Source: a virus
Taxonomy: Duplodnaviria > Caudoviricetes
Virus record (IMG/VR): IMGVR_UViG_3300033182_000558
Location: 1-57,172 of that record
DNA: 57,172 nucleotides
Strand: one strand, 5' to 3'
Shown here: one piece after another, positions 1 to 57,172 of the stretch
Numbering within the stretch: the first letter of the stretch is position 1
Layout of the letters: every line of letters begins with the position of its first letter
Notes under the pieces: model-generated
Databases searched by the model: none
What the model saw: only the letters and a program-made list of their open reading frames with translations
Told to the model about the DNA's origin: nothing
Position numbers and translations under genes: made by a program

Positions 1-3000
1 TCGGGTTTAACAGGTGGGGGTGATTTAACATCTACACGAACATTAAATGTTGGTGCAGGTGATGGTATAACTGTAAATGCAGATGATATACAAGTTGATG
101 GTACGGTTTTAAGAACAACAGGAGACCAAACAAAGACCGCAGGCTCTCTTACCTTTAACGATAACGTACCTTTATACTTCGGTACAGCACAGGACTTAAA
201 AATACATCATAATGGTGTTTCAAACATAGTAGAAGACGTAGGTACAGGTGGATTAACTCTTAGAGGTAATAACGTTTACCTACAGGACGACTCTACCGGC
301 GGTTACGGATTATTTGCCCAGGGATTAAATAATGGTGCATTTGAAATATATTATGACAATTCGTTAAAACTTGCTACTACGTCAACTGGAGTAACGGTAT
401 CAGGTAGTGTAAATGCTTATGGAGCAGTTACTGCATCTGAATTTACAGGTAGTTTTATAGGTGATGGTAGTGGTTCATTTAGTGGTAGTTTTGAGGGTGA
501 TGGTAGTGGTTTAACAGGTATAATAGCAGAAGGTACAGTTAGTTCATCCGCTCAACTTACAGATACATTTTTAGAAATTACAGGAGATAGTGTTGTAAGT
601 TCATCGGCACAAATAGACCACGATTCTACTACCAATTATTCTGCTGACGAGCATTTCACCCAAGCCAACATCACCACAGTGGGGACTGTTACTAGTGGTG
701 ACATTACAGGAATACTTCCATCGGGAACTGTTAGTGGGTCTTCACAAGTTTCATATACAGGTTTATCAAATATACCAAGTGGTATTGTTTCTTCGTCATC
801 ACAAATAGACCACGATAGTACTACAAACTTTAGTTCTGACGAACACTTTACTCAAGCTAATATTACAACTGTTGGAACTGTTACTAGTGGAGATGTGAGT
901 GCAATACTTCCTAACGGCACAGTAAGTAGTTCAGGTCAAATAGACCACGACCAAACTACTAATTATAGTGCAGATGAACATTTTACTCAAGCTAACATTA
1001 CAACTGTTGGGACAGTAACAAGTGGGGACATTACAGGTATTTTACCAAGTGGTACAGTTTCATCTTCTGCTCAATTACAATCTACCTTTGACACACGATA
1101 CTTAAACACTACGGGGGATAGTGTAATTTCATCATCTGTAGAAGGTGACGGACAAGGACAAATAAAATTAAATGGTGTAAATGTAAATACCAACGGACTA
1201 GGAACAGATGACTCACCACAATTCACTAACCTAACACTTTCAGGCGACTTAACAGTAAATGGAACTACTACTACGGTCAATTCAACGGAAGTGGAAATAG
1301 GTGATAGAATTATTGTACTAAATGGTCAAGATGCCGCAGGTGATAGTGGTATAAACGTTTACGACACATCAACTAATCAAACAGGTTCTTTACTTTGGGA
1401 TTCATCAGGTGATTATTGGAAAGCGGGTGAGTTAGGTTCGGAAGTAAAGATATTACGTCAGACAGGAGATAGTGTAGTTTCATCTTCTGCACAAATAGAC
1501 CACGATAGTACTACAAACTATTCTGCTGACGAACACTTTACCCAAGCTAATATCACAACCGTTGGAACGGTTACAAGTGGTGATGTAAGTGCGATATTAC
1601 CAAGTGGTGTTGTTTCATCTTCGGCTCAATTAGAAGGAACATTTGATACAAGATACCTAAACACCACGGGTGATAGTGTGGTTAGTAGTTCCGCTCAAAT
1701 ATCACACGATTCAACGAGTGGATTTGTAGCAAACGAACACATAGACCACAGTACAGTAGAAATAACTGCAGGTTCGGGTTTAACAGGTGGGGGTGATTTA
1801 ACATCTACACGAACATTAAATGTTGGTGCAGGTGATGGTATAACTGTAAATGCAGATGATATACAAGTTGATGGTACGGTTTTAAGAACAACAGGAGATA
1901 GTGTAGTTTCTTCGTCAGCACAAATTGACCACGACCAAACAACTAATTATAGTTCTGATGAACACTTCACCCAAGCTAACATTACAACTGTTGGGACTGT
2001 AACAAGTGGTGATATTACAGGAATACTTCCAAGTGGAACTGTTAGTGGGTCTGACCAACTAGAAGGCTACATCTCTCAAAGTGGTACTTTTGTTGCAAAT
2101 GAAACAATTATTGCAAATGGTTCAAACTCAGTAACATCTTCAAACATACTGGCATTAGATACCAATAATAACTTTCTAGGTATAAATCAAACGTCACCTG
2201 AAGTAACACTTCATATGACAGGAGAAGGTGCTCAAACGGCTCAAATTAGAATAGAACAGTACAACGATACCGCAGATGCACCTGATATTAGAACACGAAA
2301 AGCTAGAGGAACTGAGGCATCACCGTCTGCTCCAAATGCTGGAGATTATTTATTTAGACAGAACATAGAAAGATATAACGGTTCTAGTTTTGAAACAATG
2401 CACTCTCAACAATTTGACTTGGATGATACTGATGCTACCAAGGCCACCTATCAGTTACAAACTAACATAGGTAGTGGATTACAAAACAGATATGTTATAA
2501 ATGCACTCGGTAATCATAGATTTATAGGAGATGTAAGTGGTTCTATTTTTAGTGGTTCTTTTGTAGGGGACGGTAGTGGTTTAACGGGTATAAGTTCGGC
2601 AGCAGGAACAGTTAGTTCATCCGCTCAACTTACAGATACATTTTTAGAAATTACAGGAGATAGTGTTGTAAGTAGTTCTGCTCAAATAGACCACGATAAT
2701 ACTACAAACTATTCTGCGGATGAACACTTTACCCAAGGTGATATAACCACGGTAGGAACCGTTACTAGTGGGGATGTGAGTGCAATACTTCCTAACGGCA
2801 CAGTAAGTAGTTCAGGTCAAATAGACCACGACCAAACTACTAATTATAGTGCAGATGAACATTTTACTCAAGCTAACATTACTACACTTGGTACGGTAAC
2901 AGTAGGTAACGTAGATGCTATCTTACCAAGTGGGACATTTAGTGGGTCAATTACTGATGAATTACCAAGTGGAGTTATAAGTAGTTCTGCTGAAGGTGAC

Positions 3001-3290
3001 GGGCAAGGACAAATAAAATTAAATGGTGTAAATGTAAATACCAACGGACTAGGAACAGATGACTCACCACAGTTTACTAATCTTACTCTTTCAGGTGATT
3101 TAACAGTAAACGGTACAACTACAACCGTAAACTCAACGGAAGTAGAAATAGGTGATAGAATTATTGTATTGAATGGTCAGAACGCTGCAGGTGATAGTGG
3201 TATAAATGTTTATGATAATGCCACAAACCAAACAGGTTCTTTACTTTGGGACACTACAAGTGATTATTGGAAAGGTGGTTTATTGGGGTC
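1..3290 (+). repeat. Internal direct repeats in the tail fibre gene
   Basis: 1-125 is identical to 1774-1898; 880-1001 matches 2761-2882 with 1 mismatch; 535-600 matches 2608-2673; ~1141-1420 is similar to ~2992-3270. Seven copies of a ~41-45 aa unit containing QIDHDxTTNYSxDEHFTQ. Confidence 0.9.
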
Positions 3291-5571
3291 AGAGGCAAGG
3301 TTCTTGACCGTTGATGATGAAGGTTCGGGTAATGGATTAGACGCAGATACACTTGATACATACCACGCGGCTGACTTTATCCGAAAAGGTGAAGACGTAG
3401 ATACTACATTAGGTAATAGTACGGACAATCGTGCTACGGTTCTTACATTAAACCATTCAAGTACGGATATATTTGCCGCAGACTCTGATATAGGTGACGC
3501 AGAACGAAACCTGACAATACAAAACCCTAACAGTGCAGACACGAATGGAATGTACACCGCACTTCATATGCAGGTACTTGGTACTTCTGCTCGTGTGATG
3601 GGTGATATAAAGTTTGTTCGTGATAGTGGAACACGAGGTAAATGGTATTTTACATCAAAAGACACAAGTGCTGTATTTCACGACGCATTCAGTATTAGTA
3701 CCGAGGGTGTTGAGGTAAGTGGTAGTTCAAGTGACATACTTACACTACGTGGAATATCATCAACAGGTGCCGGTGGTATAAAAATAGAAGACCCGACCGC
3801 CCCAACATACGGTGCTCACTTTAGTTATTTAGACGGTGCAACAGAAGTATCCATTGGTGGTGTCACCGCTGGTACACGAAATGATGTTATACGTATAGAC
3901 AGAGATACTACACAGACTGTTAAAATAGATGACACGGGGGTAGGGATTGGTACTACTAGTCCTGATGCTAAATTACATATCGGTTCAAGTTCAGGTGCTA
4001 CTGCATACCAATCAGGTAATGACGGTATTATAGTTGAAAGAAATGGTAGAGCTGCAATAAATCTTTTGACTCCAAATACAAACGATGCTTACATCTTTTT
4101 TGCAGACCCTGAAGCCGGTAATGCTGGATATGTTGGATACGAACACGCTAATGATAGAATGGCATTAAGGTCTTTAGGAGATTTTTATTTTACTGGTGGT
4201 AACGTAGGTATTGGTACGAATTCGCCTGATGATAAACTCCACGTCGTTGGTAATATTTTTATACAAGATAGTTCACCTGAAATAACATTAGAAACAGGTG
4301 CCACTCACTATAACTGGCAACTAGCCGCTCAAGAAAACAAAGACGCCGCATTTGAAATATCGGTAGGAAGTCAAGACGCTGACGCATCTAACGATACATT
4401 CTCACCACTTATGGTAGTTAGTGCAAGTGGTGCAGTGGGTATTGGTACGACTTCGCCTTCTTCATTATTACACGTTAAAACTACAAATGATAATACGGGA
4501 ACAGGTGTAACCGTTGGGGTAGGACTTGATAATGGTTCGGCAACTACACCAAATGCGATAGACTTACAAAACGTTGGTGGTACTACTAGTGATGCAGTGG
4601 CTGCCAACTTTAAAGTAGGTGGTACGGATAGGGCAAAAATTATAGGTGGTAGATATAGTAATGGTGGGTTGTTAAAAATACAAGTAGGGAATACGTCCAA
4701 CGTTCTCACCGACAGAGTTATAGTAGATAGTGATAGTGTTGAAATTAAAACTGCAGAAATAACATTAGACCAAAACTCAGCTGCAACAGATACTATTATT
4801 AATAACACTAACGCTGCTAGTGATTTGGTATTAAAGACTAGTGGTGGTAATGTTAGGATTGACGATAATTTGGAAATATCATCTTCTGCTAGAGTAGGGG
4901 TAGGTACAGGTTCTCCAAATTCAACGTTAGAAGTAGCAGGGGCTTCAGGTGTAAGTCAATTACGACTACGGTTTAGTTCTGACACGAATGGTTATACGGA
5001 TATAACCGCAAACAGTTTAGTGGCTGGTCTAAATTTTGATATAACAGAACCACCATATGGTACTGCAGGATATAATTTTCAAGTTGATGGTAATACAGTA
5101 CTTTCTGTAAATGCAACAGGTTCTATGGAAATAGCTGATGGTCAACCTTCAAGTTATAATGCATTAACGGTAAATGGTAATATATCAGCTACGGGTGAAA
5201 TAACTGCATATGCTTCTGATGAAAGATTAAAAGATATAATATCACCTATAACAGAACCTATCCAAAAAATTCAATCTTTGGATGGATTTTATTATCTTTT
5301 TAATGAAACTGCAGAATCTATTGGAATACAGAGTGATAGTAGAAAAGTAGGTTTATCGGCACAACAGGTACAAAAAGTTTTACCTGAAATAGTAACCTTT
5401 GCACCTGCAGACAGAAAAGATGGAAAAAGTAAGACAGGTGAAGATTATTTGACGATACATTACGATAAGTTAGTTCCTTTATTAGTTGAGGGTATAAAAG
5501 AACAACAACAAACAATAGAAAAATTACAAGAAGAAGTTAAAGAACTCCAAAAGGTTATTAGGAGAATATAA
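1..5571 (+). CDS. Long tail fibre / receptor-binding protein with C-terminal peptidase S74 intramolecular chaperone (5'-truncated by the window edge)
   Basis: Frame 1 is open from base 1 (SGLTGGGDLTSTRTLNVGAG...) into the listed 679..5571 ORF, so the real start is upstream. G/S/T-rich, with repeated GIGTxxP motifs and a C-terminal AYASDERLK...GLSAQQVQKVLPEIV...YDKLVPLLVEGIKEQQ plus coiled coil typical of S74 chaperones. Confidence 0.9.
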   Translation, partial: SGLTGGGDLTSTRTLNVGAGDGITVNADDIQVDGTVLRTTGDQTKTAGSLTFNDNVPLYFGTAQDLKIHHNGVSNIVEDVGTGGLTLRGNNVYLQDDSTGGYGLFAQGLNNGAFEIYYDNSLKLATTSTGVTVSGSVNAYGAVTASEFTGSFIGDGSGSFSGSFEGDGSGLTGIIAEGTVSSSAQLTDTFLEITGDSVVSSSAQIDHDSTTNYSADEHFTQANITTVGTVTSGDITGILPSGTVSGSSQVSYTGLSNIPSGIVSSSSQIDHDSTTNFSSDEHFTQANITTVGTVTSGDVSAILPNGTVSSSGQIDHDQTTNYSADEHFTQANITTVGTVTSGDITGILPSGTVSSSAQLQSTFDTRYLNTTGDSVISSSVEGDGQGQIKLNGVNVNTNGLGTDDSPQFTNLTLSGDLTVNGTTTTVNSTEVEIGDRIIVLNGQDAAGDSGINVYDTSTNQTGSLLWDSSGDYWKAGELGSEVKILRQTGDSVVSSSAQIDHDSTTNYSADEHFTQANITTVGTVTSGDVSAILPSGVVSSSAQLEGTFDTRYLNTTGDSVVSSSAQISHDSTSGFVANEHIDHSTVEITAGSGLTGGGDLTSTRTLNVGAGDGITVNADDIQVDGTVLRTTGDSVVSSSAQIDHDQTTNYSSDEHFTQANITTVGTVTSGDITGILPSGTVSGSDQLEGYISQSGTFVANETIIANGSNSVTSSNILALDTNNNFLGINQTSPEVTLHMTGEGAQTAQIRIEQYNDTADAPDIRTRKARGTEASPSAPNAGDYLFRQNIERYNGSSFETMHSQQFDLDDTDATKATYQLQTNIGSGLQNRYVINALGNHRFIGDVSGSIFSGSFVGDGSGLTGISSAAGTVSSSAQLTDTFLEITGDSVVSSSAQIDHDNTTNYSADEHFTQGDITTVGTVTSGDVSAILPNGTVSSSGQIDHDQTTNYSADEHFTQANITTLGTVTVGNVDAILPSGTFSGSITDELPSGVISSSAEGDGQGQIKLNGVNVNTNGLGTDDSPQFTNLTLSGDLTVNGTTTTVNSTEVEIGDRIIVLNGQNAAGDSGINVYDNATNQTGSLLWDTTSDYWKGGLLGSEARFLTVDDEGSGNGLDADTLDTYHAADFIRKGEDVDTTLGNSTDNRATVLTLNHSSTDIFAADSDIGDAERNLTIQNPNSADTNGMYTALHMQVLGTSARVMGDIKFVRDSGTRGKWYFTSKDTSAVFHDAFSISTEGVEVSGSSSDILTLRGISSTGAGGIKIEDPTAPTYGAHFSYLDGATEVSIGGVTAGTRNDVIRIDRDTTQTVKIDDTGVGIGTTSPDAKLHIGSSSGATAYQSGNDGIIVERNGRAAINLLTPNTNDAYIFFADPEAGNAGYVGYEHANDRMALRSLGDFYFTGGNVGIGTNSPDDKLHVVGNIFIQDSSPEITLETGATHYNWQLAAQENKDAAFEISVGSQDADASNDTFSPLMVVSASGAVGIGTTSPSSLLHVKTTNDNTGTGVTVGVGLDNGSATTPNAIDLQNVGGTTSDAVAANFKVGGTDRAKIIGGRYSNGGLLKIQVGNTSNVLTDRVIVDSDSVEIKTAEITLDQNSAATDTIINNTNAASDLVLKTSGGNVRIDDNLEISSSARVGVGTGSPNSTLEVAGASGVSQLRLRFSSDTNGYTDITANSLVAGLNFDITEPPYGTAGYNFQVDGNTVLSVNATGSMEIADGQPSSYNALTVNGNISATGEITAYASDERLKDIISPITEPIQKIQSLDGFYYLFNETAESIGIQSDSRKVGLSAQQVQKVLPEIVTFAPADRKDGKSKTGEDYLTIHYDKLVPLLVEGIKEQQQTIEKLQEEVKELQKVIRRI

Positions 5572-5777
5572 TGGGTGTTATACCAGCAACGGGTACGGAA
5601 GTTAGTTTGGGTAAGATTGCTAGAGCCTATGGTGTGATAGGTTCATACCCCCCGTCTGCCGGTACGAATTTAGGTCTTAATGTTGACTTGGGGCCAGAAC
5701 TTTCTATACCCGCGTCTTCATCAACTGATATGAGTGAAGATTTTGGTGGTCAAACAACACCAAACACTTACCCATAA
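5571..5777 (+). CDS. Small virion/tail-fibre-associated protein
   Basis: 68 aa, TAATG-coupled to the fibre gene. The MGVIPATGTEVSLGKI N-terminus and SMSEDFGG-like end resemble small fibre-tip proteins of myoviruses. Confidence 0.5.
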   Translation: MGVIPATGTEVSLGKIARAYGVIGSYPPSAGTNLGLNVDLGPELSIPASSSTDMSEDFGGQTTPNTYP

Positions 5778-5779
5778 TT

Positions 5780-5807
5780 TTGACATTAAAAAAGGTTTTA
5801 GTATATT
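5780..5807 (+). promoter_or_regulatory. Putative sigma70-type promoter
   Basis: TTGACA (5780-5785), 16-nt spacer, TATATT (5802-5807), just before ATG 5814. Confidence 0.45.
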
Positions 5808-5813
5808 GTTGGT

Positions 5814-6230
5814 ATGAGTATAAGTTACAAACCATATCCATCGGAGTATGAACTACGATATGTGATGTTTCCCAATATTGGGTTTGACAAACAACAACTA
5901 TTGGAGTTTTTAGAATACCGAAAGAAAGCAAAAGGTGAGTTGTTAGAAACACTTGATAAGATACTATCGGACTACCCAAAGGATAAACTAGTTAAACTGT
6001 TAAACAACGACCCTGATGTAAGTAGAATATCTACTATTGAAAAGTATGCACGTAAAGCTGCAAAAGATATTTTGTTGACAGGTAAATACGAACCTGAAAC
6101 CTTTGAGGTAGTTACTAACCTACCATTATCAGATTACCAACTACTAATGAAACGGAGTAAAGAGATTATTACTCAAATACAATCATTGGGAGTACAGGAA
6201 GAGTCACCAAAAGGAATGCCGGGTGCGTAG
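5814..6230 (+). CDS. Hypothetical protein
   Basis: 138-aa ORF, helical, no recognised motif; abuts the next gene. Confidence 0.7.
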   Translation: MSISYKPYPSEYELRYVMFPNIGFDKQQLLEFLEYRKKAKGELLETLDKILSDYPKDKLVKLLNNDPDVSRISTIEKYARKAAKDILLTGKYEPETFEVVTNLPLSDYQLLMKRSKEIITQIQSLGVQEESPKGMPGA

Positions 6231-6923
6231 ATGAAGAAAAGTATTTATGATACTACGTTGTGGGAATCTCAACCAAAGAAAGTAGCTATTTTAGTTCCTA
6301 CCAAAGATGTAGTATATTCTCACTTTTCATTCAGTCTCGCAAACATAATCAAAACATCAATACAATCAGGGTTAGATGTTGATGTGTTTTTTGACCAATC
6401 TACTATTCTTATTAACCAAAGAGAATACCTTGTCAATAAAGCCATAGAAAGTCATAGTGATTATATGTTTTGGATGGATAGTGATATGTATTTACCATCC
6501 ACTACAATCCTACGATTACTCGCACACAACGAAGACATTGTATGTGGAAACTATATGAAAAGAGCACCCCAATTTAAGACAGTCGCGTACACCGATACGA
6601 CTGATTGGGATAGTTGGGTTCCACTTGTAAAAGAAGATGAGTTGGTAGAAGTAGAAGGTGTTGGGTTGGGATGTTGTTTAATGAAAACAGATATATTTAA
6701 GAAACTCAAACGACCATTCTTTGAGTATAACTACCAACCCAAAACAAAAGATTGGGGTGGTGAGGATTTTATGTTACAGAAAAAATTGAGAGACCAAGGA
6801 TACAAAATCTATTTAGATATGGTGTTAAGTGAACAAGTAAAACACATTGGAACATTCGCGTTTGGAGATAAGATGAGTACCAATCAACGGAAAATAAAGG
6901 AAAGAAAAAATATATCTTTATGA
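6231..6923 (+). CDS. GT-A fold (GT2-like) glycosyltransferase
   Basis: KVAILVP start, MFWMDSD (DxD), GVGLGCCLMK, GEDFM motifs. Confidence 0.75.
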   Translation: MKKSIYDTTLWESQPKKVAILVPTKDVVYSHFSFSLANIIKTSIQSGLDVDVFFDQSTILINQREYLVNKAIESHSDYMFWMDSDMYLPSTTILRLLAHNEDIVCGNYMKRAPQFKTVAYTDTTDWDSWVPLVKEDELVEVEGVGLGCCLMKTDIFKKLKRPFFEYNYQPKTKDWGGEDFMLQKKLRDQGYKIYLDMVLSEQVKHIGTFAFGDKMSTNQRKIKERKNISL

Positions 6924-7780
6924 CGGTGAATAAAAAAGAGATTGGAGTATCATTAAGTTGTTTTGAGGATTTGAGTTTATTTAATTACTATACCAAGAAT
7001 GCAAAAAAAGTAATTAGTAAATTCACAGACAGAGGATATGTAGTATATGTTCACACCAATAATCCTGATGAGTTTTCTGATTTAGATTGTTATGTAGTAC
7101 CATCTAAACTTAAAGTTATTTCTGTCAACGAAGTTGCAAAAATGACCGAGGACGAAAAGAACTTGATAAACTTTGATGACTATTGGACTTTTTACAGAAA
7201 GATTGAGGACATTGATTATGTTTTAGACAGACACGAGTATTGTTTATATATAGATTCAGACAACTTGCCAGTTGATGATACATTTAACAAGATAGAAAAA
7301 CATATATTAAATACTGAATGGGAAGGGGGTATATACTTTAACGGAGTTTGGGGGGATTTACAATCAATCAAAGACTCACCAAAAATAAATGGTTATTCTT
7401 ATCCAACGGTTGGATATTTAAAATGTCTTGAATATTTTTATTTCATAGACGAGACGGAAGGATTAAATCCATCACTTGATTTAAAACCATTTGATGAAAG
7501 TATTATGTTTATAAAAAAGTTTGATGAGTGGGGTTCATTCAAAGATTTAGTATTAGGAAAATATCAAACTATTGCTATAAACAATGATAAAAAAGATTTT
7601 TCTTGGATTGATGATGAATCATATAAACTATTTGGTAGAGCAGAAGGATTGGGTTGGACAATGGCGATAGAAGAACTTGATATGTTTAGTAAAGCTAAGT
7701 CTGATGATAGAATTTATGATATTAGAAAAACACTTGTGGTAAAAACTCATCCAACGACTTATGATAACACAACGGTTTAA
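6920..7780 (+). CDS. Putative GT-A glycosyltransferase-like protein
   Basis: VYVHTNNP and CLYIDSD (DxD), K-x-x-x-I helix before the DxD, and cluster context. Confidence 0.45.
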   Translation: MTVNKKEIGVSLSCFEDLSLFNYYTKNAKKVISKFTDRGYVVYVHTNNPDEFSDLDCYVVPSKLKVISVNEVAKMTEDEKNLINFDDYWTFYRKIEDIDYVLDRHEYCLYIDSDNLPVDDTFNKIEKHILNTEWEGGIYFNGVWGDLQSIKDSPKINGYSYPTVGYLKCLEYFYFIDETEGLNPSLDLKPFDESIMFIKKFDEWGSFKDLVLGKYQTIAINNDKKDFSWIDDESYKLFGRAEGLGWTMAIEELDMFSKAKSDDRIYDIRKTLVVKTHPTTYDNTTV

Positions 7781-8351
7781 TTCCAATAAAGATTATAGAG
7801 GAGATGTTGACACGAGTAGAAATTATATGTTTCTAGGGTTTATTGAACTATTGACTGTATTGTCTAATAAACTAGACAAGACTGATTATACAATGATTGA
7901 GATAGGGAGTTATATGGGTGAGTCCACGATGATGTTTGCGTCAACGGGAATATTTTCCACTATATACTCAATAGACCCCCTTGATGGTTATGAAGAATTT
8001 AATGAAATGCATAACTATCCTTGGGAGTTTGTAAGAGATGAGTTTACTAAAAACACTAAATATTTTGATAGTATAGTTCACTTACAAGATTTTAGTTACA
8101 ACGTGGTTGATAAGTTTGAAAATGATAGTATAGATTTTATTTATATAGATGGTAGCCATTCTGAAGAAAATGTTAGACGTGATTTAGAATTGTATTTACC
8201 AAAACTAAAAAAGAATGGAATTATTGCAGGACACGACTATCTTGAACTTGTGTGGCCTGACTTGGTAAAAGTTGTGACGGATGTTGTGGGTAAACCCGAT
8301 ATAGTATTTTCAGATACAAGTTGGATAAAATTTTATAATAATGAAGTATAA
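7761..8351 (+). CDS. Class I SAM-dependent methyltransferase (Methyltransf_24-like)
   Basis: MIEIGSYMGEST, IDFIYIDGSH, GIIAGHDY. Confidence 0.9.
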   Translation: MITQRFNSNKDYRGDVDTSRNYMFLGFIELLTVLSNKLDKTDYTMIEIGSYMGESTMMFASTGIFSTIYSIDPLDGYEEFNEMHNYPWEFVRDEFTKNTKYFDSIVHLQDFSYNVVDKFENDSIDFIYIDGSHSEENVRRDLELYLPKLKKNGIIAGHDYLELVWPDLVKVVTDVVGKPDIVFSDTSWIKFYNNEV

Positions 8352-8949
8352 ACTATTAAAAAACAAAATACCAAATGATGTAGTTGAGTATTTACAAAAC
8401 TACACATTAACTGTTAAAGATAAAATATCTAAAGTAATTGGTCAACCTAAAAAGAATGGGTGTGGTTCTTTTTGGAGAGGACTTGATATGGCTTCTAGTT
8501 TAGAATTAGTATCAGACGAGGAAAACAAAAAGTTATACGATGTATACACTTCAAAATTTATGTATGACATTATTACTGAATACATACCATCACCTTATCT
8601 ATTTAATGACCAAATAGTTGTTAAAGAGGGTGGTGAGGAATTTGAATTTGGTGAACACTTTGATAATCAATTCGGCCCAACACCTGACGATAAAGATTTA
8701 CTGACTATCAATTGTATGTTAGTATTGGATGATTTTACAGATGAAAACGGTGCAATAGAAGTTTATGACGATGAGTGGATTAGACTTTACCCAAAGGTTG
8801 GTGATATTCTAATGATAGAAGGGTTTACATTACATAGGTCGTTTAAGAACAATACTGATAAACCTAGAAGAGCATATCTTTGTGTATATTCTAACAAATC
8901 AATTGGTAAAAATTTTCAAAAAGGATTTTATTATGAACAATTTAAATAA
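8341..8949 (+). CDS. PhyH-family Fe(II)/2OG dioxygenase
   Basis: HFDNQ (HxD), LDDFTDENGAI, LHRS...N.T...RRAY. Confidence 0.85.
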   Translation: MKYKLLKNKIPNDVVEYLQNYTLTVKDKISKVIGQPKKNGCGSFWRGLDMASSLELVSDEENKKLYDVYTSKFMYDIITEYIPSPYLFNDQIVVKEGGEEFEFGEHFDNQFGPTPDDKDLLTINCMLVLDDFTDENGAIEVYDDEWIRLYPKVGDILMIEGFTLHRSFKNNTDKPRRAYLCVYSNKSIGKNFQKGFYYEQFK

Positions 8950-8976
8950 TGAAGTAACAATAGAGGGACAACAGTA

Positions 8977-9828
8977 ATGAACTACGGTTTTGATGGATTT
9001 TGGAGAACTAAACGTTTATCTATAAAATGGATAAATGATTTATTAAAATATATAATCCCAACTAAAAGGTTAGATTGGGATTCTTATATTCAGAAAACAT
9101 ATGTACTTCATCTACCTGAAGAAAAAAAACGTAAAAGAAATCTTAACAGACAACTTAATAAAATAAAAACTAAAAATGGTAGTCTTCGTAATGAAGTAAC
9201 TTGGTGGGAGGGTTTCAAGGGTGTAACCGAGTGGGATAAAAGTTTATATGTAGACGAGTACTCTTTTTATTATCATTACTTAATTGACCCCGTTGATACA
9301 TTTGGTATGACCGAAGAACAAATGAAATCAACAATGATTAAATGTAGTGTGCCTGAACGGTCAATAGCACTATCTCATATTAAAATACTCCAAGACATTG
9401 TAGAAAATGATATACCTTACTCATTGATTATGGAAGATGATGTTTGGATTAGATATGACTTTAATAAACGTTTTAAGTCAATAATGGATGAACAAGTACC
9501 AAAAGATTTTGATATACTTTATATCTCATCAATGCCTACACAACGAGGTTTTACGTGGGACGAACATTCTAAAGACGTATTACGATTATACAATGGAGTA
9601 TGGTGGATGAGTGGTCTTATTGTAACAAAAAAAGCTGCTCAAAAAATGTTAGACAATCTACCGTGTGTTGGCCCAATTGACGTTTGGATTAACCATCAGT
9701 TTGAGGGACTAAATGTTTATATGACACGAGAAAATTTAGTGGAGCAAAGACTTGATTATAAATCATCTAACTCATATTCATTTCTTGAAACATACCCTGA
9801 TACAGATATGAAATATAATGAAAACTAA
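8977..9828 (+). CDS. GT25 glycosyltransferase
   Basis: YVLHLPEEKKR, IALSHIKI, LIMEDD, KAAQKML, PIDVWI. Confidence 0.85.
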   Translation: MNYGFDGFWRTKRLSIKWINDLLKYIIPTKRLDWDSYIQKTYVLHLPEEKKRKRNLNRQLNKIKTKNGSLRNEVTWWEGFKGVTEWDKSLYVDEYSFYYHYLIDPVDTFGMTEEQMKSTMIKCSVPERSIALSHIKILQDIVENDIPYSLIMEDDVWIRYDFNKRFKSIMDEQVPKDFDILYISSMPTQRGFTWDEHSKDVLRLYNGVWWMSGLIVTKKAAQKMLDNLPCVGPIDVWINHQFEGLNVYMTRENLVEQRLDYKSSNSYSFLETYPDTDMKYNEN

Positions 9829-10429
9829 TGTAAAATATAAAGTCAAAGTTTTATCTCTCAAGAGAAGAAAAGACAGACAAGAAAAAGTAAAAAAAGTTCT
9901 TAAAGGAATAGACTTTGAATTTCATTGGGGTATTGATGGTAAAGAATACAAACTTACAGAATGGGATAGAGAATGGGTATATGGAAATACATACAAAGAT
10001 TATGGAATTCATATTCCGTCATTGGTTGCAACTAATCGTTCTCACAATAACATATTAAGAGATTGTATAAAAGATGGAATACCTTACTTTGTATTTGAAG
10101 ATGATGTAAAGTTATTAAAACCGATTGATTTTAGTTTTCAAGAAATAGCTAATAAAGATTTAGATTGTTTTTGGATGGTTCCACATAAACCATCTATACT
10201 ATCATATGTTGTATGGCCAAGTGGTGCAAAAAAGTTAATTGAATATACTAACAAAAAAGGAGGTTTGAGTAGAGGGTTTGATTACTCGTGGAGTGAAGCA
10301 CGTCATACTGAAGGACTTATGGAATCAGAACATTTATGGGATGATTATTTTTATCAAATATCAGGAGATGAAGACTCTGACATAACTACTAAACTTTATT
10401 ATGGACTTGATGAAATAAGAATGTACTAA
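9818..10429 (+). CDS. GT25 glycosyltransferase
   Basis: VLSLKRRKDR, GIDG, SH, VFEDD, YVVWPSGAKKLI. Confidence 0.85.
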   Translation: MKTNVKYKVKVLSLKRRKDRQEKVKKVLKGIDFEFHWGIDGKEYKLTEWDREWVYGNTYKDYGIHIPSLVATNRSHNNILRDCIKDGIPYFVFEDDVKLLKPIDFSFQEIANKDLDCFWMVPHKPSILSYVVWPSGAKKLIEYTNKKGGLSRGFDYSWSEARHTEGLMESEHLWDDYFYQISGDEDSDITTKLYYGLDEIRMY

Positions 10430-11247
10430 TGATACAGAATTTGAATAAAACCATACACCAAATTTGGTTACAACCCCCAAACGGTAACTCTCATAGACAG
10501 TATATTAAATATACAAAAAGTTATAAAAGGTATGCTGAACAAAATGGTTGGGAATATCTTTTTTGGGATAATGAGTCAAGTGAATTATTTGTAAAATCAG
10601 AGTTTCCACAGTATTACGATAGATTTTATTATTTAGACTCTGTTATAAAGAAAGCAGACTGTTTAAGGTATATGTTATTATATTCCATTGGTGGTTTGTA
10701 TGTTGATATGGATACATACCTGAAAGGTGATTTGAATGAGTTTATAAACTCAAAAGAAATTGTTAGGGGTGATTATGAATATACACCTTGGTATATTGAC
10801 CCTAAACTTAAAATTAAACACAACTATAATCTTATTGTCGGTCAAGAAAAATCAATATGTGAATATCACTATAATAAGTTTGGGTTACAGATACAAAAAC
10901 TAAACAACGCAGTTATGTTTGGTAATCGGGGATATGGTTTATTTCTAAACCTAATTAAACAAGGTTTTATTTTAGAAAAAAATACTATACTCAATTCATT
11001 TGGAGTTCATATGTTTTCTAATATGATTTACAAAAAAATGGCAGAGTTTAATAATGATATGTTTTATCTAAATGATTATAGTATTAATTCTGATATTTTA
11101 ACACTACCACCTATCTTTTTTCACGAAATGGATGTTCACAAAAAAGACTTCGTAAAGAAAGGTGGAAAAAAAGAATTTATTAGAGATAAACGACAACTCA
11201 TTGTTCACGACTTTGATTGTAATTGGGATATTCCAAATGAAGATTAA
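10429..11247 (+). CDS. GT32 (OCH1-like, DXD sugar-binding) glycosyltransferase
   Basis: KTIHQIW, KADCLRYMLLYSIGGLYVDMD. Confidence 0.88.
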   Translation: MIQNLNKTIHQIWLQPPNGNSHRQYIKYTKSYKRYAEQNGWEYLFWDNESSELFVKSEFPQYYDRFYYLDSVIKKADCLRYMLLYSIGGLYVDMDTYLKGDLNEFINSKEIVRGDYEYTPWYIDPKLKIKHNYNLIVGQEKSICEYHYNKFGLQIQKLNNAVMFGNRGYGLFLNLIKQGFILEKNTILNSFGVHMFSNMIYKKMAEFNNDMFYLNDYSINSDILTLPPIFFHEMDVHKKDFVKKGGKKEFIRDKRQLIVHDFDCNWDIPNED

Positions 11248-12067
11248 TCTAGTTTCAGTAATAGGCCATAACTCAAAGATTATCCCACATTGGTATAAAC
11301 ATTATAAAGATATTGTTGATGACATTTATATCATTGTTTACCTTACAAATGATGACACATCTATCATCAATACCTTGGATGAGTTGGGTATTACACCACA
11401 CTGTATAGTTCATTCACCAAAGTTTCATTGGGAAGAAGTTACACGACTATATAACGAAACTAAAATGGAAAAACCCGATGAGTGGTGGGTGGTCGCAGAC
11501 AATGATGAATTACATTTATACCCTACCGACTTAAAAACTATGATAGTAGAGTGTGAACAAAATGGTTGGGAGTTTATCACGGGTGGTTTTATAGATAGAA
11601 TTGGAAAAGACGGATATTTTCCCGATATTACAAACAAGAACATTTGGAGAACATTTCCACTTGGTGGTTTTTTTAGATATCCATTGAGTGGTGCTTGTCC
11701 AAATAAAGTATGTGTTATGAAAGGTAACATAGAGGTTACAAGTGGACAACACTATGCTAAAATAGATGGAAAAACGGTATGGGGTGTAGAGGGAACAAAA
11801 CACCCACTACGTTATCCTGTTGATAAAGGATTCATTCAGGTTCATCATTTTAAGTGGGATAGTTCATCTATTGCCAGACTAAAAGAGGTATCAAACATTA
11901 AAAAGGACTATACTTTTTGGTGGGAATACAAAAAAATGTATGACTCTGTGAAAAATACAGAACAAATCAACATAACGGACAAAGATTTTATGTTTGAGAA
12001 ATTATTTTGTAACTTTAACGAGTATACACAATGGAAACAACTAACAACTAAAATCATACAAATATGA
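11237..12067 (+). CDS. GT2-like glycosyltransferase (Glyco_tranf_2_4-like)
   Basis: Likely start ATG 11237 (MKINLVSV). Motifs IPHWYKHY, WWVVADNDE, VHHFKW. Confidence 0.65.
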   Translation: MKINLVSVIGHNSKIIPHWYKHYKDIVDDIYIIVYLTNDDTSIINTLDELGITPHCIVHSPKFHWEEVTRLYNETKMEKPDEWWVVADNDELHLYPTDLKTMIVECEQNGWEFITGGFIDRIGKDGYFPDITNKNIWRTFPLGGFFRYPLSGACPNKVCVMKGNIEVTSGQHYAKIDGKTVWGVEGTKHPLRYPVDKGFIQVHHFKWDSSSIARLKEVSNIKKDYTFWWEYKKMYDSVKNTEQINITDKDFMFEKLFCNFNEYTQWKQLTTKIIQI

Positions 12068-12270
12068 GTAAGAAAGAAGTTATAGAAGAGTACTCACCTG
12101 ACAACGTTTTAGAAGAACGTAAAGTACGAGCACTTGAAAAGATAGCTAATTCTTTGGATGCTCTCACCATTTGGTTTGAGGAGATTGACAAAGAAGAATG
12201 GGACGCTAGATTACAATGGTATCTTGCAGAGTTCCATAATAAGTTTGTAGCATTAGATGACGAAAAGTAA
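12064..12270 (+). CDS. Small hypothetical protein
   Basis: 68 aa, overlaps both neighbours. Confidence 0.7.
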   Translation: MSKKEVIEEYSPDNVLEERKVRALEKIANSLDALTIWFEEIDKEEWDARLQWYLAEFHNKFVALDDEK

Positions 12271-13678
12271 ACTTGGAGTCATAGTACCCTACCGTAATAG
12301 GAAAGAACATTTAGAGAAGTTTTTACCCACTATTAAAAAGGTATTAAGTCAACAAAGTATTGATTATGAGATTATTATAGTTGAACAAGTTGATAATAGA
12401 CCATTTAATAGGGGTAAACTTCTTAATATCGGTTTTAAGAAAGCAGTTGAATTAGGTTGTACCTATGTTGCTCTTCACGATGTTGATATGTTACCTATCG
12501 GTGTGGACTATACTAAAGTTGACCGACCTACTCATCTTGCTACAAAATTCTTATCTCAACACGGTGAGGTAAGAGAATTATTTGATACGTACTTTGGTGG
12601 GGTTACATTATTCCCTGTTAAAGATTTTTACCAAGTAAATGGTTACTCCAATGATTATTGGGGGTGGGGTTATGAAGACGATGATTTACTGTTTAGATGT
12701 AAAGAAAACTTCCTAGACGTAAACACCAAAAAAATACCTATCGTAACACGAAACACAGTTGGTTTCAGATTTAATGGTAAAGATTCTAAAATAGAAATAC
12801 CTATGCCTTATGGGTTAAGTAGTTATACTATATTAGTTTCTTGTGAACCTGATGAAATGGAGATGGACGAAAGTTTAGATGTTGATGAGTATTCTATTGT
12901 TGCAATCCCCGGCTACGACACAGGATTTACTTACAATTCTTTTAAGAGATACAAGTTTCAAACTTGGACTAGTAAAAAAGATTTGGTAAATCTAAAATCA
13001 AATATGTCCCAACCCAAACGAACTTGTATGATAGCAACGGTTGACTCTTATAATAAAAAAGTCAAGTTCTATCAAGATGGTGATTTGGTGGATGAGGACA
13101 CGTTTGTTGGTAGAATAATGCCGTATCACACAGAAGATAAAATAATATTAGGAGACACGGGTTCCCCTGAAAATAAAAGAAAACCATTTAAGGGTGTGAT
13201 TGATTATTTCGCACTTTGGAATCATTCATTGGAAGAAGGACAAGTTAAAAGTTTGTCTGAAAAACTTTATATGGGTGTAACATCAGAATTTGATGACTAC
13301 GTTGCACCACATACACTTGAGTCAGTATATGATATGAAGTTCAGTACTTGGAATAAAGTATTTGATTTATCTGAAAGAAGATTAGAAGCAGATGTACTCA
13401 ACTGTGAACGTATAGAAGTAAACCACCAATATGATTACAATGAATTACCTGTTCCTTGGAGGAGAGACTCAACATTTGAGTTATTACCACACGAGGATAA
13501 TGGGTTCTATGAAAATAAATGGACTTACACGGAAACCCGAAAGAATCAAGTACGGTTTTACAATAAGGTATTAAAAGGTAAAACGAATTGGAAAAAAGAC
13601 GGGTTAGATACTTTACGATTTGTAAAGGCTAATGAGATAAATAAAGATAAATACCATCATATATTTGCAGACTTATGA
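12257..13678 (+). CDS. GT7 (beta-1,4-galactosyltransferase-like) glycosyltransferase with inserted LamG/ConA-like domain
   Basis: IVPYRNR, PFNRGKLLNIG, HDVD, YFGGV, NGYSNDYWGWGYEDDD. The central insert has FRFNG...VKFYQDG...FKGVIDYFALWNHSL. Confidence 0.88.
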   Translation: MTKSKLGVIVPYRNRKEHLEKFLPTIKKVLSQQSIDYEIIIVEQVDNRPFNRGKLLNIGFKKAVELGCTYVALHDVDMLPIGVDYTKVDRPTHLATKFLSQHGEVRELFDTYFGGVTLFPVKDFYQVNGYSNDYWGWGYEDDDLLFRCKENFLDVNTKKIPIVTRNTVGFRFNGKDSKIEIPMPYGLSSYTILVSCEPDEMEMDESLDVDEYSIVAIPGYDTGFTYNSFKRYKFQTWTSKKDLVNLKSNMSQPKRTCMIATVDSYNKKVKFYQDGDLVDEDTFVGRIMPYHTEDKIILGDTGSPENKRKPFKGVIDYFALWNHSLEEGQVKSLSEKLYMGVTSEFDDYVAPHTLESVYDMKFSTWNKVFDLSERRLEADVLNCERIEVNHQYDYNELPVPWRRDSTFELLPHEDNGFYENKWTYTETRKNQVRFYNKVLKGKTNWKKDGLDTLRFVKANEINKDKYHHIFADL

Positions 13679-15093
13679 AACTAGGGGTATGTGTACCATA
13701 TAGAAACCGAGAAGAACACTTAAAAGAGTTCATCCCAAAGGTGGGTGAATATCTAACTAAACAGGGTATAGAACACGAGTTCTTCATCGCACATCAAGTT
13801 GATGATAAGTTATTTAACCGAGGTGCTATGAAAAACATAGCTGCCAAACACGCATTTGCAAATGGTTGTGATTACATTGTATGGCACGATGTGGATATGA
13901 TACCCGAAGAAGGTTGTGATTACTCTTTTCCAACTGAAGGCCCCCGACACATTGCAACTAAAATATCACAGATGGATTACAAACTTAAATACTTTGAGTA
14001 TTTTGGTGGTGCTGTAATCTTTTCTAAAGAACAAGTAGAACAAACCAATGGATATTCTAATGACTATTGGGATTGGGGTATGGAAGATGATGACTTATTT
14101 TGGAGATGTACTCTTGAGGGTTTGGTTGATGCAGAATATCTAAAGACACCACAGAACAATCAAACATACTTACATTTTGATGGTAAACGTTCTTATGTTA
14201 GAATACCATTTAGAGATGACTTTAAGAGGATTACAACTCGTTCACATACCGTTTCAGTTGTCGTAAGAGCAAACCAACAACCCGAAAAGAATAGAGTTTA
14301 TTTAATCGGAGATAAAGAAAAGAAATATGTGGAATATCCTATATTTAGGATTCCTGGCTATGATTACGGGTTCTCATTTAACAACTCACGTGCTATGAGT
14401 TTGATGTATTGGGATGTTAGAAATAATTTTAATTATATGTGGGGGAAACGATACGACAATCAATGGACTATCTTAACTGCTACGTTTGATGAATATACTT
14501 GTGAATCTCGTTTCTTTGTGAATGGTATTGAGGTAAACGAAGAAGATGGGTTGGGTTCTAAATCACCTCACTTTTGGGGAAATAGTAGACTAAAAAATTA
14601 TAGAAACTATGATTGGTATTTAGGTGTGTCGCCGGGCTTACCAAAGACCGCTAGTAATAAGTTTTTTAAAGGTGATATTGCGAGTGTTCATTTTTGGGAT
14701 AGAAAACTCCACGATGAAGAAATTAAAACATTGTTTAACAGAATACCCGATGACGGTAACATATTAACATTAGACTTTAACAATCCAAATGACTTTGGTA
14801 GAATAGAGTGTTATGATACACACATACGAACAGATGATGAATTTAAAATACCAAAGTCAATCCTACCTCACAGAAAAGAAGGTAGAATGTTTTGTTTACC
14901 ACACAAAGACGAGGGAATAGTTGATGGTGAATTTGTAAAAGGCGAAACCACAGCACGTAACGAAAGACGTTATGTGTTGGAAATGCAACAAGGTAAAATA
15001 AATTACAAAGATGATGGTATCAAACAAGTTGCATATAACATAGACAGTATTGATAAAACTGATAATGTGTGTATGTTAAATGTTAAACTATGA
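13675..15093 (+). CDS. GT7 glycosyltransferase with inserted LamG/ConA-like domain (paralogue)
   Basis: CVPYRNR, FNRGAMKNI, HDVD, YFGGA, NGYSNDYWDWGMEDDD. The insert has LHFDG...FFVNG...FFKGDIASVHFWDRKL. Confidence 0.88.
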   Translation: MKLGVCVPYRNREEHLKEFIPKVGEYLTKQGIEHEFFIAHQVDDKLFNRGAMKNIAAKHAFANGCDYIVWHDVDMIPEEGCDYSFPTEGPRHIATKISQMDYKLKYFEYFGGAVIFSKEQVEQTNGYSNDYWDWGMEDDDLFWRCTLEGLVDAEYLKTPQNNQTYLHFDGKRSYVRIPFRDDFKRITTRSHTVSVVVRANQQPEKNRVYLIGDKEKKYVEYPIFRIPGYDYGFSFNNSRAMSLMYWDVRNNFNYMWGKRYDNQWTILTATFDEYTCESRFFVNGIEVNEEDGLGSKSPHFWGNSRLKNYRNYDWYLGVSPGLPKTASNKFFKGDIASVHFWDRKLHDEEIKTLFNRIPDDGNILTLDFNNPNDFGRIECYDTHIRTDDEFKIPKSILPHRKEGRMFCLPHKDEGIVDGEFVKGETTARNERRYVLEMQQGKINYKDDGIKQVAYNIDSIDKTDNVCMLNVKL

Positions 15094-16313
15094 GTGATAC
15101 TATATGTATATTACCTTTTATTCACTTTTACACACAACCCGATGGTGAAGTAAAACCTTGTTGTATAGCAGACGGGTTTGATGAACGACAATTTCTATCA
15201 CAGAAAAGTATAGAAGATATTTGGAATTCCGACCAATATAAACAGTTACGAAAAGATATGTTGGAAGGAAAACGAAATAAAGTATGTGATGTTTGTTATA
15301 GAAAAGAAGACCTAGGGGAACACTCACCCCGACATATGTTCAATGAGAATACACTTTGGACAATGCCAGAAGTGAACGAAGACTTTTCAGTAGATACACA
15401 ATTCCAACACATAGATGTTCGTTTTAGTAACTTGTGTAATTTTAAATGTAGAATGTGTACTCATACATTTTCTAGTAGATGGTATGAAGATGAGGAACAA
15501 GTAAACCCACATTTTTTTAAAAAAGACCACAAAAAAGTTTTGGTTGCTAGTGAAACTATCATTGATGACCTAATCCCACATTTGGATGATATTAAAAGTG
15601 TTTATTTTGCAGGTGGTGAACCACTTACAATGCCTGAACATTATGAATTGTTGACTTGGTTATATGATAAATTACCATTTGAACAGATAAATAATAAAAT
15701 GTTAAAACCATTATCAATCCACTACAACACTAACTTATCTACATTAAAATACAATGAAGATGATTTGTTAAAGTATTGGAAAAGTTTTAGACGTATACAA
15801 CTCGCGATTTCGTGTGATGGTATTGGTGAGGTTGGTGAATATCAACGAATTGGTTTTAGTCATAAAAACTTCACAAAGAATTTAAATAAAATAAAAGAAT
15901 TGGCTAAACCATTATCAAATGAAGTAGAAAATAATGGTGATGGTGAGTTTTGGTATTCATTTCAATACACGACTACTATTTTTAACATACATCATATTTT
16001 TGACTTTATTGACTTTATGATTGATAATGATTATATTGACCACACAGATACAATAGATTTCTTTTATGCGTGGCAACCTCAACATTTTGCAATCAATAAT
16101 TTGAGTGACCTACAAAAAGAAACTTATAACAAAATGTTTGATGAGAAAATACCAACACTTACATCAGAAAAAACAAAAGGACAGTTATTATCATTACAAA
16201 CATTTATGAATAATGATAGAACAATGGATTTAGATGATGTACGAGATAAAGTAGTTTTATTGGATGAACTAAACAAAACAGATTACAGAAATAACATACC
16301 ACTTATTATATAA
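15090..16313 (+). CDS. Radical SAM protein with N-terminal SPASM/twitch-like Cys domain
   Basis: CILPF...DGEVKPCC...CDVC, CNFKCRMC, FAGGEPL. Confidence 0.9.
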   Translation: MSDTICILPFIHFYTQPDGEVKPCCIADGFDERQFLSQKSIEDIWNSDQYKQLRKDMLEGKRNKVCDVCYRKEDLGEHSPRHMFNENTLWTMPEVNEDFSVDTQFQHIDVRFSNLCNFKCRMCTHTFSSRWYEDEEQVNPHFFKKDHKKVLVASETIIDDLIPHLDDIKSVYFAGGEPLTMPEHYELLTWLYDKLPFEQINNKMLKPLSIHYNTNLSTLKYNEDDLLKYWKSFRRIQLAISCDGIGEVGEYQRIGFSHKNFTKNLNKIKELAKPLSNEVENNGDGEFWYSFQYTTTIFNIHHIFDFIDFMIDNDYIDHTDTIDFFYAWQPQHFAINNLSDLQKETYNKMFDEKIPTLTSEKTKGQLLSLQTFMNNDRTMDLDDVRDKVVLLDELNKTDYRNNIPLII

Positions 16314-17770
16314 TGGAAGAATTATCACAAGAAGCAAAAGACAAAATTGATGTAAGAAAACACGCTCACGAGACTGATGAGAGTGGTTTATATTTTGGGA
16401 TGAAAAAAAAACTTGACGAAATTGGATGTGGTATGTGTTTGGCCAAATGGACACAGACAACACTACACTTACAATTAGGTCACACTCATTCCTGTCACCA
16501 CCCACGAACACATAAAATATCAGAAGCAGAAATCAAACGTAATCCGTCTGCACTCCATAACACTCGTTACAAGAAGTTACGTAGAAAAGAAATGTTGGAA
16601 GGTAAACGTCCTGATGAATGTGATTATTGTTGGAACGTAGAAGATAATTCAGACAGATTTTCAGACCGAGTGTTTAAGTCAGCGGAAAGTTGGTCACGAC
16701 CTCATTACGAAGAAATTAAAAACTCTAATTGGAGAGATGACTACAACCCACGATACGTAGAGGTTGCGTTCTCAAATGCGTGTAACTTTAAGTGTTCATA
16801 CTGTGCACCACAGTTTTCATCAACGTGGATGGAGGAGGTTAGAAATCACGGTGGTTATCCAACTACTGATAGATTTAATGACCCTCAACATATGATAGAT
16901 GAACAAAAAGTTCCAATACCACACAAAGACTACAATCCATATGTGGATGCATTTTGGAAGTGGTGGCCAGACCTCTATAATGACCTTCACACGTTCCGTA
17001 TTACGGGTGGAGAACCACTTTTATCAAAAGATACTTGGGATGTATTAGATTTTATTTTAGAACAAGAAAATCCTAATAGAAATTTACAGTTAGGTATCAA
17101 TTCTAATTTAGGAGCACCTGACCATCTGATTGATAAATTTATTGATAAGATTAAACAGATTGAAGATGAAGGGAGAGTTAGAGAACTTATTATATTTACA
17201 TCTGTTGATACAGTAGGAGAACAAGCAGAATACATTAGAAATGGTTTGGAATTTAATAGATTTTGGACAAACGTAAATAAAATAATGACGGCTTGTCCTA
17301 GAGTGATTGTAACATTTATGGTTACATATAACGCTCTTTCAGTTCCAAATTATTATCAACTTATTAATGGTGTATATCAACTTAAAACTGAATACGCGTC
17401 ATCTGACCGATATTGGAACTCTGCAGTATTTTTAGATAGTTCATATCTCCGATACCCTGCACACCAAACCGTACAGGTATTAGAACCTGTATGGGATAAA
17501 GAAGTATTACGTCAATGTCAACAGATGGATTACTTAGGTGTACCTTTATTTGACCATAAATATATTGGATATTCTGATGTTGAGATACAGAAACTAAAAA
17601 GACTTTACGATTGGATGCACTCCCGTGTTGATGACAGACGATTATTAGAACAACGGTATAACTTTGGTAAGTATTTTGAGGAACACGATAAACGAAGAGG
17701 TACTGACTTTAAGAAAACGTTTCCTGAACTTGCTGACTTCTTTGAAAAATGTAAGGAGATTAAATTATGA
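16313..17770 (+). CDS. Radical SAM protein with N-terminal SPASM/twitch-like domain
   Basis: CLAKW...SCHH...CDYCW, CNFKCSYC, ITGGEPL. Confidence 0.9.
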   Translation: MEELSQEAKDKIDVRKHAHETDESGLYFGMKKKLDEIGCGMCLAKWTQTTLHLQLGHTHSCHHPRTHKISEAEIKRNPSALHNTRYKKLRRKEMLEGKRPDECDYCWNVEDNSDRFSDRVFKSAESWSRPHYEEIKNSNWRDDYNPRYVEVAFSNACNFKCSYCAPQFSSTWMEEVRNHGGYPTTDRFNDPQHMIDEQKVPIPHKDYNPYVDAFWKWWPDLYNDLHTFRITGGEPLLSKDTWDVLDFILEQENPNRNLQLGINSNLGAPDHLIDKFIDKIKQIEDEGRVRELIIFTSVDTVGEQAEYIRNGLEFNRFWTNVNKIMTACPRVIVTFMVTYNALSVPNYYQLINGVYQLKTEYASSDRYWNSAVFLDSSYLRYPAHQTVQVLEPVWDKEVLRQCQQMDYLGVPLFDHKYIGYSDVEIQKLKRLYDWMHSRVDDRRLLEQRYNFGKYFEEHDKRRGTDFKKTFPELADFFEKCKEIKL

Positions 17771-18483
17771 GATTTGACAAAGATACATTCTTTTTTGTAA
17801 AGAACCGAAACAAGTATGATTTAGCATTAACACCAATAGATTTGTTGACAGCTAATGATTTTACATTTGTAGTTAAGTGTAAACCTGATTGGGATAACAT
17901 ACCTGACAACACTACCACTGCAATTATTGCAAAGAATGGAAAACACATCGGTATATTGGCTAAAAAATTTACATCTCCGAATGACGGCCCTCAGTGTTTT
18001 ATTGGATTAGAAGGTTGGTGTATGCCTGAACGTGGAGAGGATGAAGTTTCATTTGGTTACGATTATTGGGTTGAAGATGATAAAAAAGATATTGAATTTA
18101 ATTTAGCATTTATTCATAATGTAGAAAAAAAAGAAGTAACGTTATGGGTGAATGACAAAGAAATAAAACAAAAATATAGAGGACAATTATCGGATTATTC
18201 AAATGCTTGGTTGTGGGTCGGTTGTGGTTGTGGTTTTAGTGGTTTTTCATTAGAACATCAATGGCAATTCATCGGTGATATTGATTTTGTAGGAATATAC
18301 AAAAAAAAGTTAAATAAAAAAGATATAGATAAAATAGTAAAAGATGAAATTTTAACAGAGGCTACTAGTAGAAAACACAAACCTGCGTGTGTTACCAATT
18401 TCAGTAACCAAACACCATATAAAATAAAAGATGAAAGTGGTATGGGTCATAATTTAATTGTTGGTGGGTATGAGTGGACATAA
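17767..18483 (+). CDS. Stand-alone LamG/ConA-like lectin-fold protein
   Basis: DFTFVVKCKP...VTLWVND...WLWVGC...FIGDIDFVGIYKKKL matches the LamG_3 pattern and the GT7 inserts. Confidence 0.6.
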   Translation: MRFDKDTFFFVKNRNKYDLALTPIDLLTANDFTFVVKCKPDWDNIPDNTTTAIIAKNGKHIGILAKKFTSPNDGPQCFIGLEGWCMPERGEDEVSFGYDYWVEDDKKDIEFNLAFIHNVEKKEVTLWVNDKEIKQKYRGQLSDYSNAWLWVGCGCGFSGFSLEHQWQFIGDIDFVGIYKKKLNKKDIDKIVKDEILTEATSRKHKPACVTNFSNQTPYKIKDESGMGHNLIVGGYEWT

Positions 18484-19852
18484 TATTAATTTTGTATATG
18501 AGTTTATAACACCACTTGGTCATTTACCTATGGGTTATAACCACGATGATTTACCTATTATTTTTGACGATATCAATAATAAAGACCAAGGTTTATTTTC
18601 CCATCCATTAATTTATTATGGTACTACCAACCACGGAGAACCGTTTGGTAAACTATCCGAAAGTAGTTCTATTTATGATATATTTGATGATGCTAATTTT
18701 GGTAGAAAACAATTAGATGAACTTAATGATGATGAGATACGAAATAATATTAATTTATTTGTAATAACTCCTACTCATAATCAAACAATTATACATAAAT
18801 TAGATGACTTCCCCCTTGTTAAGTCTTTTTCTAAAAGAAGTTTAAATTATTTAAAACACCACAAAAACTTTAAAGTTGTTATATTAGATAATAAAGAAGG
18901 TGGTTATGATTATCCAAATAGTTTTTTTGATAATTTCTTAAAATTTTATATAGATACGGGTATTGATAGTACACAACTTATTTTCATAACAAGTACCGCA
19001 AATATCAATCAAATATATCAGAACTATAAAAAGATAAAAAATATTGACTATGATTTTATGACGTGTAAGAAATTACACTTTCACGTATATGATGACCCCG
19101 GCAAATGTATAATTGATTATTACGAACAAGCTGATAAAAATAAAACAGATACCGTAGATTATGATGGTGTACCATATTCACTTCCGTGGATGGGTGAATT
19201 AGATGAAATACGTTCTAAATACTTTATGTGTATGAATAGAAATTCAGAACGATTACACAGAACTTATTTAGTGAGTGAATTGGTAGAAAATGGATTACTT
19301 GACAAAGGTTATATTTCACTTTTACAATCAGATACTGTTGATGATATGTGTACACGTGATGAGAAGTTAAAGAGAAACATAGGAGACCGTTACCCTTTCA
19401 CAATTGACTATGACGACAAATACTTTATTGCCAATATGCACAATTTTTTTAACACAAAGGAATCTTGGTTGGATTCTTACTTTTCCGTAGTCAATGAAAC
19501 AACTAATTCTAAAAGTCATATTTTTATCACCGAGAAGAGTGTGAGACCTATGATATATTATCATCCCTTTATAATATATGGTAATCCACATATTCTAAAA
19601 GAATTACGAGAATTAGGATTTAAAACATTTCCTGAATTCTTTGATGAATCATATGATGACGAACCACACCCAATCAAACGAATGAATATGATTGTAGAGA
19701 ATGTGAAAAGACTATGTGATATGTCCAAAGATGATATACACAAATTATATCAATCAGTTAAACCAAAATTATTACATAATAGAAAACGATTGGTTGATAT
19801 GGCGATAAACAAATATAAAAATAAAGTTTTTATTGATGCAGTTTCAGGGTAA
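18470..19852 (+). CDS. Conserved phage protein, 'ET...TEK...PF...GFKTF...DESYD' family (putative GT-B glycosyltransferase), copy 1
   Basis: FMCMNR...HR, VVNET...FITEKSVRP...HPFIIYG...LGFKTFPEFFDESYD. Likely start ATG 18470. Confidence 0.6.
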   Translation: MSGHNINFVYEFITPLGHLPMGYNHDDLPIIFDDINNKDQGLFSHPLIYYGTTNHGEPFGKLSESSSIYDIFDDANFGRKQLDELNDDEIRNNINLFVITPTHNQTIIHKLDDFPLVKSFSKRSLNYLKHHKNFKVVILDNKEGGYDYPNSFFDNFLKFYIDTGIDSTQLIFITSTANINQIYQNYKKIKNIDYDFMTCKKLHFHVYDDPGKCIIDYYEQADKNKTDTVDYDGVPYSLPWMGELDEIRSKYFMCMNRNSERLHRTYLVSELVENGLLDKGYISLLQSDTVDDMCTRDEKLKRNIGDRYPFTIDYDDKYFIANMHNFFNTKESWLDSYFSVVNETTNSKSHIFITEKSVRPMIYYHPFIIYGNPHILKELRELGFKTFPEFFDESYDDEPHPIKRMNMIVENVKRLCDMSKDDIHKLYQSVKPKLLHNRKRLVDMAINKYKNKVFIDAVSG

Positions 19853-21257
19853 GATATATAATGTTTATGATTACAAAGGAGTTAATGGTTACTTACCTAA
19901 CGGTATAAATCCTGACTTTTTACGACTACTTAGAGAACACGACTATTCATTTAATAATGGGTTTTTGGATGAATTCCAACAAAAATATAGTGATGGGTTT
20001 TCTGTTTTTCATTGTGATGGTGTGTTGTATGATAATAATATTTTAGATGATACAATAACATCAATAGAAGTACAGGACAGACTTTGGATGGAATCCGAAG
20101 ATGAACATTTATACTTTTATAATGTTACTCCGTTTGGTGGTGGTAGTTCTACTTTTGGTTATCCATATACACACAATGACGGTCGTTCTTTTTTCTATTT
20201 TATTCCTGAATTGACTAAAAAAATGATTAAAGAAAAAGATAATTTTTATCTTATGGTCAATTATGGTAATGAGGGGACATTGGATAGATTTTGGTTTAAT
20301 GTGATACATCACGATGCAAATTTATTTAATATACCATTACATAAAATAGTATTCGTAGTTTCAGACTTTACAATTAAAGAAACGTATGATGACTATTGTA
20401 AAGAAAATGATTTTGATGAACAAATAAAAGTGTTTCCTGTTAATTGGTCATTAAGTGCTAAGTCGGAGGAGTATAACCTTTTATTACGTGATGAAAAAAC
20501 ATCATTTAATGATAATCATAATTTATGTAGTGTTGTTAAAAAAGAAGATGTTGATTTAGAAGTTACCCGTGATAAACACTTTGTGATGTTTAATCGTAGA
20601 TTACGGCCACATCGTTATTACTCTATATTGTTGTTTAACAGAATGAATATACTTGATAAGTTTGATATTTCATTTGACTTTGATACGTGTAGAACTTACA
20701 ACTTTGATGAAGAGAATTATAAGTATCACGGTACTGATTCTGAATTTAGAGATTTACTTTTAAAAGAAAATGAAAAAGTAATAAATGGTGAACTCACTAA
20801 AAGTATAATTGATTATGATGACTTACCAAACGTATGGGGGTTTAACTTTGAACAAAAAGAATCTTACTTAAACTCGTATATTCATATTACAGCAGAAACC
20901 AATTTCTTTGAGAGGGGATTATATCTTTCAGAAAAGACTTGGAAACCTATGGGTCAATTACAACCATTTATTATGATGGGGCCTGTTGGTTCATTAGAAC
21001 TAATTAGAAGTTATGGGTTCAAAACGTTTGATGGTTTTATAGACGAAAGTTACGATAAAATAGAAAACAACGAAGAACGTTTCAAGTTCTTAATCAATGA
21101 GATAGAACGATTATCTAACTTACCAAAGGAAGAATTAAAAAATTGGTATAAGTCAATTTTTAATGATATATTGGTACATAATCAAAAAGTACTAATTGAT
21201 TATAAAGATACGGACAAAAAACATATAAGAAAACAATTTTTGGATTTATTTAAATGA
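19836..21257 (+). CDS. Same family, copy 2
   Basis: FVMFNRRLRPHR, ITAET...LSEKTWKP...QPFIMMG...GFKTFDGFIDESYD. Confidence 0.6.
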   Translation: MQFQGKIYNVYDYKGVNGYLPNGINPDFLRLLREHDYSFNNGFLDEFQQKYSDGFSVFHCDGVLYDNNILDDTITSIEVQDRLWMESEDEHLYFYNVTPFGGGSSTFGYPYTHNDGRSFFYFIPELTKKMIKEKDNFYLMVNYGNEGTLDRFWFNVIHHDANLFNIPLHKIVFVVSDFTIKETYDDYCKENDFDEQIKVFPVNWSLSAKSEEYNLLLRDEKTSFNDNHNLCSVVKKEDVDLEVTRDKHFVMFNRRLRPHRYYSILLFNRMNILDKFDISFDFDTCRTYNFDEENYKYHGTDSEFRDLLLKENEKVINGELTKSIIDYDDLPNVWGFNFEQKESYLNSYIHITAETNFFERGLYLSEKTWKPMGQLQPFIMMGPVGSLELIRSYGFKTFDGFIDESYDKIENNEERFKFLINEIERLSNLPKEELKNWYKSIFNDILVHNQKVLIDYKDTDKKHIRKQFLDLFK

Positions 21258-22279
21258 TAGTACCAAATGTAACAAGTGAGTGGGGTGACTTAAAAGAAAT
21301 CATCATAGGTAATGCTCAAAACGCACAAATACCTACTGTAAAAGATAAATCACTCCATTGTATTGATTACGCCCATTTATCAGATGAGGAGTTTGAGAAT
21401 ATACCAACAGGGCCCTACCCACAACAAGTTATAGAAGAAAGTATCCACGACCTAGATGAATTACAAAAGACATTGGAAGGGTTGGGTATTAAAGTTTACA
21501 GACCAAATGATAATGACTTTACTATCAAACAGTCTAACGGAGAATGGGAAGTTGATGGATATTACAACTATTGTCCCCGTGACTCAATGTTGGTAATAGA
21601 AGATAAAGTATTATCTACACCAATGGCACTACGACAACGACAGTTTGAGGCTAATAACTTTAAACATTTATTTCACCCCGACCATTGGGTTGATTTACCC
21701 AAACCAAAGTTAATGGATAATATGTACAGTAGAGATGACTTGAGTATTCCTACATTAATGAACGAAGAACCCGCATTTGATGCTGCAAATATCTTAAAAG
21801 CAAATGACGATATTTTGTATTTAGTGAGTAACACGGGAAACAAGAAAGGAGCAGAACTATTACAGAATTGGTTAGACGAAAATACAACGAGAGATTATAA
21901 AGTTCATACCGCAGAAAACGTATATGCTTACATTCATATTGATACTACATTTGTATTGTTGAGAGAGGGGTTAGTATTGATAAATCCATCTCGTGTGAAT
22001 GATTACAATATGCCTGACTTTTTGAGAGATTGGGATAAAGTAATATGCCCCGAACCATACCCCACACAAGTTATGGATGATTGGTGCCCTGCGTCACCGT
22101 GGTTGGGTATGAATATTTTATCAGTAAATGATAAATGTGTAATTGTTGAAGAACACCAAGTACAATTAATGAGATTGTTAGACAAATGGGGTATAGAATC
22201 AATACCCATTAAAATGAGGCATAGTAGGACTTTATCAGGTGGGCCACATTGTGTGACACTTGACGTTGTTAGAACATAA
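21254..22279 (+). CDS. Amidinotransferase (glycine / inosamine-phosphate amidinotransferase family)
   Basis: SEWGDLKEIIIG, YCPRD, FDAAN (Asp), HIDTTF (His), GGPHCVTLD (Cys nucleophile). Confidence 0.92.
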   Translation: MIVPNVTSEWGDLKEIIIGNAQNAQIPTVKDKSLHCIDYAHLSDEEFENIPTGPYPQQVIEESIHDLDELQKTLEGLGIKVYRPNDNDFTIKQSNGEWEVDGYYNYCPRDSMLVIEDKVLSTPMALRQRQFEANNFKHLFHPDHWVDLPKPKLMDNMYSRDDLSIPTLMNEEPAFDAANILKANDDILYLVSNTGNKKGAELLQNWLDENTTRDYKVHTAENVYAYIHIDTTFVLLREGLVLINPSRVNDYNMPDFLRDWDKVICPEPYPTQVMDDWCPASPWLGMNILSVNDKCVIVEEHQVQLMRLLDKWGIESIPIKMRHSRTLSGGPHCVTLDVVRT

Positions 22280-22289
22280 AATAAAACAT

Positions 22290-23069
22290 ATGAAAACACA
22301 ATACCTTACAGAAGAAGAAAAACAACAGATGCTTTTTGATTGGAGATATAGAGGTTTTACCAATATAGAACTCCTAACAGAAGAAGAAGTTGATGAAGTA
22401 AATGAGGAGTTAGATAAACTCCGCAAAGAACGAACAGGAACTGAAGCCCCTGATGGAAATATTTGGGGTGAGTGGGAACCGTTTGCGTACCCACATAAAC
22501 TATCACCGAAGTTAGAAAAACTATTCGTACATCCAAAGATTATTGAGGCGTGTGAGTTTTTGATGGAGGGTGAAATTATGGGTATGCAGAGTTGGGCATA
22601 TTTTAAACCGCCGGGACAATTAGGTAGAGACCAACACCAAAACGCATTTTATACTCAATGTGGATTTAATGAGATTGTGAACGTCGCTATTGCGTTAGAC
22701 AACCACGACCCCGAGAATGGTGCAGTTTGGAACTTAGAGGGGTCACACCGACTTCCAATCTTACCTATTGAGATTGATGAGGAACGAACCAAAACCAATC
22801 CTGCATTTTGGAGAAACGAACGAGGTAAACCTTGTGTACTACCCGAAGGGCACGACTTTAAAAAGATAGAAGGATACCAACGGAAAGGAACAATGACTAT
22901 TCTTCACTCACACACAGTTCACGGTAGTGAGGAAAACAAGTCAAACCGAATGAGAAGAAACTACTTGGGTGGTTACTTAAAGAAAGGTGCAAACTTCTCA
23001 ACGGGTGGACAAATGAAACGAGAACCCATTGATGTTTATGAATTGAGAGAAAAACATTGGGGTGAATAA
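22290..23069 (+). CDS. PhyH-family dioxygenase
   Basis: YFKPPG...HQNAFY, IALD...ENG...GSH, VHGSEENKSNRMRR. Likely start ATG 22290. Confidence 0.85.
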   Translation: MKTQYLTEEEKQQMLFDWRYRGFTNIELLTEEEVDEVNEELDKLRKERTGTEAPDGNIWGEWEPFAYPHKLSPKLEKLFVHPKIIEACEFLMEGEIMGMQSWAYFKPPGQLGRDQHQNAFYTQCGFNEIVNVAIALDNHDPENGAVWNLEGSHRLPILPIEIDEERTKTNPAFWRNERGKPCVLPEGHDFKKIEGYQRKGTMTILHSHTVHGSEENKSNRMRRNYLGGYLKKGANFSTGGQMKREPIDVYELREKHWGE

Positions 23070-24037
23070 TGAGAATACTTGTTACAGGCGGAGCAGGTTA
23101 TTTAGGTAGTGTAATTGTAGAAGAACTACTTAGACATAAACACGAGGTAACTGTATTAGACAGTCTAAAGTTTAATCAGTTATCTCTTTTGGGTTATACA
23201 ACTAATAAACGTTTTAAGTTTGTATACGGTGATGTATCAAATAAAAAGTTATTAAAAGAGTTGTGTACCGATGTTGATGTGGTTATTCCATTGGCCGCAG
23301 TTGTTGGGTTTCCTGCGTGTGCCAAAGACCCTGAATTGGCTGAAAAGTTAAACTACCAACAAATAGTTGATATTTGTGAGTTTACAAATGGAAAAGCAAA
23401 GATACTCTATCCAAACACTAATAGTGGGTATGGGGTTGGCGAATCTAACCAACATTGTACGGAAGAATCACCGTTAAATCCTATATCACACTATGGTGTA
23501 ACCAAGGTAAAAGCAGAAGAGTTTTTACGGACTTATACTGATGCAATCTGTTTTAGATTTGCAACTGTATTTGGTTCTTCACCTAGAATGAGAATAGACT
23601 TACTTGTAAATGAGTTTGTATACAAAGCATTGACCGATAAATATATTGTAGTATTTGAACCACATTTTAAACGAAACTACATTCACGTTAGAGATGTGGC
23701 AAGAGTGTTTACTCATATGATTGATAGATTTGATAAACATAAAGGAAATGTATATAATGTAGGACTATCTGATGCCAATTTATCAAAGTTAGAGTTATTA
23801 CATAAAATCAAAAAGTATATACCTGACTTTGCAATAAACACATCAGACTACTATGAAGACCCCGACAAAAGGGACTATGTAGTATTAAATGATAAAGTTG
23901 AAGCTACGGGATGGAAACCTTCCTATACTATTGGTGATGGGATACAAGAACTTATCAAAACATATCAAATGATAGTACCACGTCTATCATCAGAGTTTAG
24001 GAATGGCTTTCCACTTGGATACGCAAACACATTATGA
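23069..24037 (+). CDS. NAD-dependent epimerase/dehydratase (extended SDR)
   Basis: ILVTGGAGYLGS, YGVTK, RFATVFGSSPRMR. Confidence 0.92.
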   Translation: MRILVTGGAGYLGSVIVEELLRHKHEVTVLDSLKFNQLSLLGYTTNKRFKFVYGDVSNKKLLKELCTDVDVVIPLAAVVGFPACAKDPELAEKLNYQQIVDICEFTNGKAKILYPNTNSGYGVGESNQHCTEESPLNPISHYGVTKVKAEEFLRTYTDAICFRFATVFGSSPRMRIDLLVNEFVYKALTDKYIVVFEPHFKRNYIHVRDVARVFTHMIDRFDKHKGNVYNVGLSDANLSKLELLHKIKKYIPDFAINTSDYYEDPDKRDYVVLNDKVEATGWKPSYTIGDGIQELIKTYQMIVPRLSSEFRNGFPLGYANTL

Positions 24038-24582
24038 GTTACAAGGATAAGAGATGGGATGAGTACGAATGTTCTTACCTAAAAACATTTGGTAAGGACG
24101 TGGAGGTTTACACACCCTCTGTTTACAGAGAACACCGAGGAGAAATATGGACTACGCTACAAACCGAAACTCACCCATCTCTTCTTAGATTTCAAGAATA
24201 TAACTTTACACTACACGATAGGTTTTCTCAATCATACAAAGGAGTTCTTAGGGGACTACACTATGATGATAAAACTTGGAAGTTAGTTCAATCAGTAGTT
24301 GGTGATATTTACTTAGTGGTTTTAGATGTGAGGGAAAACTCATCAACTTATGGGAAGTGGGAAAGTTATATCTTATCAGACAAAACAAGAGACCAAGTAT
24401 TGATACCGCCAGGATTTGCTAATGGACATTACGCCCTAACCGATTGTGTGTTTCATTACAATATGATGTATAAGGGTGATTATGTTGGTGTAGATAATCA
24501 AGGTGTAATCAAATGGAATGATGAACGATTTGATATGAAATGGCCGAACGATAACCCAATAATGAGTGAAAGAGATAAATGA
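24034..24582 (+). CDS. rmlC: dTDP-4-dehydrorhamnose 3,5-epimerase family
   Basis: SYKGVLRGLH, KLVQSVVG...VVLDVRENSSTYGKW, IPPGFANGH, SERD. Confidence 0.85.
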   Translation: MSYKDKRWDEYECSYLKTFGKDVEVYTPSVYREHRGEIWTTLQTETHPSLLRFQEYNFTLHDRFSQSYKGVLRGLHYDDKTWKLVQSVVGDIYLVVLDVRENSSTYGKWESYILSDKTRDQVLIPPGFANGHYALTDCVFHYNMMYKGDYVGVDNQGVIKWNDERFDMKWPNDNPIMSERDK

Positions 24583-25208
24583 AAAATTTAGAGCAATACC
24601 CAATAGTTAAAGAATCACTATATACTGAATCAGAACTTATTGAGTTTGAGAATGAGATTATAGAACAATGGGAAGGTGGTAATATCCGAGGCCCTGTTCA
24701 CTTATCTCACGGAAACGAAAAACAATTGATTGAGATATTTAAACGAATATCACCAACCGATTATGTATTTTCTACTTGGAGGTCACACTACCACGCTCTT
24801 CTCCACGGGGTAGATAAACAATGGTTATACGACCACATCTTGGAGGGTAGAAGTATTAGTGTTGTGAATAAAGAAAATAACTTTTACTCATCCGCCATCG
24901 TAGGTGGAATACTACCTATCGCGTTGGGAGTTGCAAAAGCACAAAAACTAAAAGTTAGTGATACAACTGTTTGGGTATTTATTGGTGATATGACATTTGA
25001 GACAGGTGGGTTTTATGAAGTTCATAAGTACGCACAACGTTTTGATTTACCAATTCGTTTTGTAGTAGAAGACAATGGATTCTCTACCAATACACCTACA
25101 AAAGATACTTGGAATGGTGTGACAAGAGAATTACCCAACGATGTTGTTAGATATGAATATCAGTCAAAGTATCCACATTACGGGACAGGAAAATGGGTAG
25201 TATTCTAA
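24579..25208 (+). CDS. TPP-dependent enzyme, E1-alpha-like subunit
   Basis: GPVHLSHGNE, STWRSHYHAL, SAIVGG, VFIGD...EDNG (TPP-binding motif). Confidence 0.88.
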   Translation: MKNLEQYPIVKESLYTESELIEFENEIIEQWEGGNIRGPVHLSHGNEKQLIEIFKRISPTDYVFSTWRSHYHALLHGVDKQWLYDHILEGRSISVVNKENNFYSSAIVGGILPIALGVAKAQKLKVSDTTVWVFIGDMTFETGGFYEVHKYAQRFDLPIRFVVEDNGFSTNTPTKDTWNGVTRELPNDVVRYEYQSKYPHYGTGKWVVF

Positions 25209-26287
25209 ACTTTGTATTCCCCGATAACCCTGAACTTAAACAGGGGCCTATTGTAAATTACATACAATCAAATTATTCTTATACTGATAATTTTAAATTA
25301 CGAGACGGTTATAAGAATATAATAGTTATAGAAACTGTTGGTGATAGTGAACATAACGAACACTTTTTAAATATTATTGATTTTCTCAAACAGATAAAAT
25401 GTAAGGTATTACTTTGTTTCATCGCAGACCCCGTAAATGATATAAAATTAAATAGAATTAGAAAATTACTAGATGGTATAGATTATAAAATACTATCAAG
25501 TGATGTTTCATCAAAATATAGTGATGTTATTTCATTTGACTATTTTTTAGAAGAAAGTACTTGGGATATGTATAATCATTTTTTTAGTAATAATCATAAT
25601 GATTTAGGTTATAAGAGTAAGGATATAAAAATTAAAGAACTAGATAATTTCAGAAATTACAAGTTTTTATCTTTTAATAGAAATATGCAAAAACCACATA
25701 GATTGGGTTTATTTTTTCTTTATCTATTAGAACTACACAAAGAATCATTGTGTAGTTTTTTGTTTTTTGAGGGAGAAACACCACCTATTTACACACCCAA
25801 CGATTATGTTGATGGTTGGGAATCTAAATTACCTATTGAGTTAGACACCGTTGGTGATTTGACTAGTTTTAGAGTAAGTGATACATTTAAAAAAGAATTG
25901 TTTTTAGACACGTGTATTAACATAGTAACGGAAACATCCTTTAATGATAATGAATTATTTTTATCAGAAAAGATATTAAAACCCATATTAATGTATCAAC
26001 CATTTATTGTATTAGGCCCTGTTGGTTATTTAGAACGACTCAAAATTTATGGGTTCAAAACATTTTCAGACTTTTGGGACGAGAGTTACGATGAAATAGA
26101 AGACCCTACCGCTCGTTATAATAAAGTCAGAGAACTTATTTTATCACTAAATAAGATGAGTATAGAGGAAATGAACGAATTATACCAAAAGACAAAAGAA
26201 ATTTGTATATTCAATAGACAACTACATCAAAGTATGTATATAAACTCAATCCCAAAAATATTAGAAGAGATAGAAAATGAATGGTAA
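25193..26287 (+). CDS. 'TEK/DESYD' family protein, copy 3
   Basis: FLSFNR...PHR, INIVTET...LSEKILKP...QPFIVLG...GFKTFSDFWDESYD. Confidence 0.6.
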   Translation: MGSILNFVFPDNPELKQGPIVNYIQSNYSYTDNFKLRDGYKNIIVIETVGDSEHNEHFLNIIDFLKQIKCKVLLCFIADPVNDIKLNRIRKLLDGIDYKILSSDVSSKYSDVISFDYFLEESTWDMYNHFFSNNHNDLGYKSKDIKIKELDNFRNYKFLSFNRNMQKPHRLGLFFLYLLELHKESLCSFLFFEGETPPIYTPNDYVDGWESKLPIELDTVGDLTSFRVSDTFKKELFLDTCINIVTETSFNDNELFLSEKILKPILMYQPFIVLGPVGYLERLKIYGFKTFSDFWDESYDEIEDPTARYNKVRELILSLNKMSIEEMNELYQKTKEICIFNRQLHQSMYINSIPKILEEIENEW

Positions 26288-27215
26288 AAAGGTTTTAATT
26301 ACAGGTTGTGGCGGATTAGTTGGAACTCATTTAGTTCACAAACTATTAGAAAAAAATTATTATGTAGTTGGTGTAGATTTATATCAATCGGATAATTTAC
26401 CAAAAGATGATAAGTTTACATTTCATAATATGGATTTAAGAGACCCATATGATGTTAATGTATTATTTAGTGAATACCAATTCGGTGGTGTAATAAATGC
26501 TTTCGGTATCAAAGGTTCTCCTATGAGAGCAAAAGAAAAACCAATAGATTTTTTAGAACCATCAATTAAGGTAAATACTAATATTATTGATAATTGTGTA
26601 AAAAGAAAGATTTGGTTAGTGTTTATGAGTTCAGTTGGTGTTTATGAACCAGCCGAAGAATTTGTAGAAGATACTGTATGGAAAACATTACCATCATCAA
26701 ACGATTGGTTCCCATCGTGGAGTAAAAGAATACCTGAATTATATTTGGAGGCATACAAGATTCAAGAGGGTTATAATAAATGGACGATTGTAAGACCAGC
26801 AAACATATTTGGTGAGTATGATAACTTCGGTGAAGGTGCAACTGTAATCGGAGCAACTTGTAGAAAAGTTTATGAATCAGATGGTGAGATTGAAGCATGG
26901 GGAGATGGTACACCAACGAGAGATTTTATCTACGCTGGAGATGTTGCTGATGGTTGTATTAAGTGTTTAGAGAAAGAACTACACATTACTACTAATTTGG
27001 GTAGTGGAGAAGAGATATCAATTAAAAGAATGATTGAAACGGTATCTAAAGTAAGTGGTAAAGAAATAAAAATTAATTGGGATACATCCAAACCCAATGG
27101 TGATATGAGAAGAAGAATGAGTACTAAAATACAAGAACAATTCGGATTATTACCAAAACTTGGATTTGAAGAAGGAATAAAAGAAACATACAAATATTAT
27201 GAAAAAACAAGATAA
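26277..27215 (+). CDS. NDP-sugar epimerase/reductase (GDP-L-fucose synthase-like SDR)
   Basis: LITGCGGLVG, RPANIFGEYDNF, WGDGTPTRDFIY, WDTSKPNG. Confidence 0.85.
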   Translation: MNGKKVLITGCGGLVGTHLVHKLLEKNYYVVGVDLYQSDNLPKDDKFTFHNMDLRDPYDVNVLFSEYQFGGVINAFGIKGSPMRAKEKPIDFLEPSIKVNTNIIDNCVKRKIWLVFMSSVGVYEPAEEFVEDTVWKTLPSSNDWFPSWSKRIPELYLEAYKIQEGYNKWTIVRPANIFGEYDNFGEGATVIGATCRKVYESDGEIEAWGDGTPTRDFIYAGDVADGCIKCLEKELHITTNLGSGEEISIKRMIETVSKVSGKEIKINWDTSKPNGDMRRRMSTKIQEQFGLLPKLGFEEGIKETYKYYEKTR

Positions 27216-28182
27216 AATATTAGTTACAGGTGCAAGTGGATTTATAGGTTCACGATTACTTAAAATGTTACACGAGTTGGGTTACACCAACTTACGTGCT
27301 ACTTCTTGGAGTAGAGATTTACGAGATGACTTTGGGGGTGTAGAACACATTAAAGGAAACCTACAAGACGCAGACTTTTGTGAAGTTGTATCAAAAGATG
27401 TTGATGTTGTATTTCATTGTGCCGCAAATACATCAAACGCATTAGACACACAATACAATCCATTACTTCACGTAACTCCAAACATTGAGATGAATGTAAA
27501 TCTTATGGAACAGAGTTGGAAAAATGACGTTAGAAAGTTTATGTTTATCTCATCTAACACAACATACCCTGATATGGGGATGGAACCGTGTACGGAAGAT
27601 ATAGAAGTGCAAACACCTGATATTGTACCTGTTTACAAAGCAGTTGGTTGGATGAAACGGTATTGTGAAACATTGTGTGATTTCTTCTCCAACCAAATCC
27701 ACAATCCAATGCAGTGTATTATTATTAGACCATCCAATGCGTTTGGGCCTAACGATAAGTATGACTTTGAGAAATGCCACGTAACACCTGCGAATATCCG
27801 TAAAGTTGCAGACGGACTGAATCCAATTCCACTTTGGGGTGATGGTACAGAAGTACGAGATGTAATCCACGTGGACGATATGGTGAGTGGGTTTATTACA
27901 GTTGCTGAAAAAGTTGATACTTATGACATCTATAATGTAAGTTATGGAGAAGGATATACAGTAATGGAAGTTCTCAATACAATCAAAGAAATTGAGAACA
28001 ATGACAACCCTGTTGAGTTTGTAAATAATAAGGCTCCAATGATTCCTTACCGACTACTAGACAACAGTAAACTACGAAGTCTTGGGTGGGAACCAAAGTG
28101 GAACTTACGAAGTGGGTTAGAAGATGCACTTGAGTGGTATAAAGAAAACAAAGACCAATTTGACCCAAACTCCAAACCATAA
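27199..28182 (+). CDS. NDP-sugar epimerase/reductase (GDP-L-fucose synthase-like SDR)
   Basis: LVTGASGFIG, RPSNAFGPND, WGDGTEVRDVIHVDD. Confidence 0.85.
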   Translation: MKKQDKILVTGASGFIGSRLLKMLHELGYTNLRATSWSRDLRDDFGGVEHIKGNLQDADFCEVVSKDVDVVFHCAANTSNALDTQYNPLLHVTPNIEMNVNLMEQSWKNDVRKFMFISSNTTYPDMGMEPCTEDIEVQTPDIVPVYKAVGWMKRYCETLCDFFSNQIHNPMQCIIIRPSNAFGPNDKYDFEKCHVTPANIRKVADGLNPIPLWGDGTEVRDVIHVDDMVSGFITVAEKVDTYDIYNVSYGEGYTVMEVLNTIKEIENNDNPVEFVNNKAPMIPYRLLDNSKLRSLGWEPKWNLRSGLEDALEWYKENKDQFDPNSKP

Positions 28183-28730
28183 TGAGTAATCCTCAATTTA
28201 CACCATACGTAGATGCTTTGACAGACTCAATGAGTATGTTGATGGAAGACCCTGATACTATATTTGTAGGGCAACAGATTGTGTATTATGGAAACCCGAT
28301 GAGTAAAACTATTGAGGGACTACCAAAGTGGAGAATGATAGAAACACCCGTAATGGAGGAAACCCAAATGGGTATGAGTCTTGGGTTGGCTATGGCAGGC
28401 TATCGTGTAGTTTCTTTCTATCCTCGTTGGGATTTTTTAATTTGTGCTATGAATCAATTAGTCAATCACGTTGATAAGATACGACTGATGAGTGATGATG
28501 AATGGAAACCACGATTGATTATTAGAGTAGGTAAGGGTAGTGATAAACCACTTGACCCCGGCCACCAACACAAGGGGAACTACACCGAACAAGTTAAACG
28601 AATGTTGGTTGATACTCCTGTAATCAATCTAAACTCTTACAACAAAATTAGAGACGGTTATGAGATGGCTATGAATCACGATGGCCCTATCATAATGGTT
28701 GAGTACCCTGAATTATATTACGAGTCATAA
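28182..28730 (+). CDS. TPP-dependent enzyme, E1-beta/transketolase pyrimidine-binding subunit (short)
   Basis: IETPVMEETQMGMSLGLAMAG, DFLICAMNQLVN, PGHQH. No C-terminal domain. Confidence 0.85.
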   Translation: MSNPQFTPYVDALTDSMSMLMEDPDTIFVGQQIVYYGNPMSKTIEGLPKWRMIETPVMEETQMGMSLGLAMAGYRVVSFYPRWDFLICAMNQLVNHVDKIRLMSDDEWKPRLIIRVGKGSDKPLDPGHQHKGNYTEQVKRMLVDTPVINLNSYNKIRDGYEMAMNHDGPIIMVEYPELYYES

Positions 28731-28849
28731 TGATTAAAAAGATACTACAATACTTTAAGAAACGAAAACAAGAAAAAGAGTTAGAAAGACGTTATAGAGA
28801 ACGTTTGGAAGAACTCAAAAAACGAGACCCATTTGTATATAAAAAATGA
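28730..28849 (+). CDS. Small basic protein (39 aa, ends KKRDPFVYKK), missed by the ORF track
   Basis: ATG overlaps the upstream TAA (TAATG) and its TGA overlaps the next ATG (ATGA). Confidence 0.75.
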   Translation: MIKKILQYFKKRKQEKELERRYRERLEELKKRDPFVYKK

Positions 28850-29256
28850 GTAGAAAGTATTTACCTACATTATCAGAACTAATTGACCGACTGTCTATCG
28901 TACAGTTAAAAGAAGTGTTTATCCCCGAACACAAAGATGAATACTCACAAGAGATAAAAGACATTGTACACGACATAAACGAGATATTATCAGAATCAGA
29001 AGAACTTACTATTGATGGTGACTTTGTTAGGTCTATTGTTGTATTATCTCAAATGAACCTACATATCTGGCATAATGAATCTAATTACCGTAAAGGTATT
29101 AAAGATGGTAATAACTTGGAACTAACACACGGACTAAACGGAATACGTAATACCGCTAAAAACAAAATACAAGAAAAAGTTGGTGGTAGAAAAGATTACA
29201 AGATTGATTGTTTGGCCGCTGACTTTAAAGATTGGGAAATTAGTTGGGAGAAATAA
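28846..29256 (+). CDS. Helical hypothetical protein (DUF4254-like)
   Basis: TLSELIDRLSIVQLK...NLHIWHNE...NGIRN; proteins of this kind are often found in glycan clusters. Confidence 0.5.
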   Translation: MSRKYLPTLSELIDRLSIVQLKEVFIPEHKDEYSQEIKDIVHDINEILSESEELTIDGDFVRSIVVLSQMNLHIWHNESNYRKGIKDGNNLELTHGLNGIRNTAKNKIQEKVGGRKDYKIDCLAADFKDWEISWEK

Positions 29257-29257
29257 T

Positions 29258-30040
29258 ATGATAAATAAAAAAACTGAATGGGAAGAGAATAAAAAGAAGT
29301 ATGGATTTGGTAGAACCAAAGTAGATAATTTTTTAGACGAAGATACTGTATATAAGTTGTATGAAGAATGTATGAACGCACCCAAAGGAGGTTGGACTGT
29401 ATTTACACGGGCAGGTTCTCGTATGGAAGAGTTTAATGATTTAATCTCCCTACCAACCGCACACAAAGTAACCTATGATATAATGCATTCGGGTGAGTTC
29501 TTATATGAGTTAGAACAGATGACGGGGATTGTTGGATTACTACCCGACCCACATTTGGTTGGTGCAGGTTATTCTATTATTAGAAACGGAAAAACCCTTG
29601 GTTGTCATTATGATTTTAATTGGAATGACCGAATACGACTACACCGAAAACTAACATCACTACTTTACATCACACCCGATTGGAAAGATGAATGGGGAGG
29701 ACATATTCAGTATTATGATGATAATGTAGATGTAAACCCTAATGCTAATTTGATTGAGTCTGTATCTCCACGGTTTAACCGATTTGTAATCAATGAAAAT
29801 GTCAAACAAGGCCCATACCACCGAGTAAGTCAAGTGGACGCACCTGATAGTTACGCTAGATGTGCTATTAGATTTTTCTATTACATATCAACATCGGAGT
29901 ATGATAAAGACAATCCACCACACCGTAGTACGTACAAGACAAACGAATACTCACATCACAAACTTCACGAGGAAGAAAATTGGGATGGACACTTTGTTGG
30001 ACAAGGTGGTGAAGATTATGGATATACTCCAAAGAAATAA
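29258..30040 (+). CDS. 2OG-Fe(II) oxygenase (prolyl-hydroxylase-like)
   Basis: LLPDPHLVGAG, HYDFN (HxD), WKDEWGG, PRFNR, YHRV...R. Likely start ATG 29258. Confidence 0.88.
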   Translation: MINKKTEWEENKKKYGFGRTKVDNFLDEDTVYKLYEECMNAPKGGWTVFTRAGSRMEEFNDLISLPTAHKVTYDIMHSGEFLYELEQMTGIVGLLPDPHLVGAGYSIIRNGKTLGCHYDFNWNDRIRLHRKLTSLLYITPDWKDEWGGHIQYYDDNVDVNPNANLIESVSPRFNRFVINENVKQGPYHRVSQVDAPDSYARCAIRFFYYISTSEYDKDNPPHRSTYKTNEYSHHKLHEEENWDGHFVGQGGEDYGYTPKK

Positions 30041-31965
30041 TGAAACGTATTATATCATTTGTCCAACCCAACTTTAAACAAGGGCCGGGTGGTATTGCAT
30101 CATACTTACCATATAGTTGTGGTTTGTTATGGTCTCACGCCCTAACAAATGATATAGTAAAAGAAAACTACCAACTTCATAAATTTGTTTATAAACGAGA
30201 ACCATTGGATGAGTTGGCACAAGACTTATCCAATAGTACGGTAGTTGCGTTTTCTACATATGTTTGGAACCGAAACTATAACTTTACACTCGCTCAAAAG
30301 ATAAAAGACATAAACCCAAATGTCTTTACAGTATTTGGTGGGCCAGAACCACCAATAACCGACCCTAATATTTTTAATGATGTAATGCCATTTTGTGATG
30401 TGGTTGTAAAACAAGAGGGTGAGTTTGTTTTCACATCATTACTTGACCGTTTAGTATCAAGTGGTGATTATATGGATGTGAAGGGACTGTTGATAAATGT
30501 TGAGGGGTTACGAGTTGATACAGGTGATTCAGTACGTATTGAGACATTAGACGATGTACCATCACCGTACTTAACAGGTATTTTTGATGACATACTACCA
30601 TTAGAAAAAGAATGGAATGGTACATTAGAAACAAACCGAGGATGTCCTTACAAATGTACGTTCTGTGATTGGGGTTCTCTAACATACAGTAGAATGAAAA
30701 AATTTGGAATAGACCGTGTGTTTGATGAGATAGAATGGATGGGTAAAAACAAGATAGGTTATTTGGATGTCGCCGATTCCAACTTTGGTTTGTTTGTAGA
30801 ACGTGATAATCTCATAGTGGATAAGTTGATTGAGGTACAAAAGAAATATGGGTTTCCATACCGAACAGGTTGGAGTTGGGCTAAGAACCAAAAGTCAGAG
30901 GTTGTTGGAATAGCTAAAAAGTTAATTGAGAGTGGACACTTTAACAACGGACTAACCATATCATTACAGAGTCTTGATGAGAATACCCTAAAGACTATCA
31001 AACGACACAATATGGGTGTGAATAAAATAAACGAGATATTCTATGAGTGTAAGAAAGAGGGAGTGCCATTAAATGTTGAGTTGATAGTTGGGTTGCCGGG
31101 TGAAACATTAGAAACGTGGGAGGACACATTGTATGGTGTGTTTGAGGTCGGACAACACGATAGTATAGAAGTCTGGCAAGCACAAATATTAGAAAATGCT
31201 GAGATGAACTTATCTCAACGTAAAGAGTTTAGTATTAAAGGTATGAAAGTTGCTGACTACTTCCCCAATGGTGTAGATAATGAAGCACCTGAATATAGTG
31301 AGATAGTAACTGAAACATCAACAATGAGTTTAGATGAAATGGTTGAAGCGTATAAACTGTCGTGGTTTCTTATAACGTGGCACACAGGTGGATTCTCACA
31401 ATACATTTCACGATTTTTAAGACGATACAAAGATATACCATACAAAAAGTTTTATACCGATTTTAGAAAGTATTTACAGACAGATTCTTTTTGGAAACAA
31501 CAAGAAGATGAAATGACTACTGTAATAAAGAATTGGTATGTTGATGGGTTAGAGATACAAAAGAAAATAGGTGGTGTTGATATATCCGCGGCAACAAATC
31601 AATATAGAACATTATTTACAATACACAATAATTCTATGTATGATTATATTTATATGTTAGTGGATAAGTTCTTAAAAAGTTATGAGTTGTCGGATGACTT
31701 ATATAACGATTTGACACGACTGAATAAATGTGTAGTTACAAAACACAATGATATATCGGACTATACGGTTGGACTTAATAATACCATATTCACATACATA
31801 ACTGATACAGAATCACCACTACAAAATAACAAAGAAGTTATTGATGTGTATTATCCACACGACCCAATAAAAAGTAAAGATATAGATTGGTTTATGGAAA
31901 GTATATTCTACGCTAGACGAAGAAGTTTTGGTAAGAATTATCTAAGGAAAAGTTATGAAAATTGA
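30040..31965 (+). CDS. Cobalamin-binding radical SAM protein
   Basis: N-terminal B12 domain (AFSTYVWN...VFGGP...QEGE), PSPYL, ETNRGCPYKCTFCDWG, ELIVGLPGET. Confidence 0.92.
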   Translation: MKRIISFVQPNFKQGPGGIASYLPYSCGLLWSHALTNDIVKENYQLHKFVYKREPLDELAQDLSNSTVVAFSTYVWNRNYNFTLAQKIKDINPNVFTVFGGPEPPITDPNIFNDVMPFCDVVVKQEGEFVFTSLLDRLVSSGDYMDVKGLLINVEGLRVDTGDSVRIETLDDVPSPYLTGIFDDILPLEKEWNGTLETNRGCPYKCTFCDWGSLTYSRMKKFGIDRVFDEIEWMGKNKIGYLDVADSNFGLFVERDNLIVDKLIEVQKKYGFPYRTGWSWAKNQKSEVVGIAKKLIESGHFNNGLTISLQSLDENTLKTIKRHNMGVNKINEIFYECKKEGVPLNVELIVGLPGETLETWEDTLYGVFEVGQHDSIEVWQAQILENAEMNLSQRKEFSIKGMKVADYFPNGVDNEAPEYSEIVTETSTMSLDEMVEAYKLSWFLITWHTGGFSQYISRFLRRYKDIPYKKFYTDFRKYLQTDSFWKQQEDEMTTVIKNWYVDGLEIQKKIGGVDISAATNQYRTLFTIHNNSMYDYIYMLVDKFLKSYELSDDLYNDLTRLNKCVVTKHNDISDYTVGLNNTIFTYITDTESPLQNNKEVIDVYYPHDPIKSKDIDWFMESIFYARRRSFGKNYLRKSYEN

Positions 31966-32737
31966 TATAAACGGTAAAAATTATTTAGTAACATCGGGGT
32001 GTTCATTCACAGATGGATTTCATATGGGTGAAAAAGGTAGTTGGGCGTATTACCTAGCCAACTCTCTTGGGTTAGAACTACATAATCAAGCAAGAGGTGG
32101 TAGTGGTAATGAATATATCGCAGACTCTGTGATTTACTATTTAGAAAATAATAGACATCTTTTGGAAAAAAGTATTGTTGGTATCGCTTGGTCTGACCCT
32201 AGTAGATTAATGAGTAGTATTTTTTGTTCGGATAATATGGGAGAATATTTAATACTTGATACTGTACAACCCCAAGACTTTTTAAAAGGTGAAAAGTATT
32301 ATGAATATAAAGATGCTAGAATATTTTTTTCTGATGTATTATTTTGTTATTACAAATCATATATGGCAATTCATAAATTAACAAACTTTCTTAATTTGTT
32401 TAACATACCATATTTTTTTATTGACGCAATATCACCAATAAAGTTAGAAATAAATTCAGATGTTGACAATCATTCTGTCATTGTTCGGGGTGCAGTTTCA
32501 GAACATAGTAATAATATCAAATATAATTTTAGTGATTATCCACATCATTATCCATTTGTATTAAATAAAAATTTTAATAATATATTATTTAACAACAACC
32601 TAAAGGTTAATGGTTATGATACTATTTTAGAATTTTTATTTACTGATTATGAAAAATACAATAAGGGTAATATAGGTCATCCTAATGACATCGCATCAAA
32701 AGAAATATCACAGTCAATTATAGAACAAATAATATGA
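31955..32737 (+). CDS. SGNH/GDSL-like protein (GCSFT family)
   Basis: SGCSFTDG, NQARGGSGN, WSDPSR, C-terminal GHPN. Confidence 0.65.
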   Translation: MKIDINGKNYLVTSGCSFTDGFHMGEKGSWAYYLANSLGLELHNQARGGSGNEYIADSVIYYLENNRHLLEKSIVGIAWSDPSRLMSSIFCSDNMGEYLILDTVQPQDFLKGEKYYEYKDARIFFSDVLFCYYKSYMAIHKLTNFLNLFNIPYFFIDAISPIKLEINSDVDNHSVIVRGAVSEHSNNIKYNFSDYPHHYPFVLNKNFNNILFNNNLKVNGYDTILEFLFTDYEKYNKGNIGHPNDIASKEISQSIIEQII

Positions 32738-33642
32738 AATACATACTGACAACAGGTTGTTCATTCACAAAGAATAAAAAATTAGACGTAAATAGATTAG
32801 ATGAAGATTTACATAATGATACTCGTGCATCTTGGCCGGAGTTTTTACAAAAAGAATTAGGTGATGACTACAAAGTTCTAAATCTTGGAAATGCAACCAA
32901 TGATAACGTATCAATGGTTCGTATTCTATTGTATCATATTAATAGACTGATTGATGAGGGTATTGATAGTAAAGATATAATCTGTATAACACAATGGTCA
33001 GACCCTGTTAGAGAATCAATTTATGTGGAAAAAGATTACACCGATGAAATGGAACAGTTTGGTCACTTATTGTATTATACTCCAACTTGGAAAACCGATG
33101 GTGGTGTGTTTTACTTGACAGGTGGGTTTTCTCCACCCGATGGCGCAAAAGAACATTTAGGGATAGACAATGCAGTAAAGTATTGGGAACTTGAGGTAAA
33201 TTGGAATAACATACTCAATCAAACAATGAGTTGGTTAGAAGTTTGGTTGTTGTTAGAAAAAACGTGTAAAGAGTTAGGTATAAAAACTTACTATATGAGT
33301 ATGAGAAATCCATATTCACAGGAAACATATGAATGTCATTTTGGTGCACCTGAAAACAATTCTGATATACCCACTAAAAAACTTTGGTTTGATAATTACG
33401 AAATACTAAAACCGTATGTATCAAAATTACCAATAGATACTTCCAATCATTGGCATTATAAAAACTACAATGGACTTTTGGAATGGACTATTGATAATAG
33501 AATTGACGGTGTAGATGTTTTCCAAGAATCACCTAATATGACATATGATGAATATTTAAAAATACAACCAAATGGTTGGGGTCATCCATCTCCACAAATG
33601 ATGGAAAAGTTCGTAAAAGAAGAATTATTACCAATGTTATGA
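32734..33642 (+). CDS. SGNH/GDSL-like protein (GCSFT family)
   Basis: TGCSFT, SWP, NLG...N, QWSDPVR, GHPS. Confidence 0.65.
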   Translation: MKYILTTGCSFTKNKKLDVNRLDEDLHNDTRASWPEFLQKELGDDYKVLNLGNATNDNVSMVRILLYHINRLIDEGIDSKDIICITQWSDPVRESIYVEKDYTDEMEQFGHLLYYTPTWKTDGGVFYLTGGFSPPDGAKEHLGIDNAVKYWELEVNWNNILNQTMSWLEVWLLLEKTCKELGIKTYYMSMRNPYSQETYECHFGAPENNSDIPTKKLWFDNYEILKPYVSKLPIDTSNHWHYKNYNGLLEWTIDNRIDGVDVFQESPNMTYDEYLKIQPNGWGHPSPQMMEKFVKEELLPML

Positions 33643-34775
33643 TACACGTTCACGAGTATAAAGAGTTTCAATATGCACCATCAAGTAAATATGACCCAAG
33701 TTATGTTGACTTAGAACGATTGGTTTATTTACTAGACTTACCTGATGTACAGTATACCGAGTTTAAAAATAAACTGACTAAATCAGAAATTTATAATTTT
33801 GTAAAGACCAAGAGTCCTAGGGTTTATTTTTTAAATGCCGATTTGTTTTCACATTACAACCCTGATGATATATTTGACATATCAGATTCATTCCCTGAAA
33901 CATTGTTTGTTTTCTTTGACCACGAGACACACAACTTCACATACAGAACAAAACCATCTAATAATTGTATTTTAATTACAAACTCTGTTGAAGATTATGA
34001 GGTAACAAAAAACAGTAACATTTATAATTACTATTTTCTAAATTCAGGATTACAGGGTGAATATAATAATTTTATGATTGAGTTGTTCAATAACAGTTAT
34101 TTTATAAAACGATTTAAAAAATACAACTTTTTCAATGGAGTACACAAACCTCATAGATTGGCTTGTTATGAGTTGATTAAAAAAAATGACTTAATTGACG
34201 AGGGTTATTTTTCTTATATGGATTACACCCGTTCTTTGGGAACACCTGAAGAAAAACACGAAGTTATGAACTTTTTTGGGTTTGATGAAAACGAATATAC
34301 TAAATACATTTCACAGTTTGAAATACCATATTTATGTGATACTAATGAACCCGACCCAAATGTATATAAAGCATTTTTAGTACCACCTCAACTATCACTA
34401 ACAAGTTACTTTTATATTACAACAGAAACACGATTTATTATACGTGATGCGGTGTCAACATCTGAAAAAGCGTATAAAGGATTTTTGGGATTTAATATAC
34501 CATTGATATTTGGTCAACGTAGATTAAATGAATATTTACGTGATATGAATTTTGATATGTTTGATGACTTTTTTGATAATACATTGTGTGTTGATGATAA
34601 AGAAATGTACGAACAGTTTGATAAGAATTTGAAGAAAATAAAAGAAATGAGTTTACAGGATATACATTTATTTTATTTAGATAATTTTAGACGATTAGAA
34701 AATAATTTTACTTCAATGATACACTCTGCAAACAGTCAATTAAAAGATATAAGAAATATATGTTTAAAGTTTTAA
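33639..34775 (+). CDS. 'TEK' family protein, copy 4
   Basis: FFNGVHKPHR, ITTET...TSEKAYKG...PLIFG...FDMFDDFFD. Likely start ATG 33639. Confidence 0.55.
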   Translation: MIHVHEYKEFQYAPSSKYDPSYVDLERLVYLLDLPDVQYTEFKNKLTKSEIYNFVKTKSPRVYFLNADLFSHYNPDDIFDISDSFPETLFVFFDHETHNFTYRTKPSNNCILITNSVEDYEVTKNSNIYNYYFLNSGLQGEYNNFMIELFNNSYFIKRFKKYNFFNGVHKPHRLACYELIKKNDLIDEGYFSYMDYTRSLGTPEEKHEVMNFFGFDENEYTKYISQFEIPYLCDTNEPDPNVYKAFLVPPQLSLTSYFYITTETRFIIRDAVSTSEKAYKGFLGFNIPLIFGQRRLNEYLRDMNFDMFDDFFDNTLCVDDKEMYEQFDKNLKKIKEMSLQDIHLFYLDNFRRLENNFTSMIHSANSQLKDIRNICLKF

Positions 34776-35863
34776 ATTATGGGGGAAATTCTCCTAGATT
34801 ATTCAGTATGTTATACCGACCATCCGACCAACGAGATGGGGTGTTTGATATAATCATAATTGATAGAGATGATTTACAAAATGATATGGAGGATGTACTC
34901 AAGTATTCTCACAAAGACACCAAAATATTAGTTGACATTGTTAGTGAAAGTGGTTGTATAACTGACTTTTTCAATGAATACAATAGAGTAGTAGAACAGT
35001 ATAACGAATATAAGTTCTTTTTAGTATCAGATTTTGACTCACCTATTAGAAAAGAATATCATAACAGTACTGTTTTAATAAAGAGAGAACTTGCTAATTT
35101 TTTATATTTTGGTACACCATATACCGATTCATATTGGGATTGTTTTGAATTACAACCTAACCAACATAGAGAAAACTCTATTATGTGTTTCAACGGCAGT
35201 GCTCGTGCTAGTAGAGTTTTATTACTATCACACTTTTTAAAAAATAATTTGATTGATAAAATTAGATGCAGTTTTAAATTCTATGACCATTACGATGAAA
35301 CTAAATTAAATGAAAAAATATATAACGAATTAGTTGATGGGTTATTACGTGATAAATATATTAATAAAACCGAACACACCCAACTACTAGACTATAAAAA
35401 CAATTTACCATTGAATTATGATAATTTTGAAATGGCGAATAGAAAGGTTAGACAAGAAGTATATTGTTCTATCTTTAATGTAGTTACAGAAAATACGTAT
35501 GGTAGTTTTTCTTGTGACGATATTAAAGACACTAACACATTCACCGAGAAAACATTTAAACCATTTATGATGGAACAAATACCCATTTTTGTTACACAAC
35601 CGTACCACGTTAAACTTTTACGAGAAATTGGTTATGATGTTTTTGATGATATAATTGACCACTCATATGATGAAGAACCCGATGAGAAAAAAAGGATGGA
35701 ACTTATTATTGAAGAAATTAAAAAAACACTTGACACGGATGGAGTATCTTTTTATTATGAGAACATAGAACGATTTTTACACAACCGTGAATTAACGTAT
35801 CAACATACACACGACGGGTACAAATATCTTAAAGAATTTTTAAAACAAAATAATTTACTTTGA
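34760..35863 (+). CDS. 'TEK' family protein, copy 5
   Basis: MCFNGSARASR, FNVVTEN...FTEKTFKPF...IPIF...GYDVFDDIIDHSYD. Confidence 0.6.
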   Translation: MFKVLNYGGNSPRLFSMLYRPSDQRDGVFDIIIIDRDDLQNDMEDVLKYSHKDTKILVDIVSESGCITDFFNEYNRVVEQYNEYKFFLVSDFDSPIRKEYHNSTVLIKRELANFLYFGTPYTDSYWDCFELQPNQHRENSIMCFNGSARASRVLLLSHFLKNNLIDKIRCSFKFYDHYDETKLNEKIYNELVDGLLRDKYINKTEHTQLLDYKNNLPLNYDNFEMANRKVRQEVYCSIFNVVTENTYGSFSCDDIKDTNTFTEKTFKPFMMEQIPIFVTQPYHVKLLREIGYDVFDDIIDHSYDEEPDEKKRMELIIEEIKKTLDTDGVSFYYENIERFLHNRELTYQHTHDGYKYLKEFLKQNNLL

Positions 35864-36582
35864 CAGGTTTATATACAATAGGTGATTCTGTTTGTTGGGG
35901 TGCTGAATTAGAAAATAAACAAACAGAACGGTTCAGTCATCATATATCAAAACAACTAAACTTGGTTGATTGTAACAACTCCACCGCGGGTATATCTAAC
36001 GACTACATTTTTAGACACATCATTCGTGATGTTTCACATTGGATAGACACCAAAGAACTATGGAGTGAAGAAATGGGTTGGGTTACTGTTGATGATATAT
36101 TTGTTTTAATTGGTTGGACTGCACCCACACGATTTGAATGGTGGAATGGGAATGAATACGAACAAGAAAGACTTTGGGTTGGTTATGACAAATGGGGAGA
36201 CCCCGACCAAGACAGAACAACCGAAGATGAATTTGTGTTGAATCAAACACAACTACTACCATCATACATACGGACAATCAACTACGTATTATGTTTACAG
36301 TCATTTCTTACACACCATAACATCAAACACTATATGTTTAATGTATTCTATGATTATGAATGGGTGGGTGAACCTGAAAACAAAATAGACAAGTTTGGTC
36401 GGGACAAAAACCAATACAGTTTTGAACAAATGTATAGACTTCTTCCCACATCATTCACAGGTGATACGATGTATAATGTAATACGAAATGGTGGATTATT
36501 ACCAAGACGACACCCAACTAAAGACGCTCACCAAATATGGTCTAACTATTTAATTGACAACGGTGTATTTAATGAACTCTAA
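35860..36582 (+). CDS. SGNH/GDSL-like protein (DUF6071-like)
   Basis: IGDSVCWGAEL, AGISN, IGWTAPTR, RHPTKDAH. Confidence 0.65.
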   Translation: MTGLYTIGDSVCWGAELENKQTERFSHHISKQLNLVDCNNSTAGISNDYIFRHIIRDVSHWIDTKELWSEEMGWVTVDDIFVLIGWTAPTRFEWWNGNEYEQERLWVGYDKWGDPDQDRTTEDEFVLNQTQLLPSYIRTINYVLCLQSFLTHHNIKHYMFNVFYDYEWVGEPENKIDKFGRDKNQYSFEQMYRLLPTSFTGDTMYNVIRNGGLLPRRHPTKDAHQIWSNYLIDNGVFNEL

Positions 36583-37237
36583 ACCAAATATGATATATTA
36601 CCCACTATACCCGATAAATGACCCGTGGGATTGGGTTACTCATTTTGAGAGGGAAGTATCAACTTACTGTGGGTATAAGTATGGTGTGGCGTGTGATTCT
36701 AACTCAAACGCAATACGACTAATGTTACACTACCTCAACATCACAGACTGTGACATTGAAATACCATCTAACACTTATGTATCAGTTCCCAATCAAATTA
36801 TTTTAAGTGGAAACAGACCAAAGTTTGAAGACATCAAATGGGAGGGATTATACCCAATTGGGGATACAGGTATTATTGACGCGGCTACATCATTTCACAA
36901 AGATATGAGTAGGGGGTATGAGGACAAGTATATGATACTTTCATTTCATCTAAAAAAGATACTAAATATAGGTAAAGGTGGAATGATACTCACCAACGAT
37001 AAAGACTTTGTTGAATGGAGTAGACCGATGGTATACGATGGACGACACAAAGACAAACTATACCAAGATGATGAATTTGAGTGTATAGGGTGGCATATGT
37101 ATATGACCCCCGAGGATGCCAAAAAAGGTTTAGACATATTCAATTCAGGTGAAATAAAAGACTATAACGAACCTGTTGGCAGTAGTGAAACATACAAAGA
37201 CTTACGAGAACAAAAAATATACAAACAGTATTTATGA
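36572..37237 (+). CDS. DegT/DnrJ/EryC1/StrS PLP-dependent aminotransferase (short form)
   Basis: FEREV, PSNTYVSV, IIDAA, LSFHLKKILNIGKGGMILTND. Confidence 0.85.
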   Translation: MNSKPNMIYYPLYPINDPWDWVTHFEREVSTYCGYKYGVACDSNSNAIRLMLHYLNITDCDIEIPSNTYVSVPNQIILSGNRPKFEDIKWEGLYPIGDTGIIDAATSFHKDMSRGYEDKYMILSFHLKKILNIGKGGMILTNDKDFVEWSRPMVYDGRHKDKLYQDDEFECIGWHMYMTPEDAKKGLDIFNSGEIKDYNEPVGSSETYKDLREQKIYKQYL

Positions 37238-37641
37238 AGATTTGGATAAACGGTTGTTTTGATATATTACATCACGGACATTTTCAGATGATTAGATATG
37301 CACGTTCACTTGGTGATGAACTAGTTGTGGGTATAGATACCGATGAACGAGTTAAACAATTAAAAGGAGAAGACCGACCATACCACACTCACGCTCAACG
37401 TAAGTATAATCTTTACCGACTAAAAGACGTAACCAAAGTTGTTATGTTTGGTAGTGATGAAGAATTGATATGGCACATCAAAAACGAGAACCCCCACACT
37501 ATGGTTATTGGGTCAGACTACAAAGATAAAAAAATTATTGGATTTGACTTATTTAAAAATATTGTTTATTTTGACAGAAACCATAACTTTAGTACAACAA
37601 ATATTATTTCATATGAAAATAGAACAACCAAAGATAGTTAG
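37234..37641 (+). CDS. HldE/RfaE domain II-type cytidylyltransferase-family nucleotidyltransferase
   Basis: NGCFDILHHGH, LVVGIDTDERVKQLKGEDRP, GSDY, FSTT. Confidence 0.88.
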   Translation: MKIWINGCFDILHHGHFQMIRYARSLGDELVVGIDTDERVKQLKGEDRPYHTHAQRKYNLYRLKDVTKVVMFGSDEELIWHIKNENPHTMVIGSDYKDKKIIGFDLFKNIVYFDRNHNFSTTNIISYENRTTKDS

Positions 37642-38005
37642 TAAATCTTGGGGATATGAAAAATGGATTCATAATGATGAGGAATATTGTGGTAAACTAC
37701 TAGTATTTCCAAACGAAGGAAACTACTTTTCAATGCACTACCACTTGAAGAAAAAAGAAACGTGGTATGTTCAAAGTGGTTCGTTTGAGTTACGATATAT
37801 TGATACAGAAAATGGGGAATGTAATTCGTTGATACTAAATAGTGGTGTAACCATTACCGTTGAACGGGGACAACCACATCAACTAATCGCACTTGAAGAT
37901 AATTCAATTATGTTTGAAGTATCAACCGAACACTTTGATGACGATAGTTACAGAATAACAAGAGAAAAATACGAGTCATATGAAGATATTAGTAATAGGG
38001 GATAG
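37613..38005 (+). CDS. Cupin-domain sugar isomerase-like protein
   Basis: KSWGYEKWI...SMHYHLKKKETWYV...HQL...EVST. Confidence 0.85.
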   Translation: MKIEQPKIVSKSWGYEKWIHNDEEYCGKLLVFPNEGNYFSMHYHLKKKETWYVQSGSFELRYIDTENGECNSLILNSGVTITVERGQPHQLIALEDNSIMFEVSTEHFDDDSYRITREKYESYEDISNRG

Positions 38006-38729
38006 TTGCACAGACGTTTTTATTTACGGAACGTGTGATAGGATTTGTCCCGAAGCACCCGTACCTGTGTTTAATCCAACTCGTGAAGTGATGAATATGG
38101 GAATGGCGGGTAATGTATTCGCAAACCTTAGAGGGTTAGGTGCAAGTTTTGTGAATATGATTACCAACAATGACAACATTATAAAAACCCGATATGTAGA
38201 AGAGAAATCAAATCAAATGTTGTTACGAGTGGACGAGGATGATTGGTGTGAGGATAAGTTTAACATAAATGATGTTGACTTTGATAAGTACGATGGTGTT
38301 GTTGTCGCAGACTACGACAAAGGTTACTTATCATTTAAAGACTTGGTTGAGATAGGTAAACGGTCAAAGTGGTCTTTTGTTGATACAAAAAAATACAAAG
38401 ACTTTTCTTATTTTGAGCATTTTGATTTTGTAAAGATGAATGAGGCTGAATGGGAGAAGTGTAGAGCACACGGAGCAAACTACAAAGATGTGGAAGATAA
38501 ACTAATTGTAACCAAATCTCAAAAAGGGTGTACTCACCAAGGAATAACTTACCCTGTTGATACATCAGTAGAGGTTAGAGATGTTAGTGGTGCTGGGGAT
38601 ACGTGGACGGCTTCATTCGTATGGGATTATTTACATAACAAAGATGTCAAACACGCCATTCGTACTGCGAATGAGAATGCTACAAAAGTAGTTCAAAAAC
38701 GTGGTGTGTCTTTCTTATTTTTAGATTAA
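37980..38729 (+). CDS. HldE/RfaE domain I-type PfkB sugar kinase
   Basis: ILVIGDSCTD...RICPEAPVPV...GMAGNV...DYDKG...DVSGAGDT. Confidence 0.9.
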   Translation: MKILVIGDSCTDVFIYGTCDRICPEAPVPVFNPTREVMNMGMAGNVFANLRGLGASFVNMITNNDNIIKTRYVEEKSNQMLLRVDEDDWCEDKFNINDVDFDKYDGVVVADYDKGYLSFKDLVEIGKRSKWSFVDTKKYKDFSYFEHFDFVKMNEAEWEKCRAHGANYKDVEDKLIVTKSQKGCTHQGITYPVDTSVEVRDVSGAGDTWTASFVWDYLHNKDVKHAIRTANENATKVVQKRGVSFLFLD

Positions 38730-38774
38730 ATCATACACTTTGATATTTATATGTATCATTAAACTAATCCGTGT

Positions 38775-41351
38775 ATGATAGACCCAAAAGACTTAGGAAA
38801 CGAAATAGGTAAACAAATCATTGAAGCAATAGAAGAAACTTCAGACCAAAGTTCTTTTAATACAACATTAGATGAAATTGTAAAGGATTTTGTAAATGAA
38901 GCATCTTTAAGTAATGTAGGCCCTGATGATGGGCCGGGGTTTATGTATCCTAACTTTGATGCGTATAAAAGGGCTAGTGTTAGTGATAATAAAGGATTAC
39001 TAGACACGGGTTGGGAAATCGTTGACTATATGTTAGATGACGACCAAGAACAAGAATTAAACCCACCGATTTATCCAAATGGGCCGGTTGGTTCTGTTTC
39101 CTATTTCCCATCGGGTGATATTGGTGTAACAACACCTACAAACCAAGAGGACATCTACGGTGTTCAGGCATATAATAAGTGGAAAAAACACGTTATGAAT
39201 ATGTTAAAGTCTTTGGGTTGGGAGATAAAACAATCTAAACAACAAGAACGACTTACAAAAAAATTATCAGTTGATTCCGCAAAATCTATAAAAAACCAAC
39301 CTGTAAAAGATAGAACTAAGGGGGTACAAAAAGCAATTGACTTGGAAGAGTCATTGATGAACGAAATACCATATTCAGATTTAAAGAAAATAGACAACTA
39401 CGCAGACTCACAACTCAACCCCGTAGATGTGGTATTGACAGGTAGACACTTCTTTGACCGACTACAAGACCCAAGAAACAAAAAAGAAATATCACAAGCA
39501 GAACTTATTGGATTTTTCAAAAGACTATCAAAAAAGAAGAAAGACTTTTTAGAGTTTATAAAAAAATACGACCAAATAGTTGCAAAAGACAACCGAACTA
39601 AACTTAATATTCCATTTATGAAACAAGCGAACAAAGTAATCGCTAAAACCATAATGAGAAAAGATGACTTTAAAACATCTAATCCATCGTTTCATTTTGA
39701 ATCCATACACACACTTCCTGATTCACTTGGTATAGACAGAAGTAAGATGCCACAAATCAAGTCAACATTGATGGGTGACTACATACGATACATTGATGAT
39801 ATGGGTGTTAGAGTTAGAAAAAAGAAACTACCAATATCTACACTCAAAAATACACAAGGACATCTAAACAAAAAGAAAATTCAAGGACTATTACAAAAAG
39901 GTGGAAAGGAAAGTTTACAGAAACCGTTTATAATTTCATCTGACAATTACATACTTGACGGACACCATCGTGCAAACGCCCTATACAATATTGATGATAA
40001 ACATAGAGCGAATGTAATACAAATAAACTTACCTATAAAGAAACTCATACAAGTTACTCACGATTTCAGTAAAGTAAAATACAAAGACATAGATGAGAGT
40101 TATACTATGGAGGTGTATATTGAGGATACACCATACGCGGGTATACTTGAGAATATGTTTATTGGAAAAGAAAATACAAAAATTGAAGAAAGTATTGGAC
40201 TTTCTCTAAATGAATCCGTATATTCTAGTGAAGAAATGATTTTAGACACCGACAAAGACATTTTCTCTGAAATGGTAATTCAACAAACATTAGGTATTTT
40301 GTCAGAAAGTGGAGCATTGCCGGGAGTAACTCAAGTACCATCATCTGTCGCAGACAAGGTAGTGGGTGAGTTTATTAAAAAAGTATTACAACCACTAAAC
40401 ATCGTAAAGGTGGATAGTGTGGTTGGGTTAGGTAGTACTCGTGCTATTCTAAAGAAACTACCTACGGCTAAAAAGATGAGTGGTGATTTAGACTTACTTG
40501 CTATTGCTAAACAAGATAGTAGAAGTGCGGTGGGTAAGTTGGTTAGTTGGGCTCAAAAAAGAGATTATGATTATCAAGTCGCTTTTGGAAACATATTTAG
40601 TGTCGCATATCCATTTGGTAAAAGTAAATATCAAGTTGATTTGATGATTTCACAACCATCGGAAGAAGATGAGGTGTATAACTATATGAGAAAGTTTAAA
40701 TACTTTTCAGACGAAGACCCATCACAAAAAGGAGATTTTATACTCAAAGGAGCACACAGGTCTGAATTGGCTAAAACAGTTGTGAAGGCTATGGGTTTAA
40801 GTGCAGCTGAGAGTGGATTTAAACAATTCAAGTGGAATGACAAATACAATGATGTAAATACAATTGCAGACACACTTGAAAAGAAGGCTAGTAGATTTAG
40901 AGATAAGGACAAACAACAACAAACATTAGAACTTGTTGATTTATTACGAAACAAAATCAAAGACATTCGTAAACTAAAAAAGTATTTGGTAGACCAAGAC
41001 GATTTACTCAAAGACCGTTACCCTAGTTCATTGTTTAAAAGTGTTCCAAAAGCATTTGACCTTATGATTGATATGTTATTCAGTAAGGAAAACACCCCTG
41101 AAACTTGGGAGAAGGTATTAGACCGAAAGTTTAAAGTATCAAACGCTATTGAACGAATGAATAAGTTTGATGATGTTATGAATATAATGAAAGAACTTCT
41201 AAAAAAACGACTGATTACTCCTCGTGGTGTATTGGGTGTATTTACCGAAATGAAGAAAAACTTTGATACAGGTAAAGCGGCCGCCAAGTGGAATAGGTCA
41301 TTAGAAGAATACATAGAAAAACAATTCCCTTTCCTTAAAAACAGATGGTAA
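38775..41351 (+). CDS. Multidomain protein: unknown N-domain + putative RegB/RelE-fold module + ParB/Srx-like domain + Pol-beta-type nucleotidyltransferase domain
   Basis: HFFDRLQDPR...AKTIMRK; TQ...PFIISSDNYILDGHHR (ParB-N); GLGS...SGDLDLL...QVDLMI (NTase hGS-DxD-D). Confidence 0.6.
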   Translation: MIDPKDLGNEIGKQIIEAIEETSDQSSFNTTLDEIVKDFVNEASLSNVGPDDGPGFMYPNFDAYKRASVSDNKGLLDTGWEIVDYMLDDDQEQELNPPIYPNGPVGSVSYFPSGDIGVTTPTNQEDIYGVQAYNKWKKHVMNMLKSLGWEIKQSKQQERLTKKLSVDSAKSIKNQPVKDRTKGVQKAIDLEESLMNEIPYSDLKKIDNYADSQLNPVDVVLTGRHFFDRLQDPRNKKEISQAELIGFFKRLSKKKKDFLEFIKKYDQIVAKDNRTKLNIPFMKQANKVIAKTIMRKDDFKTSNPSFHFESIHTLPDSLGIDRSKMPQIKSTLMGDYIRYIDDMGVRVRKKKLPISTLKNTQGHLNKKKIQGLLQKGGKESLQKPFIISSDNYILDGHHRANALYNIDDKHRANVIQINLPIKKLIQVTHDFSKVKYKDIDESYTMEVYIEDTPYAGILENMFIGKENTKIEESIGLSLNESVYSSEEMILDTDKDIFSEMVIQQTLGILSESGALPGVTQVPSSVADKVVGEFIKKVLQPLNIVKVDSVVGLGSTRAILKKLPTAKKMSGDLDLLAIAKQDSRSAVGKLVSWAQKRDYDYQVAFGNIFSVAYPFGKSKYQVDLMISQPSEEDEVYNYMRKFKYFSDEDPSQKGDFILKGAHRSELAKTVVKAMGLSAAESGFKQFKWNDKYNDVNTIADTLEKKASRFRDKDKQQQTLELVDLLRNKIKDIRKLKKYLVDQDDLLKDRYPSSLFKSVPKAFDLMIDMLFSKENTPETWEKVLDRKFKVSNAIERMNKFDDVMNIMKELLKKRLITPRGVLGVFTEMKKNFDTGKAAAKWNRSLEEYIEKQFPFLKNRW

Positions 41352-42805
41352 TGAAAAAACTTGATATACTTACGTATGACATCTTAACAGAAGACATTGT
41401 AAAGATGGATAAAATCATTCATTTAGATGAAATGTCTACCGATGACTTTATCAACTTTGTAAAATCATTTGTCAACATTGAAAACAGAGATGTTGAGATA
41501 AGTGAGAAAATTGATGGTATGAACTTTTCGTTTGGACTTGACAATGACAATAAGTTTTACAGTAAGACCAAATCATCTAAACCTGTAACCGACCCATCGG
41601 TGTATGGTGATTTTAGTTTCTTACAAGGCATTAAAGACTATCACAATATTCTAAAATCAAACTCACGTATTCTTAAAACTGTAAAAGATATGGTTAGTGG
41701 GTTTGAGAAAAAGGATAAACCATTTACTTTACAAGTATTTGGAGAACTCCTACCATCTTCACAGACCAACATTGTGAAGTATGATAAGAGTAAGATTGGT
41801 AATGGTGCGATTGTATTGTTTGATGTAAAAGTTGACGGACAGTCAATACTAAACAAACCATACAGTAAAAAAGTATTTAACAGTTTAGCCACACAACTAA
41901 ATGACAAGGGTGGTTGGAAGGTATATGAAAAACCACTTCTAAAACCCGATAAGTTTAAGTTTGATGTCTACCATCTAATTACATTAGAAGAGTTGTACAG
42001 GAAGTATTTTGACATCCTAAAGTCACGTAAACGTGCAGACAAACCTACAAAGGAAAAGGCTAAACGAGTGATACAGTCGTTAATGGATAGTATCAAACGA
42101 CAGTTTATGAAAAATATGATTATGAACCGACAGTCTGTATTGGGGAATGTAGAACCTGAAGGATTGATACTACGAGATTTCAGTAACAACTTATTAGTAA
42201 AACTTGTAGATAAAGACGCGTTCACTCAAGCCAATCAAGCAGGTTCTCAATATATCAAAGATGTTATGATGGCGGTTAAAAAAGTGAATACCAATATAAA
42301 GAATGATATATTTGGTAATGCTGATATTATGAAGAACTTTGCGAAAGTTATAGAGAAATCAGTAGATTGGGCATTTACACAAAAACAATCAGACCCTAAC
42401 TTTAAAGTTAAATCATTGGACGATGTATTAAAAGTTGCGTATAATGATATGGTGGAGGAAAAACGAATCAAATACACTGCACCTCAAGCATTATCCAAGA
42501 CAGTAAAATATCTCAAAGAATTACGTAAAGAGATTGTAAAATCAATGAAAGAATTAGAGGACGGTAAGGATGATATACCTGAATCAAAATACATCATTAG
42601 TAAAGAAAAAATGGAATCATACCGAGATTCTGTGGACGGAACCGTTAGTGATTTACAATCATTACCGAAGGGTGAGGGTATAAAGGTTTATTTAACGATT
42701 ATCTCATTCGTATTCGGCCCTTATAAAATTAGAGAACTTAAAAAACAGTTTAACCTATCAGAAGGTTTGACTACAAAGAGATTGGGAACAATAATAATAA
42801 AATAG
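41345..42805 (+). CDS. RNA ligase (Rnl2-like) / ATP-dependent ligase-fold nucleotidyltransferase
   Basis: Motif I SEKIDG, III VFGEL, IIIa VLFDV, IV EGLIL, V LVKLV. Confidence 0.7.
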   Translation: MVMKKLDILTYDILTEDIVKMDKIIHLDEMSTDDFINFVKSFVNIENRDVEISEKIDGMNFSFGLDNDNKFYSKTKSSKPVTDPSVYGDFSFLQGIKDYHNILKSNSRILKTVKDMVSGFEKKDKPFTLQVFGELLPSSQTNIVKYDKSKIGNGAIVLFDVKVDGQSILNKPYSKKVFNSLATQLNDKGGWKVYEKPLLKPDKFKFDVYHLITLEELYRKYFDILKSRKRADKPTKEKAKRVIQSLMDSIKRQFMKNMIMNRQSVLGNVEPEGLILRDFSNNLLVKLVDKDAFTQANQAGSQYIKDVMMAVKKVNTNIKNDIFGNADIMKNFAKVIEKSVDWAFTQKQSDPNFKVKSLDDVLKVAYNDMVEEKRIKYTAPQALSKTVKYLKELRKEIVKSMKELEDGKDDIPESKYIISKEKMESYRDSVDGTVSDLQSLPKGEGIKVYLTIISFVFGPYKIRELKKQFNLSEGLTTKRLGTIIIK

Positions 42806-42807
42806 TT

Positions 42808-43413
42808 ATGAATAAAAAAAATGTTGATGCATTAAAATCTATCCTATCAGGAAAAGATGTTGAAAAAGGTATTCAGGTTGGTTATACAGGGACACCAAAA
42901 CAAACCAAACCAAGTGGAGATGGTAAAGAGATTGGGGAGGTATGGACGGAAAATGGAAAGACTTGGGAAAAGACAAAGACAGGTGTACACCGAAAAAGTG
43001 TGTTACAGTCTGCAAGAATACCTATGTTTTGTCCTAAATGTGAAAAGGTAATGAAAGGGCAAAAAGACACAAAGGCATTTTACTCCAACGGTACTTGTTT
43101 AAACTGTTTAGTTGACCATCACGAAGAGTTACGAAAAGAAGGTAGATTAGACGAGGTGATGTTCAAGAAAAGAATACAGAACGCTCAATCGTGGTTAAAC
43201 GAACAGTACCAACAGTTAAACGAATATATGAGTAAAGAAAACTACAATCCCGAGTTTGTTTTATCAGACGGTAGTATAGAAAAGTGGGAAGTGGATGGTA
43301 ACATTTCACAAATAATTGATAGTTATAAGGAGTGGTTACAAGAATTTGAAGATAACCTACAAGAATCAATTAAAGAATATGAACAAACCTACGACAAAAA
43401 GTTTAACGAATAA
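42808..43413 (+). CDS. Hypothetical protein with zinc-finger-like CxxC...CxxC
   Basis: FCPKC...CLNC. Confidence 0.65.
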   Translation: MNKKNVDALKSILSGKDVEKGIQVGYTGTPKQTKPSGDGKEIGEVWTENGKTWEKTKTGVHRKSVLQSARIPMFCPKCEKVMKGQKDTKAFYSNGTCLNCLVDHHEELRKEGRLDEVMFKKRIQNAQSWLNEQYQQLNEYMSKENYNPEFVLSDGSIEKWEVDGNISQIIDSYKEWLQEFEDNLQESIKEYEQTYDKKFNE

Positions 43414-43777
43414 GGAACTTTTACAAAATTTAGTTGACCGTTTAGATACGATTGAAAAACATATGCCGAATGGTGAGATGGTGGTGATAATGAACCACAT
43501 TGAAACTATGATGGAGAAACAAGAGAAAATGTATCAAGACCTATCTGAAATGAAAAAAACATTGTTGAACCCCGACAATGGTGTCGTTGTACGGGTAAAT
43601 AAAAACACAGAGTTCAGAGAAGAACAAGAAGATAAAGAACGAGATTTTGATAAACTATTCAGAGAACATTACCAACTAATGACATTCAAATCTAACATTA
43701 CAAAGTTTTTATGGTTGATATTATCATCCATCACCGCAAGTATTGTAATGTTATGGACTAAAATATTTAACTCATAA
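43379..43777 (+). CDS. Coiled-coil protein with C-terminal transmembrane helix (holin-like?)
   Basis: C-terminal FLWLILSSITASIVMLWTKIF; near a spanin-like gene. Confidence 0.5.
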   Translation: MNKPTTKSLTNKELLQNLVDRLDTIEKHMPNGEMVVIMNHIETMMEKQEKMYQDLSEMKKTLLNPDNGVVVRVNKNTEFREEQEDKERDFDKLFREHYQLMTFKSNITKFLWLILSSITASIVMLWTKIFNS

Positions 43778-43802
43778 CTATATTTATAGAAAAAGGAAAA
43801 CT

Positions 43803-43997
43803 ATGAAATATTCTAAATTAAAAGAATTAGTATCACAATTAGTAGAAGAAGAACAAACAAAATATCAAAAGTTCTTTCAAGCTGCTCTTAAAAAGTTTGG
43901 TGTAAACTCACCTGCAGACTTTGAGAGTGAAGAAAAGAAAAAAGAGTTCTTCAATTACGTTGATAATAATTACGACGCAGAAAATGAAACTGACTAA
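43803..43997 (+). CDS. Small conserved head-associated protein
   Basis: YQKFFQAALKKFGVNSPA...KKKEFFNYVD, preceded by LVEEE and an upstream ATATTTATA box. Confidence 0.65.
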   Translation: MKYSKLKELVSQLVEEEQTKYQKFFQAALKKFGVNSPADFESEEKKKEFFNYVDNNYDAENETD

Positions 43998-44250
43998 ACG
44001 TGAGTTAAGACAAATCATCCGAGAAGAGTTGTCGTTGGTTGTAGAAGCCGACGCAAAACAACTTATTAAGAAATCGGGTGGTAGTGAAAAGAAATTCTAT
44101 GACTTATTGTCTAATACTGAAAACAGTATGGGGGATGATAAGTATTATAAATGGTTATCTTCGGAACTTAAAAAAGTTGGAGTTAGTAAAAAAGTGGATA
44201 AGTATTCACAAGCAGACTCCGAAGAAACATTATACAAAAAACTAAAATAG
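43984..44250 (+). CDS. Hypothetical protein with MKLTKRELRQIIREE leader
   Basis: ATG 43984. This type of amphipathic N-terminal leader is common in head-region proteins of large T4-like phages. Confidence 0.65.
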   Translation: MKLTKRELRQIIREELSLVVEADAKQLIKKSGGSEKKFYDLLSNTENSMGDDKYYKWLSSELKKVGVSKKVDKYSQADSEETLYKKLK

Positions 44251-44259
44251 GAAAATAAA

Positions 44260-44466
44260 ATGGCAAATTGGGAAGTATTTGATGTCAACCAAACCAAAGT
44301 CGGTGATATGACACAAGACGAGGTTGATGCAAGATTATTTGATAGTGCATCTTTGGATGGATTACATTACTTTTTTTATGATGAAAATATTTACGTAGGG
44401 TTATCCGACATAGAGGGTAGTGAAAATATTAGAGTCGTAAAACAAGTAGAAGACGGTGGTGAATAA
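44260..44466 (+). CDS. Small acidic hypothetical protein
   Basis: 68-aa ORF with AGGA upstream. Confidence 0.6.
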   Translation: MANWEVFDVNQTKVGDMTQDEVDARLFDSASLDGLHYFFYDENIYVGLSDIEGSENIRVVKQVEDGGE

Positions 44467-44530
44467 TCAAGACGACACCACCGAAGAAGAATTAGTAAAA
44501 GAGTTAGAAGACTTTTTAGATGAATAAGTT

Positions 44531-45223
44531 ATGTTTAAGTTTTTTAGAAAATATTGGAAAGAACTTGTAATCATTGGGTTGGTTATTCAGGTTGTCGCGT
44601 ATTCCAATATTTTGGGAAACCGTGATGATGAGTTCCAAGTGGTACAAGTCAACGGAAAAGATTATGAGTTACTTTCACAAGAGATAGACACAGTTGTTGT
44701 AGAAAAAGAAGTAACGGTTACAAAGTATGTACCAAAGACAGTTTATAGAACAGACACGGTACGAGTGGAAATACCGAGTGATGTTGATACTACCGCTATA
44801 TTAGACGATTACTTCGCATCCTACACCGTATTGGATACACTTAAATTAGATTATGACTTTCCTGACGCCATTACTGATGAAACGGGTAATCAACCACCAT
44901 CTACATTGGGGTTTGGTATTTTAACAGACGTAATCTCACAAAACAAAATACAAAGTAGAAATGTAAAATGGACATTTCAGGTTCCAACTGTATACAATAC
45001 AACTATTGTAAAGGAACTACCAAAGAATGAGTTTTACATTGGAACGGGTCTTGGGTATAACAAAACAGACTTTTTAGGTTCTGTCAATATAGGGTTAGGT
45101 TGGAAGACCAAAAAACAAAGACTACTTATATTAGAAGGTGGGGTTACTAATGATACTTACGGTGAACTAACAGAATACAACCCATACCTATCATTGTCAT
45201 ATTATATAAAGTTAGGTAAATAA
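44531..45223 (+). CDS. Membrane-anchored protein, possible spanin-like lysis accessory
   Basis: N-terminal TM helix, DTV-rich linker, C-terminal amphipathic beta strands (FYIGTGLGY...YLSLSYYIKLGK). Confidence 0.5.
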   Translation: MFKFFRKYWKELVIIGLVIQVVAYSNILGNRDDEFQVVQVNGKDYELLSQEIDTVVVEKEVTVTKYVPKTVYRTDTVRVEIPSDVDTTAILDDYFASYTVLDTLKLDYDFPDAITDETGNQPPSTLGFGILTDVISQNKIQSRNVKWTFQVPTVYNTTIVKELPKNEFYIGTGLGYNKTDFLGSVNIGLGWKTKKQRLLILEGGVTNDTYGELTEYNPYLSLSYYIKLGK

Positions 45224-46807
45224 ATGAGTGACGTAAATTACAAACGAATTATACAACAAGAGTATATAAAGGCGGCACAAGACCCTGTGTATTTCTTTAG
45301 AAAGTATATGACGATTGCTCACCCAACCAAAGGTAGTATCAAGTTTGACCTATACCGTTTTCAGGAACTCGCATTTAAGGAACTCATAAATAACGATTAT
45401 AATATTATCCTTAAAGCTAGACAGATGGGTATATCCACGTTGACGGCGGGATATGCGTTATGGATGATGTTATTTCAGAAAAACAAAAAAGTATTGGTAA
45501 TTGCTACAAAACAGGATGTGGCTAAAAACTTGGTAAGTAAAGTAAGATATGCACACGAAAACTTACCCAAGTGGTTACAAAACAAAACAATTGAAGACAA
45601 CCGATTATCGTTAAAGTTTGGTAATGGGTCAGAGATTAAAGCCATCTCAAGTTCACCTGATGCTGGTCGTTCGGAATCTCTTTCCCTTTTGATATTAGAT
45701 GAGGCCGCTTTTATAGAACACATTGATGCAATATGGGCCGCTTCTCAACAAACACTAGCCACAGGTGGTAAGTGTATAGCACTTTCTACTCCCAATGGTA
45801 TGGGTAATTGGTTTCACCGAATGTGGGTAGGGGCTAAAGAAGGGGACAATAAGTTTAATCCAATCAACTTACATTGGAGTTTACACCCCGATAGAGGACA
45901 AGAATGGAGAGATGAACAAGATAGTATTTTGGGTGTAAAACTAGCTGCTCAAGAATGTGACTGTGACTTTATATCATCGGGTCAAACGGTGATTGAGGGT
46001 GCGGTGTTGAAGTGGTATAAAGATAATCATATTAAAGACCCAATAGAGAAACGTGGTAGAGATGGGGGTTTGTGGTTATGGGAATATCCTGATTATTCAT
46101 TAGACTATTTAATTACTGCTGACGTTGCGAGGGGTGATGGACAAGATTACTCTGCCTTTCACATAATGGAAGTAGAGAGTATGAGACAAGTTGGTTCATA
46201 CAAGGGTAAGGTGGAAACAAAAGAATATGGTAGAATACTCAACTCTATTGGTAGAGAATACAATAACGCACTACTTGTAGTGGAGAACGCGAATATTGGG
46301 TGGGCGGTATTACAAGAGTTGATTGATTTGGACTATCCAAACATCTTTTACTCATCAGCAGATATGCAAGTAGTAGATGTTCATTATAGTTACGTGAATA
46401 AAAAACATCAAAATTATGATAATCCTACCAAGCCAGGATTTACAACTTCATCTAAAACCCGACCTATGTTGATTTCTAAACTTGATGAATATGTTAGAAA
46501 GAAACAAGTTGAGATTGTTGATGAACGATTGATAGATGAACTATTTACATTTATTTGGTTGGGTCAACGTGCCGAGGCTATGAGAGGATATAATGATGAC
46601 TTGGTAATGAGTTACGCCATCGCACTTTGGGTTCGGGACACCGCCCTACGGTTACGACAAGAAGGAATTGAATTGACAAAACAATCTCTAAATTATATGA
46701 AGAAATCATCCACACCCGTATATTCATCCAATAGTATTTCAGGGGGAGACCCATACAAACAAGTGGTCAATGGAGAAGAAATAGATATTCGTTGGTTATT
46801 TAATTAG
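45224..46807 (+). CDS. gp17: Terminase large subunit (T4 gp17-like)
   Basis: LYRFQ, KARQMGIST (Walker A), LLILDEAAF (Walker B), STPNG, ITADVARG, NDDLVM. Confidence 0.96.
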   Translation: MSDVNYKRIIQQEYIKAAQDPVYFFRKYMTIAHPTKGSIKFDLYRFQELAFKELINNDYNIILKARQMGISTLTAGYALWMMLFQKNKKVLVIATKQDVAKNLVSKVRYAHENLPKWLQNKTIEDNRLSLKFGNGSEIKAISSSPDAGRSESLSLLILDEAAFIEHIDAIWAASQQTLATGGKCIALSTPNGMGNWFHRMWVGAKEGDNKFNPINLHWSLHPDRGQEWRDEQDSILGVKLAAQECDCDFISSGQTVIEGAVLKWYKDNHIKDPIEKRGRDGGLWLWEYPDYSLDYLITADVARGDGQDYSAFHIMEVESMRQVGSYKGKVETKEYGRILNSIGREYNNALLVVENANIGWAVLQELIDLDYPNIFYSSADMQVVDVHYSYVNKKHQNYDNPTKPGFTTSSKTRPMLISKLDEYVRKKQVEIVDERLIDELFTFIWLGQRAEAMRGYNDDLVMSYAIALWVRDTALRLRQEGIELTKQSLNYMKKSSTPVYSSNSISGGDPYKQVVNGEEIDIRWLFN

Positions 46808-46835
46808 TAGGATATATTTATATATTAGACAAGTA

Positions 46836-46867
46836 TTTGGAATAATATACAAATAATAGTATCTTTC
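46836..46867 (+). promoter_or_regulatory. Putative Bacteroidota-type housekeeping promoter (-33/-7)
   Basis: TTTG (46836-46839), 20-nt spacer, TATCTTTC (46860-46867), against the consensus TTTG-N19-21-TAnnTTTG. Confidence 0.4.
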
Positions 46868-46870
46868 ACT

Positions 46871-47422
46871 ATGATTATAAAAGAAAATATACAACTAACC
46901 GAAGGTTTAGAATATCACAAAGAAACTAATATCCCACTTGATGAAAACGTATATCGTTTTGGAAGTGCAAATTATTTTAAGTTATACAACGAAGCAAGAA
47001 AACTATACGAACAGGGAAAACTAAAACCCATTGATGAATTAGAAGAGTTTTTCTTAAAGAGTGATATTGGAAAGATTGGGATATACGAAGGTGAAAAAGT
47101 ATTGTTAGACTTCCCAATGCCAATGAAAGAAGCAGAATATCAAGGTAAAGATGTAGAACTAAACAAACCCAAACGTGGTGGTAGTAAAAAGTTCTATGTA
47201 TATGTTAAAGATGGGGATAAGGTAAAGAAAGTTTCATTTGGTGCTGCTGGTGGAGGGGGTAAATTATCTGTAAAATTGAAAGACCCAAAAGCTAGAAAAG
47301 CATTTAGTGACCGACACAACTGTCCTGACAAAACAGATAAGACATCTGCGGGGTATTGGTCGTGCGCCTTGCCGAGATTTGCAAAGCAACTTGGATTGAG
47401 TGGAGGAGGTAGATATTGGTAG
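46871..47422 (+). CDS. Conserved phage head-region protein
   Basis: EAEYQGKDVELNKP...KKVSFG...RKAFSDRHNC...GYWSC. Confidence 0.75.
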   Translation: MIIKENIQLTEGLEYHKETNIPLDENVYRFGSANYFKLYNEARKLYEQGKLKPIDELEEFFLKSDIGKIGIYEGEKVLLDFPMPMKEAEYQGKDVELNKPKRGGSKKFYVYVKDGDKVKKVSFGAAGGGGKLSVKLKDPKARKAFSDRHNCPDKTDKTSAGYWSCALPRFAKQLGLSGGGRYW

Positions 47423-47691
47423 ACCCATACACAGATAATCAAATCACCGATGATGTAAGAGTACGAGTATTTGATACTGACATTGATGAAGACGAGTTGG
47501 TATGGCATCGGGATAAACGAAATAGGGTCGTTGAGATATTAGACGGTGAAGGTTGGATGTTTCAGTTTGAAGACGGAATACCTTTTCCAATGAAAAAAGG
47601 AGATAAGTTAGAAATAACAAAAGAACAATACCACAGAGTAATTAAAGGTGATACACCGTTAAAAATTAAAATAACAGAATATGGCAGATAA
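47416..47691 (+). CDS. Small cupin-like conserved phage protein
   Basis: LVWHRD...GEGWMFQ...YHRVIKG; TTG start. Confidence 0.7.
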   Translation: MVDPYTDNQITDDVRVRVFDTDIDEDELVWHRDKRNRVVEILDGEGWMFQFEDGIPFPMKKGDKLEITKEQYHRVIKGDTPLKIKITEYGR

Positions 47692-49486
47692 TAGTTTAAG
47701 GGCAGGATTACAACGTTTGTTTTCTACGAATGTTATTGTTAGAAAGAACCCAAATGGTTCAGGTCTAAAAGTCCGTGATACATCCAAACTTCAAGCGTTT
47801 AACCAAGATTATCTAAAAGACAAGTTTAGACGAATACATAGAAGTTCATTGACCGCAAACTCTCGTGACCAAATCACGGGATATTCTGCTATGAGGGAAC
47901 AACTTTACCGTGATTATGATATAATGGATAGTGACCCTATTATTGCATCTGCTCTTGACATTTATGCTGACGAATCAACTACCCGTGATGAGAGTGGTAA
48001 TCTATTAAAGATTTATTCAAGTGATGATAATATCAAAGAGATATTAGAGAACCTTTACTATGATATTATGAACTTAGAGTTTAACTTATGGCCGTGGGTT
48101 AGGAACTTATCAAAATATGGTGACTTCTTTTTACACCTTGACATAAGTGAAAAGTATGGTATTGTAAATGTTAAACCATTATCAGTACACGAAATTGAAC
48201 GATTGGAAGATACTGACCCTGACAATCCACATTATGTGAAGTTTTCTAACACATTGGAAAAAGATATAGAGTATGAAAGTTACGAGATGGCACACTTCCG
48301 TCTTTTGAGTGATTCTAACTTTATCCCTTATGGTAAATCAATGGTTGAGAATGCTAGACGAATCCATAAACAATTACAGTTGATGGAAGATGCTATGTTG
48401 ATTCATCGTATAATGAGGGCTCCATCTAAACGAGTGTTTAAGATTGACATTGGTAATATTCCACCCAATGAGGTTGAGAACTATATGGAACAAGTCATCA
48501 ACAAGATGAAGAAAGAACCACATATAGACCGAACCACAGGTGATTACAACTTAAAGTACAATATACAAAATATGACCGAGGACTTTTACTTACCCGTCCG
48601 CGGTCAAAACAACAGTACCGAGATAAATGAATTGAGTGGTTTATCATATGACGGTACAGAGGATATTGAGTATCTAAAAAACAAAATGATGTCTGCTCTT
48701 AAAATCCCTAAAGCATATTTGGGATATGAGGAAGGATTAAATGGTAAAGCTACACTCGCACAAGAAGACATTAGGTTTGCTAGAACCATAGAAAGAATCC
48801 AACGAATTGTAGAAAGTGAGTTGACTAAAATTGCTATCATTCATTTATATTCACAAGGATTTAAGGACGAACAGTTGGTTGATTTTAGTATCAAACTAAA
48901 CAACCCATCTACCATCTATACAAGAGAACAAATAGAAATACTTTCATCTAAATTAGGTCTTGTTCGTGATATTAAATCAGAGAAGATACTATCACAGGAT
49001 TGGATATATGAAAATATCTTTGATATGACCGAAGATGACATAGAAGAACAACGAGAACGATTGTTGGAGGATATGAAACAAACCTTTAGATTTAACACCA
49101 TTGAAATGGAGGGTAGAGACCCTGAAACAGAAAGTGGTGAAGAAGAAGGTGATATGGAGGGTGGTGAAGAAGGAGGAGATGACTTTGGTGTGGGTGAATT
49201 TTTAAACGCATCTGACGAAGACCCATCAGATGAATATAGTGAACCAAATGATAATAAAGGTTACTACACATCTAAAGACTTTGAGAACTATGGTAAACAG
49301 GGTGGACGACCAAAACACACTTCACGTTATGAGAAAGATGACTATGTTATGGGAAGAGACCCAATTGGTAGAAAAGAGAGAAGTAGAAACGAAAGTATTT
49401 TAGATACACTCAAAAAAGATATACCAAGAGTAAAACCTGTTACTACTATATTGTCCGAGGATAATATATTAAAAGATAATGAATAA
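47681..49486 (+). CDS. gp20: Portal vertex protein (T4 gp20-like)
   Basis: QLQLMEDAMLIHRIMRAPSKRVFKIDIGNIP, EDFYLPVRG, DIEYL...ALKIP, DIRFARTI. Confidence 0.96.
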   Translation: MADNSLRAGLQRLFSTNVIVRKNPNGSGLKVRDTSKLQAFNQDYLKDKFRRIHRSSLTANSRDQITGYSAMREQLYRDYDIMDSDPIIASALDIYADESTTRDESGNLLKIYSSDDNIKEILENLYYDIMNLEFNLWPWVRNLSKYGDFFLHLDISEKYGIVNVKPLSVHEIERLEDTDPDNPHYVKFSNTLEKDIEYESYEMAHFRLLSDSNFIPYGKSMVENARRIHKQLQLMEDAMLIHRIMRAPSKRVFKIDIGNIPPNEVENYMEQVINKMKKEPHIDRTTGDYNLKYNIQNMTEDFYLPVRGQNNSTEINELSGLSYDGTEDIEYLKNKMMSALKIPKAYLGYEEGLNGKATLAQEDIRFARTIERIQRIVESELTKIAIIHLYSQGFKDEQLVDFSIKLNNPSTIYTREQIEILSSKLGLVRDIKSEKILSQDWIYENIFDMTEDDIEEQRERLLEDMKQTFRFNTIEMEGRDPETESGEEEGDMEGGEEGGDDFGVGEFLNASDEDPSDEYSEPNDNKGYYTSKDFENYGKQGGRPKHTSRYEKDDYVMGRDPIGRKERSRNESILDTLKKDIPRVKPVTTILSEDNILKDNE

Positions 49487-49521
49487 TACTTATATTTATA
49501 TTTATAATAAAATTGTACAAT

Positions 49522-50382
49522 ATGAAAAAAATTAAACACTCCAAATACAAAAACACGGGTTTTTTGTTTGAGATTTTAACTAGACAAGTAACCGTGGATA
49601 CTATGGAGGGTGTATCAGAGAGTAAAGCCCTATCTTTAATTAAAAAGTATTTCAATAAAGGTACTGAGTTATACAAAGAATACGCATTGTATGATGCGTT
49701 GATGAAGAAAAAGTTTGTGAGTGAAGTACGTGCTAATGACTTTATAGAAAAAGTAATCAAGTTACAAGAACGACTAAATATAAAGAAGTTAAAGACCGAA
49801 AAATACAATTTGGTAAAAGAAATTAAAAAACATTATAGTCTTGATGAAATGTTTTCCACCCAACTAAATGAATATAAAGTATTGGGGTCAATTTACATCT
49901 TGTTTGAAGGTGAAGGTTTAAATGAAAATACCATCACACACTACGATGATTGTAAAAACAATTTGATGGAGTTTATGATGAAAGAAGGAGATTACACATC
50001 AAGTACTCCTACTGTTTCAGAACGATATTTAAAAGAAGATAAAGAAGTACGTTTGTTGGCTTACAAACTAATGATTGAGAAGTTTAATAAAAAGTATTCA
50101 CCATTAGGTAAGAAACAAAAGTCTTTACTAAAAGAGTTTATAAACAATGTTTCTAATACTAATTCTTTGAGAACATACATCAACAAAGAAGTTGACGTAG
50201 TAAAAGAAACACTAGAAAATCAGATTGGTAAAACATCATCTGACATTACAAAAATTAAATTGAATGAAACTATCAAAATGATAGATAAGATTAAAAAAGG
50301 TAATGTAGTAAGAAACGAACAGTTCAAGGCTATGTTACATTTTTATGATTTAGTAGATGAATTGGAGAAGGTGAATGGATAA
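49522..50382 (+). CDS. Conserved hypothetical head-module protein
   Basis: MKKIKHSKYKNTGFLFEILTRQ...; follows the portal, with a tandem ATATTTATA box upstream. Confidence 0.75.
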   Translation: MKKIKHSKYKNTGFLFEILTRQVTVDTMEGVSESKALSLIKKYFNKGTELYKEYALYDALMKKKFVSEVRANDFIEKVIKLQERLNIKKLKTEKYNLVKEIKKHYSLDEMFSTQLNEYKVLGSIYILFEGEGLNENTITHYDDCKNNLMEFMMKEGDYTSSTPTVSERYLKEDKEVRLLAYKLMIEKFNKKYSPLGKKQKSLLKEFINNVSNTNSLRTYINKEVDVVKETLENQIGKTSSDITKIKLNETIKMIDKIKKGNVVRNEQFKAMLHFYDLVDELEKVNG

Positions 50383-50794
50383 AGTTGTTCGTACAATTGT
50401 AAAAGAGGTATTGAGAAAAGTTCGTAGTATGAATGAGGCTACTACTACTGCTAATGTAGCGGGTTATAATACTCCTTTTGCGTTTTCGGGTGACGGTGAT
50501 GATGAAAAGAAAAAGAAACATCTAAAAAACCAAGGATACACTATTGTAGAGAACAGATGGTTAGACCTTAAACGAGATGTTAATAGAACTGCTCCAAGAA
50601 AAATTGCAGACGGTGTTTCTAATCTCAATAAACAATTACACGAAATTGAAAAATACTTAAATTGGTACGGTAAAATCAGAACAGAGGGTGGTGTTAGTAA
50701 AGACAAATACCACAAACGTACTAGTAAACAGTTGAAAGAGATGAAAACAAGAATAATGAGAATTAACGAAAAATTGAATAGACTATCAATATGA
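50375..50794 (+). CDS. Hypothetical head-region protein
   Basis: 139 aa; MNE-ATTTANVAGYNTPFAF segment; C-terminal coiled coil. Confidence 0.7.
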   Translation: MDKVVRTIVKEVLRKVRSMNEATTTANVAGYNTPFAFSGDGDDEKKKKHLKNQGYTIVENRWLDLKRDVNRTAPRKIADGVSNLNKQLHEIEKYLNWYGKIRTEGGVSKDKYHKRTSKQLKEMKTRIMRINEKLNRLSI

Positions 50795-50940
50795 ACGAAA
50801 AACTTATTATAGAACGTATTGAAGAGTTCGTTAATGAAGAACTTGAACCATCTGATTTAAGAGAAATTAGAAAACTTATTAGACAAGAAATCGCAAACGT
50901 ATTGTTTGACTTATTTAAGAAAAGAGGTGTTTGGGTATGA
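50791..50940 (+). CDS. Small protein (49 aa), missed by the ORF track
   Basis: MNEKLIIERIEEFVNEELEPSDLREIRKLIRQEIANVLFDLFKKRGVWV*; ATGA overlaps at both ends. Confidence 0.75.
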   Translation: MNEKLIIERIEEFVNEELEPSDLREIRKLIRQEIANVLFDLFKKRGVWV

Positions 50941-51521
50941 ACAACTTATTGATAGAAACCAATTTATTTGAAGCACGATTACACGAAGACAACGGTAAGT
51001 TGTTAGTGAGTGGAGTGTTACAAAGAGCTGGTGCTAAAAACCAAAACGGTAGAGTGTATCCAAAACACATTTTAGAACGTGAGGTAAAACAATATGAACG
51101 ACTTATACAAGAAAGACGTGCGTTGGGTGAGTTAGACCACCCCGACAGTTCTGTTGTAAACTTACAGAATGTATCTCACAATGTTGTAGAGATTGGATGG
51201 AACGGTGATGATGTGGTAGGTAAAGTAGAAGTATTACCAACCCCATCAGGTAATATCCTAAAAGAACTTTTTAGAAGTGGTATTAGATTAGGTATTTCAT
51301 CTCGTGGTATGGGTTCGGTTCAAGAATCACCAAATGGGTTAGAGGTTCAAGAAGACTTTAACTTAATCGCGTTTGACTTTGTAAGTAATCCATCAACTCA
51401 CGGTGCGTTTTTATCACCAATATCAGAGGGAGTAAATCCAACGGTATGTGATATTTATTGTAAAACAGAAGATATTATATCAAAAATTATAATGGAATTA
51501 GGACAAGAATATGGCGTTTGA
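50937..51521 (+). CDS. gp21: Prohead core protease (T4 gp21-like)
   Basis: NQNGRVYP, ALGELDHP, NVSH, TPSG, GISSRGMGS, DFVSNPST. Confidence 0.96.
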   Translation: MNNLLIETNLFEARLHEDNGKLLVSGVLQRAGAKNQNGRVYPKHILEREVKQYERLIQERRALGELDHPDSSVVNLQNVSHNVVEIGWNGDDVVGKVEVLPTPSGNILKELFRSGIRLGISSRGMGSVQESPNGLEVQEDFNLIAFDFVSNPSTHGAFLSPISEGVNPTVCDIYCKTEDIISKIIMELGQEYGV

Positions 51522-51780
51522 ACAATACAATAAATTAGGACACCCCGGCAAGTTTGCTACTTCAACTACCGTAACATCGGGAGAGTTGGTATTGACGGGT
51601 TCTAACTACGGACATAGTGCGGTGATTAGAGGAACAGGTGCTACTGGCAATTTACACTTATCTAATGGTGGAACTATTGCGTTGGGTGATTTAGACGCGG
51701 GAGTAGTTCACGAATTATCACTAGAAAAAGTTTCATCTGTTAGTGGTGGGAACGTTTACCTACTGAAACGAGGATTCTAA
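51511..51780 (+). CDS. Small beta-rich hypothetical (possible capsid decoration) protein
   Basis: 89 aa, G/T/S/V-rich, overlaps the gp21 stop. Confidence 0.6.
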   Translation: MAFEQYNKLGHPGKFATSTTVTSGELVLTGSNYGHSAVIRGTGATGNLHLSNGGTIALGDLDAGVVHELSLEKVSSVSGGNVYLLKRGF

Positions 51781-51782
51781 AA

Positions 51783-53891
51783 GTGCCGGCACAATCACAA
51801 CAACAACAAAAACTTTTTGGACTAGCCCTATCAGTTAAAAGAGGTGATACTCCACGTAGTGAGGTTAGTAAAGATATAATAAAAATTGTAGATACTATGA
51901 GTGAAAAAGAAATTGAAGACTTCGCAGGAACCGAACACAAAGGACTACCTAAAAAAGTAGAACAGAAAATCCGTGAAATGGCTAGACAAACCATTAGAGA
52001 ACGAATGATGGGAGAGGCCAAATTCAACCGAGGTGATATGGTTAGGGTTATTGACAATCCTAAATATGTTATGGATAAAAAGAAATTCGCAGGTAAGTCA
52101 GGGTATGTTAAAAACATTATGGGTAGAGATGTAATGGTTAAGTTCCCAAATGGTAGAACTATTTTAGTTGACCCAAAAGATTTAGAGATGAACCCCAACG
52201 AATCAGTAAACGAAGCTAGAGATTTCTTGGTATATAATGTACAACCCAAAAAAGTTGAGGCATTTTTAAAGAAATATAAAAAAGTTGAACCATCTATGAA
52301 ACCATATTTGAAAGGTAACTTGATGAAGGCCTATGTCAAGTGGTTAGATTGGAAAAATAAGAATGAAGATAAACTTGGTGGTAGACCAGAAAAGGTAGAT
52401 TCACCTGCTTTTGGTTCAAAAACATTTTATAAATTTGATGGATTGCCGGGTTGGGCAAATGTATTTCAGTATTTGTATTATAAAATTAACTTGAAGGAAT
52501 CAGTAAACGAAGGAGATACACTTAAACAAGTAAAAAAGGGTAATAGTATAATTTTAAAGAAAGGAAATAAAATATACGCAACTATTTCTCAAAATCCAAA
52601 CAAAGAATTTAATTGGACTGTTTATTTTAAAAAAGGTGGAGCATTATCAGGATATAAAACTAAAGAAGATGCAATTGCTAGAGCACAGAAAATGAGTGAT
52701 AGTTTTAAAAGTGTGATTAATAAAATAAAAGGTGAATCAGTAAACGAAGGAATGGTAAAAATTGAAGTTGATTTATTCAAAAACTATAATCAACGAAGAC
52801 CTGATAAAACTGTTCCAATGAAAATAGATGATAAAACTACTCTTTCAAAGTTATTAAATCATACAACTTTCAAAGCTATGAAAGATAAATATGATTATAT
52901 AGAACTTCATTATGGTGATAAGTTTTTAGGTAGTGCTATGGCTGGAACTGATAATTGGGAATTTAAAAAAGGTAGAGGACTACAAGATACAAGTTTTAGA
53001 GAATCAGTAAACGAAGGTAAAAAGGCATTTAAAGTAAATCCACAAATAGGTAAAGCTAAATACAGTATTAGTTTCCACGATGGAAAATCAAAAAACAAAG
53101 ATGGAAGTGATTTTTGGGGAATTGAAACCTTTAAAAATAAAGTAGATTTAGAAAAAGGAATTAAAAACTATAAGAGTAAAGGATTTGTCCAAGAATCAGT
53201 AAACGAAGACTTTGGAACTATTGCTCTTGGTGTTGCAGGTGGATTACTTTTACTTAAAGTTCTAAAGTTTGTAGCTAAAAAAGTAATAGGAGGTGTTGCT
53301 CGTAATGCAACTTTAAGTAGAGAAGTATTGCATACAACCATAGAATCAATGACAAAAGAACTTATTAAGCAAAAAACTAAGAAGCCGAATGGTAAGCTTA
53401 AGGATGTAAGTTTAGAGGATATATTTAGGTTGAAAGTGGTACTTAAAAGATTAGTTGATAGGGGTGACATTAAAACGATGAACGATATTCAGAAAATTAT
53501 TAAAAAAGCATCAAACGGGAAGATGGAATCAGTAAACGAAGCAAATGGTGAGTTTGTTGTTTATGTTGAAAAAGATAATGGTAGAAAGAAACTTCTTCAT
53601 ACCAAGAAATCTCAACGAGCAGCCAATATGTTTATGTCTAAAAATATGGACAAAATCCTAAACAAATCAGGTATAAGAAGTATTGGTAGTATGAGTAAAG
53701 ACCAATGGGAAAAGAAAGAAGCACAGTTTGCAGAAAATATCAAGAAAAAAGGTATGAAAACTGTAACTAAAAAAGAATGGGACAGAACTCATAAAGATTT
53801 TAAAGGTATGATAAAAGGTCAACCTTATATGATGTGGTTTGACAAACAAACACAATCAACAGTATACGGCCCTGTTCATATCAAAGACTAA
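51783..53891 (+). CDS. Modular basic polyprotein: DUF3008-like N-terminus, KOW/SH3-like domain and ESVNE-delimited modules (putative internal head protein)
   Basis: GTG start; MPAQSQQQQKLFGLAL...MSEKEIEDFAGTEHKGLP; KFNRGDMVRVI...GKSGYV; six ESVNE linkers. Confidence 0.75.
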   Translation: MPAQSQQQQKLFGLALSVKRGDTPRSEVSKDIIKIVDTMSEKEIEDFAGTEHKGLPKKVEQKIREMARQTIRERMMGEAKFNRGDMVRVIDNPKYVMDKKKFAGKSGYVKNIMGRDVMVKFPNGRTILVDPKDLEMNPNESVNEARDFLVYNVQPKKVEAFLKKYKKVEPSMKPYLKGNLMKAYVKWLDWKNKNEDKLGGRPEKVDSPAFGSKTFYKFDGLPGWANVFQYLYYKINLKESVNEGDTLKQVKKGNSIILKKGNKIYATISQNPNKEFNWTVYFKKGGALSGYKTKEDAIARAQKMSDSFKSVINKIKGESVNEGMVKIEVDLFKNYNQRRPDKTVPMKIDDKTTLSKLLNHTTFKAMKDKYDYIELHYGDKFLGSAMAGTDNWEFKKGRGLQDTSFRESVNEGKKAFKVNPQIGKAKYSISFHDGKSKNKDGSDFWGIETFKNKVDLEKGIKNYKSKGFVQESVNEDFGTIALGVAGGLLLLKVLKFVAKKVIGGVARNATLSREVLHTTIESMTKELIKQKTKKPNGKLKDVSLEDIFRLKVVLKRLVDRGDIKTMNDIQKIIKKASNGKMESVNEANGEFVVYVEKDNGRKKLLHTKKSQRAANMFMSKNMDKILNKSGIRSIGSMSKDQWEKKEAQFAENIKKKGMKTVTKKEWDRTHKDFKGMIKGQPYMMWFDKQTQSTVYGPVHIKD
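52200..53541 (+). repeat. Six identical 16-bp in-frame direct repeats GAATCAGTAAACGAAG
   Basis: Starts at 52200, 52497, 52734, 53001, 53193 and 53526. Periods are 297, 237, 267, 192 and 333 bp, all multiples of 3. Confidence 0.95.
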
Positions 53892-53906
53892 ACAAATAAA
53901 AACAAT

Positions 53907-54110
53907 ATGTCGGTTACAAATGTAGGTGTTAAAGTAAGATATGGTAATGTTGAAAAAGCATTATCTATATTTAAAAAGAGAGTAAAAGAAACGGGAATAC
54001 TTCAGGAATACCGAAGTAGACAAGAATATATTAAACCCTCTGTAAAGAAAAGAAAAGCCAAAAAAGACGCTCAATATCGTTCTAGACTAGAACAACAAAA
54101 AAATATTTAA
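53907..54110 (+). CDS. rpsU: Phage-encoded ribosomal protein bS21
   Basis: VKVRYGNVEKALSIFKKRVKETGILQEYRSRQEYIKPSVKKRKAK matches the bS21 signature (ALxxFKR...Y.KPS..R). Confidence 0.9.
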   Translation: MSVTNVGVKVRYGNVEKALSIFKKRVKETGILQEYRSRQEYIKPSVKKRKAKKDAQYRSRLEQQKNI

Positions 54111-54243
54111 TTTTTTATATTTACATATATATTTATTCTTAACGAATACATCATTTCTATCTTATATGGTGTCAACGATATACTAACTGTCTATTGAAGC
54201 AACCAAATTGACTTCACAATATTAAAATTAAAACATAAATCGT

Positions 54244-55362
54244 ATGGCACAAGAAAAAAAATCACTTGTTGATGAAGTACTAGATGACGCTCTACAAGTT
54301 CGTGATACTGCTCTTGCCAACGCCAAACTTGCATTACAAGAGGCTTTTGAACCTCGTATCAAGTCTATGGTTTCTCGTCACTTACAAAGTGAAGCTGAAT
54401 TAGAAGAAGCTGAACTAGAAGAAGCTGAACTAGAAGAAGTTGAACTAGAAGAACGTGGTGATGAAGAGTTGGAAGAACGTGGTGAAGAAGAAGTTGAAGA
54501 AGGTGACGAAATCGGACTACCTGACCCAACTAACGCTGACGACGCTTCTCTTGAAGAAGAAGAACACGAAGACGAAGTTGAAGAAGAACTAGAACCATCT
54601 GACATTGATGACGAAAATGAAGAACCATCTGACGTGGCTTCTGACGATTCAGGTATTGGAGAGGGTGACCACTCTGACGAAGAAATGGAAGAAGAAATGG
54701 AAGAAGATGATGACCTTGACCTAGAGTCTGTAATCGCTGAATTAGAAGCTGAACTTTCTGAAGAAGAAGATGAAGACGAAATGGGTGAGGAAGAAGATGA
54801 AATAGATATGGACGATATGTCTATGGACTCTGAAGAAGAAGAGGAAGATGATGATGAAATTATTGACCTTGATGAACTACTTACTGCACTTACTGAAGAT
54901 GACGAAGTTGAAGAAGTCGTTGAAGAAGAAGTAGAAGAAGTAGTTGAAGAACAAAGCGAACTAGAACAGGAAAACCAAAGACTAGCTTCGGAACTTAAAG
55001 AACATCGTGAGGCAGTAGAAATCCTCCGCACTAAGTTAAATGAAGTCAACCTGTTAAACGCTAAACTCCTATATACAACTAAGTTATTCAGAAAATTCAA
55101 TCTTTCAAATGACCAAAAAATGAAAGTAGTTGAGTCTTTTGACCGTACTTCATCAGTACGTGAAACTAAGTTAGTATTTAGTACATTAGCAGAATCTTTG
55201 AGTATGAACAACTCTTCTAAAACTAAAAAGAAAGTTGCTTCTATTACTGAAGGATTCGCATCAAAACCCACGACATCTACTAAACCTAAACAACAAGAAA
55301 TCATTTCTGAAGGAAATGAAGTTGCTGATAGATTTAGAAGACTAGTATCTTATAACAAATAA
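54244..55362 (+). CDS. Prohead scaffold/core protein (T4 gp22-like)
   Basis: Very acidic (E/D-rich) with a coiled-coil C-terminus (LNEVNLLNAKLLY); directly upstream of the major capsid gene. Confidence 0.85.
   Translation: MAQEKKSLVDEVLDDALQVRDTALANAKLALQEAFEPRIKSMVSRHLQSEAELEEAELEEAELEEVELEERGDEELEERGEEEVEEGDEIGLPDPTNADDASLEEEEHEDEVEEELEPSDIDDENEEPSDVASDDSGIGEGDHSDEEMEEEMEEDDDLDLESVIAELEAELSEEEDEDEMGEEEDEIDMDDMSMDSEEEEEDDDEIIDLDELLTALTEDDEVEEVVEEEVEEVVEEQSELEQENQRLASELKEHREAVEILRTKLNEVNLLNAKLLYTTKLFRKFNLSNDQKMKVVESFDRTSSVRETKLVFSTLAESLSMNNSSKTKKKVASITEGFASKPTTSTKPKQQEIISEGNEVADRFRRLVSYNK
54391..54450 (+). repeat. 15-bp tandem repeat GAAGYTGAAYTAGAA x4 (EAELE/EVELE)
   Basis: gaagctgaattagaa gaagctgaactagaa gaagctgaactagaa gaagttgaactagaa. 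Confidence 0.85.
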
Positions 55363-55384
55363 CTCTTAATTTAAGGATAAAACA

Positions 55385-56989
55385 ATGGACAACATCCAAT
55401 CTTTAGTTGAAAGTGCCGGTGAACGACATATCCAAAGCCAAAAGGCGAAAGAGCTTGTTTCTAAGTGGGAACATACAGGACTTCTTGAAGGATTAAAATC
55501 TGAACAACAAGCTTCTGCTATGGCTCAAGTACTTGAGAACCAAGCAAAACAACTTTTGGACGAGGCTACTCGTACAGGTACTACTGCAAACTCTGAACAA
55601 TGGGCTGGTGTAGCACTACCCCTAGTTCGTAGAGTATTCGGCGAAATCGCCGCACAGAACTTTGTTTCTGTACAACCTATGAACCTTCCATCAGGTCTAG
55701 TATTTTACTTAGACTACAAGTATGGTACTGTACAAAATGCAAAACCTGCATTTAACAATACTTCTCTTTATGGTGGTCAAGGTGGAACCGACACTCCAAC
55801 CAACGCAGCTACAAACGGTCTGTATGGTGCTGGACGTTTCGGATATTCTATCAATGACGTAGTAACTAGTGGAGTGGCTCCAACTTCTTACGCTAGTGCT
55901 TCTCAAGCTGACGTTAACTTTGACACTACCCTTTCTGCTTCTGTTGCAGCCGGTGAGATTACCAAAGTAACTATCGCGTCTTCTGAATTCACAAACCCTG
56001 ACTTAGAAGGTGTACGTGCTTTCCAAGCTAGTGGTTCTGCTGTTGTATCTAACCTAAACGCATTCAACACCACAAGTGGTGCTAACATCGTATTGTTCGT
56101 ATCTGCTGCCGCTGGTGCTTCTTCTTCTCTTGCAGGAGACTTTGAAGTTGCTTACCACAAACAACCAACTGATAGTTCACGTGGTGACTTTGAAGATGGT
56201 GCTGTTGGAGCTTTCGGTTCTGATATTGACATTCCTGAAATCAACCTTGATGTACAATCAAAAGCCATCGTTGCTAAGACTCGTAAGTTGAAAGCACAAT
56301 GGACTCCTGAATTGGCGCAAGACTTGAATGCATATCACGCTATTGACGCTGAAGCAGAATTGACTTCTGTTCTTTCTGACTACATCTCAATGGAAGTTGA
56401 TTTAGAAATCCTTGATATGTTGATTCAGAATGCCGTAACTACTGACTATTGGTCAGCTCGTGTAGGATATGAGTACGACTCTAACTCAGGTGCTTTTGCC
56501 ATCGGTGGTTCTAGTGGTGCAGGTCTTGCATATCAGAAAAACACTTGGTTCCAAACTTTAGGAACTAAAATCAATAAAGTATCTAACAAAATTCACCAAT
56601 TGACTATGCGTGGTGGTGCAAACTTCTTGGTTGCTTCTCCTGACGTATGTACAATTCTTGAATCTATCCCAGCGTTCTCTGTATCTGCTGGTAAAGATGC
56701 ACTTCAGTTTGCTGCAGGTGTAACTCAAGTAGGTACTCTTGGAAGTCGTTACACGGTTTACAAAAACCCATATATGACTGAAAACACAATCTTGGTAGGT
56801 TACAAGGGAGACAACTTCCTTGAGGCTGGTGCCGTTTACGCTCCATACGTACCATTGATTATGACTCCTACCGTATATGACCCAACCAACTTCACTCCGA
56901 GACGTGGTATTATGACCCGTTACGCTAAAGAAATGACGCGTTCTGAATTCTACGGTGTGATTTACGTTGAAGGTATGGAGACTCTATAA
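55385..56989 (+). CDS. gp23: Major capsid protein (T4 gp23-like)
   Basis: LPLVRR, VSVQPMNLPSGLVFYL, AKTRKLKAQWTPELAQDL.AYH.IDAEAEL, YAPYVPL, FTPRRGIMTRY. Confidence 0.97.
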   Translation: MDNIQSLVESAGERHIQSQKAKELVSKWEHTGLLEGLKSEQQASAMAQVLENQAKQLLDEATRTGTTANSEQWAGVALPLVRRVFGEIAAQNFVSVQPMNLPSGLVFYLDYKYGTVQNAKPAFNNTSLYGGQGGTDTPTNAATNGLYGAGRFGYSINDVVTSGVAPTSYASASQADVNFDTTLSASVAAGEITKVTIASSEFTNPDLEGVRAFQASGSAVVSNLNAFNTTSGANIVLFVSAAAGASSSLAGDFEVAYHKQPTDSSRGDFEDGAVGAFGSDIDIPEINLDVQSKAIVAKTRKLKAQWTPELAQDLNAYHAIDAEAELTSVLSDYISMEVDLEILDMLIQNAVTTDYWSARVGYEYDSNSGAFAIGGSSGAGLAYQKNTWFQTLGTKINKVSNKIHQLTMRGGANFLVASPDVCTILESIPAFSVSAGKDALQFAAGVTQVGTLGSRYTVYKNPYMTENTILVGYKGDNFLEAGAVYAPYVPLIMTPTVYDPTNFTPRRGIMTRYAKEMTRSEFYGVIYVEGMETL

Positions 56990-57024
56990 TTGTTGATTGA
57001 CAATTAACTGTTGACAAATGACCG

Positions 57025-57059
57025 AAGGGGGGTAGTTTTTACTACTCCCCTTTTTTTTT
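57025..57059 (+). terminator. Rho-independent terminator after the major capsid gene
   Basis: AAGGGGGGTAGT-TTTT-ACTACTCCCCTT hairpin followed by a T run. Confidence 0.85.
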
Positions 57060-57080
57060 AAAAAAAAAATAAAAAAACAC

Positions 57081-57109
57081 TTGACATTAATAAAATAATT
57101 GATTATCAT
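57081..57109 (+). promoter_or_regulatory. Sigma70-type promoter for the downstream gene
   Basis: TTGACA-17 nt-TATCAT with an A-rich UP-like tract upstream. Confidence 0.6.
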
Positions 57110-57157
57110 ATAAGTGTTGTGTGAAACAACAAAAACCTAAATTAAAAACTTACAAAA

Positions 57158-57172
57158 ATGACAAAATTAGAA
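57158..57172 (+). CDS. Start of a gene truncated by the window end (MTKLE...)
   Basis: ATG after an A-rich leader downstream of the promoter. Confidence 0.4.

Follow-up and report, generated by a model that had tools for sequence, protein, structure and literature searches.

The source phage is a marine T4-like phage, and the window is the whole 57,172-nt stretch of its DNA that was analysed (IMG/VR record IMGVR_UViG_3300033182_000558), in which no tRNA genes were found. Pfam matches to Portal_T4, Peptidase_S77 and Gp23, all within 5 kb, represent T4-type head genes together with an S77 protease (Table 1). Among them lies the open reading frame (ORF) 51783-53891, flanked by the prohead protease on one side and by the scaffold and capsid genes on the other; this placement, given earlier by a reading made from the letters alone (the sequence-only reading), is borne out by the Pfam matches. 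The S77 protease gene is separated from the ORF by 262 bp, a gap containing a single 89-aa ORF. The proteins of relatives begin with MPAQSQQQQK at the same point as ORF 51783-53891.

Table 1. Features of the head-gene region of the window (arrows mark the presumed cut; modules are the segments between linkers).
Feature	Position	Strand	Remarks
T4-type portal gene	47681-49486		Portal_T4, E 3.7e-73 (Pfam)
p139, conserved head-module protein	50375..50794	+	N-terminal junction ...KVRSMNE↓ATTT
Prohead protease, Peptidase_S77 (T4 gp21 family)	50931..51521	+	Pfam E 1.1e-27; presumed processing enzyme
Polyprotein ORF	51783..53891	+	702 aa, GTG start; leader, then unrelated basic cassettes between six ESVNE linkers
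Leader, aa 1-78	51783..52016	+	DUF3008 domain and helix ending ...RERMMGE↓A
Module 1b, aa 79-139	52017..52199	+	Separate cassette after the leader
Linker copy 1 (ESVNE↓A)	52200..52215	+	Metagenome contig joints and loose ends at 52199, 52216-52218
Module 2	52215..52496	+	About 94 aa before its linker
Linker copy 2 (ESVNE↓G)	52497..52512	+	
Module 3	52512..52733	+	
Linker copy 3 (ESVNE↓G)	52734..52749	+	At joint 52733 to 53526
Module 4	52749..53000	+	Homologues in P0003, P0021, P0064
Linker copy 4 (ESVNE↓G)	53001..53016	+	
Module 5, family F2	53016..53192	+	Most widespread cassette
Linker copy 5 (ESVNE↓D)	53193..53208	+	At joint 52199 to 53193
Module 6	53208..53525	+	Hydrophobic N-terminal stretch DFGTIALGVAGGLLLLKVL... 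(read by eye)
Linker copy 6 (ESVNE↓A)	53526..53541	+	
Module 7, 116 aa	53541..53888	+	Two subdomains
Ribosomal protein S21 gene	53907-54110		Between the polyprotein ORF and the scaffold-like ORF
Scaffold-like ORF, acidic	54244-55362		
Capsid protein, Gp23	55385-56989		Pfam E 1.2e-79; Gp23 domain from residue 71
Capsid N-terminal Q-L-L-D-E↓A, aa 57-61	55553..55567	+	Conserved

The ORF is divided by the 16-mer GAATCAGTAAACGAAG. The sequence-only reading had counted six exact, in-frame copies, and an exact search with a frame check returned the same six, without any further copy in the window at up to two mismatches. Chance would give 0.04 copies, and a count of six was reached in 0 of 100 shuffles. 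Each copy comprises the codons of ESVNE plus the first base of the following codon, in frame 0 of the ORF, while the 30 nt flanking each copy on both sides are unrelated between copies. The segments so delimited measure 144, 99, 79, 89, 64, 111 and 116 aa (linkers included), with pI values of 8.8-10.1 and a Lys content of 12-22%; the earlier description of Lys-rich segments of 59-106 aa was therefore approximately right.

The first segment begins with a leader whose DUF3008 domain (PF11450) matches at ORF residues 3-59 (E 2.1e-14; 53.9 bits against a cut-off of 24 in Pfam). Leader homologues are present in 22 of 83 related loci, and in P0125 and P0141 the leader ends in ...SEMTE↓G immediately ahead of a module-5 homologue. 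The DUF3008 leader is probably a prohead-targeting propeptide. Module 1b, which follows it, shares a 66-aa stretch with part of a different polyprotein (68% identity, in L097).

Altogether, 648 representative proteins match six modules of the window. Module 5 accounts for 96 of the 150 best matches, and its 13 members in the fetched loci stand in at least 11 different contexts; module 2 has 14 homologues in the 150 best matches, and module 7 has 21, at varied positions in proteins of 164-825 aa. Module 3 directly follows module 1 in P0002 and a different leader in the TARA locus L209. Stand-alone homologues were found for modules 2 (including genes with the leader MIKLKDILNE↓A), 3 (P0111, 78 aa; P0137, 76 aa) and 6 (P0016 and P0090, with their own leaders ending in ...INE↓D and ...SVNE↓E).

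Structural models support modules as separate units, as the sequence-only reading had supposed, rather than one integrated fold: both folded modules (5 and 7) are predicted to form compact independent domains. In its AlphaFold2 (AF2) model (pLDDT 81), module 5 folds into a compact strand-strand-strand-helix-strand domain, and the linker tail has low confidence (pLDDT 49 in the last block); the AF2 model of module 7 reaches a pLDDT of 87.5. No fold or family match pointing to the function of any cassette was obtained with Pfam, PHROGs, ESM Atlas, Foldseek or VIA-align. Pfam, run on every module up to an E-value of 1, gave no family beyond weak sub-threshold matches (SH3-like and L21e-like for module 1b) and no peptidase or enzyme domain in the ORF; PHROGs matches to the ORF cover the DUF3008 part only. 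Module 7 had a best ESM Atlas score of 0.78, under the lead level, and a best Z of 4.3 in the wide VIA-align search, and neither module 5 nor module 7 had a Foldseek match against PDB and BFVD at E ≤0.001.

The linker is not confined to this genome. The exact 16-mer is present in at least 119 IMG/VR stretches, often in 2-5 in-frame copies, and homologues of the head genes of the window occur in 74 of the 118 loci carrying it. Spacings below 1500 bp are multiples of three in all 47 cases. Across 264 distinct sites, the only common sequence is the ESVNE core and the next residue, mostly A or G.

Cassettes enter, leave, replace one another and change order at the 16-nt linker, both between related phages and within seawater populations. 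Clustering of 499 segments from 151 ORFs (delimited by wide site patterns, with a 70% coverage rule) gave 72 families and 205 singletons in combinatorial arrangements: cassettes recur in many orders and with many partners, and some are found as stand-alone genes. The ends of high-scoring segment pairs (HSPs) fall on the linkers, with 28% of protein HSP ends within 3 aa of a site (5% at random), and 25% of DNA HSP starts and 32% of ends within 4 nt of the motif edges (2% at random). Three loci (L018, L102 and L094) carry 0, 2 and 1 extra cassettes, respectively, at one linker, and are 99-100% identical upstream and 93-95% identical downstream of it. P0002, 82-91% identical to the protein of the window, has the order module 1, module 3, an element X and module 7. 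These cases confirm the expectation that related loci would differ in how many modules they have, in which ones and in their order, with the 16-mer at the junctions. Furthermore, cassette DNA reaches 88-99.5% identity between loci that are 66-83% identical in their portal or protease genes, and the gap between cassette and core identity exceeds 10 points in 30% of 102 comparisons. Judged from these identities, cassettes demonstrably move between phages with far more diverged core genes.

The same process can be followed in near-identical populations, where exchange at the linkers had also been anticipated. Logan contigs from four seawater runs, belonging to four studies, were compared with the window, and contigs were found that join linker to linker or swap a module. 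One joint, from 52733 to 53526 (X1, X5), has 16 letters that fit either side, and one of its contigs is >99% identical on both sides; another, from 52199 to 53193, occurs in X5. In X9 and X13, 157 other letters take the place of module 2 between flanks that are 97-99% identical. In contigs of 356 nt from X1 and X5, the first 13 bases of module 3 come after module 4, so that module 4 appears to be placed ahead of module 3, on a 13-base overlap in short contigs. A contig of X5 replaces the stop codon of module 7 with ESVNE↓GKDDF, i.e., a further cassette. The exact module order of the window was not recovered from the four runs. None of these runs covers module 2 (52273-52466) or the central part of module 6 (53340-53436); such stretches carry no weight alone, and only the contigs bridging modules 2 and 6 were used. 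Cassette turnover thus occurs in present-day seawater populations.

Taken with the gene neighbourhood, these data make it likely that ORF 51783-53891 encodes a head-morphogenesis polyprotein, with a DUF3008 leader and at least seven unrelated Lys-rich cassettes ended by ESVNE, which are freed by a protease and exchanged at the linker. The leader would carry the chain into the assembling prohead. The neighbouring S77/gp21-type protease would then cut behind the final Glu of each linker, where V-N-E followed by A/G/D would constitute a stereotyped [LIVMF]-x-E site, and release the cassettes as internal head proteins like those of T4. The cassettes are exchanged at the 16-nt linker joint, and recombination within or at this short identical sequence may drive the exchange; if a linker and its cassette are often copied anew together, this would account for the prevalence of one nucleotide version across the clade. 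DNA charge neutralisation in the head and post-ejection action on the host are the leading candidates for the roles of the released proteins. The more specific proposal made earlier, of a cargo chain sent to the prohead by its DUF3008 leader, cut after V-N-E and delivered by injection, is strongly consistent with the sequence comparisons. Moreover, in cyanophage S-SCSM1 a DUF3008 ORF and a neighbouring NMNAT are annotated as virion proteins, labels that derive from mass spectrometry (PMC9602691).

A rather unlikely alternative is that the cassettes are cleaved and packaged but, instead of host-directed effectors, are interchangeable basic stuffing that neutralises and organises the DNA in the head, their turnover being largely neutral or caused by the selfish spread of a cassette plus its linker. 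Composition agrees with such a role, as 303 cassettes have a median pI of 9.4 (80% above 8.5) and a median Lys content of 15%, and the lysines of T4 internal proteins contact DNA phosphates (PMC3012670). T-even internal proteins are basic too, yet one of them is a specific nuclease inhibitor (PMC3012670). The highly variable cassette content, even between near-identical phages, would also suit stuffing, and none of the window's cassettes has a match among enzyme or inhibitor families; however, the polyproteins of some relatives include enzyme-like domains, Zeta_toxin in L104 and CTP_transf_like in L203, L154 and L189. The cassettes are, furthermore, folded conserved domains and not low-complexity basic tails.

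It is improbable that the chain remains uncleaved, as a structural or core protein built like beads on a string, with ESVNE as a flexible linker and with shuffling at the joints simply because it is tolerated there. Glu immediately precedes module 5 in all 95 homologues (background 7.5%) and P3 is one of LIVMF in 91 of 95 (background 26%), even where the linker differs, exact ESVNE being found in just 33 of the 95. The cut by T4 gp21 follows the Glu of L/I-X-E (PMC9026906); the sites in the window are V-N-E followed by A/G/D, with Val at P3 instead of the Leu/Ile of the T4 motif. The proximity of the S77 protease gene also argues for processing, as does the capsid protein of the clade, with a conserved L-x-E↓A: in an alignment of 80 sequences, the E of L-L-D-E↓A is present in 80 and the A in 76, and Q-L-L-D-E↓A is probably a maturation cleavage site. 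In T4, capsid targeting sequences, which are N-terminal, some 10-20 aa long and removed by the protease, send internal proteins into the head (PMC7411985), and the stand-alone homologues of modules 2 and 5 have leaders of 10-13 aa ending in [LIVM]-x-E↓[AG]. A looser N-terminal leader pattern is not enriched, with 12 of 147 matches (8%) against 241 of 1978 control ORFs (12%). In favour of an intact chain, the linker tail is the low-confidence part of the module-5 model. The E-S at P5/P4 is likewise unexplained by gp21-type specificity: since the capsid LLDE lacks it, protease specificity alone fails to explain five fixed residues. Nevertheless, we infer from the motif that a gp21-type protease would cleave at ESVNE.

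The fixed residues could instead be secondary to a nucleic-acid element, the 16-mer being primarily a recombinase or homing target or an RNA signal, although this is very unlikely. Within the window, six identical copies have a P of ~1e-7 to 3e-5 under independent codon choice with local codon usage. The sequence-only reading had stressed this synonymous identity; it is present, but it is not special to this genome, reflecting a clade-wide bias: of 25 unbiased sites, 11 have the exact 15-mer, where codon usage predicts ~4%. Once the frequency of this dominant version in the clade is taken into account, six of six has a P of ~0.007-0.12. The linker Ser is never AGY (0/25 sites, compared with 24% of Ser codons in the same ORFs), and the base after the pentapeptide is G at 226 of 264 sites, where the chemically diverse residues A, G, E, D and V all have G-first codons. 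These biases would suit a DNA or RNA signal. However, synonymous variants are common in relatives (TCG, TCC, AAT and GAG), and amino-acid variants (ESVTE, ESINE, EMTE and others) conserve [LIVMF]-x-E and not the DNA. Moreover, of 173 copies, 166 are read as ESVNE within an open stretch of at least 100 aa, the flanks share neither sequence nor structure, and there is no recombinase among the neighbouring ORFs scanned. Codon by codon, pairwise identity among the linkers of the clade (S 0.60, V 0.84, N 0.52, E 0.92 and 0.85) does not clearly exceed the identity at conserved columns of the capsid protein (S 0.56, V 0.59, N 0.71, E 0.72), with the exception of Val.

Two further points concern the linker as DNA. 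Within-genome homogenisation by gene conversion is not supported: in the unbiased set, identical pairs are as frequent within loci (3/14, 0.21) as between them (0.21), and in the set fetched with the 16-mer the values are 0.50 within and 0.62 between loci. Junctions located at linkers could also reflect the survival of only in-frame inter-domain joints, with the linker not acting as a recombination substrate.

Finally, an assembly chimera of reads joined at the short repeat is extremely unlikely, since, despite the unrecovered order and uncovered modules in the four runs, the run index uses 31-letter words, longer than the 16-nt repeat (the assemblies presumably having been built with a k of 31), multi-copy arrays occur in dozens of independent contigs from different samples, and representative proteins of other collections, e.g., P0002, have the same architecture.

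The preferred reading, a processed polyprotein with exchangeable cassettes, can be extended, tentatively and at somewhat less than even probability, to an "integron without an integrase" in a virion protein of a large marine and freshwater T4-like clade: hundreds of families of small cassettes, each travelling with a 16-nt linker that is at once a prohead-protease site, would move semi-autonomously between diverged phages and be stacked in frame after a head-targeting leader, so that each phage population would package a fast-changing cocktail of proteins and deliver it into its host, possibly for counter-defence or takeover. The clade-wide dominance of one nucleotide version of the linker would then be a footprint of cassette traffic (molecular drive), not of codon choice. 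The comparison with integrons, already drawn from the sequence alone, holds for the outcome, an ordered, interchangeable, repeat-bounded array behind one upstream expression signal. It does not extend to the machinery: Pfam scans of the 19 ORFs between 37980 and 56989 found no integrase, direct inspection for attI/attC-type sites found the 16-mer not palindromic and its flanks without common sequence, and the cassettes in the window are not separate genes. In polymorphic toxins (CdiA with its VENN motif, Rhs), a short conserved peptide also marks the swap boundary of variable C-terminal modules. These are bacterial proteins with one variable tip each and orphan cassettes downstream, and not tandem arrays in a virion protein.

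The T4 internal proteins (IPI, IPII, IPIII and Alt) are comparable in their setting of a T4-type portal (gp20), S77 protease (gp21) and capsid (gp23), in their small basic products, in a hydrophobic-x-Glu motif followed by A/G and in the 10-13-residue leaders of the stand-alone cassette homologues. T-even internal proteins are highly diverse, and their targeting sequence alone is conserved (PMC3012670). Nevertheless, T4 uses one gene with its own leader for each protein, whereas the window chains up to seven or eight in frame behind one leader, whose 78 aa exceed the 10-20 aa of a T4-style leader, with a stereotyped linker and with cleavage and ejection that are predicted here. Pfam gave no homology of the modules to T4 internal-protein families.

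Polyvalent proteins of phages and conjugative elements (Iyer et al. 2017) are multi-domain, mosaic proteins that adjoin virion genes and are predicted to be packaged, delivered and processed (PMC5512222). The window chain is likewise phage-encoded, located by virion genes and within their range of 2 to 15 domains, and some of its relatives contain Zeta_toxin-like and nucleotidyltransferase-like domains. Polyvalent proteins also carry recognised conflict-system enzyme domains; their processing is attributed to their own MPTase domain, and the available part of that account describes no repeated linker (PMC5512222). The window chain has no peptidase or enzyme domain, its presumed cutter being the prohead protease, and is composed of tiny families separated by an identical linker. 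In T4-type genomes, PeSLs are short conserved repeats flanking non-essential modules, and recombination between them leads to insertions, deletions and replacements among close relatives (Arbiol et al. 2010, PMC2839356). PeSLs are intergenic promoter-terminator cassettes of whole genes (PMC2839356), whereas the repeat of the window is coding, in frame, 16 nt long and inside an ORF. The gp38 adhesins of T-even phages have conserved short in-frame motifs between easily interchanged variable segments (Trojet et al. 2011, PMC3157838); these motifs are the structural core of one domain and do not serve as cleavage sites (PMC3157838), in contrast to the separate folds and probable protease site of the window.

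In 50,697 phage records, tblastn with the whole ORF matched the DUF3008 part only, in 10 Synechococcus phage records; in S-SRM01 this domain is part of a 553-aa protein that is encoded at another place in the genome and has no ESVNE. The motif was found in no cultured phage. A search for related loci with the whole ORF found none in viral contigs and one (L209) in metagenome contigs. The nearest named phages by capsid protein (~53% identity), Flavobacterium phage immuto, Microcystis phage Mel-JY01 and uncultured LR756508, share the gene order, but no pentapeptide is repeated upstream of their capsid genes. The literature searched (main texts outside subscription journals) held no description of such a cassette polyprotein and no paper on DUF3008, and no phage paper on ESVNE was among the matches listed.

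Should the linkers be cut and the cassettes enter the head, a single gene would provide a compact natural way of loading many small proteins into the head, and the head load could be altered quickly. This would be a natural design for multi-cargo packaging, comparable to engineered fusions to the T4 capsid targeting sequence (PMC3012670). The 648 representative matches obtained from one window point to a large unexplored pool of virion-delivered proteins, for which the five-residue, 16-nt linker beside T4-type head genes provides a search handle.

Cassettes are also borne by another head-module protein: in relatives, the homologue of p139 carries them between families F17/F18/F23, which precede them, and family F3, which follows.

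A cassette array joined at a short linker can be taken as established from sequence comparison. The linker, the 16-mer GAATCAGTAAACGAAG, is present in the window as six exact copies, every one on the + strand (52200, 52497, 52734, 53001, 53193 and 53526), and no seventh copy is found there even when two mismatches are allowed. The number expected by chance is 0.04, and six or more copies were obtained in 0 of 100 shuffles. All six lie in frame 0 of a 702-aa ORF with a GTG start, each encoding ESVNE and supplying one base, the first, of the following codon, while the DNA flanking them shows no mutual similarity on either side. The sequence-only reading of six exact in-frame repeats was confirmed by the exact and two-mismatch scans, and the order of the Pfam-annotated ORFs agrees with its placing of the gene between a gp21-type protease and the scaffold and capsid genes. 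The window is the entire record of the virus, with an estimated completeness of 23%.

Features of the window in positional order
Feature	Position	Strand	Remarks
PfkB-family kinase-like ORF	37980-38729	+	upstream of terminase; E 1.5e-12
858-aa ORF	38775-41351	+	ParB-like 'DGHHR' motif by eye; no Pfam match
Middle of 858-aa ORF	39294-40073		28-58% identity to first segments of large ESVNE polyproteins (loci L203, L147, L097)
RNA-ligase-like ORF	41345-42805	+	upstream of terminase; Pfam RNA_ligase E 8.6e-6, 26.4 bits, cut-off 27
F0-like stretch	43728-44018	+	35-49% identity to leader family F0
183-aa ORF	46871-47422	+	between terminase and portal; no Pfam match
Portal (T4-type)	47681-49486		head module
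Three small ORFs (289, 139, 49 aa)			between portal and protease; 139-aa ORF at 50375-50794
Peptidase_S77 protease	50931-51521		head module
89-aa ORF			between S77 protease and polyprotein
Polyprotein	51783-53891	+	DUF3008 at residues 3-59
Start of module 6	53208-53270	+	follows presumed cut; hydrophobic, Gly-rich
Ribosomal protein S21 gene	53907-54110	+	Pfam E 5.4e-16; between polyprotein and scaffold
Acidic scaffold-like ORF, then Gp23-type capsid protein			downstream of S21 gene

Homologues of the S21 gene were found by tblastn in 37 of 83 related loci, and in Microcystis phage Mel-JY01 an RpsU gene is annotated at the equivalent place in the head module.

The exact 16-mer occurs in at least 119 IMG/VR stretches. 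Among the matches listed, which comprise 118 loci, 166 of 173 copies are read as ESVNE within an open stretch of 100 aa or more, two to five copies are found in 40 loci, and all 47 gaps shorter than 1500 bp between copies are multiples of three; 74 of these 118 loci also encode proteins homologous to the portal, the protease or nearby head-gene products of the window. Across 202 sources, at least 158 ORFs contain one or more ES[VI]NE, and at least 82 contain two to six. Another set of 80 IMG/VR loci was chosen by capsid-protein similarity (55-64% identity; one fragment, at 92%, lacks the upstream region). Homologues of the DUF3008 leader were detected in 22 of 83 related loci, several of their ORFs being polyproteins with ES[VI]NE followed by A or G but with different modules. 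At 264 distinct sites, conservation is confined to the pentapeptide core and the residue after it (A 100, G 67, E 22, D 20, S 19, V 17), in the midst of variable, Lys-rich flanks; variants of the linker differing by one residue are rare. The pentapeptide in a conserved CESVNESPA motif, read on the minus strand of four loci (L016, L022, L046 and L068), was rejected as a chance occurrence, as it belongs to an unrelated ORF and uses other codons (TCT/TCC, AAT), and it was left out of the linker codon counts.

When 151 distinct ORFs were split wherever the linker or a near variant of it occurs, they yielded 499 segments (median 94 aa), which form 72 families and 205 singletons in highly varied orders. 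The 13 members of the family that includes window module 5 occupy at least 11 distinct contexts. In many relatives, the cassettes are carried not by DUF3008 but by a homologue of the 139-aa ORF, inserted between its N- and C-terminal parts. The ends of local alignment blocks (HSPs) concentrate at the linker: 28% of 3389 protein HSP ends lie within three residues of a linker site, against 5% of random positions. For DNA, HSPs at 80% identity or more provided 874 starts and 839 ends; 25% and 32% of them, respectively, are no more than 4 nt from an edge of the motif (random, 2%), and the most frequent breakpoints coincide exactly with its first and its last base. In the plainest example, three loci (L018, L102 and L094) are 99-100% identical over 207 bp upstream of one shared linker and 93-95% identical downstream, and at this linker L102 has an additional 492 bases (two cassettes) and L094 an additional 150 bases (one cassette) relative to L018; the residue following it is I, A and V in L018, L102 and L094, respectively. 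These breakpoints and insertions bear out the expectation that module number and order vary with junctions at the 16-mer. Cassettes also pass laterally between phages. Their DNA is 88-99.5% identical in pairs of loci in which the portal or protease genes reach no more than 66-83%, for example 95.4% against 67% and 72% in the core genes of L011 and L093, and 99.5% against 83% in the core gene of L146 and L156. In 102 comparisons, a set restricted to HSPs with 88% identity or more, cassette identity exceeded core-gene identity by more than 10 points in 30%.

Rearranged arrays are also found in natural populations. Between 26 and 43% of the words sampled from 51400-54300 were present in 20 public runs of eight studies, mostly seawater metagenomes, and contigs from four runs of four studies (X1, X5, X9 and X13) were mapped onto this interval. 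The genes on either side of the array, like modules 1, 3 and 7, were covered at 95-99% or more. A 2555-nt contig of X1 passes from 52497-52733 to 53526-54300, with 2 and 6 differences, through a joint in which 16 letters are compatible with both sides; X5 has the identical joint, so module 3 is fused directly to module 7. A 1588-nt contig of X13, also found in X9, carries 157 other letters between 51800-52216 and 52497-52748, and thus module 2 has been replaced. X5 further contains a joint from 52199 to 53193, whose right-hand part matches less well (14 of 93 letters differ), and has ESVNE/GKDDF (here and below, the slash marks the presumed cut) in place of the stop codon after module 7. In a 356-nt contig shared by X1 and X5, other sequence is followed by module 4 and by 13 bases equal to the start of module 3; judged by this 13-base overlap, module 4 appears to precede module 3, the reverse of the window. 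Most of the 24 loose contig ends listed lie at, or a few bases from, a linker edge. At 16 nt, the repeat does not reach the length of the 31-letter words on which the run index is built, and the assemblies of these runs presumably use a k of 31.

The modules also have homologues outside the array. Searches of modules 2-7 with phmmer against 1.84 billion representative proteins returned 648 matches at E <=0.001 (249 at E <=1e-10), with homologues of every module searched, and 115 of the best 150 of the 648 hold one to eight ES[VI]NE sites. Counted among these best 150 at a module coverage of at least 60%, homologues number 96 for module 5, 21 for module 7, 14 for module 2 and 4 each for modules 3, 4 and 6. 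The closely related protein P0002 (414 aa; 82-91% identity to the window protein) has the architecture module 1, module 3, another module, module 7, and in the marine scaffold L209 module 3 follows a leader unlike that of the window. Stand-alone homologues, which the sequence-only reading proposed to look for, do exist as small single proteins. Those of modules 2, 5 and 6 bear short N-terminal leaders ending in hydrophobic-x-E and followed by A or G; those of modules 3 and 4 (P0111, P0137 and P0064) have no leader of their own. The hydrophobic, Gly-rich start of module 6 (DFGTIALGVAGGLLLLKVL...) is conserved in the stand-alone homologues P0016 and P0090 and could be a membrane-active segment.

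T4 gp21 is described as cleaving after L/I-X-E (PMC9026906), and the account in PMC7411985 has short N-terminal targeting sequences, removed by gp21, direct the T4 internal proteins, and Alt as well, to the head. Similar junctions occur in other head genes of this clade: the capsid protein has Q-L-L-D-E/A at residues 57-61, just ahead of the Gp23 domain (E in 80/80, A in 76/80), and the 139-aa ORF has S-M-N-E/A. Before module 5, the last residue is Glu in 95 of 95 representative homologues (background, 7.5%) and at P3, the third residue before the presumed cut, 91 have L, I, V, M or F (background, 26%), while exact ESVNE is found in only 33. What stays constant is therefore the gp21-type pattern, of which ESVNE is the commonest form. 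The AlphaFold models give a pLDDT of 81 for module 5, with a low-confidence linker tail, and of 87.5 for module 7, with two subdomains, and are consistent with exposed linkers joining autonomous domains. Two features are left unaccounted for by the known gp21-type specificity, namely the fixed E-S at P5/P4 and Val instead of Leu/Ile at P3. From the sequence pattern, we infer that the linker is a putative cleavage site of the prohead protease.

The codons of the linker had been read as identical beyond what protein-level selection would fix. If codons were chosen independently with local codon usage, six identical linkers would have P = 1e-7 to 3e-5. In a motif-independent sample (25 distinct ESVNE sites from 14 of 80 loci), the exact 15-mer is found at 11 sites, with TCA at 19 (background 0.39), GTA at 23 (0.51) and AAC at 16 (0.27); the linker Ser is never AGY, which makes up 24% of the Ser codons in these ORFs. 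This bias implies that the linkers share descent or are repeatedly re-copied. Synonymous variants do occur in this sample, and identical pairs are as frequent within a locus as between loci (0.21 vs 0.21). The truncated-binomial estimate for the major form is 0.70 in loci fetched by the 16-mer, which gives six out of six in the window a P of ~0.007-0.12. Pairwise codon identity is 0.60 for Ser, 0.84 for Val, 0.52 for Asn, and 0.92 and 0.85 for the Glu residues of the linker, and 0.56, 0.59, 0.71 and 0.72 for Ser, Val, Asn and Glu in conserved capsid columns used as control. The earlier claim stands as a clade-wide codon bias, with no support for homogenisation within a genome. Frequent transfer of cassette and linker together would keep one nucleotide version common. 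The base after ESVNE is G at 226 of 264 sites, and A, G, E, D and V have only G-first codons in common, which hints that the conserved unit may reach base 16 at the DNA level.

The window modules are all basic (pI 8.8-10.1), as are cassettes clade-wide (median pI 9.4, n = 303), a character similar to that of the T4 internal proteins, whose lysines touch DNA according to PMC3012670. None of the window modules matched a family above threshold, and modules 5 and 7, the two with a modelled structure, matched no solved or predicted fold in the databases searched. Larger polyproteins of relatives contain CTP_transf_like and Zeta_toxin-like parts, and the annotation of cyanophage S-SCSM1 lists as virion proteins both a DUF3008 protein encoded on its own and its neighbour NMNAT, an enzyme of the CTP_transf type. 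The S-SCSM1 paper, speaking of virion proteins in general, gives mass spectrometry as the means of identification and describes NMNAT-like proteins as recurrent in cyanophage virions (PMC9602691). That the cassettes would be cleaved, packaged and delivered is a well-motivated proposal.

In its workings, the system resembles the T4 internal proteins, but fused in one reading frame. The array evolves in like manner to the PeSL-bounded modules of T4-type genomes, as described in PMC2839356, and to the motif-bounded segments of gp38, as described in PMC3157838, and overlaps in concept with the polyvalent proteins presented in PMC5512222. By defining features, it is a member of none of these four, nor is it an integron, to which it had been likened. 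No description of a linker-bounded cassette polyprotein was found in the literature searched.

Other parts of the window resemble segments of relatives' polyproteins. The 183-aa ORF is 45-56% identical to terminal modules of relatives' polyproteins (e.g. L130, L200, L105 and L127), and thus represents a cassette-type protein as a stand-alone gene. The F0-like stretch resembles the alternative leader found most often in the polyproteins of relatives, a family marked by an EF-hand-like DxDxDG stretch; in the window, it has no ESVNE cassette behind it. The 858-aa ORF has, read by eye, a DFVNE/A junction ~42 residues from its N-terminus and may be a further packaged, processed protein. In some relatives, a large P-loop domain follows the DUF3008 leader or a linker (L089:6468-7601, with 'GGAGSGKG' read by eye, and L104:7877-9388, matching Pfam Zeta_toxin with E 2.4e-5).
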